In this document: positions 1 to 64,000 of the stretch, one piece after another | Layout: each line of letters starts with the position of its first letter | How positions within the stretch are numbered: position 1 is the first letter of the stretch | From: an uncultured Candidatus Rokubacteria bacterium | GTDB taxonomy: Bacteria; Methylomirabilota; Methylomirabilia; Rokubacteriales; CSP1-6 | Reading direction: 5' to 3' | Assembly: GCA_963747235.1 (NCBI GenBank) | Contig: CAVVEU010000040.1 | Span: 352,001-416,000 of the forward strand | DNA length: 64,000 nt | Notes under the pieces: generated by a model | Database searches by the model: none | Seen by the model: the letters and a program-made list of their open reading frames with translations, nothing else | Told to the model about the DNA's origin: nothing | Translations under genes and position numbers: made by a program

Positions 1-498
1 GGGGGCGCCCTCTTCGATTCCATGTCGGTCGCCGACAACGTGGCCTTCCCTCTCCGAGAGAAAAGCCGCCTGAAGCCGGCCGAGATCAAGAGCCGGGTGG
101 ACGAGAAGCTGGAGCAGGTCGGGCTGTCCGACATGGGGCACAAGAACCCCGCCGAGATCTCGGGCGGCATGCGCAAGCGCGTGGCGATCGCGCGGGCCCT
201 GGTCACCGAGCCCGAGATCGTCTTCTTCGACGAGCCGACCACCGGGCTCGATCCGATCCTGGTCAATACCATCCACCACCTCATCGTGGAGCTGCACCGC
301 AAGTTCCGCTTCACCGCGGTCATGGTCAGCCACGAGATCCCGGAGATCTTCGAGATCGCGGATCGCGTCGCCATGCTCCACGAGGGCGTGATCGTCGAGG
401 TCGGGCCGCCGGACGCGGTGCGCGCTTCCGCCAATCCCATCGTCCAGCAGTTCATCCGCGGGGACATCGAGATGGTGCCCGCGGGGCAACGGCGCTAG
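1..498 (+). CDS. mlaF: ABC transporter ATP-binding protein, MlaF/Ttg2A type (5'-truncated by window edge)
   Basis: Signature ISGGMRKRV, Walker B FFDEPTTGLD, H-loop VSH; directly upstream of mlaD and mlaC. Confidence 0.9.
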   Translation, partial: GGALFDSMSVADNVAFPLREKSRLKPAEIKSRVDEKLEQVGLSDMGHKNPAEISGGMRKRVAIARALVTEPEIVFFDEPTTGLDPILVNTIHHLIVELHRKFRFTAVMVSHEIPEIFEIADRVAMLHEGVIVEVGPPDAVRASANPIVQQFIRGDIEMVPAGQRR

Positions 499-511
499 CC
501 GGGAGAACAGA

Positions 512-952
512 ATGAAGCGTTCCGTACTGGATCTGAGCGTCGGCGTCTTCGTGCTCGTCGGGCTCCTCGCCCTCGGCTGGATGTCCGTGAAGCTCGGGCG
601 CGTGGATCTCCTGGGTAACCGGGGCTACGTGATCAGCGCCGATTTCCCGTCGGTGGGCGGCCTCAAGGCGGGGTCCTCCATCGAGATCGCGGGCGTCGAG
701 ATCGGCCGGGTGGACAAGATCCTGCTGCAGGACTACCAGGCCCGGGTGGTGATGGTCATCCAGCCCGGCATCAAGCTCCAGGACGACTCGATCGCGTCCA
801 TCAAGACCAAGGGGCTGATCGGCGAGCGGTACGTGCGCATCAGCCCGGGCGGATCGGAGAAGATCATCGGGCCCAACGGGCGGATCCGCGAGGTCGAGCC
901 GCCCGTCGACATCGAGGAGCTGCTGTCCAAGTACATCTTCGGCAAGGTCTAG
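512..952 (+). CDS. mlaD: MCE-domain lipid asymmetry protein MlaD
   Basis: N-terminal TM helix, GLKAGSSIEIAGVEIGRV and TKGLIGERY MCE motifs. Confidence 0.92.
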   Translation: MKRSVLDLSVGVFVLVGLLALGWMSVKLGRVDLLGNRGYVISADFPSVGGLKAGSSIEIAGVEIGRVDKILLQDYQARVVMVIQPGIKLQDDSIASIKTKGLIGERYVRISPGGSEKIIGPNGRIREVEPPVDIEELLSKYIFGKV

Positions 953-978
953 ACTCGACTCTCCAAGGGAGGCACTCG

Positions 979-1611
979 ATGAACTGGCTTCGCATGGGGG
1001 CAATGGTGCTGGCGGGCGCGCTGGTGGTCGGGGTGAGCGCGGCGCCCGCCGCGGCGGGGGTGCCCACCGACCAGCTCAAGGGCGCGGTGGAACGGGTCCT
1101 CAAGACCCTGGACGACCCGACGCTCAAGGGTGAGGCGCGGCTGCCCGAGCGGCGGGTGGCCGTCCGCAAGATCGCCAACGAGATCTTCGACTTCAGCGAG
1201 ATCGCCAAGCGATCCATGGCCCGGCACTGGCAGCCGCTCTCCGAAGCCCAGCGGACCGAGTTCGTGGGCCTGTTCGCCGAGCTGCTCGAGCGCTCCTACA
1301 TCTCCAAGATCGAGACGTACGGCGGCGAGAAGATCCAGTACACCGCCGAGCGCGCGGACGGCGAGTTCGCCACCGTGTCCACCCGCATCATCACCAAGAA
1401 CGGCACCGAGGTCCCGGTGGACTACCGCATGATCAAGCGGGCCGACCGCTGGCTCGTCTACGACGTGAGCATCGAGGGCGTCAGCCTCGTGTCGAACTAC
1501 CGGACCCAGTTCAACAAGATCATCCAGACCACGTCCTACAACGAGCTGGTCTCGAAGCTCCGGAACAAGCAGGACGAGCTGCTCGCCGAGGACAAGAAGA
1601 AGAAGCCGTGA
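979..1611 (+). CDS. mlaC: MlaC/Ttg2D (HpnM-like) periplasmic lipid-binding protein
   Basis: Signal peptide; WLVYDVSIEGVSLVSNYRTQF motif; SD GGGAGG upstream. Confidence 0.9.
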   Translation: MNWLRMGAMVLAGALVVGVSAAPAAAGVPTDQLKGAVERVLKTLDDPTLKGEARLPERRVAVRKIANEIFDFSEIAKRSMARHWQPLSEAQRTEFVGLFAELLERSYISKIETYGGEKIQYTAERADGEFATVSTRIITKNGTEVPVDYRMIKRADRWLVYDVSIEGVSLVSNYRTQFNKIIQTTSYNELVSKLRNKQDELLAEDKKKKP

Positions 1612-2789
1612 ACGGCGCCGCGTTCGCGGCGCGGCTGGAAGCGCAGGGCTACGACTTCTTCACCGGCGTGCCCTGCTCGATGATCGCGGGCCTCATCGCC
1701 ACGCTGGAGACGCACCCGCGCCTGCCCTATGTCCCGGCGGTGCGCGAGGACGTGGCGGTGGGGCTGGCCGCGGGGGCCTGGCTGGCCGGGCGGCGGCCGA
1801 TGGTCCTCATGCAGAACTCGGGCCTCGGCACGAGCCTCAACGCGCTGGTCTCGCTGTCGCTCATGTACCGCCTCCCCGCGCTGCTGCTCGTGACCTGGCG
1901 CGGCCACGCGGGCAAGGACGCCCCCGAGCACCTGCTGATGGGCGAGATCTCGCCGAGCCTGCTCGAGATGATCCGCATCCCGCACCGCGTGCTCTCGGCC
2001 AAGACCATCGCGGACGACATCGCGTGGGGCCGAGCCGAGTCGGAGCGCCTGAGCCAGCCCGTCGCCCTTCTGTTACCGCCCGGCATGCTCGAAACGGAAG
2101 AACGCGGGGCAGTGGCAGGGCGAGGTGAAGCCGAAGGCGAGCCGAGCGGATATAAAAATAGAGGGCGCCTGTCAGAAGCGCCATGGACTGACCGCACGCC
2201 CACCGCCCGCATCTCCCGCTTCGAAGCCCTGCGCGCCGCGGTCTCGGCGCTGACGTCCGAGCCGGTGGTCCACGCCAACGGCTACGTCTGCCGCGAGTCG
2301 TTCGCGGTCAAGGACCGGATCGAGAACTTCTACATGATCGGCTCGATGGGCATGGCCTCCGCGATCGGCCTGGGCGTGGCGCTCGCGGCGCCGTCGCGCC
2401 CCACCGTGATCTGGGACGGCGACGGCAACCTGCTCATGAGCCTGGGCATCCTGCCGATGATCGGCGGCGGCCCGGTGATGGGGCGCGGCCGGCCGGCCAA
2501 CCTGACGCACGTGGTGTTCGACAACGCCCTCTACGGCTCCACCGGCAACCAGGCGTCGCCCTCGCGCACGGTCGGCCTCCACCACATCGCGCGGGCCGCC
2601 GGCTACGAGCGCGCCACCGCCGTCGCGGGCGCCGACGAGCTGCACGCCGCCGTCGCCACCGCCGTCGCGGGCGGCGGACCGAGCTTCATCCTGGCGCGCG
2701 TGACCGGAGAGGAGCAGCCGGCGCCCCGCATCCCCTACTCCCCGGAAGAGATCCGCGATCGCTTCCGCTCGTCCCTGGTCAACCGGTGA
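1608..2789 (+). CDS. ThDP-dependent phosphonopyruvate/sulfopyruvate decarboxylase family protein (fused alpha+beta domains)
   Basis: FFTGVPCS, MQNSGLG, FYMIGSMG, DGDG...N ThDP motif, STGNQ; GTGA overlap with mlaC; interdomain linker contains a repeat copy. Confidence 0.85.
   Translation: MNGAAFAARLEAQGYDFFTGVPCSMIAGLIATLETHPRLPYVPAVREDVAVGLAAGAWLAGRRPMVLMQNSGLGTSLNALVSLSLMYRLPALLLVTWRGHAGKDAPEHLLMGEISPSLLEMIRIPHRVLSAKTIADDIAWGRAESERLSQPVALLLPPGMLETEERGAVAGRGEAEGEPSGYKNRGRLSEAPWTDRTPTARISRFEALRAAVSALTSEPVVHANGYVCRESFAVKDRIENFYMIGSMGMASAIGLGVALAAPSRPTVIWDGDGNLLMSLGILPMIGGGPVMGRGRPANLTHVVFDNALYGSTGNQASPSRTVGLHHIARAAGYERATAVAGADELHAAVATAVAGGGPSFILARVTGEEQPAPRIPYSPEEIRDRFRSSLVNR
2109..2154 (+). 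repeat. Intragenic repeat copy 1 (GCAGTnGCnnGGCGAGGyGmAGCCGAAGGCGAGCCGAGCGGATATA)
   Basis: 5 mismatches over 46 bp to the reverse complement of 28166-28211; read as AVAGRGEAEGEPSGY in the decarboxylase linker. Confidence 0.85.
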
Positions 2790-3526
2790 AGGCCATCATC
2801 CTGGTCGCCGGCGTCGCGCGGCGGCTGGCGCCGCTCACCGATTCCACCCACAAGGCCCTGCTGGAGGTGGGCGGCCGCTCCCTGCTCGATCGCATGCTGG
2901 AAGGGCTCGCGGCGTGCGGAGTGGAGGAGTCGGTGCTCGTGGTCGGGCACTGCCAGGACCAGGTGCGCCGCGCCGCGGGCGCGTCGCGCGGCGCCATGCG
3001 GATCAGCTACGTCGAGAACCCGGATTATCAAAAGGGCTCGATCCTGTCCCTGTGGCACGCCCGCGAGGCCATGCTGAACGGCTCCACCCTGATCATGGAC
3101 GCCGACGTGCTCTTCCCGGAGCGCTTCCTGACCCGGCTCATCGCCGCGCCCGCGCCGAGCGCGCTGCTCCTCGACCGCGGCTTCGAGGACACCGGCGAGG
3201 AGGTCAAGCTCTACGCGGTGGGCGATCGGGTCATCGCGCTCGGCAAGAAGTTCGTGCCCGAGGCCTGGGACGTGATCGGCGAGGGCATCGGGTTCTTCAA
3301 GTGCGGCGCGGCCCACGCTCCGGAGTACGTGCGCCTCCTGGAGGAATCCATCCAGGAAACGGGCGGGGCCAACGAGTACGAGGACGCCCTGCACCGGCTC
3401 CTCGCGCGGGTGCCCGTGGGCTGGGTGGACGTCACGGGCCTGCCGTGGACCGAGGTGGACTTCACGGAGGACCTGCGCCGGGCCGAGACGCAGGTCCTCC
3501 CCAAGATCGAGAGTCTCGGGCGCTGA
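2786..3526 (+). CDS. LicC/PntC-like cytidylyltransferase (phosphocholine/phosphonate/inositol-P type NTP transferase)
   Basis: AIILVAG..RRL..T...HKALL, ENPDY..GS..SL, MDADV, EYEDAL, WTEVDFTEDL. Confidence 0.85.
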   Translation: MKAIILVAGVARRLAPLTDSTHKALLEVGGRSLLDRMLEGLAACGVEESVLVVGHCQDQVRRAAGASRGAMRISYVENPDYQKGSILSLWHAREAMLNGSTLIMDADVLFPERFLTRLIAAPAPSALLLDRGFEDTGEEVKLYAVGDRVIALGKKFVPEAWDVIGEGIGFFKCGAAHAPEYVRLLEESIQETGGANEYEDALHRLLARVPVGWVDVTGLPWTEVDFTEDLRRAETQVLPKIESLGR

Positions 3527-3527
3527 T

Positions 3528-4701
3528 GTGGTCCGCGCCCTTCTCTATCTCCCCGACGACGCGGCGCCGGCCCTAGCCGCCGCCGCCGTCTCCGGACGCC
3601 CGCTCGCCGTCCGCGCCATGGTCGCGGCTCTACGCGCCGGCGCCTCCCTGATCGCGGCGCCCTCGACGCTGCGCGACGCGGAGGCCGAGCGCGCGCTGCG
3701 CCGGATGCCCGCGCTGGCCGCCGCGGTGAGCTGGCTCACGCCGGGCGCACCCGCACCCGCGGAGGAGCCCGGCGCGTGGCTGCTCCTCCCCGCCTCCTCG
3801 CTGATCCACGTGAGCGCCCTCGCCGGCCTCTTCGCCGCGCCCGCGCCGCGGGGCGCGGTGCTGGCGCCCTCGGCCGGCGGGCCGGCGCCGGTGGCGCTCG
3901 TCCCCGCGCCGCTCGTCGCCGAGCTCTGGACGGACCTGGCAGCCGGTCGGCCGGTCGGGGCCCTGCTCGCGCGACGGCTCCTGGACGCCGGGGCCCCGGC
4001 CCGCGAGGCGACGGGCCCCCACGTCGCCGTCCGCGAGGCGTCGGACCTGGCCCGCGCGGAAGCAGCGCTCGAGGCCACGCTGGGCATCGCGGTGGATTCC
4101 GGCGTGGACCGATACCTCCACCGGCGCGGCTCGCGCTGGATCAGCCGGCTCCTGGTGCGCACGCCCGGTGGCGCCGAATCACGTGAGCCTCGTGAGCCTG
4201 GCGATCGGCCTGGTCGCCATCTGGTGCTTCTGGCACGCGACCGCCGCGAGCGCCCTGCTGGGCGTGCTGGTCTACGCGCTCGCCTGCATCGTCGACCATG
4301 CCGACGGCGAGATCGCCCGGCTGACGTTCCAGGAGTCGCGCCTGGGGGCCAACCTCGACTGGACGATCGACACGATCATCCACGCGGGCATCGTGTTCGG
4401 CATCGGCGTCAGCTCGGGAGGACGGCTCATGGCCGTGGTCGGGTTCCTGGCCGCGGTCGGGGTGACATTGAGCGCGGTCTTCGCCCGCTACCTCCCCCGG
4501 GAGATCGAGGTCGGTCCCTCCGTGGGCGGCCTGCTCACGCACATCGCCAACCGGGATCTCTTCTACCTCGTGCTGCTCTCCTTCGCGGCCCTGCGATGGC
4601 TGGCGCCGTCGCTCGTCTTCGTGGTGGCGGTGGTCGTCGCGGTGGGCTCGCAGGTCTACTGGGTGGGCTGCCTCGCCCGTATCTGGAGGCCGCGCCCCTA
4701 G
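3528..4701 (+). CDS. CDP-alcohol phosphotransferase with degenerate N-terminal NTP-transferase-like domain (frameshift near 4167)
   Basis: DHADGEIAR..QESRLGANLDWTID signature in ORF 4168-4701; DSGVDRYLHRR..TP-V-APN joins the two frames across one extra base. Confidence 0.8.
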
Positions 4702-5672
4702 TGTCCCGCTGGTTCCGCCCGCTTCTCATCGTCACCGGCCTGGCCCTCGTGGGCTACCTGGTCGCGCAGATCGGCCCTGCCGCGATCTGGTCCTCGTTCG
4801 TCACGCTCGGCTGGCGCCTGCCGATCGTGCTCGCCTTCCCGTACGCGCTGGCCGCGGCGGTGGACACGCTGGCCTGGCGGCTCCTCCTGCCCACGCCGGT
4901 GCCCTTTCTCCTCCTCCTGCGCGCGCGTCTTGCCGGGGAGGCGGTGAGCCTGGCCACGCCCACGATGTCGGTGGGCGGCGATCCGCTCAAGGCCTACCTG
5001 CTGCGGCCGCGGCTCCCCCTGCTCGACGGCTTCGTCTCGGTGATCGCGGACAAGACCACCGTGGTGGCCGGCCAGGTGATCTTCCTCGCCCTGGGGCTCC
5101 TGGCCGCGACGTCTATGGCGGCGCCTCCGGAGGGCCGGCTCCTGCCGGTGATGGCCGGGCTGCTGGTGGTGGAGGTGCTCGCGGTCGGCGGCTTCGCGCT
5201 GGTGCAGGCCAGCGGCGCGCTGGGCGGCGGCGGGCGCCTGCTCGGCCGGCTCGCCAAGCGCGTGGGCGTGGGCGGCGCCGAACGCTTCGAGCAGGGCCTG
5301 GACGACCTGGACCGGGCGCTGGCCGGGCTCTATCGCCACCGGTGGCGGCGCCTCGTCGCCTCCGCGATCGTCCACGCGGTGGCCTGGGCCACCGGCGGCC
5401 TCGAGATCTACCTGGTGCTGAGCCTGCTGGGGACGCCGGCGCCGCTCGGCATCGCCCTGATCGTCGAGTCCTTCGCGAGCGGCGTGAAGTTCGCCAGCTT
5501 CATGGTGCCCGCCTCGCTCGGGGTGCTCGAGGGCGGCTACGTGGTCTTCTTCGAGGCCTTCGGCCTGGGGGCCACCGCCGGCCTCTCCTACGTGCTGGTG
5601 CGGCGGCTCCGCGAGATCACGTGGGCCGTCGTGGGGTTCCTCGCCCTGGGCGCCGAGCGCCCACCGGCCTAG
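4701..5672 (+). CDS. Lysylphosphatidylglycerol synthase TM/flippase-like (YbhN/HpnL-like) membrane protein
   Basis: Multi-TM; RLAGEAV..TP..SVGGDPLKAYLL, PASLGVLEGG, LVRRLRE; GTG overlaps previous TAG. Confidence 0.8.
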   Translation: MSRWFRPLLIVTGLALVGYLVAQIGPAAIWSSFVTLGWRLPIVLAFPYALAAAVDTLAWRLLLPTPVPFLLLLRARLAGEAVSLATPTMSVGGDPLKAYLLRPRLPLLDGFVSVIADKTTVVAGQVIFLALGLLAATSMAAPPEGRLLPVMAGLLVVEVLAVGGFALVQASGALGGGGRLLGRLAKRVGVGGAERFEQGLDDLDRALAGLYRHRWRRLVASAIVHAVAWATGGLEIYLVLSLLGTPAPLGIALIVESFASGVKFASFMVPASLGVLEGGYVVFFEAFGLGATAGLSYVLVRRLREITWAVVGFLALGAERPPA

Positions 5673-5762
5673 GTCTGCGGCCGGCCCTCGGGGCGTGTGC
5701 TAGACTCTGTGGGTCTGACGCGTCGCCGCATGTCGCGGTGACGAAGCGCTGAGGAGGCGGCC

Positions 5763-6836
5763 GTGGGATCTGTTCGCGTTGCGGTGGTCGGTGTCGGTAA
5801 CTGCGCATCCGCCCTCGTCCAGGGTGTCCACTACTACAAGGGTGCGCCCGACGACGGCTTCATCCCTGGTCTCATGCGTCCCCGGCTGGGCGGCTATCAC
5901 GTCGGGGATATCGAGTTCGTGGCCGCCTTCGACATCGACGCCAACAAGGTGGGCCTGGACCTGGGCGAGGCCATCGGGGTCAAGCCCAACAACACCGTCC
6001 GCTTCGCGGAGGTCCCCCGCCTGGGGGTGCCGGTGCAGCGGGGCATGACCCACGACGGGCTCGGGCACTACCTGTCCCAGATCATCACCAAGGCCCCCGG
6101 CAGCACCGCCGACATCAAGAGCATCCTGCGGGAGACCCGCACCGACGTGGTGGTCAACTTTCTGCCGGTGGGCAGCGAGATGGCCACCAAGTGGTACGTC
6201 GAGCAGGTGCTCGACGCGGGCTGCGGCTTCGTCAACTGCATCCCGGTGTTCATCGCCCGGGAGGAGTACTGGCGCCGCCGCTTCGAGGATCGCGGGCTGC
6301 CGGTGGTGGGCGACGACGTGAAGTCGCAGGTGGGCGCCACCATCATCCACCGCATCCTGACCAAGCTCTTCATGGACCGCGGGGTGCGGCTCGAGCGGAC
6401 CAGCCAGCTCAACGTGGGCGGCAACACCGACTTCTACAACATGCTGGAGCGCCAGCGGCTGCACTCCAAGAAGATCTCCAAGACGGACGCGGTCCGCTCC
6501 CAGCTCGCCCACGACATGGCCGACGACAACATCCACATCGGCCCGAGCGACTACGTGCCGTGGCTCGAGGACCGGAAGTGGGCGCACATCCGCCTGGAGG
6601 GCCGCAGCTTCGGGGACCAGCCCATCAACGTCGAGCTGAAGCTCGAGGTGTGGGACTCGCCCAACTCGGCGGGCGTGGTCATCGACGCGATCCGCTCCTG
6701 CAAGATCGCGATGGACCGCGGGATCAAGGGCGCCCTGCTCGCGCCCTCCGCCTACCTGATGAAGTCTCCGCCCGAGCAGTGGTCGGACGAGGTGGCGCAC
6801 ACGCGCCTGGAAACGTTCATCAACGGCGCCGAGTAA
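5763..6836 (+). CDS. ino1: myo-inositol-1-phosphate synthase
   Basis: [43 protein letters not shown]; SD GAGGAGG. Confidence 0.95.
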
Positions 6837-6860
6837 CCGCGCCGTCGTCGGTTCCGCTTC

Positions 6861-9606
6861 ATGATCGCGATTTCCCGGACCGGCCGCGTTCTCCGCCGGC
6901 TGGTTCGGCTGTCCTGCCGCCGGCCCGCCGTCACGGTGGCGATCTCCCTCCTGCTCGCCGCCGCCGCGATCGCCTACACCACCCACGCGCTGACCTTCAA
7001 GACCTCCACCCGCGCCCTGCTGCCCCAGGACGCGGGCTACGTGGTGCGCTACGCGGAGTACGCCAAGGAGTTCGGCGAGCTCGAGGACATCGTGGTGGTG
7101 GTGGAGGCCGGCTCCTTCGAGGGCGCGCGCGCCTACGCGGCGCGCCTCACCGAGGAGCTCCGGCAGGCGCCGGTCAAGTTCCAGCGGGTCGCCTACCGGA
7201 TCGACCCCAAGCGGTTCGAGGGCCGCCAGCTCCTCTACCTGACGACCCCCGAGCTGCGCGAGATCCGCGACAAGATCTTCGACCACCAGGAGTTCATGGA
7301 GAGCTTCGCGGGCGACCCGAGCCTGGCCCGCCTGCTCGAGGGCGTGAACACCCAGATGGCGGCCGCCTTCGTCTCCAACCTCTTCGACATCGGGCTCCAG
7401 GACAAGGACCTGCCGGTGGACACGCGCTTCCTGCGCGTGCTCCTGGACCAGATGGCGAGCCGCCTGGAGCGGCCCGCGCCCTACCGCTCGCCCTGGGGCA
7501 CGCTCTTCTCCTTCGGCGAGGACCCGCCCGACGACGCCGGCTACTTCCTCTCCGAGGACAAGAGCCTGCTCTTCATCCTGGTGGAGACCCCGCCCAGCGA
7601 GAAGGGCAGCTTCATGGGCGACCAGGCCGCCATCGAGACGATTCGCGAGGCGGTCGCCAAGCTGCGGCCCGCCTTCCCGAACGTGCAGGCCGGCGTGACC
7701 GGCGCGCCCGCGCTGTCCAACGACGAGATGACGGCGGCCTTCCACGACAGCAGCATCTCGGACGTGCTGGCCTTCGCCCTCACGCTGCTGGTCATGACCC
7801 TGGCCTTCATGCGGGTGGGCAAGCCGGTGCTCATGCTGGGCGTGCTCGCGGTGACGCTGGCCTGGTCCATGGGCGTGGTCACCCTCACGGTGGGACACCT
7901 CACCCTCTTCTCGGTGATGTTCATCTCCATCGTGGTCGGCATCGGCATCGACTACGGCATCTACTATCTCTTCCGCTACGAGGAGGAGATCTTCCTGGGC
8001 CGGAACCTCCGCGAAGCCCTCGAGCACACCGCGGCGCGCACCGGCCCCGGCATGCTGGCGGGCGCGCTGACCGCGGCCGGGACGTTCTTCGTGCTGATGC
8101 TCACCGATTTCCGGGGCATCCAGGAGCTGGGCTTCATCGCGGGCATCGCGATCCTGATCGCCTGGGTCGGGATGATGACGCTCTTCCCCGCGATCCTGGT
8201 GTTCGTGGACAGCCACCACGCGGACCGCCCGCGGGGGCAGCGGCCCCGCGCGCACCAGCTCGAGCGCATCCGCGTGCCGCTCCTGGACCGCCTGGTCACC
8301 TACCCCCGCACCGTCCTGATCGGCGGCGGGCCTCCTCACCGCGTTCTCGATCTGGGCGGTGCCCCGCGTGGGCTTCGACTACAACGTGCTCAACCTGCAG
8401 GCCAAGGGCACCGAGTCGGTGGCGTGGGAGCGCCGCATCCTCGCGAGCACCGGCCGCTCCGGCTTCAACGCCTTGTCCTCCGCCTCGTCTCTCGAAGAGC
8501 TGCGCGCCAAGCAGGCCGCCTTCGAGAAGCTGCCGTCGGTCTCCGACACCGATTCGGTCCTGCGCGTGATCCCGGACGATCAGGCCGAGAAGATCGCCCT
8601 GATCAAGAGCTTCGGCCCCCTGGTGGCCCCGATCCGCGTCGGCCGCTCGAGCCCGGTGGATCTCGACCGCCTCAAGCAGGCGCTCGCCGACATCAAGCGG
8701 CGCTTCGACGTGGTCGCGGTCGAGGCGGGGGCCAAGCTGCCCGCCGAGATCCGGGTGGTCCGCGACAAGACCATCGCGGTGCAGCGCCTGCTCGCGCGCA
8801 GCAACCGCGACTCGGCGGAGGCGGCGCTGAACTACCTGCAGGCCCAGCTCTACCGGGACTTCGTGAACAAGTTCTACAGCCTCCAGCGCAACCTCAAGCC
8901 CACCTCCGTGACCATCAAGGACGTGCCGGAAGAGCTCCAGCGCAAGTTCATCGGCGAGAACGGCCGCTTCCTCATCCAGATCCATCCCAAGGTGGACATC
9001 TGGGAGAAGGCGGGCGCGGCCCAGTTCGTGCGGGACCTGCGCACGGTGGATCCCGACGTCACCGGCCCGCCCATCATCACCTACGAGGCCACGGTGCTGA
9101 TGGAGCGCGCCTACCTCACCGGGAGCCTCTACGCCTTCGTCCTCGTCGGCGGCCTCAGCATTCTCATGATCCGGCGCATGCGCGAGAGCCTGCTCGGGCT
9201 CGTGCCGATGGTGCTGGGCGTCCTCTGGACCGTGGGCCTGATGCAGGTCTTCGGCATCAAGTTCAACCTGGCCAATATCTGGGGCCTGCCGCTCATCATC
9301 GGCACCGCGGCCGAGTTCGGCCTCAACGTGATCCTGAGCCACCTGGAGGGCCGCGCCCACGGCGGCCCGCTCGTCGCCCGCAGCGCGGTGCTGGGCGTCG
9401 CGCTGAACGGCATCACCACCATGGTGGGCTTCGGCAGCCTCATGATCGCCACCCACCAGGGCATCTTCAGCCTGGGCCTGCTGCTGACCCTGGGCTCGGC
9501 CTGCGGGCTCGTGGCCGCGCTGATCGTCCTGCCGGTGGTGCTCAAGCTGCTGATGAAGCCGGTGGAGCAGCAGGCCGCGCCGATCGAGAAGCCGTCGGCC
9601 GCGTAA
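6861..9606 (+). CDS. MMPL/RND lipid exporter, HpnN-like (frameshift near 8330)
   Basis: Two RND halves, GIGIDYGI in the first TM set; ORFs 6861- and 8359-9606 join by removing one base. Confidence 0.85.
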
Positions 9607-9692
9607 CGCGACCCGCCGGCAGCCCTTCGGCGGTCGCCGGGCGCGATCCGAACAAAGTTGGATCTCATGCGTGGTCGACCTTCCTATCCGCG

Positions 9693-9730
9693 CCCCCTCA
9701 CCCTGCCCTCTCCCCAGAGGGGAGAGGGAG
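9693..9730 (+). repeat. REP-like palindrome CCCCTCACCC..CCCTCTCCCC-nnn-GGGGAGAGGG, copy 1
   Basis: 10-bp perfect stem 9706-9715/9719-9728 between convergent genes; second copy at 46712-46749. Confidence 0.8.
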
Positions 9731-9734
9731 GTGA

Positions 9735-11443
9735 CTACAGCGCGTCGGGGCCGGTGGCGATGCGGTCGAGGTCGGCGCGCGTGTAGGAGCCGAGGCTGCG
9801 GTAGTCGAGGTCCACGTAGTTCTTGATCCAGCGCTGGGCGATCTTCACCGCCTTGCGGTAGCGCTCCTCGGTCTGGGCGTCGCGGGTCTTCATCAGGCGC
9901 AGGATGTCGTCGCACTCCTCCTGGAGGAGGCGCTTCACCAGCGCCGCGTCGTGGGTCGCCGCGGGGCCTTGAGTGGTCTTCACCGCGATGCCGGATGCGC
10001 TGCGCGATCTGGGCGACCGACATGCGCCCGGTGGCCAGGTCCTCCATCAGGGCCGGGTGCACGCCGGGCTTGCCCGCGAGGCTGTCGATGCCCTTGGCGC
10101 CGCGGCCCTGCAGCCAGCCCTCGACGTACTCGATCGACCATGCGGGCGTTGCGGCGCGTGCCCTCGAGCGTGATCGGGCCCGCCGGCACCTCGATGCGCA
10201 CCGGGTAGCTCTCGGGCTTCAGCCATCTCGGGCCTGGGCTTCCAGGTGCCGCTGCCGTGCACCCGCTTGAAGGGCTCGGCCGCGGTCTTCATGTGGAAGA
10301 TGTGGGCCACCCAGGCGCGGATGAAGCCCTGCTCGGCCTCCCACACCTTGTCGGCCTTGATGGACTCCGCGGCCACCCGGTTCACCTCCGGGTCGGGGTT
10401 GGGCAGGGCGGTGGCCATGCCGCCGATGGGGACGGCGCCGTGCTTGAGGCAGACCGCGACCAGCCGGCGGAAGATGTTCGAGAGGAACGGCGTGGTCTTG
10501 ATGTCCACCCCGAAGCGGTCCGGCCACACCGAGTTGGGATCGGCCATCACGAACTCGAAGATGCTCGCCTTGAGGTCCCAGCGGGCCGCGTTGAGCCCGG
10601 CCGCGTACGGGCCCGAGCGCGTGGAGCATCTCCTCCATCTCGTAGACCGCGGGCAGCGCCTCGACGAGGGGGATCGCGCGGATCGTCGCGTCCTTCAGAA
10701 ACGGCAGGAGCGCGCGGCTCCGGTCGAAGACGTCGCGGTACCAGGCGCACTCCTCGGCCCCGTCCACCTTGGGCAGGTAGAAGTAGATGCCCTGCCCGCG
10801 GCTGGCCTGGGCGCGGCCCGGGTAGTAGAGCGTCAGCGCGGTGCCGAGGATCGCGGCGGAGACCGGCCGGCCGTCCACCGTGACCTCGGGCTCGTCGAGA
10901 TGCAGGCCGCGCTCGCGGTGCATGAAGAACGGCAGCTCGCCGGGCGCGATGCGGTACTCCCGGTTCCGCTCGCGGTCCACGTACTGCAGCTCGTGGTTCA
11001 CCGCGGCGAGCCGGTTGTGGCAGGCGCGCACCGTGTCGATCAGGCGATGCCCGGCCGAGTCCTCGTCGTCGTCGAGGTCGCCCTCGGCGCGCTCGCCCTC
11101 CGGCCCCGGGTTGAGCGCGTTGATGAACATGCTGGTGATCGAGCACGGGCCCGAGATCTCGATGCCGGGGGTGGCCAGGTCCTTCGGCACCGGCGGCACC
11201 TTCCAGTCGGACGTGGTGGCCGCGCTCGGCGGGCAGCGGCTCGGGCAGCCGGCCCTGCTTGAGCGCGCGCACGAGGCGCTCGTCCCGCTTGGCCCGCAGC
11301 GCGTGCGCGCGCGGGGTGAACTCGTCGCACAGGCGGACGAGGTAGTCGCGGAACTCGGGGGTGAAGAGGGCGGCGGCGCCCTCCACCGGGGCGACCTGCA
11401 CCCGGTCGGCCGCGTTGCGAGAGGCTCCTGGATTCGCCGGCAT
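9735..11443 (-). CDS. Malate synthase (several frameshifts)
   Basis: PPVPKDL..PGIEISGP, FINALN, YFYLPK, GLNAARWD, GAVPIGGMAT, DKVWEAEQGF..WVAH across frames. Confidence 0.8.
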
Positions 11444-11463
11444 TGGCGTGGCTCCGTTCGGTA

Positions 11464-12240
11464 TCAGGATTCGGCCTGGACGCGGGCCTGGAGGTCGCGC
11501 GCGCGGCCGCGGCCTCGCAGGAGCGCGCGGATCCCGAAGTAGGCGAAGGCGTCCTTGAGGTTGGAGTACAGCCGCTGGAGCGCGCCCCATCTCCTGGCTG
11601 GTCACGTACTCCATCGTGTACACGACGCGGCGCTCGCCCTCCCCGAGACGGGCTCACCCCGTGGTAGACCTTGTCGCCGTTGAAGATGACCAGCGAGCCG
11701 GGCTCGGTGGCCACCGCGAGCTCGAGCGGGGCGCGGCCGGCGGTTCGCGTGTGCAGCCGGCACTGGAGCCGGCTCGCGGAGTCCTGCACGAGCCCGACGA
11801 GCACGGTGTAGCGCGCGCCCCGGTAGTAGGACGTGTCGTAGTGATAGCCCATGTGATCGCCGGGCTCGGTGTAGAAGTAGAGCGCGCAGGCGTGGGGATC
11901 CTCGTCCGGGCAGAGCTTGAGGTCGGCCCGCACCAGCCCGCCGAGGAACCGGCGGAACCGCTCGGAGCGGTAGAAGGCGAGCAGCGCCGGCCCCTCGTCG
12001 GCGATCGCGTAGTGGCTGACGCTGCCGCCCTTCTTGTGGCGCGGGATGTAGTTGCGGTTGAGCCCGGGCTCGAGGCGGCGCACGTCGTCGAGGAGCGCGC
12101 CGACCGCGACCGGCGGCAGGAACCGCGGGATGAACAGGAACTCGTCCTGCGCCCAGTACTCGCGCTCGAGCGCGGGCACGTCGAGGCGGTCGAGCGCCGC
12201 GTCGATCTCGGCCGCGAACGCGCGCGTCGCGGGCGATCAT
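11464..12240 (-). CDS. 2OG-Fe(II) oxygenase family protein (frameshifts near both ends)
   Basis: HYD...H facial triad (GYHYDTS; NGDKVYHGVSP) followed by a conserved Arg. Confidence 0.75.
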
Positions 12241-14293
12241 CCGAGGCGCTCCACCTGCACCAGGTTGGAGTGCAGCGCCGGCCCGCCGCCCATGTCCGCG
12301 GTGCGGTCGTCGGTGAGCGCGTTGACCCCGCGCCCGCCCGGCTGGTGCTTGTTCCACCAGATCCCCTCCACCACCGCCACCCCCTCGCGCGTGTCGTCGG
12401 TCAGCTCGGCGGTGAACCGCGCCTCGCCGCGTGCGCTCCGCACCAGCACCGCGTCGCCGGTCTGGATGCCGCGGGCCGCGCCGTCGGCCGGATGCAGCAG
12501 CACCGCGGGCCCGCGCTGGCGCCGGCGCATGAGCTCGGACTGGCTGAACGAGGAGTTCAGGAAGAAGCGGTTGGGCGGCACGATGCACTGCAGCGGATAG
12601 CGCCGCGTGAGCTCGGCGTGCTCCGGCCCCTCCACCAGCGGCGTGTAGGTGGGCAGCGCGGGCAGGCCCGCCCGGGCCAGCGTCTCCGAGAGGAACTCGA
12701 CCTTGCCGGACGGCGTGGGCGCCCCGTTGGCGAAGGGCAGGTACGGCCGGCCGATGCGGAGTCGCACCGAGTGCTCCGCCTCGAGCCGCTCCAGCGTGAT
12801 GCCCTCGATCGAGGGATCGCCCGAGGCGAGCGCCTCGCGGATGAGATCGTCCTCGCTCTTGCTGAAGTGCGGGTCGCGCAGCCCCATCGCCGGCGCGAGC
12901 AGCCGGGTCACGGCCCAGTTCGAGCGCGCCTCCCCCTCCGGCGCGATGACCGGGCGGGCGAGCTGCACGTAGAAGTGGCCGTAGGACTTGTAGCAGTCGG
13001 TGTGCTCCATGGACGTGGTGGCCGGGAGCACCAGGTCGGCGTAGTCGGTGGTGTCGGTGAGGTGCTGCTCGTGCACCACCGTGAAGAGGTCCTCACGCGC
13101 GAGGCCCCTGGAGCACCAGCTCCTGGTTGGGCACGATCGAGGCCGGGTTGGCGTTGTAGACGTAGAGCGCCTTGACCGGCGGCGTCAGGTCCGGATCGGT
13201 GAGCGCGCGCCCGAGCTGGATCATGTTGATCACCCGCGGCGCCGGCTGCGGGGATCAGGTCCGGCCGCTCGACCACCGCGTTCGAGAGGCCGAACGCGCC
13301 GCTGGACGCCAGCAGGGCGCCGCCCGCGGGATGCGCGTAGGCCCCGGTCAGCGCGGGCAGGCACGCGATGGTCCGGCACGTCATGCCGCCGTTGTCGTGG
13401 CGGGAGAGCCCGATCCCGACGCGGATGAACGCGGCGCGCGTGGCCCCGTAGCGGTGGGCGAAGGCCACGATGTCCGAGACGGTGAGCCCGGTGATCGCGG
13501 CCACGCGCTCGGGATCGTACTGCTTGACGTGCTGGGCCAGCGCCGTGAAGCCGAGCGTGGCGCGCTGGATGTAGTCCTGGTCCACGCGCCCCTCGCCGAT
13601 GAGCACGTGCATGACGCCCAGGGCCAGGGCCCCGTCCGTTCCCGGCCGCGGCATGAGATGCCAGTCGGCCTGGCGCGCGGTCGGGGTCCGGTAGGGATCC
13701 ACGCAGACCACGAAGGCGCCGCGCCGGCGCGCCTGCTTCACCAGCGTCATCGCGTTGATGTGGGTGTGGGAGGCGTTGATGCCCCAGAGCACGATCAGGT
13801 CCGACTCCGCCATCTGCTCGGAGTCGTTGCCGGTCACGGTGCCGAGCGTGCCCTGCCAGCCCGCATAGGCGGTGCTGACGCAGATGGTGCGGTCGAGCCG
13901 CGACGCGCCGAGCGCGTAGAAGAGCGCATGGCCCGCCCGGTTCTGCACGAGGCCGAGCGTGCCGCCGTAGGAGAACGGCAGGATGGCCTCGGCGCCCCAC
14001 TGGGCGATCACGCGCCGCCAGCGGTGGGCGATCTCGTCCACCGCCTCGTCCCAGCCGATCGGCTCGAAGCGTCCCTCGCCCTTGGGCCCGACGCGTCGAA
14101 GGGGCGTCAGCACCCGTGTCGGGCCGTAGACGCGCTCGGCGTAGTCGTGGACCTTGCCGCAGATCACGCCCCGTGTGAAGGGATGCCGGGCATCGCCGAC
14201 GACGTCGGTGATGCGCCCCGCCTCCACCGTGACCTGGAGCGCGCACTGCGACGGGCAGTCGTGCGGACAGACGGACGGCAACGTGGCTCGCAT
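12237..14293 (-). CDS. Molybdopterin (bis-MGD) oxidoreductase, single subunit (frameshifts near 13100-13250)
   Basis: CPHDCPSQC...C Fe-S motif, TICVST, ADLVLPATT, FLNSSF, C-terminal molybdopterin-binding domain. Confidence 0.88.
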
Positions 14294-14317
14294 CGAGACG
14301 CTAGATTATCATGGGCC

Positions 14318-15577
14318 ATGCGCGAGCACCCCTTCCAGAGCCTCGAGGCCCGCCGGCTCGCGCTGCTCTTCGCGATCGTCTACTTCGCCCAGGGCATGAT
14401 CTACCTGCCCGACCAGGTCGTCTCGATCGTGTTCAAGGAGCGCGGCCTCACCGCCGGCCAGCTCGCCGCGTTCACCTGGATCACCACGATCCCGTGGTTC
14501 ATCAAGCCGGTCTACGGCCTGCTGTCGGACTTCGTGCCGCTGTTCGGCACCCGGCGGCGGAGCTACTTCCTGATCATGTCCGCGATGGCCGCGCTGGCCG
14601 CGGTCGCCCTGAGCCTGATGCCCGGCGCGTCCTACGCCCAGCTCGCCGCCATGATCACCCTGCTCTGGCTGGGGGTGGGCTTCACCGACGTCCTGACCGA
14701 CGCGCTCATGGTGGAGAACGGCAAGCGGGTGGGGCTGACCGGCGCGTTCCAGTCCGTGCAGTGGGGCGCGCTGAGCGCGGCCTCGATCCTGGTCGGGGTG
14801 GGCGGCGGCTACCTCGCCGAGCGCCGCGCCTTCGCGGCCGCATTCGCGCTGGTGGCCTGCTTCCCCGTCGTCTCGTTCCTGATGGCCCTCCTCGTGGTGC
14901 GGGAGCCACCCGCGCGCCCGACCCTCGAGGGCTTCGGCGAGACCTGGAGCGCGGTCCGCGCGGCGCTCACGCGGCGCGACCTGTGGGCGGTGGCGGGCTT
15001 CACGTTCTTCTGGGCGTTCAGCCCGTCGTTCGGGCCCGCGTTCTTCTACTACCAGACCGACGTCCTCGGCTTCTCGCAGACGTTCATCGGCGTGCTCTCG
15101 TCGCTGGGGGCCGCCGCGAGCATCGCGGGCGCCTGGGCCTACGCGCGCCTGTCGCGGGCCTACTCGCTGAAGCGCCTGATCGTCTGGTCGATCGGCGCCG
15201 GCGTGGTGGGCACGCTCGCCTATCTCGTCTACCGGGGCCCGGTGTCGGGGATCATCATCACGGTGGTCTTCGGCGCGATCGGCATGACCACCCAGCTCGC
15301 GTTCCTGGACCTGGCCGCCAAGGCCTGCCCGCGTCGCGCGGAGGCCACCTTCTTCGCGCTCCTGATGTCGGTCTACAACCTCGGGATGCGCAGCGCGGAG
15401 TGGACCGGCGCGAACCTGTACGACTGGGTGGGCTACGCGCCGCTGGTGCTGATCTCGACCGCGTTCACCGCGGCCGCGTGGCTCCTGGTGCCGCTCGTGC
15501 CCATCGACGCCATCCAGGCCGCGGCTCAGGAATCCACGCGCTCCTCCCGCTCCACCGCCTCCTTGGCCGACTCGTAG
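14318..15577 (+). CDS. MFS transporter, BT1 folate/biopterin family
   Basis: YFAQG, PWFIKPVYGLLSD..P.FG.RRRSY, DVLTDALMVE, EATFFALLMS. Confidence 0.85.
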   Translation: MREHPFQSLEARRLALLFAIVYFAQGMIYLPDQVVSIVFKERGLTAGQLAAFTWITTIPWFIKPVYGLLSDFVPLFGTRRRSYFLIMSAMAALAAVALSLMPGASYAQLAAMITLLWLGVGFTDVLTDALMVENGKRVGLTGAFQSVQWGALSAASILVGVGGGYLAERRAFAAAFALVACFPVVSFLMALLVVREPPARPTLEGFGETWSAVRAALTRRDLWAVAGFTFFWAFSPSFGPAFFYYQTDVLGFSQTFIGVLSSLGAAASIAGAWAYARLSRAYSLKRLIVWSIGAGVVGTLAYLVYRGPVSGIIITVVFGAIGMTTQLAFLDLAAKACPRRAEATFFALLMSVYNLGMRSAEWTGANLYDWVGYAPLVLISTAFTAAAWLLVPLVPIDAIQAAAQESTRSSRSTASLADS

Positions 15578-15936
15578 GAGCGCCGCAGCCAGCGGATGGC
15601 GCGCCCGGTGTCGCGCGGGTCCTCCACGCGGCACTCGACCCAGCCCATCGCGCTCATGCGCCGGTGGGGCGAGCAGCCCGCCGCGAGCGCGCGCCGCTGG
15701 TCCTCGGGCGTGAGGCGGATCCAGAGATCGCTGTCCTTGGCGCGCAGCGGGAAGCAGGCGAACAGGCGGGGGCCGACGAAGTAGCCCCAGCGCCCGAACA
15801 TCGGGGTGATCCGCACCCGGGGCCACTTGCCGAGCGTCTGGTTCAGCTCGGCGGCCGGCCCGGTCCCGCCGCGCTCGAGCGTCCGGCGAGTCTTCCGCGC
15901 GGAGCCGAGGCCGCGGAACGGCCGGCGGGGATCCAC
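15526..15936 (-). CDS. TfoX-like / luciferase-like small protein
   Basis: PMFGRWGYFVG..LFA and W.RRSYE pattern in C-terminal part of ORF 15526-16650; GTG start inferred. Confidence 0.55.
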   Translation of the reverse strand: MDPRRPFRGLGSARKTRRTLERGGTGPAAELNQTLGKWPRVRITPMFGRWGYFVGPRLFACFPLRAKDSDLWIRLTPEDQRRALAAGCSPHRRMSAMGWVECRVEDPRDTGRAIRWLRRSYESAKEAVEREERVDS

Positions 15937-15938
15937 CG

Positions 15939-16717
15939 CTAGCTCAGGGGATTCGTGGGGCCGAGCGCGGTGAGCCCGCCGTCCACGATCGTGGTGTAGC
16001 CGGTCACGGCCCCGTTGGCGAGCAGGAACACCACCGCCTCCGCGACCTCGTCCACCGTCGCGGGTCGGCCGATCGGCGTGAGGCTCCCGATCTGGTCGAG
16101 CAGGTCTCGCGTGATGAGGCCGCCGCCGAAGCCGGTGGCGAGCACGCCCGGGGCCACCGCGTTGACCCGGATGCGCGAGGGCGCCAGCGCGCGGGCCAGC
16201 GATTTCGTCAGCGCGTCGAGGCCGGCCTTGGACGCCGCGTAGGCCATGGACGAGCCGGTGCCGGTGAACGTCGCCACCGAGGTGATGTTGACGATGGCGC
16301 CCGCCGCCCCGCCGCTCCATGTGGGGCACCGCGGCGCGCACGCAGTAGAAGGCGCCGCGCAGGTTGGTGGCCAGGGCGCGGTCCCAGATCTCGTCGGTGA
16401 GGTCCTCGAATCGGCGGTGTGGCACGCGCTGCGTCCAGCCCGCGTTGTTCACCAGGCAGTCGAGGCCGCCCAGCTCGCGCGCGACCAGGTCGGCCATCGC
16501 CCGCACCTCGGCATCGCGCGTGATGTCGGCCTGGACCGGCAGGGCCCGGACGCCGGCCTCCTCGGCGAGCTTGGCCGTCTCGTCGGCCGCCGCCTTCGAC
16601 CTGGAGTAGTTGACCGCCACCGCGGCGCCTTCGCGGGCCAGCGCCAGCACCGTCGCGCGCCCGATGCCGGTGGCGCCCCCGGTGACCAGCGCGACCTTGC
16701 CGGCCAGCCTCGCGATC
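15939..16717 (-). CDS. Short-chain dehydrogenase/reductase (frameshift near 16300; start uncertain)
   Basis: TGGATGIG, NNAG, YAASK, VNAVAPG, DGG. Confidence 0.85.
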
Positions 16718-17477
16718 AGGGGAAGTGGTACCGGGAGATGTGGAGATGCACGCCGTGGGAGGACTGGGGCTCGACGGTGAGCTCGCCCGCCCCGAGCAGC
16801 AGCGCGGCCTGCGCTTTCTCCAGGCGCGCGACCAGCGGCGGCATGTCCGGCGCCACCATGGACAGCGCGACCATGCCTTCCATCCCGCCCACCTCGCTCG
16901 CCGGCACCATCAGGAGCGTGCTGCCGCCGGGCCAGCCGAGCATGGTGCGCGGCCCGCCGTTGACCTCGACCTCCGGGAGGCCGAAGAGATCCTGGTAGGT
17001 CTTGGCGGTGTCGTGCGGCGCGGGCGACCCGATCACGAGCCGCTTGAAGCGCACCGGCGACTCCGGGAGGGCCTCCCCGGACGCGGGGGTGGCGAGCTCC
17101 ACGAGCACGCCGTGGCAGGACTTCGGATGCAGGAACCCGATGCGGCCGGCGAGCCCGTCGCGCGGGGCGGTGTCGAGCAGGGCCACGCTCTTGGAGTGGA
17201 GCGCGCTCAGATCGCCCGCCACGTCGGCGGTCTTGAAGCAGAGATGGTGGAGCCCTTCACCGCGCTTGGCCAGGAACTTCCCGATCGGGCTCTCCGCGCC
17301 GAGCGGCTCCAGCAGCTCGATCTCGCTGTCGCCCGCGGCCAGCAGGGCCGCGCGCACGCCCTGTTCCTTGACGGCCGCCTCGCGCACGAGCGGCAGGCCC
17401 AGCGTGTCCCGCCAGAAGCCGTAGGCCTGCGAGAGGCTCTTCACCGCGATACCGACGTGATGGATGCTGGTCACCAT
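16716..17477 (-). CDS. mce: Methylmalonyl-CoA epimerase with C-terminal extension
   Basis: HHVGIAV, EQGV, IELLEP, GEGLHHLCF, FLHPKSCHGVLVEL. Confidence 0.85.
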   Translation of the reverse strand: MVTSIHHVGIAVKSLSQAYGFWRDTLGLPLVREAAVKEQGVRAALLAAGDSEIELLEPLGAESPIGKFLAKRGEGLHHLCFKTADVAGDLSALHSKSVALLDTAPRDGLAGRIGFLHPKSCHGVLVELATPASGEALPESPVRFKRLVIGSPAPHDTAKTYQDLFGLPEVEVNGGPRTMLGWPGGSTLLMVPASEVGGMEGMVALSMVAPDMPPLVARLEKAQAALLLGAGELTVEPQSSHGVHLHISRYHFP

Positions 17478-17536
17478 GGCGTGGTCACGACGCTCACGCT
17501 AGCCGACGAGGCCCGGATTTTCAAGGTCTTTCGCCC

Positions 17537-18619
17537 TCAGGCCTGGGAAAAGAGCTTCTCGCTCGGCACCGGGGGCACGGCGACCAATCCCGCGTTCTCC
17601 TCGACGTGGGCCAGGCTCCGCATCCCGCAGAGCGCGGTCCCCACCCCGGGCGTGGACCGCACGAACTGCAGCGCGCGCTGCGCGTCCGTCCGCAGCCCTT
17701 CCAGCACCTGGGCGAGGGCCGGCGGCAGGTTCTGGGCCAGCTTGCCCTGGAGAATGGACGCGGAGGTCATCACGTAGAGGCCGAGCTGCTCGGCCGCCTG
17801 CATGATCGGAATGGTGGTCGTGCCGACGCGCTGGTTGGCCACCGTGATCGCCTCGGTCATGGCGAGGTTGTACGGGAGCTGGATCATGCCGAAGTGATGC
17901 CCCTCGCCCGCCACCTCGTGCGCGAGGCCGAGCAGCCCGGGCAGCGAGAGATGATCGGCCGCCGTCGCGGGCTGGCGGAAGCCGGTCCACGTGGCGACCC
18001 CGTAGCAGCGGATCTTGCCGTCGCGCACCGCGCCTTCCAGGAGCTCGAAGGCGGCGCGCATGCGGGTCTGGAAGGTGGCCTGGTCCACCGCGCCGAGCTG
18101 GGTCTCCGGGTTGTGCACGAAGTAGACGTCGATGGTCTCGAGGCCCAGGTTGGCGCGGCTCCGGTCGAGCTGGTCGGCGAGGAAGCGCGGGGCGATGCAG
18201 TGGCCGTCGCCCACGACCTCGTCGGGCTTGACGATCCCGGCCTTCACGTAGGCCTCCACCGGATGCGGCATGAATCCGCCCTTGGTCGCGATCAGCACGT
18301 CCTCGCGCGCGATCCGGACCTCCCGCGCCAGCGCGCGGAGCACCGCGCCCACGTTGCGCTCGCTGCGCTGGTGGCGATAGTTGATCGCGGAGTCCACCAC
18401 GTTGAACCCCAGCTCGAGCGCGCGCCGCACCGAGGCCTGGTAGGCGCGGTCGGTCGCCTCGTCCTCCGCGCCCAGATACGTCCCGATGCCGACCGAGGAC
18501 AGCGTGAGGCCCTGCCACGTCCGGAAATGGCCCTCGCCGGCCCGGGCGCCCCGCCGCGTGCGGTAGCCCGCGGTGCCCTCCACCGTCGCGAAGCCTCGGA
18601 TCAGGGCCGCGTCGGCCAT
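17537..18619 (-). CDS. Aldo/keto reductase
   Basis: GIGTYLG, DSAINY, ATKGG, DVYFVHNPE, QLPYN, GMRS..HVEEN. Confidence 0.88.
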   Translation of the reverse strand: MADAALIRGFATVEGTAGYRTRRGARAGEGHFRTWQGLTLSSVGIGTYLGAEDEATDRAYQASVRRALELGFNVVDSAINYRHQRSERNVGAVLRALAREVRIAREDVLIATKGGFMPHPVEAYVKAGIVKPDEVVGDGHCIAPRFLADQLDRSRANLGLETIDVYFVHNPETQLGAVDQATFQTRMRAAFELLEGAVRDGKIRCYGVATWTGFRQPATAADHLSLPGLLGLAHEVAGEGHHFGMIQLPYNLAMTEAITVANQRVGTTTIPIMQAAEQLGLYVMTSASILQGKLAQNLPPALAQVLEGLRTDAQRALQFVRSTPGVGTALCGMRSLAHVEENAGLVAVPPVPSEKLFSQA

Positions 18620-20239
18620 CACGTCTCCCGGTACACGAGCAGGATCAGCCCGACCGCGGTCATGCACGCGGCCCAGATCCAGCCGGGGATGCGGCCGTCG
18701 GCGGCGGGCAGCCGCACCTCGAGCCAGCGGCCCCAGGCCATGACCACGCCGAGCAGCCCCATGGGCGCGTGCGAGACCTCGGCGAGGAACTCGGTCTTGA
18801 GATTGAACATGGCGTGCGAGTGCGTCAGGAGCAGCGCGCCTCCCGACGCGCAGAGCAGCGGAAACACCAGGCGCCCGCCGGGCCGCGTGAGCCGCGCGGA
18901 GCGCACCATCCACTCGAACACCGCGAGCGCCACCACCAGCAGCACCACCAGCCGGTGCTGCAGCACGTCGGGCAGGACCATGCTCTCCCAGAACCCGGCC
19001 GGCCCCAGCGGCCACGCGCGCGGGTCGTTGCGCACGAACAGGAACGCGGCCAGGCCGAGGAAGCCGAGCGGCCAGTGCCGCGCCCAGCGCGCGCGACCCG
19101 TCCGATCGAGCAGGGCGAGCAGCCCCATGGTGAACACGAAGAAGCCCGCCGCGTGGTGATTGTACTCGGACCACGCGTATTCTTCCGGCTGGCGTGTGGC
19201 CAGGGTGTCTTCCATGGGCGCCGCCGCGGCCAGGAGCTGCGCGATGGGCGGCGAGCTGAGCCGCGGCATCGCGGGCCGGAAGCGGGCGGCCACCTCGGCC
19301 GGCGTGGCGCGATCGGCCACCACGTCCACCGACGGCGGCAGCGACGTCAGCGAGGCGGCCGCCAGCAGGAGCGTGAGGCCCAGGCCCACCTCGGCCTCGA
19401 GCAAGGCCGGCACGCGCGCCGCGATCGCCCCCGCTCCCGCTGTCGCCCCGGCGCAGGACGAGGAAGTTCAGACCGCCCAGGATCAGCGCGCAGCCGAGCA
19501 GCGCCACCTTGGTCAGCACCATGACCCCGTAGCCGGTGCCGATCAGGCCGCCCCACCCGCCCACGTAGCTCCAGGACAGGTAGAGGCCGGGCCCGAGCAC
19601 CAGGACGAGGGCGGCGATGGCCACCACCGAGAAGCGCGCGAGCACGCGCACGCCGAGCGGCTCGGCCGCCGGGCCGCCCGCGCGGCGCCAGAGCAGCGCG
19701 AAGCCGACCAGGTGGAGGAGCCCGCCCACCCACACCATCGCGCCGAGCTGATGCAGCACGGTGCCCACCATGAGCGGGCCGCGATCGTGCAGGCGGCTCA
19801 CCGCGTGGGCGAGCCAGGCCGAATTCGCCATCAACAGGAGACCGAGGCCGAGCGCCACCGTGAAGCCGAGCGTGCGGTCGGGCGCGCGCCGGATCCCGCG
19901 CGCGCACACCGCCAGGGCCAGCGCCAGCGCGACACGGCCGAGCCCCGCGAGGCCGAACTCGGTGGTGAGGAACTCGCGCAGCGGCCAGCGCCCCGAGTCC
20001 TCGGCCAGCGCCCAGGGATGCACGAGCAGCAGGAGGAGCAGCTCGGCGCCCGCCGCGAGCAGCGCGCCCGCCGCGATGAGGGTCAGCGCGCGCCCGCGCG
20101 CGGCGGCCACGAGGCCCCCCGCGCCGGCCGGCGGCCGCAGCACCAGCCACAGGTAGACGAGCCCGCCGACCGCCGCGGCGAGCCCCACCGTCCCGAAGCC
20201 GCGCAGCAGGACGTCGAGAAAGCCCGCCAGCTGCGTCAT
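18619..20239 (-). CDS. copD: CopD family copper-uptake/resistance membrane protein with extended C-terminus (frameshift near 19425)
   Basis: AHAVSR, HQLGAMVWVGGL, RFS, YG..VLTK, EYAWSEYNHH; adjacent to copC. Confidence 0.75.
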
Positions 20240-20243
20240 GCCG

Positions 20244-20636
20244 CTAGCGGCCGGCGCCGACCGTGAAGCGCAGCGCGCCCTCGGTGATGTGGCCGTCCAC
20301 CGCGAGCACGCGATACCGCAGGACGTAGACGCCGGGGCCGAGCGGCTGGAGCGGGATCGTGAGCCGGTCGGGCGTCGCCTCCGCGTCGCCGGGGGGCACC
20401 GCCACCGCCACCGGCGCCCGGTCCGCGAGGGCCAGCGTCACCCGGGTGAAGCGCTTCTCGATCCGGCTATTGAAGCGGAGCGTCACCCGCGCAGGCGGTT
20501 GCGGCAGCACCGCGTCGTGGGTCGGGGACGACTCGAGCACGATGGCGTGCGGGGACGCCGCGCGGGGCGCGGCGAGCGTGAGACAGGCCATCAGCAGCAG
20601 GGCCGCCGCGGAGGCCGGCCGGAACGGGAACGCCAC
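20244..20636 (-). CDS. copC: CopC periplasmic copper-binding protein
   Basis: Signal peptide then HAIVLESSP; YRVLAVDGH; start codon uncertain. Confidence 0.85.
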   Translation of the reverse strand: MAFPFRPASAAALLLMACLTLAAPRAASPHAIVLESSPTHDAVLPQPPARVTLRFNSRIEKRFTRVTLALADRAPVAVAVPPGDAEATPDRLTIPLQPLGPGVYVLRYRVLAVDGHITEGALRFTVGAGR

Positions 20637-20641
20637 GCGGA

Positions 20642-21671
20642 TCAGCGCCAGTCGTCCAGCACCAGATCGCTGGCGTCCTCGTAGTCCTCCTGCTTGCCCC
20701 GCTTCATGCGGACCATGGTGAAGTCCACGTGGTAGCCGCGCTCGAGGAGCGTCTGGTACGCGGTCCAGTAATACGTGTAGGCAGGCACGACGACGCGCTG
20801 GAGCTGGGCGGAGGCCGCCATCTCCTCCACGCCCGGCGATCAGGGCCTGCAGGTGCTCGGGCTTGCGATGCGCGCTGTCGATCGCCAGCAGCTTGACGTA
20901 GGCGCTGCCGTGGGGCGCCTCGCTGTTGGGCGGCAGGTGGCAGACCGCGAAGCCGATCACCTCCCGGCCCTTCTCGAGCAGGAGCGTGTCGCCCAGGGTG
21001 AGACCGTCCACGATCTCGATCTCCTTGCTCACGTCGAGCCCGCGCCAGAAGTGATTCGTGATGCGCCGGATCTTCTGCATCACCTGCTTCTTGCGCGCTT
21101 CCTCGAGCGTCGAGTACCGGCGCACGCCGGCCCCGGGCTTGGCCGCGGGCTTCGCGACGCCCACCGGCGCTCGATCGAGCGCCTTGCTGGTCACCACCAC
21201 CAGGCCCTTCGGCCGGTAGCCGTACTTCTGGTAGAAGATCAGGTGCTTGGGGCTGTAGGGATAGGTCGCCACGCCCTGCAGCGTCGCCTTGTTCTCGTCG
21301 AAGAACTCCTGGCACGCGGTGAGGAGCTGCTGGCCGATGTCCTGGTTCTGGTAGTGGGTCAGCACCGCCACCGGGCCGATCACGCCCACCGTGCCCCACA
21401 TGACCGCGACGGCGGCGCCGACGATCTTGCCGTCGCCCTCCTCGGCCACGAAGCAGCCCCACGGCTCCATGAGCCAGCGATGGTGCACGTACTGCGCCCC
21501 GCCGAACACCTGGCGCGGCCGCGTGCCCACCTGGCGCTCGAAGAAATCGCCGAAGGCCTGCTCGATGACGTCGCGGACCTTGGAGAGATCGCCCTTCCGG
21601 ACACGGCGGATCTTGATGAGGGGCGAGCGGCCTTGCGAATCGAGGCCCGGGCGGTCGACGGTCGCCCTCAT
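20642..21671 (-). CDS. GNAT family N-acetyltransferase (frameshift near 20835)
   Basis: GPVAV..YQNQDIGQQLL acetyl-CoA motif A, FYQKYGY. Confidence 0.75.
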
Positions 21672-22558
21672 GATTGCTCCGGCACGCCCGCCAGCTCCTC
21701 GAGCAGCGTGATCACGCCGGAGTGGTCGAGCCCGCCCTTGCCCTTGACCCGCATGGCGTTGAACAGCTCCTGCACCACCGCGGTGGTCGGCAGCGGCACG
21801 CCGAGGGCGCGGGACGACTCCATGATGAGGCCCAGGTCCTTGAAGTGCAGATCGATCTTGAAGCCGGGGTTGTAGGTCCCCGCCACGTAGTTGGCCGTCT
21901 TCTGCTCGAGGCACTTCGAGCCGGCGAGGCCGCCGCCGAGCGCCTTGAGGGTGAGCGCGCGATCGAGGCCGGCCTTGCGCGCCAGCGTCAGCGCCTCGCC
22001 CAGCGCGGTGAGATTCACCGCCACGATGATCTGGTTGGCGAGCTTGGTGAACCCGCCCGCGCCCAGCGGCCCGAGGTGCGTGATCGTCTTGCCGAGCGCC
22101 TGGAACACCGGCAGCGCGGCGTCGAAGTCGGCCTTCTCACCCCCGACCATGATGGACAGCGCCGCGTCGATGGCGCCCTTCTCGCCGCCCGAGACCGGCG
22201 CGTCGAGCATGCGCACGCCCTTCGCCCCGAGGGCCTTGCCGACCTTCTGCGAGACCAGCGGCGAGATCGTGGACATGTCGGCGAAGAGCTGCCCACGCTT
22301 GACGCCCTCGATCAGGCCATCCTTGCCGAGCGCCACCAGCTCCACGTCCGGAGAGTTCGGCAGCATGGCGATGATGACGTCGGACTGGGCCGCGACGTCC
22401 TTTGGACTGGAGGCCGCTTTGGCCCCCGCCCCGACCAGCTCCTGCACCGGTCCCTGGCTCCGGCTGTGGACAACCAGTGGATATCCGGCCTTCAGCAAGT
22501 TCTTAGCCATGGGACGGCCCATGATACCAAGCCCAATGAATCCAACGACTTGCGCCAT
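21668..22558 (-). CDS. garR: 2-hydroxy-3-oxopropionate (tartronate semialdehyde) reductase
   Basis: GFIGLGIMG.PMA.NL, DAPVSGG, KLANQ, PGFKIDLH.KDL. Confidence 0.8.
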   Translation of the reverse strand: MAQVVGFIGLGIMGRPMAKNLLKAGYPLVVHSRSQGPVQELVGAGAKAASSPKDVAAQSDVIIAMLPNSPDVELVALGKDGLIEGVKRGQLFADMSTISPLVSQKVGKALGAKGVRMLDAPVSGGEKGAIDAALSIMVGGEKADFDAALPVFQALGKTITHLGPLGAGGFTKLANQIIVAVNLTALGEALTLARKAGLDRALTLKALGGGLAGSKCLEQKTANYVAGTYNPGFKIDLHFKDLGLIMESSRALGVPLPTTAVVQELFNAMRVKGKGGLDHSGVITLLEELAGVPEQS

Positions 22559-22676
22559 GGTGACCTCGTGGGGACCGAATTGGGAGGAGCTGCAGCGGCC
22601 CGGAGGTTGGAGTAACACAGACGCGCGCGGTGAGTCAAGCCATTCCCCAGCCCCCCGCACTCCCCCCGCACTCTTA

Positions 22677-22705
22677 TTGACAGGCGCCGCGGTTCCTGCG
22701 ACTCT
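22677..22705 (+). promoter_or_regulatory. Putative sigma70 promoter of the trp leader
   Basis: Perfect TTGACA at 22677-22682, 17-bp spacer, TGn-GACTCT. Confidence 0.55.
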
Positions 22706-22712
22706 TCGGCTC

Positions 22713-22763
22713 GTGAAATCGACGCGCGCGGCGGCCTGGTCTTGGTGGTGGCCCTGCCCCTGA
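22713..22763 (+). CDS. trpL: Trp attenuator leader peptide MKSTRAAAWSWWWPCP
   Basis: 16-codon ORF with 4 Trp codons (WSWWW) upstream of anthranilate synthase, followed by a terminator. Confidence 0.85.
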   Translation: MKSTRAAAWSWWWPCP

Positions 22764-22809
22764 GGGGTGGGCCCGCCGGCCAGCGCAAGCGCGATCTAGG
22801 CGAGACCGG

Positions 22810-22843
22810 AGCCGCCCCCAGGCTGGGGCGGCTTTTGCGTTTT
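22810..22843 (+). terminator. Attenuator terminator hairpin
   Basis: AGCCGCCCC/GGGGCGGCT 9-bp stem followed by TTTGCGTTTT. Confidence 0.85.
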
Positions 22844-22892
22844 CCCGCCCCCGCCTGGGAGCCGGCTCCTCAGGAGAGAGGAGAGTCCGGCC

Positions 22893-25106
22893 ATGAGCAG
22901 TGACAGCTACCTCACGGGTGGGGGCATCCGCGTCCACCGCACGGTGGAGCCCCTCCCGATGGCGAATGCCATCGAGCCGATCGTGGACGCCCTCGACGCG
23001 CGCCGCGGCGTGCTGCTCGCGTCGAGCTACGAGTACCCCGGTCGCTACACCCGCTGGGACATGGGGTTCGTGGATCCGCCGCTCGCCCTCGTGGCTCGCG
23101 GCCGCCGCCTCCGCGCCGAGGCGCTGAACCCCCGCGGCCTCGTCCTGCTCCCCGCCATCGCCCAGGCGCTCCAGAGCCTCGATCAGATCGAAGGCTTCGA
23201 GCGGACGGACGACGCGGTCGCGGTGACGGTGCGCGCCCCGGCGACGGGCTTCGCGGAAGAGGATCGAAGCCGCCAGCCCTCGGTGTTCTCGCTGCTGCGC
23301 GCGCTGATCGCGCTCTTCCGGCACGCCGAGGAGCCGCACCTCGGGCTCTACGGCGCCTTCGGCTACGATCTCGCGTTCCAGTTCGAGCCGATCCGCGCGC
23401 GCCTGCCGCGCCCCGCCGACCAGCGCGACCTGGTCCTCTACCTGCCCGACGAGCTGATCATCGTGGACCACCGGCGCGAGATGGCCCAGCGGCGCCGCTA
23501 CGAGTTCGAGGCGGGCGGCCGCGCCACCGCCGGCCTGCCCCGCGCGGGGGCGGCGTCGCATCCGTTCACGGGCGCCCTCGCCGTGCCGCGCGCGGGCGAC
23601 CACGAGCCGGGCGCGTACGCGGCGGTCGTCCACGTGGCGCGCGAGGCCTTCGCGCGAGGCGATCTCTTCGAGGTGGTCCCCGGCCAGACCTTCTTCGAGC
23701 CCTGCCCCTCGCCGCCGTCGGAGCTGTTCCGTCGCCTGCGCGAGCGCAATCCCGCGCCCTACGGCTTCCTGATGAACCTCGGGGAGGCGGAGTACCTGGT
23801 GGGCGCCTCGCCCGAGATGTACGTGCGCGTGGACGGCGACCGCGTGGAGACCTGCCCGATCTCGGGCACGATCGCGCGCGGCCGCGACGCCATCGCCGAC
23901 GCGGTCCAGATCCAGGCGCTGCTCAACTCGGCCAAGGACGAGTCGGAGCTCACGATGTGCACCGACGTGGACCGCAACGACAAGTCGCGCATCTGCGTGC
24001 CGGGCAGCGTGCGGGTGATCGGGCGGCGCCAGATCGAGATGTACGCGCGCCTCATCCACACCGTGGATCACGTGGAGGGGCGGCTCCGTCCCGAGTTCGA
24101 CGCGCTCGACGCGTTCCTGGCGCACACGTGGGCGGTCACCGTCACCGGAGCGCCGAAGGCCTGGGCCATGCAGTTCATCGAGGATCACGAGCGGTCGCCC
24201 CGCGCCTGGTACGGCGGCGCGGTCGGGCTCCTCGGCTTCGACGGCAACCTGAATACCGGGCTCACCCTCCGGACGATCCGGGTCAAGGACGGTGCCGCCG
24301 AGGTGCGCGCCGGGGCCACGCTCCTCTACGACTCCGATCCAGACGCGGAAGAAGAGGAGACGCGGCTCAAGGCCTCCGCGTTCCTCGACGCGCTCCGGCG
24401 GCCCCGCGGGGTGGAAGCGGGAACGCGGGTGGAGGCGCCGCGCCCAGGCGCGGGGCGCCGCGTGCTCCTGGTGGACCACCAGGATTCGTTCGTCCACACG
24501 CTGGCGAACTATCTCCGCCAGACCGGCGCCGAGGTGACGACGCGGCGGGCCGGCTTCCCGGCGAGCGTGCTCGACGAGCTGCGGCCCGACCTGGTGGTGC
24601 TCTCGCCCGGGCCCGGCACGCCGGGCGACTTCGATCTGTCGGGGACGCTGAAGGCGCTGCTGGAGCGCGGGATCCCGACGTTCGGGGTCTGCCTGGGGCT
24701 GCAGGGCATCGTGGAGCACCTGGGCGGCGAGCTCGGCGTGCTCGACTACCCGATGCACGGCAAGGCCTCGCGCATCCAGGTCCGCGGCGGGCGCCTCTTC
24801 GCCGGGCTGCCCGGCGAGTTCACCGCGGGCCGCTACCACTCCCTCTTCGCGCTCCGCGAGAAGCTGCCCGCCGCGCTCGAGGTGACGGCGGAGAGCGACG
24901 ACGGGATCGTGATGGCGGTGGAGCACGCGCATCTGCCGCTGGCCGCGGTGCAGTTCCATCCGGAGTCCATCATGTCGCTCGAGGGCGACGTCGGGCTGCG
25001 GCTGCTCCGGAACGTGGTGACCGGCCTGGTCGCGGATCGCCCTAGCGGATCCGCGCCGGCTCCTCCTGCGCTCGGCGGCGCACCCATTCCGGGTCGAACT
25101 CGCTGA
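22893..25106 (+). CDS. trpE: Anthranilate synthase, fused TrpE(G)
   Basis: SSYEYPGRY, NPAPY, CPISGT, DVDRNDKSR, TGAPK; GATase domain DHQDSF, GVCLG, QFHPES. Confidence 0.95.
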   Translation: MSSDSYLTGGGIRVHRTVEPLPMANAIEPIVDALDARRGVLLASSYEYPGRYTRWDMGFVDPPLALVARGRRLRAEALNPRGLVLLPAIAQALQSLDQIEGFERTDDAVAVTVRAPATGFAEEDRSRQPSVFSLLRALIALFRHAEEPHLGLYGAFGYDLAFQFEPIRARLPRPADQRDLVLYLPDELIIVDHRREMAQRRRYEFEAGGRATAGLPRAGAASHPFTGALAVPRAGDHEPGAYAAVVHVAREAFARGDLFEVVPGQTFFEPCPSPPSELFRRLRERNPAPYGFLMNLGEAEYLVGASPEMYVRVDGDRVETCPISGTIARGRDAIADAVQIQALLNSAKDESELTMCTDVDRNDKSRICVPGSVRVIGRRQIEMYARLIHTVDHVEGRLRPEFDALDAFLAHTWAVTVTGAPKAWAMQFIEDHERSPRAWYGGAVGLLGFDGNLNTGLTLRTIRVKDGAAEVRAGATLLYDSDPDAEEEETRLKASAFLDALRRPRGVEAGTRVEAPRPGAGRRVLLVDHQDSFVHTLANYLRQTGAEVTTRRAGFPASVLDELRPDLVVLSPGPGTPGDFDLSGTLKALLERGIPTFGVCLGLQGIVEHLGGELGVLDYPMHGKASRIQVRGGRLFAGLPGEFTAGRYHSLFALREKLPAALEVTAESDDGIVMAVEHAHLPLAAVQFHPESIMSLEGDVGLRLLRNVVTGLVADRPSGSAPAPPALGGAPIPGRTR

Positions 25107-25614
25107 TCTGCCAGCCGCGGTCGGCCTGGCGGCTCATCCGGAACCGGACCGGGCCCTGGGCGGGATCGCGGTAGGTGACCCAGACGTCGGGCCCGGCGCT
25201 CGAGATCTGGAAGGCCCGGAAGACCGCGATGGCGCCCACCGGCAGCACGAGGGCGGTCGCCTGGATGCCGGCCCGCTCCACGCTGCGCCGGATCTCGAGC
25301 CGGATCCGCGTCACCACCTGCGGCCGCACGCGGCGCTTGGCCATGCTGGCCGCGAGCTGGCGCCCGTTCGACTCGGCGGTGGTGGTGGGCTCGGGCTGGC
25401 GCGCGAGGTAGTCGCCCACGATCACCTCGGCGGCGCGGTCGGCGATCCGCTCCACGTCGAAGTAGCGCTCCGCCGCCGCCACGTCGTGCCGCTGCATGGC
25501 CACGCCCAGGCGGTAGAGCGCGTAGCGGGGCGTGGACGTGGCGTAGAAGCATCCGACGGCGGCCAGCACGAGCACCGCGGCCGGCACGCCCCACGTCCAC
25601 GCGCGTCTCGACAT
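25042..25614 (-). CDS. Hypothetical membrane-anchored protein (DUF2939-like)
   Basis: N-terminal TM helix then TPRYALYRL...D..AAERYFD. Confidence 0.6.
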   Translation of the reverse strand: MSRRAWTWGVPAAVLVLAAVGCFYATSTPRYALYRLGVAMQRHDVAAAERYFDVERIADRAAEVIVGDYLARQPEPTTTAESNGRQLAASMAKRRVRPQVVTRIRLEIRRSVERAGIQATALVLPVGAIAVFRAFQISSAGPDVWVTYRDPAQGPVRFRMSRQADRGWQISEFDPEWVRRRAQEEPARIR

Positions 25615-25675
25615 CGCCCGGCCACGCTACCGCACCCCCCGCGGCCCGCGCAACCGAGCCCCGGAAAATCGGCCC

Positions 25676-25732
25676 TTGACCGAGCCGGGCTCCGGATGTA
25701 TTAATATTCACTATGAACAATACATATTCATC
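25676..25732 (+). promoter_or_regulatory. argR promoter with tandem ARG boxes
   Basis: TTGACC -35; TGTATTAATATTCA (25697-25710) and ACAATACATATTCA (25717-25730) resemble TGAAT-N4-ATTCA in an AT-rich patch overlapping the argR start. Confidence 0.7.
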
Positions 25733-26189
25733 AAGCCGGCGGCGGCGCGAGATCCTGGCCCAGGTCGCGCAGGGCGGGGTGCGCTCCCAGGAGGAGCTGC
25801 AGCGCCGGCTGCGGCGCCGCGGGATCGCGGTCGCCCAGCCGACCCTGTCGCGCGACCTCAAGACGCTCGGGCTCGCCAAGACCCCGACCGGCTACGTGAC
25901 CACGCCCGCGGGCGCCTTCGTGCCCGCCGAGACCCGGCGCGGCGCGCTCGACCGGGCGGTGGGCGAGTTCGTGCTCTCGGTGCGGGCCGCTTCCTCCCTC
26001 GTGGTGGTGCGCACGCCGCCCGCGGGCGCCCATCCCCTGGCCCGGGCCCTCGACGAGGCCGATCTGCCCGAGGTGGTCGGCACCATCGCGGGCGACGACA
26101 CCGTGTTCGTGGCCGCCACCGGGCCGGCGACCGCCCGGCTGCTCGAGCGGCGCCTGCGCGCCCCCCTCGGGGCGAGGAAGGGAGCGTGA
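25713..26189 (+). CDS. argR: Arginine repressor
   Basis: SQEEL, QPTLSRDL, GTIAGDDT. Confidence 0.95.
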   Translation: MNNTYSSSRRRREILAQVAQGGVRSQEELQRRLRRRGIAVAQPTLSRDLKTLGLAKTPTGYVTTPAGAFVPAETRRGALDRAVGEFVLSVRAASSLVVVRTPPAGAHPLARALDEADLPEVVGTIAGDDTVFVAATGPATARLLERRLRAPLGARKGA

Positions 26190-26674
26190 GCCGCATGCAC
26201 CACGAGCGGCACGACGGCGACATCCTGGTCAGCACGGATCCGGCGCGGCTCGACCTGGACACGATCCACCGCTTCCTCTCCGGGTCGTCCTACTGGGCCA
26301 CCGGAATTCCGCGGGAGACCATGGAGCGGTCCATCCGCCACTCGATCTGCTTCGGCGCCTTCGACGGCGGCCGGCAGGTGGGGTTCGCCCGCGTCATCAG
26401 CGACCACGCGACGTTCGCCTACGTGTGCGACGTCTTCGTGCTGGACAGCCACCGCGGCCGGGGCATCGGCGGGCGGATCATGGCCTGCATCACGAGTCAC
26501 CCGGAGCTACAGAACCTGCGCCTCTGGACCCTGTTCACGCGGGACGCCCACGGGCTGTACCGCCAGCACGGCTTCCGCGACGCGCGCCACCCGGACCGGC
26601 TCATGGAGCGGCGCGCCGAGCGCCCCTATGCCCTGAGCGCGGCCGGCCACTCACAAGAAGAGAGGACCGCATGA
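26186..26674 (+). CDS. GNAT family N-acetyltransferase
   Basis: STDPARLD..IHRFL..YWA, QVGFARVISD, DVFV..HRGRGIG; overlaps argR (GTGA) and argD (ATGA). Confidence 0.88.
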   Translation: MSRMHHERHDGDILVSTDPARLDLDTIHRFLSGSSYWATGIPRETMERSIRHSICFGAFDGGRQVGFARVISDHATFAYVCDVFVLDSHRGRGIGGRIMACITSHPELQNLRLWTLFTRDAHGLYRQHGFRDARHPDRLMERRAERPYALSAAGHSQEERTA

Positions 26675-27837
26675 GCACCGATCTGACCGCAGTCATGAAG
26701 GTGGCGGACCGGCCCCCCGTGGTCATGGTGGAGGGGCACGGATCCTGGCTCCAGGACGAGGACGGCAAGAGCTATCTCGACTTCGTGCAGGGCTGGGCGG
26801 TGAACTGCCTCGGGCACTCCCCGTCCGTCATGACCGAGGCGATCGCGTTCCAGGCCGGGCGCCTGATCAACTGCAGCCCCGCCTACTACAACGCGGAGAT
26901 GGCGCGGCTGGCGCGCCTGCTCGCGGACCGCGCCGGGCTCGCGCAGGTCTTCTTCTGCAACAGCGGCGCGGAGGCCAACGAGGGCGCGATCAAGCTGGCG
27001 CGGAAGTGGGGCGCGCGCTACCGCGACGGCGCGCACGAGATCATCACGATGGATCACGGCTTCCACGGCCGCACGCTGGCCACCATGGCCGCCTCGGGCA
27101 AGCCCGCGTGGGAGGCGCTCTTCGAGCCCAAGGTTGGGGGCTTCACCAAGGTGCCGCTCGGCGATCTCGACGCGGTCAAGCGCGCGATCACCCCGCGCAC
27201 GGTGGCGGTCATGCTCGAGCCCATCCAGGGCGAGGCCGGCGTCTACCCGGCGGGCGACGACTTCATCCGCGGGCTCCGCGCGGTCACGAAGGAGGCCGGC
27301 ATGCTGCTGATCCTCGACGAGATCCAGACCGGCATCGGGCGCACGGGGCGATTCTTCGCCTTCGAGCACGCGGGCGTCGAGCCCGACATCCTGACCCTCG
27401 GCAAGGGGCTGGGCGGCGGCGTGCCGCTCGCGGCCCTGCTGGCCGCCGAGCCCGTGTGCTGCTTCGAGTACGGCGACCAGGGCGGCACCTTCAACGGCTC
27501 CCCGCTCATGACCGCCATCGGCAGCGCGGTGGTCGAGACCGTGGGCCGCCCCGCGTTCCTGGCCGACGTGGTCGCCACCGGCGAGTACCTGGCGGATCGG
27601 CTGCGCGAGCTGTCCGCTGCCCTCGGCCACGGCGAGGTGCGCGGACGTGGTCTTCTGCTCGCGCTCGAGCTCCGGGGCAAGGACGCGGCGAAGGTCGCGC
27701 GCAGCGCGATGGACCACGGCCTGCTGATCAACGCGCCGCGGCCGGACACGCTGCGCTTCATGCCCGCGCTGAACGTGACGCGCGAGGAGATCGACCAGAT
27801 GCTCTTCTTGCTCTCGGGGGTGCTTCGCGAGAGCTAG
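26671..27837 (+). CDS. argD: Acetylornithine aminotransferase
   Basis: NSGAEANE, FHGRT, EPIQGEAG, DEIQTG, LGKGLGGG (PLP Lys). Confidence 0.93.
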   Translation: MSTDLTAVMKVADRPPVVMVEGHGSWLQDEDGKSYLDFVQGWAVNCLGHSPSVMTEAIAFQAGRLINCSPAYYNAEMARLARLLADRAGLAQVFFCNSGAEANEGAIKLARKWGARYRDGAHEIITMDHGFHGRTLATMAASGKPAWEALFEPKVGGFTKVPLGDLDAVKRAITPRTVAVMLEPIQGEAGVYPAGDDFIRGLRAVTKEAGMLLILDEIQTGIGRTGRFFAFEHAGVEPDILTLGKGLGGGVPLAALLAAEPVCCFEYGDQGGTFNGSPLMTAIGSAVVETVGRPAFLADVVATGEYLADRLRELSAALGHGEVRGRGLLLALELRGKDAAKVARSAMDHGLLINAPRPDTLRFMPALNVTREEIDQMLFLLSGVLRES

Positions 27838-27861
27838 CGTGCCGGCGGGGCGGGGGCCCCG

Positions 27862-28222
27862 CTACCCGCCCATGAACTGCCCGAGTAGCGTGATGCGCTC
27901 GCCGCCGATCAGCGGCGTGTCCAGGTCGTAGGTGACGCCGAGGACCTCGTCGTTGACGAGGACTTCGATGTGGGAGCCGAGCTCGGAGTGGTCGGGGCTC
28001 CAGAGGGCGGCGTCGAGCTCGGGGAAGCGGGCGGTGAAGCGGCGGAGGACCGTGCGCGGGGTGTCACCTCGCCCGATCGGCTTCGTCGAAGAGCTTGCTG
28101 CCGGTGCCGTCGCCGCCGGCGTGCTTGGTCACCCATGTGGTGACTTCTATATGCGCTCGGGACGGTATATCCGCTCGGCTCGCCTTCGGCTGCGCCTCGC
28201 CAGGCAACTGCTTGCTCTCCAC
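27862..28222 (-). CDS. MoaD/ThiS sulfur-carrier protein (frameshift near 28078; missed by ORF track)
   Basis: ...HIEVLVND...DTPL..GERITLLGQFMGG-stop (C-terminal GG); follows the AOR gene; GTG start inferred. Confidence 0.75.
28166..28211 (-). repeat. Intragenic repeat copy 2
   Basis: Reverse complement GCAGTTGCCTGGCGAGGCGCAGCCGAAGGCGAGCCGAGCGGATATA; read QLPGEAQPKASRADI. Confidence 0.85.
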
Positions 28223-28226
28223 CCGT

Positions 28227-30140
28227 CTACTTCTTGCCGTAGAGGTCCTTGGCGAGCCAGTCGAGGTCGAGGGAGCGCAGGAGCTCTTTCTTGGGCTTGC
28301 CGGTCTTGCGGTCGTAGTTGACCGTCTCGTACCAGACCTCGAGCATGCGGTCCCACTGCTTGCGGACGTCGTGCTCCTTCGCGGGGCCGTCCACCGGCTG
28401 CGAGCCATAGCGGGCCGACGGGTACTCCACCTCGGTGCCGATGCCGCAGCGCAGGTTGAAGGCGCGCAGGATCGCGGCGGTGCGGTTGCCGAAGCGCACC
28501 GCGTCGTTCAGACGATAGTCCCAGCCCGTCGCGGCCGATAGCGCGCTGGCCAGGTTCGCGATGCGGGTGCGGAAGGTGAACGAGCAGCCGCCCAGGGAGT
28601 CCTCGAAGTGGCGCCGGCCGCGAATCATGCCGACCAGCTTGGCCACCTGCTCGCCGTCGAAGGGATTGATGCGGCCGGGGGCGCCCACCTCGGTCTGGAA
28701 CGTCGGGTTGGCGCTCTCCATGGTCCCGTTGGACGACGTGCACGTGTCGAGCATCTCCTCCCACCGGCCCCGGTGATCGTGGCCGCGGGGCGAGGCGCCC
28801 TTCATGGTGTAGACCGCGCACTCGGCCGCCTTGCCGCCGATCTTCTCGGAGGCGCGCTTGACGCCCTCGGCCAGGATGTCGCCGAAGCCCTGCCGATGGC
28901 TGATCATCTGGAGCAGCTTGTTGGCGCCCTCGACGTCGCCCCACGTGAGGCGGAAGCCCACCTGCTTCTCGGTGAGGTAGCCCTTCTCCATGCACTCCAT
29001 CACCCAGCCGCAGACCCAGCCGAACTCGTTGACGTCCACGCAGGCGCGATCGATGCGCGTGTTCAGCCAGGAGACCGGGACCTTGTCGGTGAGGCCGATC
29101 GTCCAGCCCGCACCCGACCAGCCCTCGTACTCCGGCTCGTCGACGCGCTCACCCGCGTGCGGACCGCTCGGGATCACCTGGATGTGGCAGTGGCGCATGC
29201 CGCAGGCGTTGCACTGATGCCCGCGGTGATCGAAGCCCTCGCGGAGCTTCCTGCCTTCCCACTCCTTCATGTCCACGTCGCCGGTGAGATTGGTCGTGTA
29301 GTTCTTGATCGGCAGCGCCCCGAGCCTCGAGAGGTTCACCACGCCCGGGAGCGTCCCCAGGTTGTAGAGCGTGGACGTCGAGGGGTCGGTCTTGAGATCG
29401 TGCGCGATGTCGTCGGCCACCTGGATGAGCCCGCGGGCGTCGTGGGCGGCCAGCGCCTTGGTCCCGCGCACGATGCACACCGCCTTGAGCTTCTTCTTGC
29501 CCATCACCGCGCCGCAGCCGTTCTTGGAGGCCACGTGCCCGTAGTCGCCGTGGATGGCCGCGAAGCGCACCAGGTTCTCGCCCGCGGGCCCGATCCCATA
29601 GACCGAGAGCCGATGGCCGGCGAGGCCGTGCTCGGCCTCGAGCGCCTGCTGCGTTTCCCAGGTGTCCTTGCCGGCCAGATGGGCCGCGTCGCGCACCTCG
29701 ACCACGTCGTCGTTGATGTAGAGGTAGGAGAGCTTCTTGGCCTGCCCCTGCATCACGATGGCGTCGTAGCCCGAGTACTTGAGCGCGGCGCCGAAGAAGC
29801 CGTTGGCCTGCGTGGACGTGGCGCCGCCCGTCAGCGCGCCGCGCGTGATGACGGTGAGCCCGCCCGTCCCCCACACCGGCAGGCCGGCCAGCGGACCGGT
29901 GGCCATGATGAGGCGGTTGTCGGGATGGTCCCACTGCACCTTCGGGCCGACCTCGTCGTAGAGGATCTTGGCGCCGAGCCCGATGCCGCCGACGTACTCG
30001 CGCCGATCCGCCTCGCTCCAGGCCTCGGTCCAGGTCTTGCCGGTGGACAGGTTCACGCGGAGGAGCTTGCCGGCATAGGCGTAGATCGGCGTCGCCGCGG
30101 GCTTGGCGGCGGCGCGGGTCGTGGTCGCGGTCGGGCTCAT
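28227..30140 (-). CDS. Aldehyde:ferredoxin oxidoreductase family (W-pterin) catalytic subunit
   Basis: YAGKLLRVNL, ALKYSGYD, GPAGENLV, GAVMGKKKLK, C..C...C, EPEYE, LAEG. Confidence 0.92.
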   Translation of the reverse strand: MSPTATTTRAAAKPAATPIYAYAGKLLRVNLSTGKTWTEAWSEADRREYVGGIGLGAKILYDEVGPKVQWDHPDNRLIMATGPLAGLPVWGTGGLTVITRGALTGGATSTQANGFFGAALKYSGYDAIVMQGQAKKLSYLYINDDVVEVRDAAHLAGKDTWETQQALEAEHGLAGHRLSVYGIGPAGENLVRFAAIHGDYGHVASKNGCGAVMGKKKLKAVCIVRGTKALAAHDARGLIQVADDIAHDLKTDPSTSTLYNLGTLPGVVNLSRLGALPIKNYTTNLTGDVDMKEWEGRKLREGFDHRGHQCNACGMRHCHIQVIPSGPHAGERVDEPEYEGWSGAGWTIGLTDKVPVSWLNTRIDRACVDVNEFGWVCGWVMECMEKGYLTEKQVGFRLTWGDVEGANKLLQMISHRQGFGDILAEGVKRASEKIGGKAAECAVYTMKGASPRGHDHRGRWEEMLDTCTSSNGTMESANPTFQTEVGAPGRINPFDGEQVAKLVGMIRGRRHFEDSLGGCSFTFRTRIANLASALSAATGWDYRLNDAVRFGNRTAAILRAFNLRCGIGTEVEYPSARYGSQPVDGPAKEHDVRKQWDRMLEVWYETVNYDRKTGKPKKELLRSLDLDWLAKDLYGKK

Positions 30141-31490
30141 AGGGCCACCGTTTGGGGGAGCTGGGGTGATTGAGACGGCCGGCCCAGGATGGTCTGGGGC
30201 AGCAGCCGCGAGGTCGTGTGCAGCGCGATGAACGCGGGCTTGATGTCGAACGGATTCGCCTTGAGGTGCGCCTTCCAGGTCGAGCAATCCACGCCCGAGT
30301 AGACGAGGCCCTTCAGCATGCCGACGTCGTTGGTGGTCCACACCGCCTCGGCCGGCCCGCAGATCACCGCGCCGGTCAGACGCCCGCCGTGGAAGAGCAG
30401 CTTGCGATACTCCGAGCGGCCGGCGCGCAGCGCGGTGTAGACCTCGGCCTTCGGGTCCTCCCACTGGCCGAACGAGGCCACGTCCAGATGCGCGACCTCG
30501 ACGATGTTCATGAGCAGGCTGCCGCGATAGGCCACGTCGCGGCCCGTCATGTTGGCGCCGACCACGCGCCCGTGCTCCTGAGCGGTCGGCTCGATGGCGT
30601 GCACCTCGGCCGCGCCGGTGATCAGGTTGCGCCCGCGCGCCACGTCGCCCGCCGCGTAGACGGTCTTGACGCTCGAGCGCAGGTGATCGTCCACGATGAT
30701 CCCGCCGGGGGCCTCGGTGCCCATCTCGATGCCCGAGCCCTGCAGCCACTCGAGGTTGGTCCGGATGCCGGTGGCCATGATCACCAGGTCGGCGGTGAGC
30801 GGCTCGCCCTTCTTGAAGGAGAGCTTCCGCTTGCCGCCCGCCTGCTCGATCTTGGTCACGGTGGCGCCGGTGCGCACCGCCACGTCGTGGTCCTCGAGCC
30901 ACCGCTGCACGATGCCCGCGCAGGCGTCGTCCACCATGCGGGGCAGGATGCGGGGGGCCACTTCCACGATCGTGAGCTTGGCCCCGCGGGCCAGGATCGC
31001 GTTCAGGATCGTGAACGCGATGAAGCCGGCCCCGATCATGACCACGCGGCTGCCCGGCGCGATGCCGGCCACCACGTCCTTGGCCTCGTCGAGGGTCCAG
31101 AAGCAGTGGATCCCGGGGCCGTCGGCGCCGGGGATGGGCGCCTTGGCGGCCCGCGAGCCGGTGGCGATCAGGCAGTCGTCGAACTCGACCTTGGCGTCGT
31201 CGTCCAGGGTGAGAGTCCGGGCCGCCGGGTCGAGGGCCTTCGCCTTCCGCCCGACCAGCGGTTTCACCTTCCAGGCGGTCAGGGAAGCCGGCGGCGCAGT
31301 ATACACATGGCTCTCGGAGATGGTCCCCCAGAGGTAGTACGGCAGGACCATCCGGGAGTAGGGGCGCTCCGCGGAGACCAGGGTGATCTCGGAAGCGTCC
31401 ATGCCGACGCATCCGCTCTTCTTCTCGGATCGTCCGGATCGCGTTCAGCCCCGCGGTGCCGCCGCCGACGATCAGGTGACGGGCCGGCAT
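30137..31490 (-). CDS. FAD/NAD-dependent oxidoreductase, AorC-like (frameshift near 31410)
   Basis: GGGTAG, PYSR, IATG, GAGFI, YAAGD. Confidence 0.88.
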
Positions 31491-31963
31491 CAGCGGGCCT
31501 CCACCGCGAGCACCCGCGCGGTGCGCTCGGCCGCGAAGTCGCCGATCCAGTCGGCGGTCTCCACGTCCTCGAAGGTGATCGCCTCGGTCGGGCAGGCGGA
31601 GGCGCACGCGGGCGCGCCGCCGCAGAGGTTGCACTTGTAGGCCTTCTGGGTGTCGCCGTCGTAGAACATCGTCCCGTAGGGGCACGCGATCGTACAGAGC
31701 TTGCACCCCACGCAGGTGTCGTCCATCACGTCCTTGGCGCCCGCCGCGTTGATCTGGATCGCGCCCACCGGGCAGGCGGTCATGCACCAGCCCTCGGCGC
31801 ACTGGGTGCAGGTGTACGGCGCGTAGGAGGTGTAGCCCTCGAAGGGCGAGACGCGGATCACCGACTTGGACGGCTGGAAGAGGCCGGTCTGCATGTAGGA
31901 GCAGGCCAGCTCGCACCGGAGGCAGCCGGTGCACTTCTCGGGGTGGAGCGCGAGGACTTTCAC
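31490..31963 (-). CDS. 4Fe-4S polyferredoxin, AorA-like
   Basis: CTGCLRCELAC, CTQC..C..CP, CVGCKLC..CP, KCNLC..C..CP. Confidence 0.92.
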   Translation of the reverse strand: MKVLALHPEKCTGCLRCELACSYMQTGLFQPSKSVIRVSPFEGYTSYAPYTCTQCAEGWCMTACPVGAIQINAAGAKDVMDDTCVGCKLCTIACPYGTMFYDGDTQKAYKCNLCGGAPACASACPTEAITFEDVETADWIGDFAAERTARVLAVEAR

Positions 31964-32289
31964 GGTCGGCGACGCTTCCCTTTCCGTCCCGGCGCGGATC
32001 GACTGCGCTCGAGGCGACTGATGAAGGTGTCGAGCGGGATGGCGGGCATCGTCATCATCTGCACCGAGCCGCGCGCTCCCATCTCGATGGAGATGGACGA
32101 GACCGTCTCGTTGTCGGGCGCTTCCAGGATCGTCACGAAGTCGTAGGGGCCGAGCACCGCGTACTGGGCGATGACGCGGGCGCCGCGGCGGGACAGCTCG
32201 CGATTGACCTTGCGGATCCAGCCGGGCCGGGCGTGGAGAACCTTGCGGCCTGCCTCGCTCAGCGTACTCAGCATCACGTAGTGAGCCAC
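31960..32289 (-). CDS. GYD domain protein
   Basis: QYAVLGPYDFVTILEAPD; SD GGAGG. Confidence 0.85.
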   Translation of the reverse strand: MAHYVMLSTLSEAGRKVLHARPGWIRKVNRELSRRGARVIAQYAVLGPYDFVTILEAPDNETVSSISIEMGARGSVQMMTMPAIPLDTFISRLERSRSAPGRKGKRRRP

Positions 32290-32338
32290 CGCGCACCTCC
32301 TCGGAGCGACGAACGGCGCGCGTAGTATAGCAGAACGC

Positions 32339-35300
32339 TCAGTCGACCTCCCCGCCGATGCCGAACTCCACGCGCCCGCCCGCCGACGGCGACGCGGCGC
32401 CCGCCGCCGCCGCGCTCGGCGCGTCCGCGGGCGCGGGGGTCGCGGCGGCCGCGGGCGCGGCCAGCGCCTGCACCCGCGCCTCCGGAATGCCCTCCACCTT
32501 GGTGAGCCGCTCGCGGGTCACGTCGAGCCGGCGCTGGCGCAGCTCGGCGAGCGGGCCGGTCGGCTCCGGCTCGCGCTTGCGCAGCAGCACGAGCTGCTCC
32601 TCCACCGACATCGGGAGCTGGGCGTCCTTGACGATGACCTGGTAGTAGCGCCGCAGCGCGGCCGCCTGGTCCGCGATCCCCTGCTCCTGCTGGAACTTCT
32701 GCAGGCGCGCCGCCACCGCGCGCTCCTTGAGCGTCTCGACGTCGGCGGGCGAGGTCACCGAGGCCAGGGTCAGGCTCACGTAGGGCGAGCGGCGGAGGAA
32801 GTCGCCGACCCGGACGGTCTGGCGCTCCAGCTCCGGGCTCAGCACCGCGCTGCCCGCCGCGAAGACCACCGGATCCACCTTGATCTCGTCGATCTTGTCG
32901 CCGCTCGGTGAAGAGGCCGCCGATGGCCCGGAAGGGCGCCTTCAGGATGTTGACGATGACGTTCCGGACCGCGGTCCAGATCGCGTCGCTGAAGTCGAAC
33001 TGCTTGTCGGTGAGGGTGCCGGTGATGGGCACGTTGACGTGGATGTTGCCGTCGCCGTCCTTGAGCAGGGCCACGACCAGCCCCAGCGGCAGGCCGATCC
33101 GCTTCTTGACCTCGTCGGATTCCTTGGCGGGCGCGACCCGCAGGTTGCCGACCAGGATGTCGTTCTTGGCGTCGAGCTTGTCCTGCTCGATCTTGTACTC
33201 GAGCTTGGTGGTCAGCTCGCCGCGCCGGATGATCCAGCCGATCATGCCCTCCACGTAGGGATTGGCGGCGGGCAGGGCCAGCTTCTTCAGCTCGCCCACC
33301 ATGTCCACGTAGGTGGGCGCGCCGATCGCGGACAGGTCGCCGCGGAGGTCCAGCGCCGAGTCGCCGCCGATGAGCGCCTGCACGAGCAGGTTGGCCCGCT
33401 GGCTCTTCTTGTTGGAGAGGTCCTTGACCGTCACGGTCAGCTTGGAGATGTCCTGGGAGAACGGCGGCTGGGTCGTGCGGTCGAGGAACCGCACGTACCC
33501 GTCCTCGACCACGATCTCCTTGAAGTAGAGCTCCATCGTCTCCAGCAGCCCCGGCGACTTGGCAGTCGCGCTGGAAGTCGAAGCGGCAGGAGGCGCGGCA
33601 GTTGCCTGGGGAGGCGCAGCCGAAGGCGAGCCGACCGGATTCGAGACCATGAAGAGCTTCTGCACGTTGATGCCGTCGGGCCCGCGGTCCAGCTCGGCCA
33701 CCGGGGCCTTCAGGCGCACCTTCGCCACGCGCGCGTGGGTCGGCCAGCCGAAGTCGATGCCGGTGATCTCCATCCGCTCGAGCCGCAGCGGGGCCTCCTT
33801 GCCGTCGGGGGTCTTCACGGCCAGGTCGGTGGCCCAGCTATTGCCGCGAGAGAGCGCGGTCAGCTTGCCGTTGGTGATGCGCACCCGGTTCTGGCTGTCC
33901 GAGTTGAACCGGCCCGAGAAGCTCGCCGGAAACGGAAAGTACGCGCGATACGGCTCGATCGGCGCGTTGCGGGTGGTGAGCGTCAGGGTCAGGTCGAGCG
34001 GCTCGATCTTCACCGCCCCCTTCGCGTTGACCTTCCCTCCACCGGGCAGGTCCACCGCGACCGCGAGCTTCATGGGCCGGATGTTCGGCCAGGTCACGTC
34101 GTCGACCTGCACGCCGAGGTTGCTCAGCTTCAGCACCGTGGGCGGCGTCGATATCGCCTCGTCGGTGAACGTCGCTCCGCCCTTCAGCGTGACCTTCTCG
34201 ACCGTGATCTTGAACTCCGGCTCGGCCTTGGCCGGAGCGGGCGAGCGGGTGGACCGGGAGCGGGGGCCGCCGGCTTCGCGGGACGCCGCCTGCGAGCCGC
34301 CGCGCGGCTTCCGGCTTCTTGGTCAGCTCGAGCAAATCGATCTGCTCCTGCTTGTCGCGCACCGCCTTGAGGTCGAGCCCTTCGATGTCCACGCTCGAGA
34401 TCGTGACGACGCGGGACACCAGGTTGACCTCCTTGAGCCCCACCGCGATGCGCGGCACGGTGAGGAACGGGACCGGCTTCCCGGGCTGGGCCAGCGCCAG
34501 GCTGGTCAGCGTCAGGTCGCCCGTGATGAGACCGACCGCGAGCCCACCCTTCCCCAGCTCGAGCTTGAGCGCCATGGTGATGCCCGCGATGCCCGACTCC
34601 AGCGAAGCCGGCAGCGTGGGCGGAAGATAGGGTCGCACCTGCAGCAGGCTGAAGTTCTGGATGGAGAACTTCCCACCGAAGGAGGTCGGGGTCAGGTCGA
34701 TGTCCTGGGCCGAGAACTCGACCGGCGAGTTGTTGAGCGCGCCGTGCACCGCCAGCTTGCCGACCGGCCCCGACGGCTTCGTCGTGAGATTGCCGGCCTC
34801 GATCGAGAGGTCCTGCACCTTCCACTCGCTCACCGGCGTGACCGCGCGATCGGTGCCGGTGAGATTGGCCCGGATCAGGGCGAACCGCTCGATCCCGATC
34901 GTCCAGCGCGACTTGGCCGGGGGCTCGGTGGGCGGCGGCGGCGGCGGCCCCGCGGTGGTGGCGAGCCGGGCCAGGATGTCGGAGAAGTTGAACACGGTCG
35001 GGCTCACGCGCACCAGCTTCACGGTGGGGGCGGTGAGCACCAGCTCCGCGACCCGGATGTGGCCGAAGATCGACGACCACGGGACGACGCGCACGTCCAG
35101 CCGCTCGAACTCGACGAAGGCCTGGGCCGGGTCCGGCTCGGCGAGCCGGAACTTCTTGATCGCCACCCGCCCGGTGAACAGGTTGATGTCGATGTCCTCG
35201 ATGGCGACGACCCGCCCGGTGATCGCGGGGATCTGCTTGAGCGCCTGCCACTTCACGATCTCGGGCAGCGTCCAGATGAAGGCGATGCCCACCACCAGCA

Positions 35301-35352
35301 GGGCGGCCAGGACGATCAGCCAGCGCTTCAGCCGGCGGCTCAGCTCGCGCAT
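32339..35352 (-). CDS. DUF748/AsmA-like lipid-transfer family protein (frameshifts near 34290 and 32905)
   Basis: N-terminal TM, repeated beta-rich units, GLPLGLVVALLKD.DGNI, KAPF, OmpA-like C-terminal ending GRVEF. Confidence 0.8.
33598..33640 (+). repeat. Intragenic repeat copy 3 (antisense within the DUF748 gene)
   Basis: GCAGTTGCCTGGGGAGGCGCAGCCGAAGGCGAGCCGACCGGAT, 2 mismatches over 43 bp to copy 2; read NPVGSPSAAPPQATA. Confidence 0.85.
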
Positions 35353-35358
35353 GGCCGC

Positions 35359-36264
35359 CTAGACCGGGGCCTGGCCCGAGGACGGCTTGAGGAAGGCGTA
35401 GACGCTCGTGAAGTCGCGGCGCCCGAGGCCGTGGGACGACGCGAGGCGGTAGACCTGCTGCGCCGCGGGGGTCACGAAGAGCGGCACCCGGAGATTCCGC
35501 GCCGCGTCCACCGCCAACCCCAGGTCCTTGCACATGAGATCGGTCATGAAGCCCGGCTTGTACTCGTTGCTGGAGGCCGCGGTCGGCATCATGCCCGGCA
35601 CCGGGTGCATGAAGCCCATCAGGAACGTGTTGCCGGAGGACTTGGAGATGACGTCGGTGACCACCTTGGGGTCCATGCCGAAGCCCTCCGCGATGCGGAA
35701 CGCCTCGCTCACCGCGACCCCGCAGACACCCGCGATCAGGTTGTTGCAGAGCTTGACGACCTCGCCGCTGCCGACCGCGCCCACGTGGATGACGTTGGTG
35801 CCCATCGCGGCCAGCGCGGGCTTGGCGTCCTCGAAATCGGTGGCGGCCCCGCCCACCATGATCGCGAGCGTGCCGTCGGTGGCCCGCGGCGTCCCGCCCG
35901 AGACCGGCGCGTCCATGAAGCGCACGCCCCGCTCCTGCGCGGCCTTCGCCACCCGCTGCGACACCGCGGGGTCGATGGTGGACATGTCCACGCACAGCGT
36001 GCCCCGGCGCGCGGCGGCCAGCACGCCGCCGTCGCCGGTGTACACCGATTCCACGTGCGGCGAGGACGGCAGCATGGTCACCACGATGTCCGCGGTGGCC
36101 ACCGCCTCCGCCGCGCTCGCCGCGGCGGTCATGCCCGCCGCGGCGGCGGCCTTCACCGCCTCCGGGTTGGCGTCGAACGCGGTCACGATGAAGCCCTTCT
36201 TCACGAGGTTCTTCGCCATGGGCAGCCCCATGGTGCCCACGCCGATGAAGCCGATGCGCGTCAT
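35359..36264 (-). CDS. 3-hydroxyisobutyrate dehydrogenase family protein
   Basis: GFIGVGTMG, DAPVSGG, KLCNN, HPVPG...Y.PGF..LMCKDLGLA (MmsB-like). Confidence 0.85.
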   Translation of the reverse strand: MTRIGFIGVGTMGLPMAKNLVKKGFIVTAFDANPEAVKAAAAAGMTAAASAAEAVATADIVVTMLPSSPHVESVYTGDGGVLAAARRGTLCVDMSTIDPAVSQRVAKAAQERGVRFMDAPVSGGTPRATDGTLAIMVGGAATDFEDAKPALAAMGTNVIHVGAVGSGEVVKLCNNLIAGVCGVAVSEAFRIAEGFGMDPKVVTDVISKSSGNTFLMGFMHPVPGMMPTAASSNEYKPGFMTDLMCKDLGLAVDAARNLRVPLFVTPAAQQVYRLASSHGLGRRDFTSVYAFLKPSSGQAPV

Positions 36265-37169
36265 GCCTGGCCTCCCTGGGATCGGAGCGAGACGCCCGCC
36301 CACTCCTCGATGATGCGGGCGATCGCGGTGTGGTCCTGCTCGGCCATGCCGCGGGCCATGGCGACACGGTAGACCTCGGCGGCGGCGCGGGCCACCGGCG
36401 AGGGCACCCCCACCTCCTGGGCGAGACGGCCGTAGCCGTCGAGGTCCTTCATCATGAGACGGATCGCGAAGCCCGCGTCGAAGGCGCCGTTGAGGATGAA
36501 CCGGGGGAACTTGTTGTCGCTCGCGTTGGAGCGCCCGCTCGAGGCCTGGAGGATCTCCACCGCGCGCGTCGGATCCACCCCGGCCCGGGCCGCCACCGCG
36601 ACCGCCTCGATGGTCAGCGCGAGGATGCCGCCCGAGCACATGTTGTTCACCAGCTTGATCGCGTGCCCCGCGCCGACCGGACCGGCGTGGAAGATGTTCT
36701 TGCCCATGCAGGCCAGCACCGGGCGCGCGCGCTCGAGCAGCGCGGGGTCGCCGCCGACCATGATGGCGAGCGTGCCCTCGACCGCGCCGCGCACACCGCC
36801 GGAGACCGGCGCGTCGATGAGCGCGGACCCGCGCGCGACCACCTCGCGCTCGAGCTCGCGCGTGAGCGACGGATCGGCCGAGGTCATCTCGAGCACGAGG
36901 CTCCCGGGCCGGAGCGCGTCCAGCAGGCCCTTGGCGCCCAGCAGCACCTCGCGCACCTCCCGCGAGGTCGGCAGGATCGTGATGACGGTCTGCGCGGCCG
37001 CCGCGACCTCGGCGGGCGAGGCGGCCCAGGTGGCGCCGCGGGCCAGCAGCGCGCGCGCCGCGTCCTGGCGAAGATCGTTGACCACCAGAGAATACCCGCC
37101 GTCTATCAGGCGGCCCGCCATCGGCACGCCCATGTTGCCAAGCCCGATGAACCCGATCGTCTCACTCAT
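36261..37169 (-). CDS. Beta-hydroxyacid dehydrogenase (NAD(P)-dependent)
   Basis: GFIGLGNMG, DAPVSGG, KLVNN, GF..LMMKDL. Confidence 0.88.
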   Translation of the reverse strand: MSETIGFIGLGNMGVPMAGRLIDGGYSLVVNDLRQDAARALLARGATWAASPAEVAAAAQTVITILPTSREVREVLLGAKGLLDALRPGSLVLEMTSADPSLTRELEREVVARGSALIDAPVSGGVRGAVEGTLAIMVGGDPALLERARPVLACMGKNIFHAGPVGAGHAIKLVNNMCSGGILALTIEAVAVAARAGVDPTRAVEILQASSGRSNASDNKFPRFILNGAFDAGFAIRLMMKDLDGYGRLAQEVGVPSPVARAAAEVYRVAMARGMAEQDHTAIARIIEEWAGVSLRSQGGQA

Positions 37170-37204
37170 CTTCGAGGTCGTGCCTCCTGTATGCTCGTGC
37201 CGGT

Positions 37205-38113
37205 ATGTTGCTCGGTCTTGTTCTCATCGCGATCGCCGCCGCGTCGTGGGGCACGACCGGCGCCACCATGACTCTACTCTCGCGCGAGGCCGCCGTGTCG
37301 CCGCTTCTCGTCGGCTGGAGCCGCCTCGCCATCGCGGCGCCGGTCCTCGTGCTGGCCGCCGCCGGCGTCGGCCGCTTCGGCGCGCGCCATCCTCGACGAA
37401 GCTCCTGGCCCTCGCTCGCCGACCTGCCGCTCTGCGCCGCACTCGGCCTGGCCATGGCCGCGTACCAGGTCTGCTACTTCCGCGCGGTCACCCTCGTCGG
37501 CGTGGCGCCCGCCGCGCTCCTCGCCATCTGCTCCGCCCCGCTCCTGATCGCGGTGCTGGCCGCCCTCTTCCTCGGCGAGCGGCTGACCCCACTCGTGCGG
37601 CTATCGCTCGGAATGGCGGTCGCCGGGACCACGCTGCTCGTGGTCGGCCCGCGCGGATTCGGCGAGATCGCGGGCCACTTCGGGCTGGGGGCGCTGCTCG
37701 CGCTCGGCGCGGGGGTATCTTACGCCGTGTACGCGGTGGCCGCAAAGGGGCTTCTGGCTCGCGTGACACCGCTCGCGGTGTCCGCGATCACGTTCGCGCT
37801 GGCCGCGCTGTTCCTCGCGCCCGCGCTGCTCGGCGAGACGGCGCCCGCGCGCGCGCTGGCGGCGGGCTGGCCGCTGCTGCTCTACCTGGGAATCGGGCCC
37901 ACCGCGGTGGCCTACGTGATGTTCACCGCGGGGCTGGGCCGCGTGCCCGCCACCGCGGCCGGCATCGTGTCGCTACTGGAGCCGCTCACCGCCACCACGC
38001 TCGGCCTGCTGGTCTTCGGCGAGCGCCTGGGGCCGATCGGCATCGCGGGCGCCGTCCTCCTCCTGGCCGCCCTGGCTCTCCTCACCCTCGCGCGCTCTGG
38101 GGTCAGGTCTTGA
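37205..38113 (+). CDS. DMT/EamA family transporter
   Basis: About 10 TMs, WGTTG, GERL twice, SLLEP. Confidence 0.88.
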   Translation: MLLGLVLIAIAAASWGTTGATMTLLSREAAVSPLLVGWSRLAIAAPVLVLAAAGVGRFGARHPRRSSWPSLADLPLCAALGLAMAAYQVCYFRAVTLVGVAPAALLAICSAPLLIAVLAALFLGERLTPLVRLSLGMAVAGTTLLVVGPRGFGEIAGHFGLGALLALGAGVSYAVYAVAAKGLLARVTPLAVSAITFALAALFLAPALLGETAPARALAAGWPLLLYLGIGPTAVAYVMFTAGLGRVPATAAGIVSLLEPLTATTLGLLVFGERLGPIGIAGAVLLLAALALLTLARSGVRS

Positions 38114-38183
38114 AATACGGCATTTCCGCGCGCGCCGGCTGCACCTGGCGCGATGAAAATGTCGTATTTCAAGACCTGACCCC
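38099..38183. repeat. 85-bp palindromic element (REP/MITE-like) with 27-bp arms
   Basis: GGGGTCAGGTCTTGAAATACGGCATTT ... AAATGTCGTATTTCAAGACCTGACCCC, 1 mismatch. Confidence 0.85.
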
Positions 38184-38185
38184 GA

Positions 38186-39237
38186 TCAGATGCGGTCGAG
38201 GACGCGGCTGACCGCGCGGCTGAACGTGCAGTTGGGCACCACGCAGGAGTGCTTGCCCGAGCCGCCGCCGACCATCACGTAGATGTCGTCGGCCGAGGGC
38301 ACCCGCGGCAGCCGCACCGACTCGTCGGTCTCCTTCGGCCATCCACGTGGGCCAGTCGTGCATGCCCCACATGCCGCCGAGCTTCATGCGGCCGAGCGGC
38401 ATGCGCGCGTTCTCGAAGACGAAGCGCTGCACGTCGGCGCGGGTGAACCCGTCGGCCGCGATGGTCGCGGCGTGCTCGGGCCCGAGCACGACCAGGATCT
38501 GGCTCTGCGAGAGGTACCAGCCCACGTTGGAGCCCAGCGAGGTGGCCACGTCGGCCACGTTGTTGAGGATGCCGGGCGCGGTGGTGGACACGTGGTCGTT
38601 GACGTTGTGCGGGCCCTCGCCGCCGAACACGGTGACCACGCTCTGGTCCGCCTTGAAGCCGAGCGCCACGTGCAGCGGCTCCCACGGCGAGTCCTCGCGC
38701 TCGGTGATCGCGTAGGAGAACTTGGCCGGGCTGCCCTGGGTGGCCATGTCGCCGCGGCCCGGCCAGCCGCCGCCCACGTTCATCAGGATCAGCCGGATCG
38801 CGCGCCCGATGGTGGCATTGGCGCGGAAGCCGGGCCCGAAGAGGCCGGAGCCCGAGTGCAGCCCGATCGTGCGCGCGTAGGGACCGCTCACCACGATCAG
38901 CGGCGCCACCGGATGCGTGGTGGCCTGCACGCCGTACAGATTGAAGGCGGGATCGAGCAGGGCCTGGACGGCGGCCACGATCACCGGGAAGTAGGCAGGC
39001 TCGCAGCCGGCCATGACCGCGTTGATCGCGAGCTTCTCGACCGCGCACTCGCGCCAGAGCGGCGGCATCACCCCGAGCGACTCGGCGGGCTTGCGTCCGG
39101 GCCCCCGCCAGCATCGCGCGCACGCGCTCCGCGGTGGGCGGCACGAACGGGAGCCCGTCGCACCACTCCCGCTTGCAGAATTCCGCGTAGACGTCCTCTT
39201 CCGGCAGGGTCAGCGCCGTCTCGACCACCTCGCCCAT
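38186..39237 (-). CDS. UGSC-associated conserved protein (W.DGLP..PPT family; frameshifts near 39100 and 38340)
   Basis: EWCDGLPFVPPT.ERV, VEKLAINAVMAGC.P.Y.PV, RANATIGRAIRL..N.GG, GSPAK, GGGSGKHS. Confidence 0.75.
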
Positions 39238-39243
39238 CGCGGC

Positions 39244-39774
39244 TCACCGCGGGCCGAGCATGGCGTCGATCTGCTCCACCGCCTGCGCGATCCGGCGGCT
39301 CACGCCCTCCGGCGCCTCACCGCCCAGCGGATGCTGGACGACCAGCAGCGGCAGCCCGGTGGCGCCGAGCGCGGCCATCTCGCCCAGGGCCAGGCGCTGG
39401 AACACGGTGGTGGTGATCAGTCCCGCGGGCGTGCCCGCCTTCGCCAGCTCCAGCGAGTCGTGGAGACTCCACGACGTGCAGGAGCCTCAGTCCGCGGATC
39501 CGGCGAAGACGAGATCACACTCCTTCGCCAGCTCCTCGATGATCGAGTGGGCGGCCCCGGTGGCCGCGTTGGCCTTCCGGAGGATCACCACGCGCTCGAC
39601 GCCGTGGCGCTCCTTGAGCGCCTCGCCGATGCCGGTGACCAGGCGGTCGAAGTTGTGCTTGGTGTTGTCGAGGAAGCCCACCGTGAGGCCGCGCAGATCG
39701 GCGGGCAGCGACGGAATCGCCGTGGTCGCCGTCCGCAGCTCGGCCACCGGGCTCAGCACCGTGATGAGGGACAT
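39244..39774 (-). CDS. UGSC-family selenoprotein, 176 aa (TGA at 39487-39489 read as Sec)
   Basis: GSAD-TGA-GSCTSWSLHD continues in frame for 80 more sense codons with typical codon usage to TGA 39244-39246; SD CAGGTAGGAG. Confidence 0.85.
39457..39475 (-). promoter_or_regulatory. Candidate bacterial SECIS hairpin
   Basis: GUCGUGG-AGUCU-CCACGAC stem-loop starting 11 nt after the in-frame UGA. Confidence 0.65.
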
Positions 39775-39823
39775 GTCGGTCTCCTACCTGTCGGGTGAAC
39801 GGCGTGGCGCTATAGTACCGCAC

Positions 39824-41296
39824 ATGCTCGTCCTGGCGCTGGACGTCGGCACCAGCTCCGCCCGCGCCCGCGTCTTCGACGAGGCCGGCCGCGCGCAGCC
39901 GGGCGCGGAGGGCCAGGTCGCCTACGAGCCGCGCACCACGCCGGACGGCGGCGTCGAGCTGGACGCCGACGCCCTGCTCGCCGCGGTGACGCGCGCGCTC
40001 GACGCCTGCCTCGCGGGCTGCGGCGCGCGCGCGGCCGAGATCGCGGCGGTGGGCGCCTCTGTCTTCTGGCACAGCCTGCTCGCCCTCGACCGCGCGGGCC
40101 GCCCGCTCACCCCGGTCATCACCTGGGCCGACACCCGCAGCGCGACCGCCGCCGCCGCGCTCCGCCGCGAGCACGACGAGCGCCGCATTCACGCGCGCAC
40201 CGGCGCGCCCTTGCACTCCGCGTTCTTCCCCGCCAAGCTCCGCTGGCTGCGCGACGCGCCGCCCCGAGGTCTTCGCGCGCGCCGCCGTCTGGTGTGGCTT
40301 CGGGGAGTACCTGCACGCGCAGCTCACCGGGCATCCGGCCGCGAGCCTCTCGATGGCCTCCGGCACCGGCCTCCTCGATCAGATCGCGGGCGGCTGGGAC
40401 GCCGACATGCTGGCCGTGTCCGGGATCGCCGCCGCGCAGCTCCCGCCCATCGACGACACCGCCGCGCCCGGGCCTGATCGCCCCGCACGCCGCGCGCTGG
40501 CCCGCGCTCGCGCGCGCGCCCTGGCATCCCGCGCGCGGGGACGGGGCGTGCTCGAACGTGGGCTCCGACTGCTGGAGCCCGCGGCGCGTCGCGCTCAATG
40601 TCGGGACCTCCGCCGCGCTCCGCGTCATCCTGCCCGAGCCGCTGGGGCCGCACGCGGCCACGCCGTGGGGGCTCTGGCGCTACCGGGTGGACGCCCGGCG
40701 CGCGCTGGTCGGGGGCGCGACGTCGGAGGGCGGCAACGTGCTGGCCTGGTGCCGCCGGCACCTGGCCCTGCCCGGCGATCCCGCGGCCCTCGAGGCCGCG
40801 CTCGGCGCGGCCGAGCCGGACGGGCACGGGCTCACCGCGCTGCCCTTCCTGGCCGGCGAGCGGAGCCCGGGCTGGCGGCCGGAGGCGCGGGCCGCCGTGA
40901 CGGGCCTCTCCCTGGACACGGGGGCCGTCGAGATCGCCCGGGCGCTGCTCGAGAGCGTGGCGTTCCGCCTGGCCGAGGTCTACGACCGGCTGCGCCCGCT
41001 GGCCGCGCCCGATCACGTGCGTGGTGGCCTCCGGCGGGGCCCTGGCCCATTCACCGACCTGGGCGCGGATCGTGACCGACGCCCTCGGCGTCCCGGTGGC
41101 CCTGGGGGGTGACGCGGAGGCCTCGGCCCGGGGGGCGGCCCTGCTGGCCCTCGAGGCCCTGGGGGTGGCCGTCCCGGAGGCTCCGGCGCCCCTCCGGGTC
41201 CTCCAGCCGGCCCCCGACCGCCATGCCCGGTACCGGGCGGCGAGGGAGCGGCAGCGCCTGCTCTACGACAACATTGTCGGGTTTAAGCAGTCCTGA
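39824..41296 (+). CDS. gntK: Gluconokinase, FGGY family (three frameshifts)
   Basis: LDVGTSS, WHSL, TWADTR, ASGTGL, GDGACSNVG, GTSAALR, LPFLAGERSPGW, SGG; precedes pgi-like and zwf. Confidence 0.8.
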
Positions 41297-41317
41297 GAGA
41301 ATAGCCGCTGCGGGACC

Positions 41318-43648
41318 ATGCGAATCGCCATCGGCTGTGATGACACCGGCTTGGCCCTCAAGGAGCCCCTCGTGGCGGCGCTCGAGGCCGACGGGCATGA
41401 CGTCCTCGACCTCGGCACCTTCTCGACCGACCCGGTGGATTATCCGGACTACGCCCGGGCCGTCGGCCAGGCGGTGCTCCGGGGCTTCGTGGACGCGAGC
41501 CTGCTCCTCTGCGCCAGCGGGACCGGTGGGGTCATCGCGGCCAACAAGATGCGGGGCATCCGCGCGGCCATGTGCCACGACGTGGACTCCGCCCGCCGCA
41601 GCCGCGAGGAAGTGGACGCCAACGTGCTCTGCCTGGCCGCGGCCGGGCTCGAGCCCAAGACCGCCATCGAGATCGCCCAGACCTTCATCGGGACCCAGTT
41701 CCAGGCGGGCGACCCGCAGTCGCGGCAGGTGGCGAAGATCGGCCAGCTCGAGGCCGGCCTGCTCGGGGCCGACAAGGCGCCGCTGAAGCCGGCGGAGGAG
41801 AAGGGCGGCCCGAAGGCCACCACCCCCAGGCCGCCATCCGCGAAGCCGGCCGCGCCCTTGCGCGAAGCCGTATCGATGCGCGAGGCATCGGCGGGGCGCA
41901 CGGGGGCGGCGACCCCATCGCCCGCGCCCCGACCCACGGCGCCCGCGGTCACGGCGCCGGCGCTGGTGCTGCCGGACCCGCTCAAGCTGCCCGCGGTGGA
42001 GGAGACACTCCGCTTCCTCGAGCAGCACGAGTTCCTGGACCGCCTGTGGGTGAAGGACGCCACGCTGTGGAAGGGCGACGCGGCCACCGTGCGCAACCGG
42101 CTCGGCTGGCTCACCTCGCCCACCATCATGCGCAGCCACGCCGAGGACATCCGCACGTTCGCCGACGAGATCCGCCGGCTGCAGTACTCCCAGGTGGTCC
42201 TCCTCGGCATGGGCGGCTCCTCCCTGACCGGCGAGGTCCTGAACGAGACCTTCGGCTCCAAGATGGGCTTCCCGGACATGCTCATCCTCGACTCCACGGA
42301 CCCGGGCGCGGTCAAGCAGACCCTCGACGCCTGCAACCTGGGCCGCGCGCTCTTCGTGGTCTCGAGCAAGTCCGGCACCACCACGGAGACGCTGGCCGCC
42401 TACTCGTTCTTCCGCGGCCAGGTCGAGACCGCGGCGTCGCCGCGGCCCGGCATGCAGTTCGTCGCCATCACCGACCCGGGGCGCCCGCTCGACAAGCTGG
42501 CCACCGAGACCGGCTTCCGCCGCACCTTCCTCAATCCCGCGTCCATCGGCGGGCGCTTCTCCGCGCTGTCGTTCTTCGGGCTGGTGCCGGCGGCCCTGAT
42601 CGGCGTGGACATCAAGGTCCTGCTCGAGCGCGCCCACAGCATGGTGGAGACGTGCGGCAACGAGGTGGGCGTGCGCGGCAATCCCGCCGTGCAGCTCGGC
42701 GCGGTCCTGGCCGGACTGGCCCGGGCCGGCCGCGACAAGGTCACCCTGGTGCTCTCCGAGAAGATCCGCGCGCTCGGAAGCTGGATCGAGCAGCTCCTGG
42801 CCGAGTCGCTCGGCAAGGACGGCACCGGCCTCGTGCCGGTGGCGGACGAGCCGCTCGGCGCGCCGAACGTGTACGGGGACGACCGGATCTTCGTGTCCAT
42901 CGTGCTCGAGGGCGACCGGACCCACGACGCGGCCCTCGCGAAGCTCTCGGACGCCGGCCACCCCGTGCTGCGGCTGACCCTGAAAGATCCCATGGATCTC
43001 GGCGCCGAGTTCTTCCGGTGGGAGCTGGCCACCGCCACCGCGGGCGCCGTGCTCGGGGTGAATCCCTTCGACGAGCCGGACGTGGCGCGCGGCAAGGAGC
43101 AGACGAGCACGCTGCTCACCGAGTGGCGGCGCTCGCGGCGCCTGCCCGAGTGGCCCTCGGACGTCGAGGAAGACGGCCTCGTGCTCATGACCAAGTCGAA
43201 CAAGAAGGCGACGTCGGTCAGCAAGGGCCTGGCCGCGCACCTGGCCCAGGCGGTCCCGGGCGACTACCTGGCCATCCAGGCCTATCTCACGCCGACGCCG
43301 GAGGCGTGGCGGATCCTCCAGGAGATCCGAGTGGCCCTGCGCGACCGGCTGCGCATCGCGACCACGTTCGGCTGGGGCCCGCGCTACCTCCACTCGACGG
43401 GCCAGCTCCACAAGGGCGGGCCCACGAGCGGCCTGTTCATCCAGATCACCGGGGACGACCGTGAGGACCTGGCCATCCCGGGCGCGGGCTACGGATTCTC
43501 GACTCTCAAGGCCGCCCAGGCGCTGGGCGATCTCCAGAGTCTGCGCGACGGAGCGCGCCGGGTCATCCGGCTTCATCTCACCGGCAAGCAGTCCCAGGCC
43601 CTGCCGCAGCTCCTGCAGATGGTCCAGGGACTGACCAAGAGGCTCTGA
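41318..43648 (+). CDS. RpiB-like domain fused by a Pro/Ala/Lys linker to a glucose-6-phosphate isomerase-type domain
   Basis: N-term DYPDY, ANKMRGIRAA, ANVL; C-term LGWL, GMGGS, SKSGTT.ET, GGRFS, EQL.AES.GK, NPFDEP.V, LHSTGQLHKGG. Confidence 0.85.
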   Translation: MRIAIGCDDTGLALKEPLVAALEADGHDVLDLGTFSTDPVDYPDYARAVGQAVLRGFVDASLLLCASGTGGVIAANKMRGIRAAMCHDVDSARRSREEVDANVLCLAAAGLEPKTAIEIAQTFIGTQFQAGDPQSRQVAKIGQLEAGLLGADKAPLKPAEEKGGPKATTPRPPSAKPAAPLREAVSMREASAGRTGAATPSPAPRPTAPAVTAPALVLPDPLKLPAVEETLRFLEQHEFLDRLWVKDATLWKGDAATVRNRLGWLTSPTIMRSHAEDIRTFADEIRRLQYSQVVLLGMGGSSLTGEVLNETFGSKMGFPDMLILDSTDPGAVKQTLDACNLGRALFVVSSKSGTTTETLAAYSFFRGQVETAASPRPGMQFVAITDPGRPLDKLATETGFRRTFLNPASIGGRFSALSFFGLVPAALIGVDIKVLLERAHSMVETCGNEVGVRGNPAVQLGAVLAGLARAGRDKVTLVLSEKIRALGSWIEQLLAESLGKDGTGLVPVADEPLGAPNVYGDDRIFVSIVLEGDRTHDAALAKLSDAGHPVLRLTLKDPMDLGAEFFRWELATATAGAVLGVNPFDEPDVARGKEQTSTLLTEWRRSRRLPEWPSDVEEDGLVLMTKSNKKATSVSKGLAAHLAQAVPGDYLAIQAYLTPTPEAWRILQEIRVALRDRLRIATTFGWGPRYLHSTGQLHKGGPTSGLFIQITGDDREDLAIPGAGYGFSTLKAAQALGDLQSLRDGARRVIRLHLTGKQSQALPQLLQMVQGLTKRL

Positions 43649-43653
43649 CGCGC

Positions 43654-45162
43654 ATGACGACTCCCACGCACGACGAATCCTGCACCCTGGTCATCTTCGG
43701 CGCCTCGGGCGATCTCACCAAGCGCAAGCTGATCCCCGCGCTCTGGTCCATGTTCCAGAGCCGCGTGCTCCCCGAGCCGTTCGCGGTGGTCGGGGCGGCG
43801 CGCTCGGAGATGACCAACGAGCAGTTCCGCACGCGCATGCGCGAGGCCATCTCCGACTTCGCGCGCGTGCAGCCGCCCTCGGCGCGCGTGTGGGACCGCT
43901 TCGCGCAGGCCCTCTTCTACTATTCCGGGGACCCCGCCGACGCCGCGACGTATCCCGGCCTCGCCACCTACCTGAAGCAGGTCGAGCAGGAGCGCGGCAC
44001 CAGCGGCAACCGGCTCTTCTACGTGTCCACCCCGCCCTCGGTGTACCCGCACCTCGTCACGCGGCTGGGCGAGGCGGGGCTCAACCGGCCGACCGAGCCC
44101 ACCAACGGGTGGGTGCGCATCATCATCGAGAAGCCCTTCGGCCGCGACCTCGCGTCCGCGGCCTCGCTCAACCAGGTGGTCGCCTCCGCGTTCACCGAGG
44201 ACCAGGTCTACCGGATCGATCACTACCTGGGCAAGGAGACGGTCCAGAACATCCTCGTGTTCCGGTGGGCCAACGGCATCTTCGAGCCGCTCTGGAACCG
44301 CAACCACGTCGATCACGTGCAGATCACGGTGGGCGAGGCCATCGGGGTCGAGGGCCGCGGCGCCTACTACGAGGAATCGGGCGCGCTGCGCGACATGATC
44401 CAGAACCACATCCTGCAGCTCCTCTGCCTGGTCGCGATGGAGCCGCCGGTCACCTTCGACTCCGATCCGGTGCGCGACGAGAAGACCAAGGTGATGCGCG
44501 CGATCCGCCCCATCGCGGCGGACGAGGTGGACCGCGTCGCGGTGCGCGGCCAGTATGGGCCCGGCTTCGTGGGCGGGCAGCGGGTGGTGGGCTACCGCGA
44601 GGAGAAGGGCGTCTCCGCCGAGTCCCTCACCGAGTCCTACGCGGCCCTCCGGCTCGAGATCGAGAACTGGCGGTGGGCGGGCGTGCCGTTCTACCTGCGC
44701 ACCGGCAAGCGGCTGCCCAAGCGCGCGAGCGAGATCGCGGTGCAGTTCAAGCGGACTCCGCATCTGGTGTTCCGGCGCAACCCGGAGATCCTCGCCGAGC
44801 CCAACCTGCTCGTGCTCCGCATCCAGCCCGACGAGGGCATGTCGCTCTCGTTCGGGGCCAAGCTGCCGGGCTCCGAGCTGCGGATCAAGCCGGTGGAGAT
44901 GGAGTTCGACTACGGCAAGGCCTTCGGCGGCGAGCCGCCCGAAGCGTACGAGCGCCTGCTGCTGGACGCGATGAAGGGAGACGCGACGCTCTACGCGCGG
45001 GGCGACTGGGTCACGATGGCGTGGGAGCTGCTGCAGCCCGTGCTCGACACCTGGGCCGGCGGAGATCCGCGCAAGTTCCCCAACTACGAGGCGGGCACGT
45101 GGGGCCCGGCCGAGGCCGACACGCTGATCGAGCGCAGCGGACGGCGCTGGCGGCGCCCCTGA
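43654..45162 (+). CDS. zwf: Glucose-6-phosphate 1-dehydrogenase
   Basis: GASGDL, EKPFG, RIDHYLGKE, RDMIQNH, YERL. Confidence 0.97.
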   Translation: MTTPTHDESCTLVIFGASGDLTKRKLIPALWSMFQSRVLPEPFAVVGAARSEMTNEQFRTRMREAISDFARVQPPSARVWDRFAQALFYYSGDPADAATYPGLATYLKQVEQERGTSGNRLFYVSTPPSVYPHLVTRLGEAGLNRPTEPTNGWVRIIIEKPFGRDLASAASLNQVVASAFTEDQVYRIDHYLGKETVQNILVFRWANGIFEPLWNRNHVDHVQITVGEAIGVEGRGAYYEESGALRDMIQNHILQLLCLVAMEPPVTFDSDPVRDEKTKVMRAIRPIAADEVDRVAVRGQYGPGFVGGQRVVGYREEKGVSAESLTESYAALRLEIENWRWAGVPFYLRTGKRLPKRASEIAVQFKRTPHLVFRRNPEILAEPNLLVLRIQPDEGMSLSFGAKLPGSELRIKPVEMEFDYGKAFGGEPPEAYERLLLDAMKGDATLYARGDWVTMAWELLQPVLDTWAGGDPRKFPNYEAGTWGPAEADTLIERSGRRWRRP

Positions 45163-45189
45163 GCGGGCGCCGCCGCCGTGGCGCCGGGA

Positions 45190-45600
45190 CTACGGCTTGA
45201 GCTGCGCCGACGCCTGACCGACCATCCGCGTCGCCGACATCTCGACCCAGGTGTAGTACCAGCTCTCGTAGATCAGGACCTGGAGCGAGCTGCCGGTCTT
45301 CTCGTACACCTGCGTGGTGCCCTTGTCGGACGCGGTCGTCGACGACAGGTGCTTCCAGCCGTTGGCCTCGAGCGTGGTGCGGAACGCGACCGAGAGGCTA
45401 TCCGGCTCGATGCGGCCCTTGTAGAAGATGCGGGCCGCCTTCACCGACGGCGACTCGATGATCGTGGAGCGGTTCAGGTCCACCGCGAGGCCCTTGGGCA
45501 CCGGGATGTCCTCGAACTCGCTGCGCTGCACCTTGGGCGGCGTCGACGCGCACGCGGTCAGCGCGAGAACGGTCACGGACAGGACGACAAAACGTCGCAT
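45190..45600 (-). CDS. Hypothetical lipoprotein
   Basis: MRRFVVLSVTVLALTAC lipobox; FEDIPVP; SD GGAGG. Confidence 0.75.
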   Translation of the reverse strand: MRRFVVLSVTVLALTACASTPPKVQRSEFEDIPVPKGLAVDLNRSTIIESPSVKAARIFYKGRIEPDSLSVAFRTTLEANGWKHLSSTTASDKGTTQVYEKTGSSLQVLIYESWYYTWVEMSATRMVGQASAQLKP

Positions 45601-45687
45601 GGGTAGTACCTCCTGCGGGTCATCGTACAGTCCGTGGGGGGTCCGCCCCAAGCTTTTGGAAGCGCGAAGGGCGCGCGAGCCCCGCCG

Positions 45688-46329
45688 GTGACCCGGCGCA
45701 CGGTCCGGGTCGCGCTGATCGCCCTGCTCGCGCTCGCGGGCCTGGCCGCGCTCGCCCACCGTCCCCTGCTGCGCGCGACCGGCCAGGCCCTCGTGGTGGA
45801 CGATCCGCGCGAGCGGGCCGACGCGATCGTGGTGGTGGCGGGCAGCACGCCCAGCCGCGAGGAGACGGCCGCGGGGCTCTACCGCGAGGGCTGGGCTCCG
45901 CGGGTGCTGGTCTCGCGCCAGCTCGTGCCCGGCCGCACCCAGCGGCTCATCGACATGGGGGTCCGCCGGCTCGACTTCCAGGGCGAATCGGTGGCCGCGC
46001 TGGAGAAGTACGGCGTGCCCCGGGACGCCATCGTCACCCTCGACCAGCCGGTGGAGATCACGGAGACGGAGCTGCGCGCGGTGGCCGCGGCGGCCCGGGA
46101 CCGCGGCTGGCGACGGGTCATCCTGGTCACGAGCGCGTTCCACGCCCGCCGCGTGCAGCTCATCTGGCGGCGCGAGAGCGGCGGCATCGAGGGGCGCCTG
46201 GCGGCGGTGCCGGACGAGTGCGCCGGCGGCGACGCCTGGTGGCGCCGCCGCCGCTGCAGCGAATCCGTGCTGCACGAGTACCTGGGACTCCTCGCGCTCT
46301 ACCTCCACATCTCGAGCTTGATGCGCTGA
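45688..46329 (+). CDS. YdcF/DUF218 family protein
   Basis: ADAIVV.AG, LVTSAFH.RR, HEYLG. Confidence 0.82.
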   Translation: MTRRTVRVALIALLALAGLAALAHRPLLRATGQALVVDDPRERADAIVVVAGSTPSREETAAGLYREGWAPRVLVSRQLVPGRTQRLIDMGVRRLDFQGESVAALEKYGVPRDAIVTLDQPVEITETELRAVAAAARDRGWRRVILVTSAFHARRVQLIWRRESGGIEGRLAAVPDECAGGDAWWRRRRCSESVLHEYLGLLALYLHISSLMR

Positions 46330-46336
46330 TCCCGCG

Positions 46337-46693
46337 TCAGGACCCGATGCGGCGATAGAGGATGTGCTGGCGATTGCGCGTGTGCGGCCGCACCTGGGCC
46401 GGCCAGCGCCCCTTCTCGACCGCCTTGGCCCACGCCTCGGTCACCAGCACGTCGGGCGTCTCGATTTCGTAGAGGGCGCCGTACTTTGGCGCGCCCTCGA
46501 TCACGATGGTCTTGAGCTGCCCGCCGATGCTCATGGTGAGCGGCTGCATCTCGTAGCGCGACACCGCGATGACCCCGGGCACGGTGAGCAGGCTCGGCAC
46601 GTGCTCCTGGTCGTAGACCTCGTTGAAGAGGCGCTCCTGGGCGGGCTCGACGTCCATGGCGGCGCTGAACAGGTAGCGGGTCTTGATGGGCAT
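46337..46693 (-). CDS. Dimeric alpha-beta barrel (EthD/DUF4286-like) protein
   Basis: FNEVYDQEHVP.LL.VPG, YGALYE. Confidence 0.7.
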   Translation of the reverse strand: MPIKTRYLFSAAMDVEPAQERLFNEVYDQEHVPSLLTVPGVIAVSRYEMQPLTMSIGGQLKTIVIEGAPKYGALYEIETPDVLVTEAWAKAVEKGRWPAQVRPHTRNRQHILYRRIGS

Positions 46694-46711
46694 CGTGGTG
46701 GCTCCGTGTCT

Positions 46712-46749
46712 CCCCCTCTCCCCTCAGGGGAGAGGGCTGGGGTGAGGGG
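46712..46749 (-). repeat. REP-like palindrome CCCCTCACCCC..CCCTCTCCCC/GGGGAGAGGG, copy 2
   Basis: Reverse complement closely matches 9693-9730. Confidence 0.8.
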
Positions 46750-46792
46750 TGAAGGGTGGGTGGTGAGGGTGGATGGTGAGCGGGCGGGTCGG

Positions 46793-47231
46793 TCAGGCCG
46801 ACTCGCGCGCGCTGCGCCGCGCGCTTGGGCGCCGGAGTGGCCTTGGCCGCGCCGGCGCGGCCGTAGTCGTCCTGGCGGCGGATGATGTCGTCCTCGCCGA
46901 GGTACGGCCCGTGCTGGACCTCGATGAGGATGGCCGGGACGCGGCCGGGGTTCTCGATGCGGTGCCAGGCCCCGCGCGGGACGTCCACCGCGCCCCGGGG
47001 CTTGAGCCGCTTCGGGCGGCCCGCGATGATCACGCGCGGCGAGCCCGAGACCACCACCCAGTGCTCGGCGCGGAACCGGTGCCGCTGCAGGCTCAACCGC
47101 TGGCCGGGCCGGACGAACAGCCGCTTGACCTTGTAGCCGCGGCCCTCCTCCACCGTGATGAACCCACCCCAGGGCCGCGTCTCGAAGACGCCGACCGGGG
47201 TCTCGTCCGCGCGCTTCCGGGGCACCTTCAC
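46793..47231 (-). CDS. Mannose-6-phosphate isomerase type II C-terminal cupin (3' end uncertain, probable frameshift)
   Basis: RPWG, KVKRL.V.PGQRLSLQRH..RAEHWVVV, HRIEN, IEVQ.G.YLGEDDIIR..DDYGR. Confidence 0.85.
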
Positions 47232-48816
47232 AGCCGGATCACCCGCGCGAAATCGGCCTCCACGCTCTTGCTCACCTCTTCCATGACCTCCGTGGGAACG
47301 TCGTCGTCCAGCAGCAGCACCACGATGGCACGGCCCCGGCGCGTGCGCCGGCCCACGTGCATCGAGGCGATGTTGACGTTGTGGCGGCCCAGGATCGACC
47401 CGATCCGGCCCACCATGCCGGGCCGATCCTCGTAGGCCAGCACCAGGATATGCCCCTCCGGGATGAACTCGATATGAAGATCGCGCAGGCGCACGATGCG
47501 GGGCACCCCGTCGAACACGGTGCCCGCGATGATCTTCCGCCCGTCGCCCGCCTGGGTCGTGACCGTGATGAGGTTGGTGTAGCCGGAGGCGGCCTCCGCA
47601 TCGGCCCGCACCTCCACCACGAGCCCCCGGTCGCGCGCGATCAGGTGGGCATTGACCAGGTTCACCGCCTGCACCGTCACGCCTTCGAGGAGCCCCTTCA
47701 GCACCGCGCGGCCCAGCAGCTCGGTGTCCACGCGGGCCAGGTGCCCGGCGACCTCGATCTCCACCCGCTCGACGTTCTCCGGCTCGAGCTGCAGGCAGAA
47801 GCGGCCCAGCACCTCGGCCAGGCGCAGGAACGGGCGCTGCTCGGCCATGGTCTCGCGGTCGCCCACCGGGATGTTCACCGCGTGCTCGACCAGCTCGCCG
47901 TCGCGGAAGGCCACGAGCTGCCGGGCCACGTCCACCGCCACGTTGACCTGCGCCTCCTGGGTGTTGGCGCCCAGGTGCGGCGTGACCACCACGCGCGGAT
48001 GCTGGATCAGGCGCTTGACCGCGGGCGACTGCGGCGGCTCCTCGCTCCACACGTCCACCGCGGCGCCCGCCACGTGGCCCGAGTCGAGCGCGGCCAGCAG
48101 GTCCACCTCGTTGACGATGCCGCCGCGCGCGCAGTTGACGACGCGCGCGCCCGGCTTGAGCGCGGCGAGCTCGCGCGCCCCGATCATGTTCTCGGTCTCG
48201 TCGGTGAGCGGCACGTGCACGGTCAGGATGTCGGCCCGGCTCAGCACCGTCTGCAGGTCGGTCAGCCGCACGCCCAGGTCCCGCGCCCGGCTCTCCGGAA
48301 TGAACGGATCGTAGACCAGGATCTCCATGTCGAAGGCCCGCAGCCGGGCCGCCACCCGCGAGCCCACCTTGCCGAGCCCGAGCACGCCCGCCGTCTTGCG
48401 ATAGAGCTCGGAACCGTAGATGCCCCGGTCCCACTGGAGCTGCTTGAGCGAGTCGTGGGCGGCCGGGATCTTGCGCACGAGGGCCAGCAGCATGCCCACG
48501 GTGTGCTCGGCCGCGGAGACCACGTTGCCGTAGGGCGCGTTGACCACCACCACGCCCTGGCGCGAGCAGGCGTCCACGTCGATGTTGTCCACGCCGACCC
48601 CGGCCCGCCCCAGGATGCGCAGCCGGCGGGCCCGGCCCAGGAACTCCGGGGTCACCGCGGTGGAGGAGCGCGTGACGATCGCCTCGTAGTCCGCCGAGCC
48701 GCGCGTGCAGCTCCTCCTTCGGCAGCTTGCTCGAGACCTGGTCCACCTGGAACCCGCGCTCGGCGAGATACGCGATGCCCTCGGCGCGCGATGGTGTCGA
48801 TCACGAGCACTTTCAT
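47228..48816 (-). CDS. serA: D-3-phosphoglycerate dehydrogenase with ASB and ACT domains (frameshifts in the first ~130 nt)
   Basis: RAGVGVDNID, GLGKVG, NCARG, TPHLGANT.EAQ, DRPGMVG ACT. Confidence 0.92.
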
Positions 48817-50235
48817 GTGCGGTGCGAGCGCAGGAACTTCAGGAAGTCGCGGCCCTCCGCGAGGCGGCGCTTCATGACCTGGCGGTCGCGGAGCATCTCG
48901 GCGCCGAGGGAGAGCATCTTGCGGGGGCGGAAGTAGAAGCGGCGGTAGAACTGGTCCACCGAGCGGAAGATCTCGGTGCGCGAGAGGTGCGGGTAGCCGA
49001 TCGCGCTCACCTGCACCCCGGCGCCGTCCACCAGCTCGTCGGACTCGAGCCAGCCGTTGCGCTGCGCTTCCTCGTAGAGCGCGGTGCCCGGATAGGGCGC
49101 GGCCAGCGAGACCTGGATGGTGCCGGGATCGATCTCGGTCGCGAAGCGGATGGTCTCCGCGATGGTCTCGCGCGTCTCGCCGGGCAGGCCCAGGATGAAG
49201 GTGCCGTGGATCGCGATGCCGAGCGACCGGGCGTCGCGCGTGAACCGCCGCGCCACGTCGAGGCGCACGCCCTTCTTCACGTTGTTGAGGATGGCCTGGT
49301 TGCCCGACTCGTAGCCCACGAGGAGGAGCCGGAGCCCGTTGTCCTTGAGCACCTTGAGGGTCGCGTACGGCACGTTGGCCTTGGCGTTGACCGACCAGGT
49401 GATGCCGAGCCGGCCGAGCCGCTTCGCGATGGCCTCGGCGCGCGGCAGGTCGTCGGTGAACGTGTCGTCGTCGAAGAAGAACTCGCGCACCTGCGGGAAC
49501 AGCCGGGCCGCCTGCGCCATCTCCTCGGCCACGTGCTCGGGGCTGCGGGTGCGGTAGCGCTGCCCGCCCACCGTCTGCGGCCAGAGGCAGAAGGTGCACT
49601 TCGATCGGCAGCCGCGCCCGGTGTAGAGCGAGACGTACGGATGCTGGAGGTAGCCGATGGCGTAGTGCTCGACGGTGAGGTCGCGCTTGTAGACCGGCGT
49701 CACGAAGGGCAGCGCGTCCATGTTCTCGAGCGTCGGGCGCTCCGGCGTGTGCTCCACGTGGCCGTTGACCCGGTAGGAGAGCCCGCGCACGTCGGCGAAG
49801 CGGCCGGCCCTGCGCCACCTCCTGGATCGTGAAATCGAACTCGTTCCGGGCCACGAACGCCAGCGCGGCGCTCGCGCGGAGCGAGGCCTCCGGGGCCACC
49901 GCCACCGCGGCCCCCACGAGCCCGATGACGAGCGCGGGGTTCTCGGCCTTGAGCGCCTCGGCCACCCGCACGTCGGAGGCGAACGAGGGCGTGCTGGTGT
50001 GCATGACGCAGAGGTCGTAGCGCTTGGCGAGCGGCCGCACGTCGTCCACGGTGAGGCCGTCCGGCGGGGCGTCCACGAGCCGCGAGCCCGGCACCAGCGC
50101 GGCGGGCTGGGCCAGCCAGGTCGGGTACCAGAACGACCGGATCTCGCGCTTGGCCTGATAGCGCGAGCCCGCTCCGCCGTCGAAGCCGGCTACCGCGGGC
50201 GGATGGAGAAACAGCGTGCGCAGGTAGTCGGTCAC
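48813..50235 (-). CDS. hpnJ: Hopanoid-associated B12-binding radical SAM protein HpnJ (frameshift near 49800)
   Basis: FDGGAGSRYQAKREIRSFWYPTWLAQPAA; GRGCRSKCTFCLWPQT (CxxxCxxC). Confidence 0.88.
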
Positions 50236-50285
50236 GATTGGCTCACGATACCACAGCGGCCGGCGCGGCTCCGCGGGCCGCCCGG

Positions 50286-50873
50286 CTAGCCGCGGCGCCG
50301 TCGGCGCCAGAGCACCACGAGCCACCCCGCCGCGACCAGCAGGACCGTACCGCCGATCCAGAGCTGCAGCTCGTGCACGCGGGCGAGCGCCACCGCCACC
50401 GAGTCCGCGACCGCGTAGGCCAGGCCGAACGCCAGCGGCACGCTCAGCAGCACCGCGGCCACGTCCACCAGGAGAAACCGGGGAAACGGGACCCGGACCA
50501 GCCCCGCGGTCAGGAAGGCGGCCGCGCGCAGCCCCATGACGAGCCGGGCCATGATCACGAACTTCAGGCCGTGGCGGTGGTAGGCCTCCATCACGCGGGT
50601 CTCGCGCTCCGGGGTCAGGATGCGCCGCGCCGTCGGCCACTCGAGGATGCGGCGGCCGAAGTGCCGGCCCACCCAGTAGAGCAGCATGTCGCCGGCGAGC
50701 ACGCCGCCCAGGCAGGAGAGCAGCGCGCCCCACCAGTGCATCACCTGCCAGCGCGACATCATGGCCGCGATGACGATCGGCAGCTCCTCCGGGATCGGCA
50801 GCCCCAGGCCGGTGGCGAGGAGGACCAGGAACACGCCCGGATAGCTGAACTGGATGATCAGATCGGTCAGCAT
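50286..50873 (-). CDS. DedA family membrane protein
   Basis: GLPIPEE, GD..LYWVGR.FG, AR...GLR. Confidence 0.88.
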   Translation of the reverse strand: MLTDLIIQFSYPGVFLVLLATGLGLPIPEELPIVIAAMMSRWQVMHWWGALLSCLGGVLAGDMLLYWVGRHFGRRILEWPTARRILTPERETRVMEAYHRHGLKFVIMARLVMGLRAAAFLTAGLVRVPFPRFLLVDVAAVLLSVPLAFGLAYAVADSVAVALARVHELQLWIGGTVLLVAAGWLVVLWRRRRRG

Positions 50874-52626
50874 CAGCGCGAGCCCGGCCCCGCGTCGGCG
50901 GGAGCGCGGCCGTACAGCCAGCGGCCGTTGTGGGCGAAGAGCAGCCGGGCGCTCCGCGGCGGCAGCGAGGCCACGATGCTCTGCGCGGGCTCGCGGGTGG
51001 TCAGGAGATAGGGCGGCCGGGCCGAGGCCCAGGCCTCCGCGAAGCGCGGCGGCGCTCCAGAAGGTCCCCGCCGCGTCGGCGAAGGTGGCGCCGATGCCGA
51101 GCACGCTGCGGGCCGCGTCGAGCAGGACCGGACGATGCCCCGAGTAGAATTCCACCGCGCCCGCGTTCTCGATGGGCCCTTCGAGCACGAGCAGATCCCC
51201 GGGCCCGAGCCGCGCCCGGATCTCCGCGGCCATCACCGTGACCGCGCGGGCCGAGGAGGTCACCGCGAGCCCGATCGCCACCACCGGCACCAGCAGGAGC
51301 ATCACCGCCACCACCGTCCACGCGCCCAGGCGCGCGGAGCGGCGCGCCGCCGCGGCGGCCAGAACCGCGGCGCCCGCGAGCAGCACCACCGCCGCCCACG
51401 CCACCAGCGGCTGCAGCGACGACCACGCGGGATAGGGCGAGGCCTGCCCGAGCGCCGCCTCCTTCCGCGAGTACACGTCGGAGACGCCGAACACCGCCTC
51501 GGTGAAGACCCGCCCATCGCCCGCCGCGGCCCACGCGCAGCCCGCCCCCGCGAGCGCGAAGAGGACGAGATGCGCCGCGATCAGCCCGCGCGGGCGCGGC
51601 GCCACGTCGCGCCACGCGCGCGCCGCGAGCAGCGCCAGCGCGGGATAGGCGGGCAGGCCGTAGTGCGGCAGCTTGAACGGCGAGACCGTGAAGAAGGCCA
51701 GCACGCCCACCGCCCAGACCGCCAGCGCCACCCACGGCAGCTCGTCGCGATCACGCCAGGCGCGCGCGCGAACGAGCGCGCCCACCGCCACCACCGCGGC
51801 CAGGATCCACGGGAAGGCCCCGAAGCCCGCCGCGGTGAGGAACTCGAGCGCGGAGAGCGGCACGTCCTCGTCGGGGAACTGCCGCATGCGCGCGACGTTC
51901 AGCACGTGGTTGTCCACCACCGTGTACCAGAGGAACGCGGGCTCGCGCACCGCGGCCACCACGTACCAGCCGAAGCCGATGACGACCATGAGCGCGACGC
52001 CGACGGGCGGCAGCCACGCGCGCACCGGCCGGAGCCGCCCCGCCAGCGCCGCCGCGATCGCGATGGTCACGAGCGGCCCGAGCAATCCCAGCGGATCCTT
52101 CGCGAGGGCCGCGATACCGAGCGCCGCGCAGCCGAGAACCGGCCAGACCCCGCCGGAACGAGTGCCCGCCAAGAGCAGCCCCGCGAAACCCCAGGCAATA
52201 GCCGCCACGAACAAACTTTCCGGCCTCACGTACCGACCGAACGCCACGAACAGCGCGCAGGACAGCAACGCGAGACCGCCGAGCGCGCCCCCAGCCGGGT
52301 CCGAGTAGTCTGACGCCCAGCAGCGCGGTCCCCGCCACGGCGAGCAGCGCGCCCAGCAGCGGGGCCAGGCGCGCCGCGCCCTCGGTGAGGCCGAAGAGGT
52401 GGAAGGACACCGCGGTCAGCCAGTAGAGCAGCGGCGGCTTGTCGAAGTAGCGCACGCCGTTCAGGCGCAGCGTGAGCCAGCTTCCGCCCAGCAGCTCCCG
52501 GGCGATCTCGGCGTGCTGGCCCTCGCCGGGATCGTCGAACGGAGCCCGGCCCAGCCCCGGGGCCAGCAGCACCGCGGCCAGGGTCACGACCAGGAGGACG
52601 GCGACACTGCCGTCACGCCACCCCAC
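50873..52626 (-). CDS. ArnT/GT83-like (GT-C) glycosyltransferase (frameshifts near 52285 and 51040)
   Basis: DPGEG..AEIARE, YFDKPPLLYW, LAK, KLPHY.LP..PALALL. Confidence 0.82.
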
Positions 52627-52642
52627 TAGAGGCTGCGGCCGA

Positions 52643-53335
52643 TCATGAGTGCCCGTCGCCCCCTTGCGATTCGAGCCGGCCCTCGCGCATATGGAGGGCG
52701 CGATCCGCGCGGGCGGCCGCGTCGGCCCGGTGCGTGACGAGGATCACCGAGGTCCCGCGGTCCCGGCAGAGCGCGCGCAGCTCGGCCAGGATCACCGCGG
52801 CGTGGCCTTCGTCCAGGTTGCCGGTCGGCTCGTCGGCCAGCACGAGGGGCGGCGCGTTGAGGACCGCGCGGCAGTAGGCCACCCGCTGCTGCTCGCCGCC
52901 CGAGAGCTGCGCCGGGTAGTGATCCGCTCGATGCGCGACCCCGAGCCGGTCCATGAGGACGCGCGCCTCCGACAGCGCCGACGGCCGCGGGCGCCCGACG
53001 TAGCGCGCCGCGAGCAGCACGTTCTCGAGCGCGGTGAGCCCGGCGATCAGCATGAACGACTGGAAGACGTACCCGATGGAGCGCCCCCGCACCCCGCACT
53101 GGGCGCGGCGTGAGAGCCGGCTCACGCACACGTCGTCGAGCCAGATCTCGCCCGCGTCGAGCGGCTCGAGCAGCCCGAGCAGGTTCAGCAGGGTGGACTT
53201 GCCGCAGCCCGACGGTCCGGCCACCGCCACGAACTCGCCCGCCTTCACCTCCACGTCCACGCCGCGAAGCACCGGGACCGGCCGGCCGTCGGGGCCGCGG
53301 AACGTCTTGGTGAGCCCGCGCGCGCGGACGATCAC
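52643..53335 (-). CDS. ABC exporter ATP-binding protein (LolD/MacB-type)
   Basis: GPSGCGKST, LSGGEQQR, LADEPTGNLD, VTH. Confidence 0.92.
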   Translation of the reverse strand: MIVRARGLTKTFRGPDGRPVPVLRGVDVEVKAGEFVAVAGPSGCGKSTLLNLLGLLEPLDAGEIWLDDVCVSRLSRRAQCGVRGRSIGYVFQSFMLIAGLTALENVLLAARYVGRPRPSALSEARVLMDRLGVAHRADHYPAQLSGGEQQRVAYCRAVLNAPPLVLADEPTGNLDEGHAAVILAELRALCRDRGTSVILVTHRADAAARADRALHMREGRLESQGGDGHS

Positions 53336-53337
53336 CT

Positions 53338-54528
53338 CTAGGCCCCGCGCCGGATGGCCTCGGCGGGCGACAGGCGCACGATCCGGAGGGTGGCGTAGGT
53401 GGCGGCGAGCCCGCCCAGGATGATCGAGAAGCCGAGCGAGAAGCCGAGCAGGCGCGGCGAGAAGAGGAAGAGCTGCTGGCCGTCCCCGCGCGCGTCCACG
53501 AGGATGCCGACCGCGAGGGCCAGCCCCACCCCGAGCAGCCCGCCCGAGACGGACACCCCGAGGGCTTCGCCCAGGATCTCGCGCAGGAGCTGCCCGTCGG
53601 TGGCCCCGAGGGCGCGCTTGATGCCGAAATCGCGGATGCGCTCGAAGACCGCCGCGGTCACCGTGTTGGAGAGGGAGAGCCCGCCGATGACGAGGCCGAG
53701 CGCGCCGACGCCGAAGAGCAGCGCCGAGAAGAACGCGGTGGACTGCCGGAGCAGGCGGCTCAGCTCACCGGGGATCGTCACGTTGAGGCCGGGCACCTCG
53801 GCCTGGATCCGTCGCGCGAGCGTGTCCGGATCCACCCCGTCCGCCCACGCGACCGCGGCCCCCGTGTTCAGATCGCGCCGCCCGAGGCCCCCGGCGCCGC
53901 CCGCGAAGACCTGGACCAGCAGCGGGTCGCGCCGCAGCCAGAGGTCGCGCGCGTCGTCCAGCGGCACGATCGCGAACCGATCGGGGGCGGTCAGCGTCTT
54001 GTCGAGCACGCCCACCACCTGGAACGTCCGGCCGGTCGCCAGGTCGAGCGTCCCGCCCGGCCGCAGGCGGCGCGAGGCCGCGAAGTCGGCGCCGACCACC
54101 ACCACCCCCCGATCGCCCGGCCGAAGGAAGCGCCCGTCGCGCACCGGGAGCTCGCGGAACTCGCGATTGGACATGCGCACCGCCGGATCCACGCCCAGGA
54201 TCAGCTCCTGGGTGAGGGTCAGGAACTGCGACGTGGTGGGATTGAGCGGCAGCATCACCTGCCCCTGCACCGCGGCCACCCCGGGCACCCGCGCGATCTG
54301 CTCGATCTTGGACGCGCGCAGCAGGCCGCCCGCGGTGAAGCCGGTGCCCATGCCCATGCCCTCGCCCGCCACCGAGATCTGGCCCAGCACGAAGCGGTCG
54401 CCGCCGTCGATGAAGCGCGTGATGCGCTCGGCCATGGCGCCCAGCGCGACCAGGCCGGCCACGCCGACCGCGATCCCCAGCACCGTGAAGAGGTAGCCCC
54501 GCGGGAGGAGCCGGCGGATCGCTACCAT
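53338..54528 (-). CDS. ABC exporter permease (FtsX/MacB-type)
   Basis: TM + periplasmic domain + NTV...VFER.RDFGIKRALGA, P.EAIR. Confidence 0.88.
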   Translation of the reverse strand: MVAIRRLLPRGYLFTVLGIAVGVAGLVALGAMAERITRFIDGGDRFVLGQISVAGEGMGMGTGFTAGGLLRASKIEQIARVPGVAAVQGQVMLPLNPTTSQFLTLTQELILGVDPAVRMSNREFRELPVRDGRFLRPGDRGVVVVGADFAASRRLRPGGTLDLATGRTFQVVGVLDKTLTAPDRFAIVPLDDARDLWLRRDPLLVQVFAGGAGGLGRRDLNTGAAVAWADGVDPDTLARRIQAEVPGLNVTIPGELSRLLRQSTAFFSALLFGVGALGLVIGGLSLSNTVTAAVFERIRDFGIKRALGATDGQLLREILGEALGVSVSGGLLGVGLALAVGILVDARGDGQQLFLFSPRLLGFSLGFSIILGGLAATYATLRIVRLSPAEAIRRGA

Positions 54529-56873
54529 TCGACGCGGGATTCCGTGGTCAGGCCCCGGCGGCGACGGACGAAGCGATTGATGCGGACGATGATGAAGAAG
54601 ACCTCGAGGCCGACCTTCAGCTTGAGCGAGCGGCGCACGAAGGCGCCCCCCGCCAGCACCGCGATGACCGCGTCCACCATGCCCACGATCTCGCGCGGCT
54701 TGAGAAAGATCTCGATGAACGAGGGATCGTAGAAGCTCCGGATGAAGCGCTGGAAGGAGCCGACGCCGTTGCGGACGCGGCGCTGGTAGCCGCGGAAGCG
54801 GCGCTCGACGAAGCGGTTCTCCCGGAACGCCTTCAGGATCTCCACCGACGCCATCTCGGCCGACTGGGACGAGACGTAGACCCCGGAGGAGAAGATCGGG
54901 TCCACGAAGGCGAGGGCGTCCCCCACGCACACGAAGCGGTCGCCGATGGCGGGATCGGTCCGGTACGAGAAGTTGGCCGCGCTGTGCACCTTCGTGATGC
55001 GGGGCGCGTCGCCGAGCGCCTCCTGGAGCGCGCGGCACTGCGGGAATCATGGAGTCGTAGAGCTGCTCCAGGTCCCCGTCGCGCCCGCGCACCGTCCGCG
55101 CGTGGAGCACGCAGCCCACGCTGCGTCGTCCCGTCGGCGAACGGGATGTACCAGAACCAGCCCGCCGGGAAGATGAGGATGCGGATATTGCCCTCCTCCA
55201 GTCCGGGCCAGCGGCGCCCCCCGCGGAAGTGGGCGAAGAGCGCGACCTTGCCGAGCCCCGGGATCGGGCGGCGGTGGCCGTGGCGGGCGGCCAGGAAGGA
55301 GTCGCGCCCGCTCGCGTCCACGAGGAAGCGCGCGCGCACCTCGCGCGGGCCGGCGGCGTCGGTGACCTGCGCGGTCACCCCGTCGGCGTCGAAGGCCACG
55401 CGCTCCACCGTCGCGGGCTGGAGCAGCGTCACGTTCGGCTGGCGGGCCGCGTGGTCGAGCAGGATCTTGTCGAAGTCGCCGCGCTGGACCTCGAAGGCGT
55501 GGGAGGGCCACGGCTTGCCTTCCCGGAACATGAAGTGATGGCCCAGGTCCATGTCCTGGTCGTGGAAGTAGGCCCCGTACTTCGGGATGAAGCCGTGCTG
55601 CTTGACCGCGTCGAGGACGCCGAGACGCTCCAGGACCGTCACGTTGCAGGGCAGGAGCGACTCGCCCACGTGAAAGCGCGGGAAGACCTCGCGCTCGACC
55701 ACCGCCACCGTGAGGCCGCCGCGCGAGAGGAAGGTCGCCGCGCTCGACCCGCCGGGGCCGCCGCCCACCACCAGCACGTCGTAGTCCGCGGAGCGCGCGG
55801 CCGCCGCGGTCCGGGCCGCCGGGACCTCCAGGGTGGCGCCGAGCTCCTCCTGGCGGTAGAGCCGCCGCACCGCCGGGCTGAGCCAGTCGATGCCGACGGC
55901 GGCGAGCGCGCTCCGGCTCAGCGCGAGCGCGAGCATGAGCGGGGTCGCCGCGGTGGCCAGGGCGGCGAGGCGCAGGCCGCGCGCGTGCGGGGAGCGCCAG
56001 CCGTCCTCGACGGACCGGATCGCCCGATCCGCGATGAACGTGCCGATGGCCAGCGCCCAGCCGGGCGGGTTGGAGCGGTGCGGCGCCGCGAACGCGTACA
56101 TCTCCCGGTGCCGCGCCCGGAGGCGCGGGGGGCTGAAGATCCCGATCACGTAGAGCGCGCCCGCGGCGGCCTCGCGCGCCCAGCGCGTCACGATGCGGCG
56201 GGCCAGGAAGGCGCCGACCGCGAGGCCGTCGCGTCCCGGGCGGAAGCGGCTCCGCCGATCCTCGAAGTGGATCGGCGTGATGGGCACCTCGATGATCCGG
56301 CACCCCAGCGCGGCGGCGCGCAGCAGCATCTCGCTCTCCAGCACGAACCCGCCGTGACGCGGCGCCACCGCGGCGAGGAGGCGCGCCGGGTAGACGCGGA
56401 AGCCGGACTGGGTGTCGGCGACCGGGACGCCCGCCCAGCCAGTCGATGAAGAAGCCCGCCACGCGCAGCGCCGCGAGCCGGCCGGCGGGCATCACCTTCG
56501 CCGGCGCGTCCGCGAGCCGGCCCAGGCGCCCGCCGATGACGAAGGCCCCGGGCTCCTCCACCGCGGCCTTGAGCAGGCGCGGGATGTCGTCGGGATCGTG
56601 CTGGCCGTCGCCGTCGAGCGTCACCAGCCACTCGACCCCGCGCTTCCGCCCCTCGGCGAAGGCGTGACGCAGCGCCGCGCCCTTGCCCCGCCGCCGGCCC
56701 AGCGAGACGACCTCCGCTCCGGCCGCGGCGGCCACCGCGGCACTCCGGTCGGTCGAGCCGTCGTCCACCACCAGCACCGGGCCGTGCAGCCGGGCCCGCT
56801 CCACGATGTCGCCGATGGTGGCGGCCTCGTTGAAGACCGGGATCACGATCAGGCGCTCGCTGACTGGATTCAC
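54522..56873 (-). CDS. Fusion of GT2 glycosyltransferase and flavin-dependent halogenase-like oxidoreductase (frameshifts near 56435 and 55040-55125)
   Basis: GT2: IPVFNE, DDGSTD, GKG.A, DGDGQH, DTQSGFR; then GGGPGG, FPRFHVGESLLP, GFIPKYG, DASGR, GWFWYIP, GDA..FVDPIFSSG. Confidence 0.8.
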
Positions 56874-58003
56874 GCGGCCGGCTCCACCACCAGCGCGGTC
56901 CGGCAGCCGCCGCGCGCGATGCCGTGCACGAGCACCGCGGACGTGCCGCGCGCCGCGTCCAGCGCGGCCGCGCCCACGCGCAGCGCGCCGAGCCCGCCGT
57001 GCTGGCCGAAGAGCGGCGCCAGCGAGACCGGCGGCACCAGGTCGTCGGGCGCGGCCAGCTCGCGGCCCAGCAGCGCGCGCTCCCAGTCGTCCACCGCGGG
57101 ATCGCCGTTGCCGGCGCCGTAGCAGCGCGCGACGCCGGTCTTCCCACGCTCGCGGATCAGCCGCGCCACCGGGGAGCCCGGATCCCTCCGCCCCGGGTGG
57201 CCGGTGTGGGGCGCGACCGGCACGTTGCCCCAGGCGGTCGCCGCGATCTCGGCGATGATCCGCGCACCGCGCGCCCGCGCCCCCTCCCGCTCCTCGAGCA
57301 CCAGGAAGGTGGCGCCCTCGCCCAGCACCGGGCCATTGTGATCGGCCGCGAAGGGCCGGCAGCCCTCGGCCCCGCGCCCGCGCATCGGGGAGAGCGCGCC
57401 CATCTGGGCCAGCCGCTCGTACACGTCGTGGAACAGCTCGTCCACGCCGCCCGCCACCACCGCCTCCGCGCGGCCGTCGGCGACCAGGCGCGCGCCGCGC
57501 GCGATCGCGAGATCGCCCGCGAGGGTGGCCTGGTTCACCGTGATGGACGGGGCCTTGGCGCCGATCGCGATGGCCGCGATGGAGGCCATCGTGTTCATCA
57601 CGGTGTTGGGGAAGATCATCGGCGAGAGGCCGGCCGGGCCCCGGCGCAGGAAGCCCAGGGCGAAGTCGCGGCTCGAGGTGAAGTCGCCGTGCTCGGTGCC
57701 CACCACGATGCCGAGGCCGGGCCCGCCCGGCACGTCGGCGTCGCGCACCGCGAGGAGACAGGCGCCGAGGGCGAGGCGGCAGATGCGGGAGAGGCGTCGG
57801 GCCGCGTCCCGATCCACGAGGGACGCGAGCGTGGCCTCGTCCACCTCGGCGGCGAGGCGGCTCGACATCGCCGCGGTGTCGAACGCGCGGACCGGACCGA
57901 TCGCGGAGCGGCCGAGGGCCAGCGCGCCCGCGAGCGCGTCCCGCCCGCCCGCGGTGGACGCGTTGACGGTGCCGATCCCGGTGACGACCACGCGGCGGAT
58001 CAT
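56870..58003 (-). CDS. Ketosynthase-like chain-length factor (no catalytic Cys/His)
   Basis: RVVVTGIG, SPMIFPNTVMN, CRPF, GEGA; NQATLAG in place of TACAS. Confidence 0.8.
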   Translation of the reverse strand: MIRRVVVTGIGTVNASTAGGRDALAGALALGRSAIGPVRAFDTAAMSSRLAAEVDEATLASLVDRDAARRLSRICRLALGACLLAVRDADVPGGPGLGIVVGTEHGDFTSSRDFALGFLRRGPAGLSPMIFPNTVMNTMASIAAIAIGAKAPSITVNQATLAGDLAIARGARLVADGRAEAVVAGGVDELFHDVYERLAQMGALSPMRGRGAEGCRPFAADHNGPVLGEGATFLVLEEREGARARGARIIAEIAATAWGNVPVAPHTGHPGRRDPGSPVARLIRERGKTGVARCYGAGNGDPAVDDWERALLGRELAAPDDLVPPVSLAPLFGQHGGLGALRVGAAALDAARGTSAVLVHGIARGGCRTALVVEPAA

Positions 58004-59256
58004 GTATCCGCTCGGCTCGCCTTCGGCTGCGCCTCGCCCAACTCGGCTTCTCGAAGATCGAGGCTCACGTTCTGGCCGCCGAAGCCGAACGAGTTCGACA
58101 GCGCGGCGGTCACATCGGCGGGGCGCGCGACGCCGGGCAGGCAGTCGAAGGGCACGTCGGGATCCACCTGCTCGAGGTTCGCGGTCGGCGGCAGCAGCCC
58201 GTGCTGGAGCGCCAGGATCGTGGCGGTCGCCTCCACGCTGCCCGCCGCCGCCATCGTGTGGCCCACCAGCGACTTGGTGGAGCTGACCAGCACGCCGCCC
58301 TCGCCGAAGACGCGGCGGAGGGCCAGCGCCTCCGCGCGGTCGTTCTGCGGAGTGCCGGTGCCGTGGGCGTTGACGTAGCCGACCTCGCGGGCGTCGAGCC
58401 CGGCGGCGTCCAGGGCCTGCTGCATCGCGTGGATCATCCCCTCACCTTCGGGATGCGGCGCGGTGACGTGATACGCGTCGGTGGTCATCCCGTAGCCGGC
58501 GAGCCGCGCGTGGACACGCCCGCCGCGCGCCCGGCAGTGCTCCGCGTCCTCGATGACCAGGAACGCGGCGGCCTCCCCGATGGACATCCCGCGCCGATCG
58601 CGGTCGAACGGGCGACACGGCGTGGGATCGAGCAGCTTGAGCGCGTTGAAGCCCATGAAGCAGATGTGGGTCAGCGCGTCCACGCCCCCCACCAGCGCGG
58701 TCGGCGTCACGCCGGCGCGGATGAGATCGGCGCCCAGCGCGATCGAGGCCGCGCCGGAGGCGCAGGCCATGACCACCGTCTCCTTCGGCCCGGTGAGGCC
58801 GAGGCGCCAGCCGAGGGTCTCGGCGTGCGAGAACGGCAGGATCGAGCGCAGCGCGCCCATCCGCGAGGAGGGGCGGCCGCGCGCGACGTCCCAGTACCAG
58901 CCCTCGCCCTCGAGCATGCCGCCGCCGACCGCGCCGACGAGCAGCGCGGCCTCCCGGCGCGCGGCGCCCTCGAGGCCCGCGTCGGCCAGGGCCTCGCCCG
59001 CGGCCGCGAGCGCGATCCGGTCCGCGCGCGAGCGGCGGCGCGACGAGCCGAGCGTGGCGATGACCTCGGCGGGAATCTCGGCCGCGATGCGCGAGCGAAA
59101 GCCCTCGGTCTCGATGACGGTGATGGGCTTGATCGCGCAGGTGCCGGCGGCGAGCCCGCTCCAGAAGCTCTTCACCCCGGCCCCGTAGGGACTCACGATC
59201 CCGAGGCCGCTGACCACGACCTCCGCCCGGCCGTCGCGGGCCGCCGACCGGCTCAT
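58000..59256 (-). CDS. Beta-ketoacyl-ACP synthase (FabF-like, active triad)
   Basis: ACASG, HGTGT, GHTM, SNSFGFGG. Confidence 0.92.
   Translation of the reverse strand: MSRSAARDGRAEVVVSGLGIVSPYGAGVKSFWSGLAAGTCAIKPITVIETEGFRSRIAAEIPAEVIATLGSSRRRSRADRIALAAAGEALADAGLEGAARREAALLVGAVGGGMLEGEGWYWDVARGRPSSRMGALRSILPFSHAETLGWRLGLTGPKETVVMACASGAASIALGADLIRAGVTPTALVGGVDALTHICFMGFNALKLLDPTPCRPFDRDRRGMSIGEAAAFLVIEDAEHCRARGGRVHARLAGYGMTTDAYHVTAPHPEGEGMIHAMQQALDAAGLDAREVGYVNAHGTGTPQNDRAEALALRRVFGEGGVLVSSTKSLVGHTMAAAGSVEATATILALQHGLLPPTANLEQVDPDVPFDCLPGVARPADVTAALSNSFGFGGQNVSLDLREAELGEAQPKASRADT
58005..58040 (-). repeat. Intragenic repeat copy 4 (C-terminus of ketosynthase)
   Basis: Reverse complement TGGGCGAGGCGCAGCCGAAGGCGAGCCGAGCGGATA; read GEAQPKASRADT-stop. 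Confidence 0.85.
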
Positions 59257-59291
59257 GCCACGCTCATCGCCCGGGGCTGGGCCTCGAGCCC

Positions 59292-59567
59292 TCAGGCCTG
59301 GCCGTTCTTGGCCAGGATGAACCGGGACAGGGAATCCAGCGAGAGGAACTCGTCCGTGAGGTCGTGGGCCTCGTCGATCGTGATCCCGAAGCGCTCCTCG
59401 ATGGCCACCGACAGCTCGATGAAATCGAGCGAGTCCAGGCCCAGCGAGCCGTCGACGCCCTTGGGGAGCGTCGTCTCGAGCGTCATCTCGGCCGCCCGGC
59501 GCGGGTCGAACTTGAGCCGCTCGACGACGAGCCCCTTCAGCTCGTCCAGGACTTCCTTCTGCGTCAT
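59292..59567 (-). CDS. Acyl carrier protein
   Basis: LGLDSLD phosphopantetheine Ser, EERFGI; SD GGAGG. Confidence 0.93.
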   Translation of the reverse strand: MTQKEVLDELKGLVVERLKFDPRRAAEMTLETTLPKGVDGSLGLDSLDFIELSVAIEERFGITIDEAHDLTDEFLSLDSLSRFILAKNGQA

Positions 59568-59583
59568 CGACACAACCTCCGTT

Positions 59584-60393
59584 TCACGCCGCGCTGCCGC
59601 GCGCGTGGGATTTCTCCGGGCTCCAGTGGAGCCGCGCCTGCTCTCCCCGCCAGCGTCCCGACAGCTCGACCGGCCCCGTCGTCCCTCGCGCGCGCCAGTC
59701 GCGCAGATCCGCGAGCGGGCCCGCCGCGAAGCGCTCGCCCGGCCCGGCGGCTCCGGCCACCCGCCGGCCGTCGCGCGCCGACTCGAACGAGATCGCGCCC
59801 GCGCCCCGCTCCAGCCACAGGCACGCCGCGGTCTCCACCAGCGGCCACCGATAGGAACGGCGGTGGCGCGCGTAGAGGTCCGCGCACTCCTCGAAGATCT
59901 CGACCGCCAGGACCAGGGCCCGGTCGCAGGTGCCGGCCTCCAGCAGCCGGGCCGCCTGCTCGATGGCCCTGAGCGTCGCGGGCGCCCCGCCGATCAGGAT
60001 CCCGTACGGGCCGGCCACCCCGAACTCGATCGCCACCTCCGCCGGCACCACCGCGGGCGCGGTGTAGGCGAAGTGCATCACCCCGCCCCGGCGCTCGATG
60101 AACGCGCGGTTGGAGGCGCCGTAGGCGGCGGCGGTCACGTACAGCAGCGCCGTCCGCTCGCCCGCGATGGCCTCCCGCGAAGCCTTCCCATCTTCAAGCA
60201 TCGCGTCCACGGCCGCAAGGGCCAGGAGGCATTCGCGGGTGGCGCGCCGGAAGCGGTCGCCGGGGCGGTCCGGACGGGGGAGGGCGAGACGCGGTCACCG
60301 TTTCGTTCGGCTCATGCGGGCGCCCGGAATGGCCACAGCGCCTTGCCTCGGCCGGACAGGATGCCCAGGCCGCGGATCGCGGGGGCGGCGCAT
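59584..60393 (-). CDS. Short ketosynthase-like/CLF protein (5' part frameshifted)
   Basis: DRFRRATREC.LA, FAYTAP.VV..EVAI..G..GP; no catalytic Cys; lies between KS and ACP. Confidence 0.6.
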
Positions 60394-61574
60394 CAGGCGG
60401 CCTCGAGGACGAGGGCGCCGTTGCAGCCGCCGAAGCCCATGGACGTGCTCAGCATCACGCGGGGCCGTCCGGGGCGCGCCCGGCCGGGCACGTAGTCGAG
60501 ATCGCACTCCGGATCGGGCTCCTCCAGGTGCAGCGTGGGTGGAATCAGGCCCCGCTGCGCCGAGAGCAGGCACATGAAGGCCTCGAGCGCGGCGGCGGCC
60601 CCCATGGTGTGCCCGAGGCTGCCCTTGATGGAGTTGATCGGGATCTCGTGCGCCCGGCGTCCCAGCGCGCGCTTGAGCGCGGCCGTCTCGATCCGGTCGT
60701 TGAGCTGCGTGGCGGTGCCGTGCGCGCTCACCAGGTCGATGTCCGCGGCCGACACCCGCGCGTCCGCGAGCGCGGCCCGGATGGCCCGCTCGAGGCCGCG
60801 GCCCTCGGGCTCGGGCGCCGCGATGTGGAAGCCGTCGCTGGCGCTGCCGTAGCCCAGGAGCGTGCCGAGCCGCGGGCCCCGCGCGTCGCGCTCGCGGACC
60901 AGCAGGGCGAGCGCGCCCGCCTCGCCCAGGAGCAGGCCGCTGCGGCGCCGGTCGAACGGCCGGACCTCGTCGCGGGTGAGCGAGCGCAGGGCGTCGAAGC
61001 CGCGCAGCACGAAGCGGCAGAGCGCGTCGTAGCCGCCCGCCACCACCGCGTCCGCCTCGCCCGAGCGCAGCAGATCGGCGCCGACCGCCATCGCGGTGGC
61101 GCCGGACGCGCACGCGGTGGACACCGTGATCACCGGGCCGCGCGCGCCGAGCCAGCGCGCGAGGGCCCAGCCCGGGCCGTCGTAGAGCGCCTGGGACAGC
61201 CGGCGGCGGTCCCGGTCGCCCGCGAGCGCCTTCTCGCCTTCCTCCACGCCGCCGAGGGCGGTGCCCACCACCACCCCGACCCGCGCCGGATCGAGCGGCA
61301 GTGGGCGGAACGCGGCCTGCGCGCAGAGGTCGTCGGCCGCCGCGATCAGCAGGCGGCTCGCGCGACAGTCGGGCACGCCGCGCCAGTCCTTGATGCGGCC
61401 GAGCTTCTTGACCTCGCCGCCGCGCTGCACGCGCAGGTCGGCCACCGGCACGCGCTCGATCTGCGAGATGCCCGAGGCGCCGGTGACCAGCGACGACCAG
61501 AAGGCCTCGAGGTCCTGGCCGATCGGGGTCACCACCCCGGCGGCGGCGATCACCACGCGCTCAGGCGTGGCCAC
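60393..61574 (-). CDS. Beta-ketoacyl-ACP synthase (active triad)
   Basis: TACASG, HGTAT, GHTMG, SMGFGG. Confidence 0.92.
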   Translation of the reverse strand: MATPERVVIAAAGVVTPIGQDLEAFWSSLVTGASGISQIERVPVADLRVQRGGEVKKLGRIKDWRGVPDCRASRLLIAAADDLCAQAAFRPLPLDPARVGVVVGTALGGVEEGEKALAGDRDRRRLSQALYDGPGWALARWLGARGPVITVSTACASGATAMAVGADLLRSGEADAVVAGGYDALCRFVLRGFDALRSLTRDEVRPFDRRRSGLLLGEAGALALLVRERDARGPRLGTLLGYGSASDGFHIAAPEPEGRGLERAIRAALADARVSAADIDLVSAHGTATQLNDRIETAALKRALGRRAHEIPINSIKGSLGHTMGAAAALEAFMCLLSAQRGLIPPTLHLEEPDPECDLDYVPGRARPGRPRVMLSTSMGFGGCNGALVLEAA

Positions 61575-62467
61575 CGGGCGGGCTCCAGGCGTCGAAGAAG
61601 TTGAACCACTGGGTCGGGTAGGCGCGGATCACGCGCTCGAGCGCGGCGACCACGGTGGCGAGGCCGGCCTGCTCTTCCCCGGGCTTCACCCAGATCGGCG
61701 GATCGATCTCGAGCCGGTAGCGTCCGCCCGGCGCCATCGCGCAGAAGGCGGGGACCACCGCCGCGCCCGCCGCGCGCGCCAGCACGAAGGGCCCCAGCGG
61801 GAACGCGGCGGGCTCGCCGAAGAAGGGCACGATCGCGTCGCCGCGCCCGCCGCTGGGCCGGTCCGCCTGCATCGCCACCAGCTCGCCGCGCCGGAGCGCG
61901 GCCAGCAGCCCGAGGGTGGACGTCGCGTGATGCCGCGTCACGAAGCGGAGCTGCGGGCTGTCGAGCCGCAGGTAGCGCTCGAGCGCCGCGTCCTGCTCGG
62001 CGGAGAGCACCACGTGGGCGGTGCGGCCACCCCGGGAGGAGAGGAGCCGCCCCGCGAACTCCCAGTTGCCGAGGTGCGCGGTGAGCAGGACCACGCCCCG
62101 CCCCGCCGCGATGGCCGCGTCGAGATGATGCTCACCCTCCGCGGAGGCGACGTAGTCGCGGAGATCGGCGCCAGGGCGGCGATTGAGCGTCAGCAGATCC
62201 GCGAAGAACGCGCCGAAGTTGGCGAAGGTCTCGCGCACCCGCGCGTCGATCACGCCCGGCGGCGCGCCCGCGAGCACGCGGCCGAGATTGCTCCGCACCG
62301 CGCGGCGCTCGGCGGGCAGGGCGCGCGCGAGCAGCCGGCCGAGGCCGCGCGCGAGGCGCAGGCGCGCGGGCCGCGGCAGCGCCGCCGCGGCGGCGGTGGC
62401 CAGCCGGTAGTAGCGCGACACGGTTCAGCCCGTGCGAGTACCAGTCGGGCGCGGGCTCGCTCGCCAT
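61561..62467 (-). CDS. LpxL/HtrB-like lipid acyltransferase (frameshift near 62420)
   Basis: HLGNWE, ADR, FFG..A.FP.GP, YPTQWFNF. Confidence 0.85.
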
Positions 62468-62471
62468 CAGC

Positions 62472-63249
62472 CTAGAGCAGCGCCCAGTAGTACATGCGGA
62501 ACGCCCGGATCGGCCCCGGCTCGGTGTCGTGGAGCCGGCTCGCCTCGAAGCGGCGCTCGACCCGATCGAAGGTGACGCGCCCGGGCTCGGCGGGATCGTT
62601 CGGATCGTAGACCGAGAAGCGCACGTTGCCGGCCGCGTCGAGCGTGTACGCGTACGCGAGCACGGTGTGGTTGAGCTCCCACGTGGGGAAGTTCGTCACG
62701 AGAAACTGCACCGGCCGACCCTCGGCCAGCTCGGCGAGCGTCTCGCGCGCGACCCGCTCCTGCTGCCAGCGCGGCATCGGGAACACCACGCGCCAGTTGG
62801 TCCAGTGCACGAGGGTCCAGAATCGCCCGACCATCCCCTCCTTCACCGCCGCCTCCTGGGCGCGGGAGAACTCGTGCAGCGAGGCGTAGCCGGGGATCAC
62901 GATCCGCCGGTCGGCGGGCCACGGCTCGTCCCAGGGAGCGATGGCGACCACCTGCTTGACGCGCGCGACGTACTCCTCGGGCGTCGAGCCGGGGCGCGGC
63001 GGGCTCGAAGCGGGCGAAGCGCTGGAACTGCGTGACCGCCCGCACCATCACGAAGCAGTAGTTGGCGTAGAGGTCGGGCTTGCCGGGATTCTTGCTGCGG
63101 CTCTCGTTGGCGAACGCGAAGGTGTCCACCCCGAAGCGCAGCAGGTCGGGCGGGGCCGGGCGGCGCACCGCCGCGTCGATCGGGGCGACCGACGCGCAGC
63201 CGGACACCGCCAGAGCCACCAGGAAGAGTCGCGTCGACGCCCACATCAC
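62472..63249 (-). CDS. Hypothetical lipoprotein (frameshift near 62980)
   Basis: LAVSGC lipobox; ANYCF, NHTV, YDPN resemble a Cys-His-Asp papain-like arrangement (inference). Confidence 0.6.
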
Positions 63250-63271
63250 GCGTCGTGCAGTGTACCGCACT

Positions 63272-64000
63272 TCAGCCCTGGATCGAATAGCCTCCGTCCA
63301 CCGGAATCGCGGTTCCGGTGACGAAATCGGAGGCGGGCCCGCCGAGAAACACCGCGACGCCGGAGAGATCGTCGGGCACGCCCCAGCGCGCGGCGGGCGT
63401 GCGCGCGAGCACGCGGTCGTGGAGGCCCGCGACCTCGCGGCGCGCGTTGGTGGTGAGCTCGGTGTCGATCCAGCCGGGCAGCACCGCGTTGACCTGGATG
63501 TTGTCGCGGGCCCACGCGGACGCGGTCGCCTTGGTGAGCTGCACGATGCCGCCCTTGGAGGCGGCGTAGGCGGGCGCGAACGAGGTGCCGAAGATGGACA
63601 TCATCGAGCCGATGTTGATGATCTTCCCGCCCCCGTTCTTCTTCATGATCGGGTAGACCGCGCGGCTCGTGAGGAACGCGCTCGTGAGGTTGGTGTCGAG
63701 CACCTGGCGCCACTCCGCGAGGGTCAGCTCGTGCACCGGCTTGCGGATGTTCATGCCCGCGTTGTTGACGAGGATGTCGAGGCGGCCGAAGCGATCCACG
63801 GTGGCGCGCACCAGCGCGTTCACCGCCGCCTCGTCGGCCACGTCGGCCTCGATCGCCACCGCGGCGGCCCCGAGCTTGACGAGCTCGGCGACCGCGCCCC
63901 GGCTCTTCTCCGCGTTGCGGCCCGACACCACGACCGCCGCGCCGGCGCCGGCGAGCCCGCGCGCCATCCCGAGGCCGATCCCGCCGTTGCCGCCCGTCAC
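63272..64000 (-). CDS. Short-chain dehydrogenase, KduD/gluconate 5-dehydrogenase-like (5'-truncated by window edge)
   Basis: TGGNGGIG, NNAG, YAASKGG, VNAVLPGW, TPAARWG. Confidence 0.9.
   Translation of the reverse strand: MTGGNGGIGLGMARGLAGAGAAVVVSGRNAEKSRGAVAELVKLGAAAVAIEADVADEAAVNALVRATVDRFGRLDILVNNAGMNIRKPVHELTLAEWRQVLDTNLTSAFLTSRAVYPIMKKNGGGKIINIGSMMSIFGTSFAPAYAASKGGIVQLTKATASAWARDNIQVNAVLPGWIDTELTTNARREVAGLHDRVLARTPAARWGVPDDLSGVAVFLGGPASDFVTGTAIPVDGGYSIQG

Follow-up and report, generated by a model that had tools for sequence, protein, structure and literature searches.

Closest described systems

The closest known system to the locus described here is the 'Group 1 phosphonolipid' cluster or 'Burkholderiales_CDP-OH' family (Yu et al. 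2013 as cited in Li & Horsman 2022, PMC8942020), which is itself uncharacterised: the passages of that review devoted to the family give a predicted phosphonolipid product and no characterised lipid. As outlined there, Ppm fused to a PntC-type nucleotidyltransferase (NTase), Ppd, a second PntC and phospholipid-type genes lie in one cluster, a combination shared with the Methylomirabilota cassette that we describe. The cassette differs in being embedded in an Mla/HpnL/HpnN/ino1 operon that adjoins hopanoid genes, in lacking the AEP transaminase and 2OG oxygenase of the Group 1 outline, and in the motif of the relatives' mutase, which is EDNx5CS and not EDKx5NS. The mutase fusion is absent from the window, the whole 64,000-nucleotide stretch of DNA that was analysed. 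Because EDNx5CS replaces EDKx5NS, the published inventories, to judge from the relevant sections of these papers, would have filtered out the relatives' enzyme. In the sections of Rice et al. 2019 (PMC6697681) that treat fused PF13714 proteins, 22 of 905 are set aside as non-Ppm for want of the motif. The PntC phosphonyl-tailoring pathway outlined in the same paper shares with our loci a PF12804 NTase and, in the relatives, a Ppm-NTase fusion.

Two further systems resemble parts of the locus. Archaeoglobus fulgidus AF2299 (4o6m) and IPCT-DIPPS (4mnd) combine an N-terminal NTase-fold domain with a six-helix CDP-alcohol phosphotransferase, as does the transferase encoded here, with which they share the motif DGx2ARx8Gx3Dx3D. 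Identity to them is 14-20%, and the genomic partners here are phosphonate-type genes, not ino1 alone. A hopanoid-trafficking proposal for HpnN/HpnM/HpnL (bioRxiv 10.1101/2025.07.29.667474, PMC12324291) places, in its core outline, an MlaC-like HpnM, an RND HpnN and an HpnL-family gene beside hopanoid biosynthesis genes, as we find; the words 'inositol' and 'phosphon' do not occur in the preprint text at PMC12324291. Our locus departs from that proposal in its phylum, which differs from those that the text treats, in matches that fall below the TIGRFAM cut-offs, and in the joining of these genes to a complete MlaFED system, ino1 and a head-group cassette.

A conserved, probable lipid-export operon next to hopanoid genes

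The host is an uncultured soil Rokubacteria, in which head-group pathway genes sit inside a putative hopanoid/lipid-to-outer-membrane operon. The operon runs mlaE-mlaF-mlaD-(MlaC/HpnM-like)-[Ppd-like decarboxylase - PntC-like NTase - AF2299-type CDP-alcohol phosphotransferase]-(HpnL-like)-ino1-(HpnN-like RND), and the window holds its 3' two-thirds on the + strand. Profile searches recovered every gene named in the initial annotation in its place on that strand, and starts and stops overlap or abut as claimed (e.g. the decarboxylase begins at 1608 and the mlaC-like gene ends at 1611). The mlaF-like ABC ATPase gene (3' part, 1..498; PF00005 and a partial match to NF008809 MlaF) starts upstream of the window, directly preceded on the contig by mlaE (PF02405, 259.5 bits in locus L094). 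It is followed by mlaD (512..952; TIGR04430 141.2 bits, cut-off 135) and a gene for an MlaC/HpnM-like periplasmic lipid carrier (979..1611; PF05494 168.5 bits; HpnM TIGR03481 95.3, below its cut-off of 160.1). Downstream of the bracketed genes lie those for an HpnL-like, flippase-like membrane protein of the LPG_synthase_TM family (4701..5672; PF03706 87.5 bits; TIGR03476 HpnL 155.4, below 195.65; TIGR00374 50.8, above 43.2), whose GTG start overlaps the TAG of the transferase gene, for myo-inositol-3-phosphate synthase, ino1 (5763..6836; PF01658 123.3 bits; TIGR03450 524.2, below 638), and for an HpnN-like RND (MMPL/HAE3) lipid exporter (6861..9606). The N half of the exporter matches HpnN positions 2-443; an intact orthologue in a relative (locus L045) matches TIGR03480 at positions 15-857 of 862 with 576.1 bits, below the cut-off of 751.85.

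The mla genes, HpnN-like pump and ino1 of the operon are the sole Mla system, HpnN-like pump and ino1 found in the genome. A tblastn search of the genome returned no second ino1 and, for mlaD, a second match merely 30% identical to the one strong copy; at least six more MlaC-like paralogues lie elsewhere. Divergent from the operon is an hpnH-hpnG-hpnA-hpnD block (HpnH 543.3, HpnA 389.1 and HpnD 324.6 bits, each above its cut-off). The hpnJ noted in the window was found at 48816..50172 on the - strand, outside the operon and 40 kb downstream of it (TIGR03471, 540.3 + 193.3 bits in two frames).

The proposed linkage of these modules held among relatives. Gene order was identical in all ten loci with an mla-linked operon among 20 fetched and in three more close relatives, and was constant wherever a Methylomirabilota locus had flanks long enough; the association with hopanoid genes proved equally regular, the divergent block adjoining the operon in 8/8 relatives fetched. 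The fixed core in Methylomirabilota is mlaEFDC, hpnL, ino1 and hpnN, and ino1 is strongly constrained (dN/dS 0.06-0.12). We infer that this core, coupled to a supply of inositol phosphate, takes hopanoids and/or phospholipids from the inner membrane to the outer one. The initial annotation had seen inositol and phosphonate modules mixed in one pathway; all of these genes are real and linked, but ino1 belongs to the transport core and not to the head-group cassette.

An accessory cassette that is being lost piecemeal

The genes for the decarboxylase, NTase and transferase form part of an accessory head-group cassette that has four members when complete. Its first gene in relatives, a PEP-mutase-like::NTase fusion lying exactly between mlaC and the decarboxylase, is absent from this genome. 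The cassette takes five forms within the genus: complete (G114, G186), without the fusion (G000, G213), without fusion and transferase (G082), decarboxylase alone (G019), and NTase with transferase alone (G106, G070). In G106 a deletion scar remains between mlaC and the NTase gene: some 60 nt from the 5' end of the decarboxylase gene. The cassette is accessory and undergoing piecemeal loss. Across the phylum, 57 of 113 decarboxylase-positive genomes have no PepM-type gene (hand tally; 53/108 once five unpublished genomes are removed), which argues for a PepM-independent role of the decarboxylase.

At least six phyla besides Methylomirabilota also have the cassette, there with neither ino1 nor hpnH in its neighbourhood. 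Among 40 loci outside Methylomirabilota with enough flank, the NT2 fusion was present in 40, the second NTase in 36 and the decarboxylase in 26, and ino1 and hpnH in none; motif counts from this wider scan are biased, since its search pattern itself included EDN. Clusters in Sorangium and Nitrospiria also hold a CDP-OH-PT gene, and that of Nitrospiria an AepZ-like aminotransferase gene.

The relatives' fusion combines PF13714 (197.6 bits) with PF12804 and aligns end to end with the PEP mutases of Mytilus edulis (1m1b) and Streptomyces (5unc; E 5.6e-72 and 4e-84, respectively). The flanking FPK and the S of the motif are kept; against the Mytilus enzyme the motif shows three changes and no others, K->N, T->K and N->C, so that EDKx5NS becomes EDNx5CS. 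This variant was seen in 23 of the 24 phylum loci showing the motif and is the sole strong PepM-family match in 6/6 genomes checked, three of them complete. The mutase-like enzyme scores 291.8 bits against TIGR02320, below the cut-off of 319.55. It is placed in a grade that lies between the ICL-type lyases and PepM proper, outside the canonical clade, and retains the lyase cysteine. Because it fails both PepM tests, motif and NCBIfam cut-off, branches in between and keeps this cysteine, the enzyme may not make phosphonopyruvate. The phosphonate logic proposed for the cluster stands in relatives, which carry a PEP-mutase-like::NTase fusion; the enzyme falls short of the PepM motif and cut-off, and its gene is missing here.

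Possible substrates of the surviving enzymes

The decarboxylase gene (1608..2789, +) encodes a fused alpha-beta TPP enzyme of the phosphonopyruvate/sulfopyruvate decarboxylase family (TIGR03297 Ppd 287 bits, below 312.5). It is followed by the gene for the PntC/LicC-like nucleotidyl (cytidylyl) transferase (NTase1; 2786..3526, +; PF12804 54 bits) and that for the AF2299/IPCT-DIPPS-type CDP-alcohol phosphotransferase (3528..4701, +; PF01066 43.4 bits in the right frame, cut-off 22). In the latter, an NTase-like domain at the N terminus (3528-4166) precedes a membrane CDP-OH-PT domain (4168-4701; PF01066 on 4171-4701) with the motif D-x2-DG-x2-AR-x8-G-x3-D-x3-D. A model of its L045 orthologue (pLDDT 85) matched AF2299 4o6m with a TM of 0.72 and IPCT-DIPPS 4mnd with 0.59 in Foldseek. 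The G-x-G-x-R loop marks active NTases; the N domain of our transferase, by comparison with these two proteins, has neither this loop in its sequence nor a Pfam match.

We considered whether the NTase could be an inositol-1-phosphate cytidylyltransferase that, with the transferase and the product of Ino1, makes an inositol phospholipid or DIP-like solute, the decarboxylase being an unrelated passenger. The operon's ino1, the fold of the transferase and the NCBIfam matches point this way: the top match of the NTase is IPCT/DIPPS (77.3 bits), and the best families of the transferase (AIP synthase 53.9, DIPPS 34.3 and PIP synthase 31.1 bits) all take inositol-1-phosphate as acceptor. These scores are, however, far below their cut-offs (77 vs 580; 54 vs 180). 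Among solved structures, the comparison of PntC, IPCT and LicC that the initial annotation had proposed placed the NTase nearest Tde-PntC 6pd1 (E 5e-14), then LicC (8.6e-10) and then IPCT (2.4e-7), although identity to 6pd1 is low (55.5 bits). Acidic residues that, in the PntC account of Rice et al. 2019 (PMC6697681), contact the AEP amine are kept: the Glu196 equivalent is E199, within EYEDAL, and the Glu104 position is Asp, as in LicC. Moreover, other phyla pair the NTase and transferase with a mutase-like gene and not with ino1 (0/40), and ino1 remains in G019 and G032 after loss of both. We therefore regard an inositol-only pathway as unlikely.

Frameshifts and selection

Two operon genes change frame: the transferase gene at about 4167 (4167/4168), with an extra G in CCCGGT, and the RND gene at about 8331 (8331/8332), with an extra C in GGGCCT. 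As a result, the 714-aa and 957-aa ORFs of a plain ORF list are read-through artefacts. Taken at face value, the two changes would make the transferase and exporter pseudogenes and the cassette functionless in this strain, a reading with which the missing committed first gene, the decay of the cassette in the genus and the scar in G106 agree. Against it, each change inserts one base where a run of G meets a run of C, and at least six other, unrelated genes of the 64 kb are split likewise (malate synthase, Mo-oxidoreductase, SDR, DUF748 protein, a halogenase-like gene and hpnJ), as judged by a Pfam or NCBIfam model continuing in another frame. Those hit include the only malate synthase-like gene and hpnJ; in L045, the orthologues of the malate synthase and Mo-oxidoreductase genes each form one ORF. 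Transferase orthologues in relatives are also single ORFs, and in the closest relative, G213, each operon gene that is split here stays in one frame across both halves. Since so many window genes are split alike and both operon genes are intact in G213, the frameshifts are probably assembly errors; the RND pump and Mla genes are, besides, single-copy core genes.

Selection also speaks against a dead cassette, with dN/dS of about 0.5 or less for its genes. Between this genome and its closest relative, the fusion-less pair G000/G213, dN/dS was 0.17 for the decarboxylase, 0.24-0.35 for the NTase and 0.24-0.51 for the transferase; in the fusion-bearing pair G114/G186 the values were 0.17, 0.14 and 0.34. 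Purifying selection continues to act on the surviving genes, and these three are intact except for one probable assembly error. We consider a defunct cassette improbable.

Missing sources of phosphonopyruvate and sulfopyruvate

As first reported, no pepM and no AEP transaminase lie within the window. In the genome, a MAG that is 88% complete, a search for pepM as the source of phosphonopyruvate met the EDKx5NS motif in none of the six frames and found neither class of mutase::NTase fusion; a relocated mutase gene might lie in the missing 12%. The PEP-mutase-family paralogues are of the EDQ..K(K/R)CGH type only, and the best PEP-mutase-family and PhnW matches lie outside the window on the same contig. 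The sole AEP transaminase sits with PhnA, a catabolic setting. Judged from these sequences, de novo C-P bond formation would be impossible with any gene found in this genome.

Sulfopyruvate chemistry, which the initial annotation had left open, has no evident source here either: that the decarboxylase converts sulfopyruvate to sulfoacetaldehyde for a sulfonolipid or taurine-type head group is very improbable, for although it also matches ComD (120.3 bits) and ComE (160.4) and occurs without PepM in roughly half of the genomes of the phylum that have it, and although this genome encodes four more split ComDE-like pairs, both ComDE scores are below cut-off (147.95 and 221.5) with Ppd the best family, ComA has no match and cysteate synthase none above cut-off in the genome (best 79.8 vs 324.9), the partner NTases, as their enzyme family suggests, require a phosphorus-containing substrate, and close paralogues (55-62% identity) adjoin canonical EDKx5NS PepM in the same family. 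The initial annotation had staked its reading on conserved linkage and on a genomic source of phosphono- or sulfopyruvate; the linkage was found in relatives, but no such source was found in this genome.

A proposed pathway

In the full cassette, the mutase-like domain would turn PEP into phosphonopyruvate and the decarboxylase would convert this to phosphonoacetaldehyde. Amination or reduction, encoded outside the cassette, would follow, and the NTase would yield a CMP-activated phosphonate. The CDP-alcohol transferase would then hand the phosphonate to a membrane alcohol, with diacylglycerol, a hopanoid polyol and inositol phosphate as candidates; the HpnL-like protein would flip the product, and the RND pump and Mla/MlaC-like proteins would export it. 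In this genome, the NTase and transferase may act on a small phosph(on)ate that bears an amine, for example 2-aminoethylphosphonate or phosphoethanolamine. On balance, we favour the reading that this is a hopanoid/lipid-export operon carrying the remnant of a phosphonate-type head-group cassette, whose surviving enzymes most likely remain in use, with a salvaged substrate or an alternative one.

A conserved operon beside hopanoid synthesis genes

The genes named in the initial annotation were all found, close-packed on the + strand. By tblastn, the sole mlaE, the sole strong mlaD, the sole ino1 and the sole HpnN-like pump gene of the Rokubacteria MAG (G000) are the operon copies, and the genome holds at least six further MlaC-like paralogues. 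Ino1 carries an Inos-1-P_synth domain (PF01658, 123.3 bits against a Pfam cut-off of 27) and scored 524.2 bits against the TIGR03450 equivalog, below its cut-off of 638. Scores for HpnN (576.1 bits with an intact orthologue; cut-off 751.85), HpnM (95.3; cut-off 160.1) and HpnL (155.4; cut-off 195.65) also fell short. The contig upstream of the window contains mlaE and, beyond it on the opposite strand, a CruF-like gene (PF04240). The same strand beyond mlaE carries hpnH (543.3 bits), hpnA (389.1 bits) and hpnD (324.6 bits), all above their cut-offs, hpnG (115.9 bits, below its cut-off), two Zn-ADH genes, pagL and ispH. This hopanoid block lies directly upstream of the operon and divergent to it, an arrangement kept in all eight relatives for which upstream DNA was fetched and also present at the Methylomirabilota-type loci of a scan of public records. 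A search for shc, proposed in the initial annotation, returned two loci in G000.

A 2025 preprint (PMC12324291) proposes that HpnM (MlaC-like), HpnN and HpnL traffic hopanoids in proteobacteria; the words "inositol" and "phosphon" do not occur in the accessible part of its text. Our literature searches found nothing that links inositol to hopanoids (bacteriohopane, myo-inositol, hpnN) or hopanoids to phosphonopyruvate decarboxylase, and the accessible text of a paper on Rokubacteria and phosphonate did not mention this cluster. With the cassette inside the operon and beside hopanoid synthesis genes, its product may be a head-group lipid exported by the same route as hopanoids. Elsewhere in the window, positions 52646-64000 (- strand) hold a lipid or aryl-polyene-like block with a MacB/LolCDE-type ABC transporter, a frameshifted FAD halogenase-like gene, a GT2, several ketosynthases, an ACP, an LpxL-type acyltransferase and a FabG-like SDR. 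A UGSC-family gene at 39247-39783 (- strand; PF24696 in two halves, 1.7e-17 each) has an in-frame TGA (39487-39489) that coincides with the U of U-G-S-C, and is likely a selenoprotein.

Cassette forms among relatives

A decarboxylase match at E <= 1e-40 was found in 113 of 201 sampled phylum genomes, a tally that takes in five unpublished genomes, and in 92 of 125 within the same family; close homologues carry the names Rokuibacteriota or Methylomirabilota. We fetched 18-kb regions from 20 decarboxylase-positive genomes, and ten contained the mla-linked operon. The synteny that the initial annotation proposed to test held across these loci, with mlaEFDC-hpnL-ino1-hpnN kept throughout. Six of them (G186, G114, G194, G050, G057 and G099) have a 555-amino-acid gene between mlaC and the decarboxylase gene. 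It is missing from G136, as from G000; G082 is without both this gene and the transferase, and G019 and G032 are without it, the NTase and the transferase. Three additional close relatives contributed two further forms: G213 has the form of G000, and G106 and G070 have no decarboxylase but retain the NTase and transferase. A deletion scar is present in G106, where some 60 nt from the 5' end of the decarboxylase gene is left between mlaC and the NTase gene (locus L224 on contig C19, 6557-6625). The operon thus consists of a fixed core (mlaEFDC, hpnL, ino1 and hpnN) and an accessory four-gene cassette between mlaC and hpnL that is lost piecewise. Three public contigs with Methylomirabilota-type operons at 85-94% identity (L104, L112 and L113) are filed under Verrucomicrobiia and Nitrosocosmicus MAGs, probably through binning errors in those records.

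Nei-Gojobori dN/dS ratios, which are rough because extreme GC3 compresses dS, were estimated for fusion-less pairs and for a fusion-bearing pair (G114/G186). The decarboxylase gave 0.17 in both settings (G000/G213 for the fusion-less pair) and 0.21-0.28 in other, earlier-compared pairs. The NTase gave 0.24-0.35 in fusion-less pairs and 0.14 in G114/G186, the transferase 0.24-0.51 and 0.34, and Ino1 0.06-0.12 and 0.09. These estimated ratios are clearly below 1.

Frameshifts in the assembly

The MAG comprises 5.57 Mb in 42 contigs, with a G+C content of ~71% and a completeness of 88%; the window occupies positions 352001-416000 of its contig C40. Single-base indels are abundant in this assembly. 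Pfam or NCBIfam models continue into another frame in several genes. Outside the operon, frame-split stretches at 9738-16677, 32883-35358, 48816-50172 and 54525-55804 involve at least six genes, encoding malate synthase (9.9-11.2 kb), a molybdopterin oxidoreductase (12.2-14.3 kb), an SDR (15.9-16.7 kb), a DUF748/AsmA-like protein (32.9-35.4 kb), HpnJ (48.8-50.2 kb) and the halogenase-like protein (54.5-55.8 kb). The assembly therefore carries about one indel per 6-7 kb, and the ORF lists and completeness estimates of this MAG are affected. In the relative G114, the malate synthase and oxidoreductase orthologues are each one uninterrupted ORF.

Two frame changes fall within the operon. The transferase gene runs in frame 0 to 4166 (...LLVRTP) and in frame 1 from 4168 (VAPNHVSL...), owing to an inserted G in CCCGGT. 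In the RND gene the reading ...VLIGGG extends to 8330 and resumes as LLTAFSIW... at 8332 in another frame, owing to an extra C in GGGCCT. In relatives each is a single ORF, and in G213, the closest relative found (decarboxylase 92% and Ino1 98% identical), the transferase and RND halves are each in one frame. Given the indel load of the window, we consider both frameshifts very likely to be assembly errors. The 714- and 957-amino-acid ORFs of a plain ORF list were discarded as chimeric read-through across the frame changes.

A Ppd-like decarboxylase with and without a mutase

The decarboxylase has N- and C-terminal TPP_enzyme domains (PF02776, 38.6 bits; PF02775, 44.2 bits). Its top family is TIGR03297 (Ppd), at 287 bits against a cut-off of 312.5; a PepM-adjacent paralogue in locus L054 scored 315 bits. 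The ComDE models gave 120.3 and 160.4 bits, below cut-offs of 147.95 and 221.5. Sulfopyruvate chemistry, which the initial annotation had kept in play, found no source in G000 among the genes searched: there were no ComA matches, and the best cysteate synthase match scored 79.8 bits against a cut-off of 324.9. Four further split ComD/ComE-like TPP decarboxylase pairs lie in this genome (C35:1931-2892, C33:189909-190870, C40:256814-257808 and C11:6104-7023).

The search for pepM was likewise negative in this 88% complete genome, with a best TIGR02320 match of 149.8 bits against a cut-off of 319.55. The canonical motif EDKx5NS occurs nowhere in the six-frame translation of G000, and tblastn with a relative's fusion recovered only ICL/MICL-type genes, paralogues of the EDQ..K(K/R)CGH type. 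The genomic context that holds canonical PepM in relatives (DUF4340/MBL/DUF502, contig C24) contains neither PepM nor Ppd in G000. Thus no PepM partner that would supply phosphonopyruvate was found in G000; relatives have a variant-motif fusion immediately upstream of the decarboxylase. The initial annotation found no AEP transaminase in the window; one is encoded elsewhere in the genome (PhnW, 463 bits), together with PhnA (473.7 bits) and 124 kb upstream (G000:C40:227546-232328). Because PhnA adjoins it, PhnW reads as part of an AEP catabolic locus, and we ruled it out as the missing AEP-forming step. Next to this locus is a gene for an MshA-like D-inositol-3-phosphate glycosyltransferase (298 bits, below its cut-off), an enzyme that would act on the product of Ino1.

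The accepted sole role of Ppd is to drive the unfavorable PepM reaction forward. By hand tally, 57 of the 113 decarboxylase-positive genomes lacked a PepM-type match above the level of ICL-type genes (53 of 108 when the five unpublished genomes are excluded), and several of these mutase-less genomes are 98-100% complete. The fusion is also lost and the decarboxylase kept in two other contexts, DUF502/MBL/AurF (locus L059 compared with L056) and Ysc84 (L062 compared with L060). About half of the positive genomes keep the decarboxylase with no mutase, which breaks the textbook rule for Ppd. In the window, a serA gene for 3-phosphoglycerate dehydrogenase (47231-48703, - strand) directly adjoins hpnJ; its product 3-phosphohydroxypyruvate is phosphonopyruvate's phosphate-ester analogue and, speculatively, another substrate that the decarboxylase might use.

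A variant motif in the mutase-like fusion

The 555-amino-acid gene of the relatives joins a PEP_mutase domain (PF13714, 197.6 bits) to an NTP_transf_3 domain, and scored 291.8 bits against the TIGR02320 cut-off of 319.55. Its catalytic loop reads EDN(V/I/L)FPK(K/T/R)CSLYPG at 23 of the 24 phylum loci that show the loop; the remaining locus has S for C (EDNx5SS), so that canonical EDKx5NS was found at none of these syntenic sites. In a HMMER alignment with Mytilus PepM (1m1b), the variant has N in place of the K of EDK, K in place of T and C in place of the N of NS, positions that we take to be PepM K116, T121 and N122; the adjoining FPK and S are conserved.

A second class of fusion shares 37-42% identity with the first, carries the canonical EDKLFPKTNSF and passes the TIGR02320 cut-off (372.2 bits). 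Its members sit in other contexts, next to decarboxylases with 55-62% (same family) or ~40% identity to that of the window. By hand tally, 27 of the 201 genomes have one class, 26 the other and none both; since the genomes are related, this mutual exclusion supports an equivalence of the two classes only weakly. Both classes are absent from the 88% complete G000.

Distribution of the variant

The mutase-like domain was searched against 1.84 billion cluster representatives, and the loop was read in the best 150 matches. The top-ranking matches have EDN..CS (22) or EDS..CS (2); another 11 have EDN..NS, and 95 have EDK..NS. In a FastTree phylogeny of a sample picked by likeness to the variant, rooted on the ICL-type paralogues of G000, the canonical sequences formed one clade (105 tips, support 0.976) nested within a grade of N..CS and N..NS sequences, with low backbone supports (0.24-0.9).

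A scan with one genome per species yielded 80 loci, in which EDN occurs partly by construction because the scan patterns contained it. The hosts include Methylomirabilota, Sorangium (including So ce56), Minicystis, Byssovorax and other Polyangiaceae, Nitrospirota, Acidobacteriota, Planctomycetota, Binatia, Chlamydiae and Omnitrophota, among others. Context within 10 kb was counted at the 40 loci outside Methylomirabilota that have 5 kb or more upstream and 6 kb or more downstream. All 40 have an NTase domain fused to the mutase-like gene, 36 a second NTase and 26 a Ppd-like decarboxylase, often split; hpnA-like genes occur at four, and ino1 and hpnH at none. A CDP-alcohol phosphotransferase was found by tblastn at 4 of the 40, a count that is not evidence of absence because this insensitive search missed the Sorangium gene that Pfam found. 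The So ce56 cluster encodes the fusion, TPP-alpha and TPP-beta proteins, an NTase and a CDP-alcohol phosphotransferase. A Nitrospiria cluster additionally encodes an AepZ-like aminotransferase (346 bits against 360.8), with hpnA- and CruF-like genes nearby. The variant was the only strong TIGR02320 match in all six genomes checked (So ce56, Minicystis rosea, a Binatia chromosome, and Polyangiaceae, Nitrospiria and Blastocatellia MAGs). This genomic context argues, short of proof, that the variant feeds a phosphonate pathway. We dropped phosphonosphingolipids of So ce56 as a sign of an active variant mutase, as the citing papers searched contained no such statement.

Predicted activation and transfer of the head group

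The separate nucleotidyltransferase of the cassette, NTase1 (PF12804, 54 bits), has as its best solved relative Tde-PntC (6pd1, E 5e-14, end-to-end), followed by LicC (8.6e-10) and IPCT (2.4e-7). In Tde-PntC, Glu104 and Glu196 contact the AEP amine, according to the accessible text of Rice et al. (2019, PMC6697681). The aligned residues in NTase1 are Asp105 and Glu199, the latter within EYEDAL, which would favor a small amine-bearing phosph(on)ate over an inositol phosphate as the substrate.

The CDP-alcohol phosphotransferase domain of the transferase lies at 4171-4701 (PF01066, 43.4 bits against 22), and its DGx2ARx8Gx3Dx3D motif reads DHADGEIARLTFQESRLGANLDWTID in the frame-1 translation. 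A predicted structure of the intact G114 orthologue (pLDDT 85.1, pTM 0.77, from an eight-sequence alignment) matches AF2299 over the whole length (TM 0.72) and also IPCT-DIPPS; the modeled N domain weakly resembles NTase folds. The nearest NCBIfam families all use inositol-1-phosphate as acceptor, at scores far below their cut-offs. For the IPCT/DIPPS family NF041135, the NTase scored 77.3 bits and the transferase 34.3-55.3 bits against a cut-off of 580.

Relation to described systems

Among described systems, the "Group 1 phosphonolipid / Burkholderiales_CDP-OH" cluster family comes nearest. The accessible text of Li & Horsman (2022, PMC8942020) gives it a core of a Ppm::PntC fusion, Ppd, AEPT, a 2OG oxygenase, a second PntC and two phospholipid genes, and reports no characterized lipid for the family. 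By contrast, the window holds a Ppd-like gene, one PntC-like gene, a CDP-alcohol phosphotransferase gene and an HpnL-like gene, and has no Ppm fusion, AEPT or oxygenase. The Methylomirabilota cassette further differs in its variant motif, in having no AEPT or oxygenase and in its insertion in a hopanoid/Mla/ino1 operon, and the window copy has lost the first gene. This copy is truncated and probably salvage-dependent, in an indel-rich MAG; most of the interest lies instead with the variant mutase clade and with the decarboxylase that occurs without a mutase.

A broader reading, which we consider improbable, is that the EDNx5CS clade is no ordinary PepM but represents a class of enzymes, overlooked so far, that stands between ICL-type lyases and PepM and kept the lyase cysteine; its product, decarboxylated and CMP-activated, would be put on a hopanoid polyol or inositol phosphate. 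The decarboxylase, on which purifying selection persists even in genomes devoid of any mutase, such as G000, would then have a second, PepM-independent substrate tied to the hopanoid/inositol core. The EDNx5CS branch would be missed by the published inventories consulted, which, by their accessible text, filter on EDKx5NS (Rice 2019, PMC6697681; Li & Horsman 2022, PMC8942020). If the variant makes C-P bonds, surveys may undercount, and the phosphonolipid capacity of major soil phyla would be underestimated. Were the broader reading true, Rokubacteria, Nitrospirota and others would have an undescribed phosphono- (or otherwise modified) hopanoid or inositol lipid in their outer membrane.
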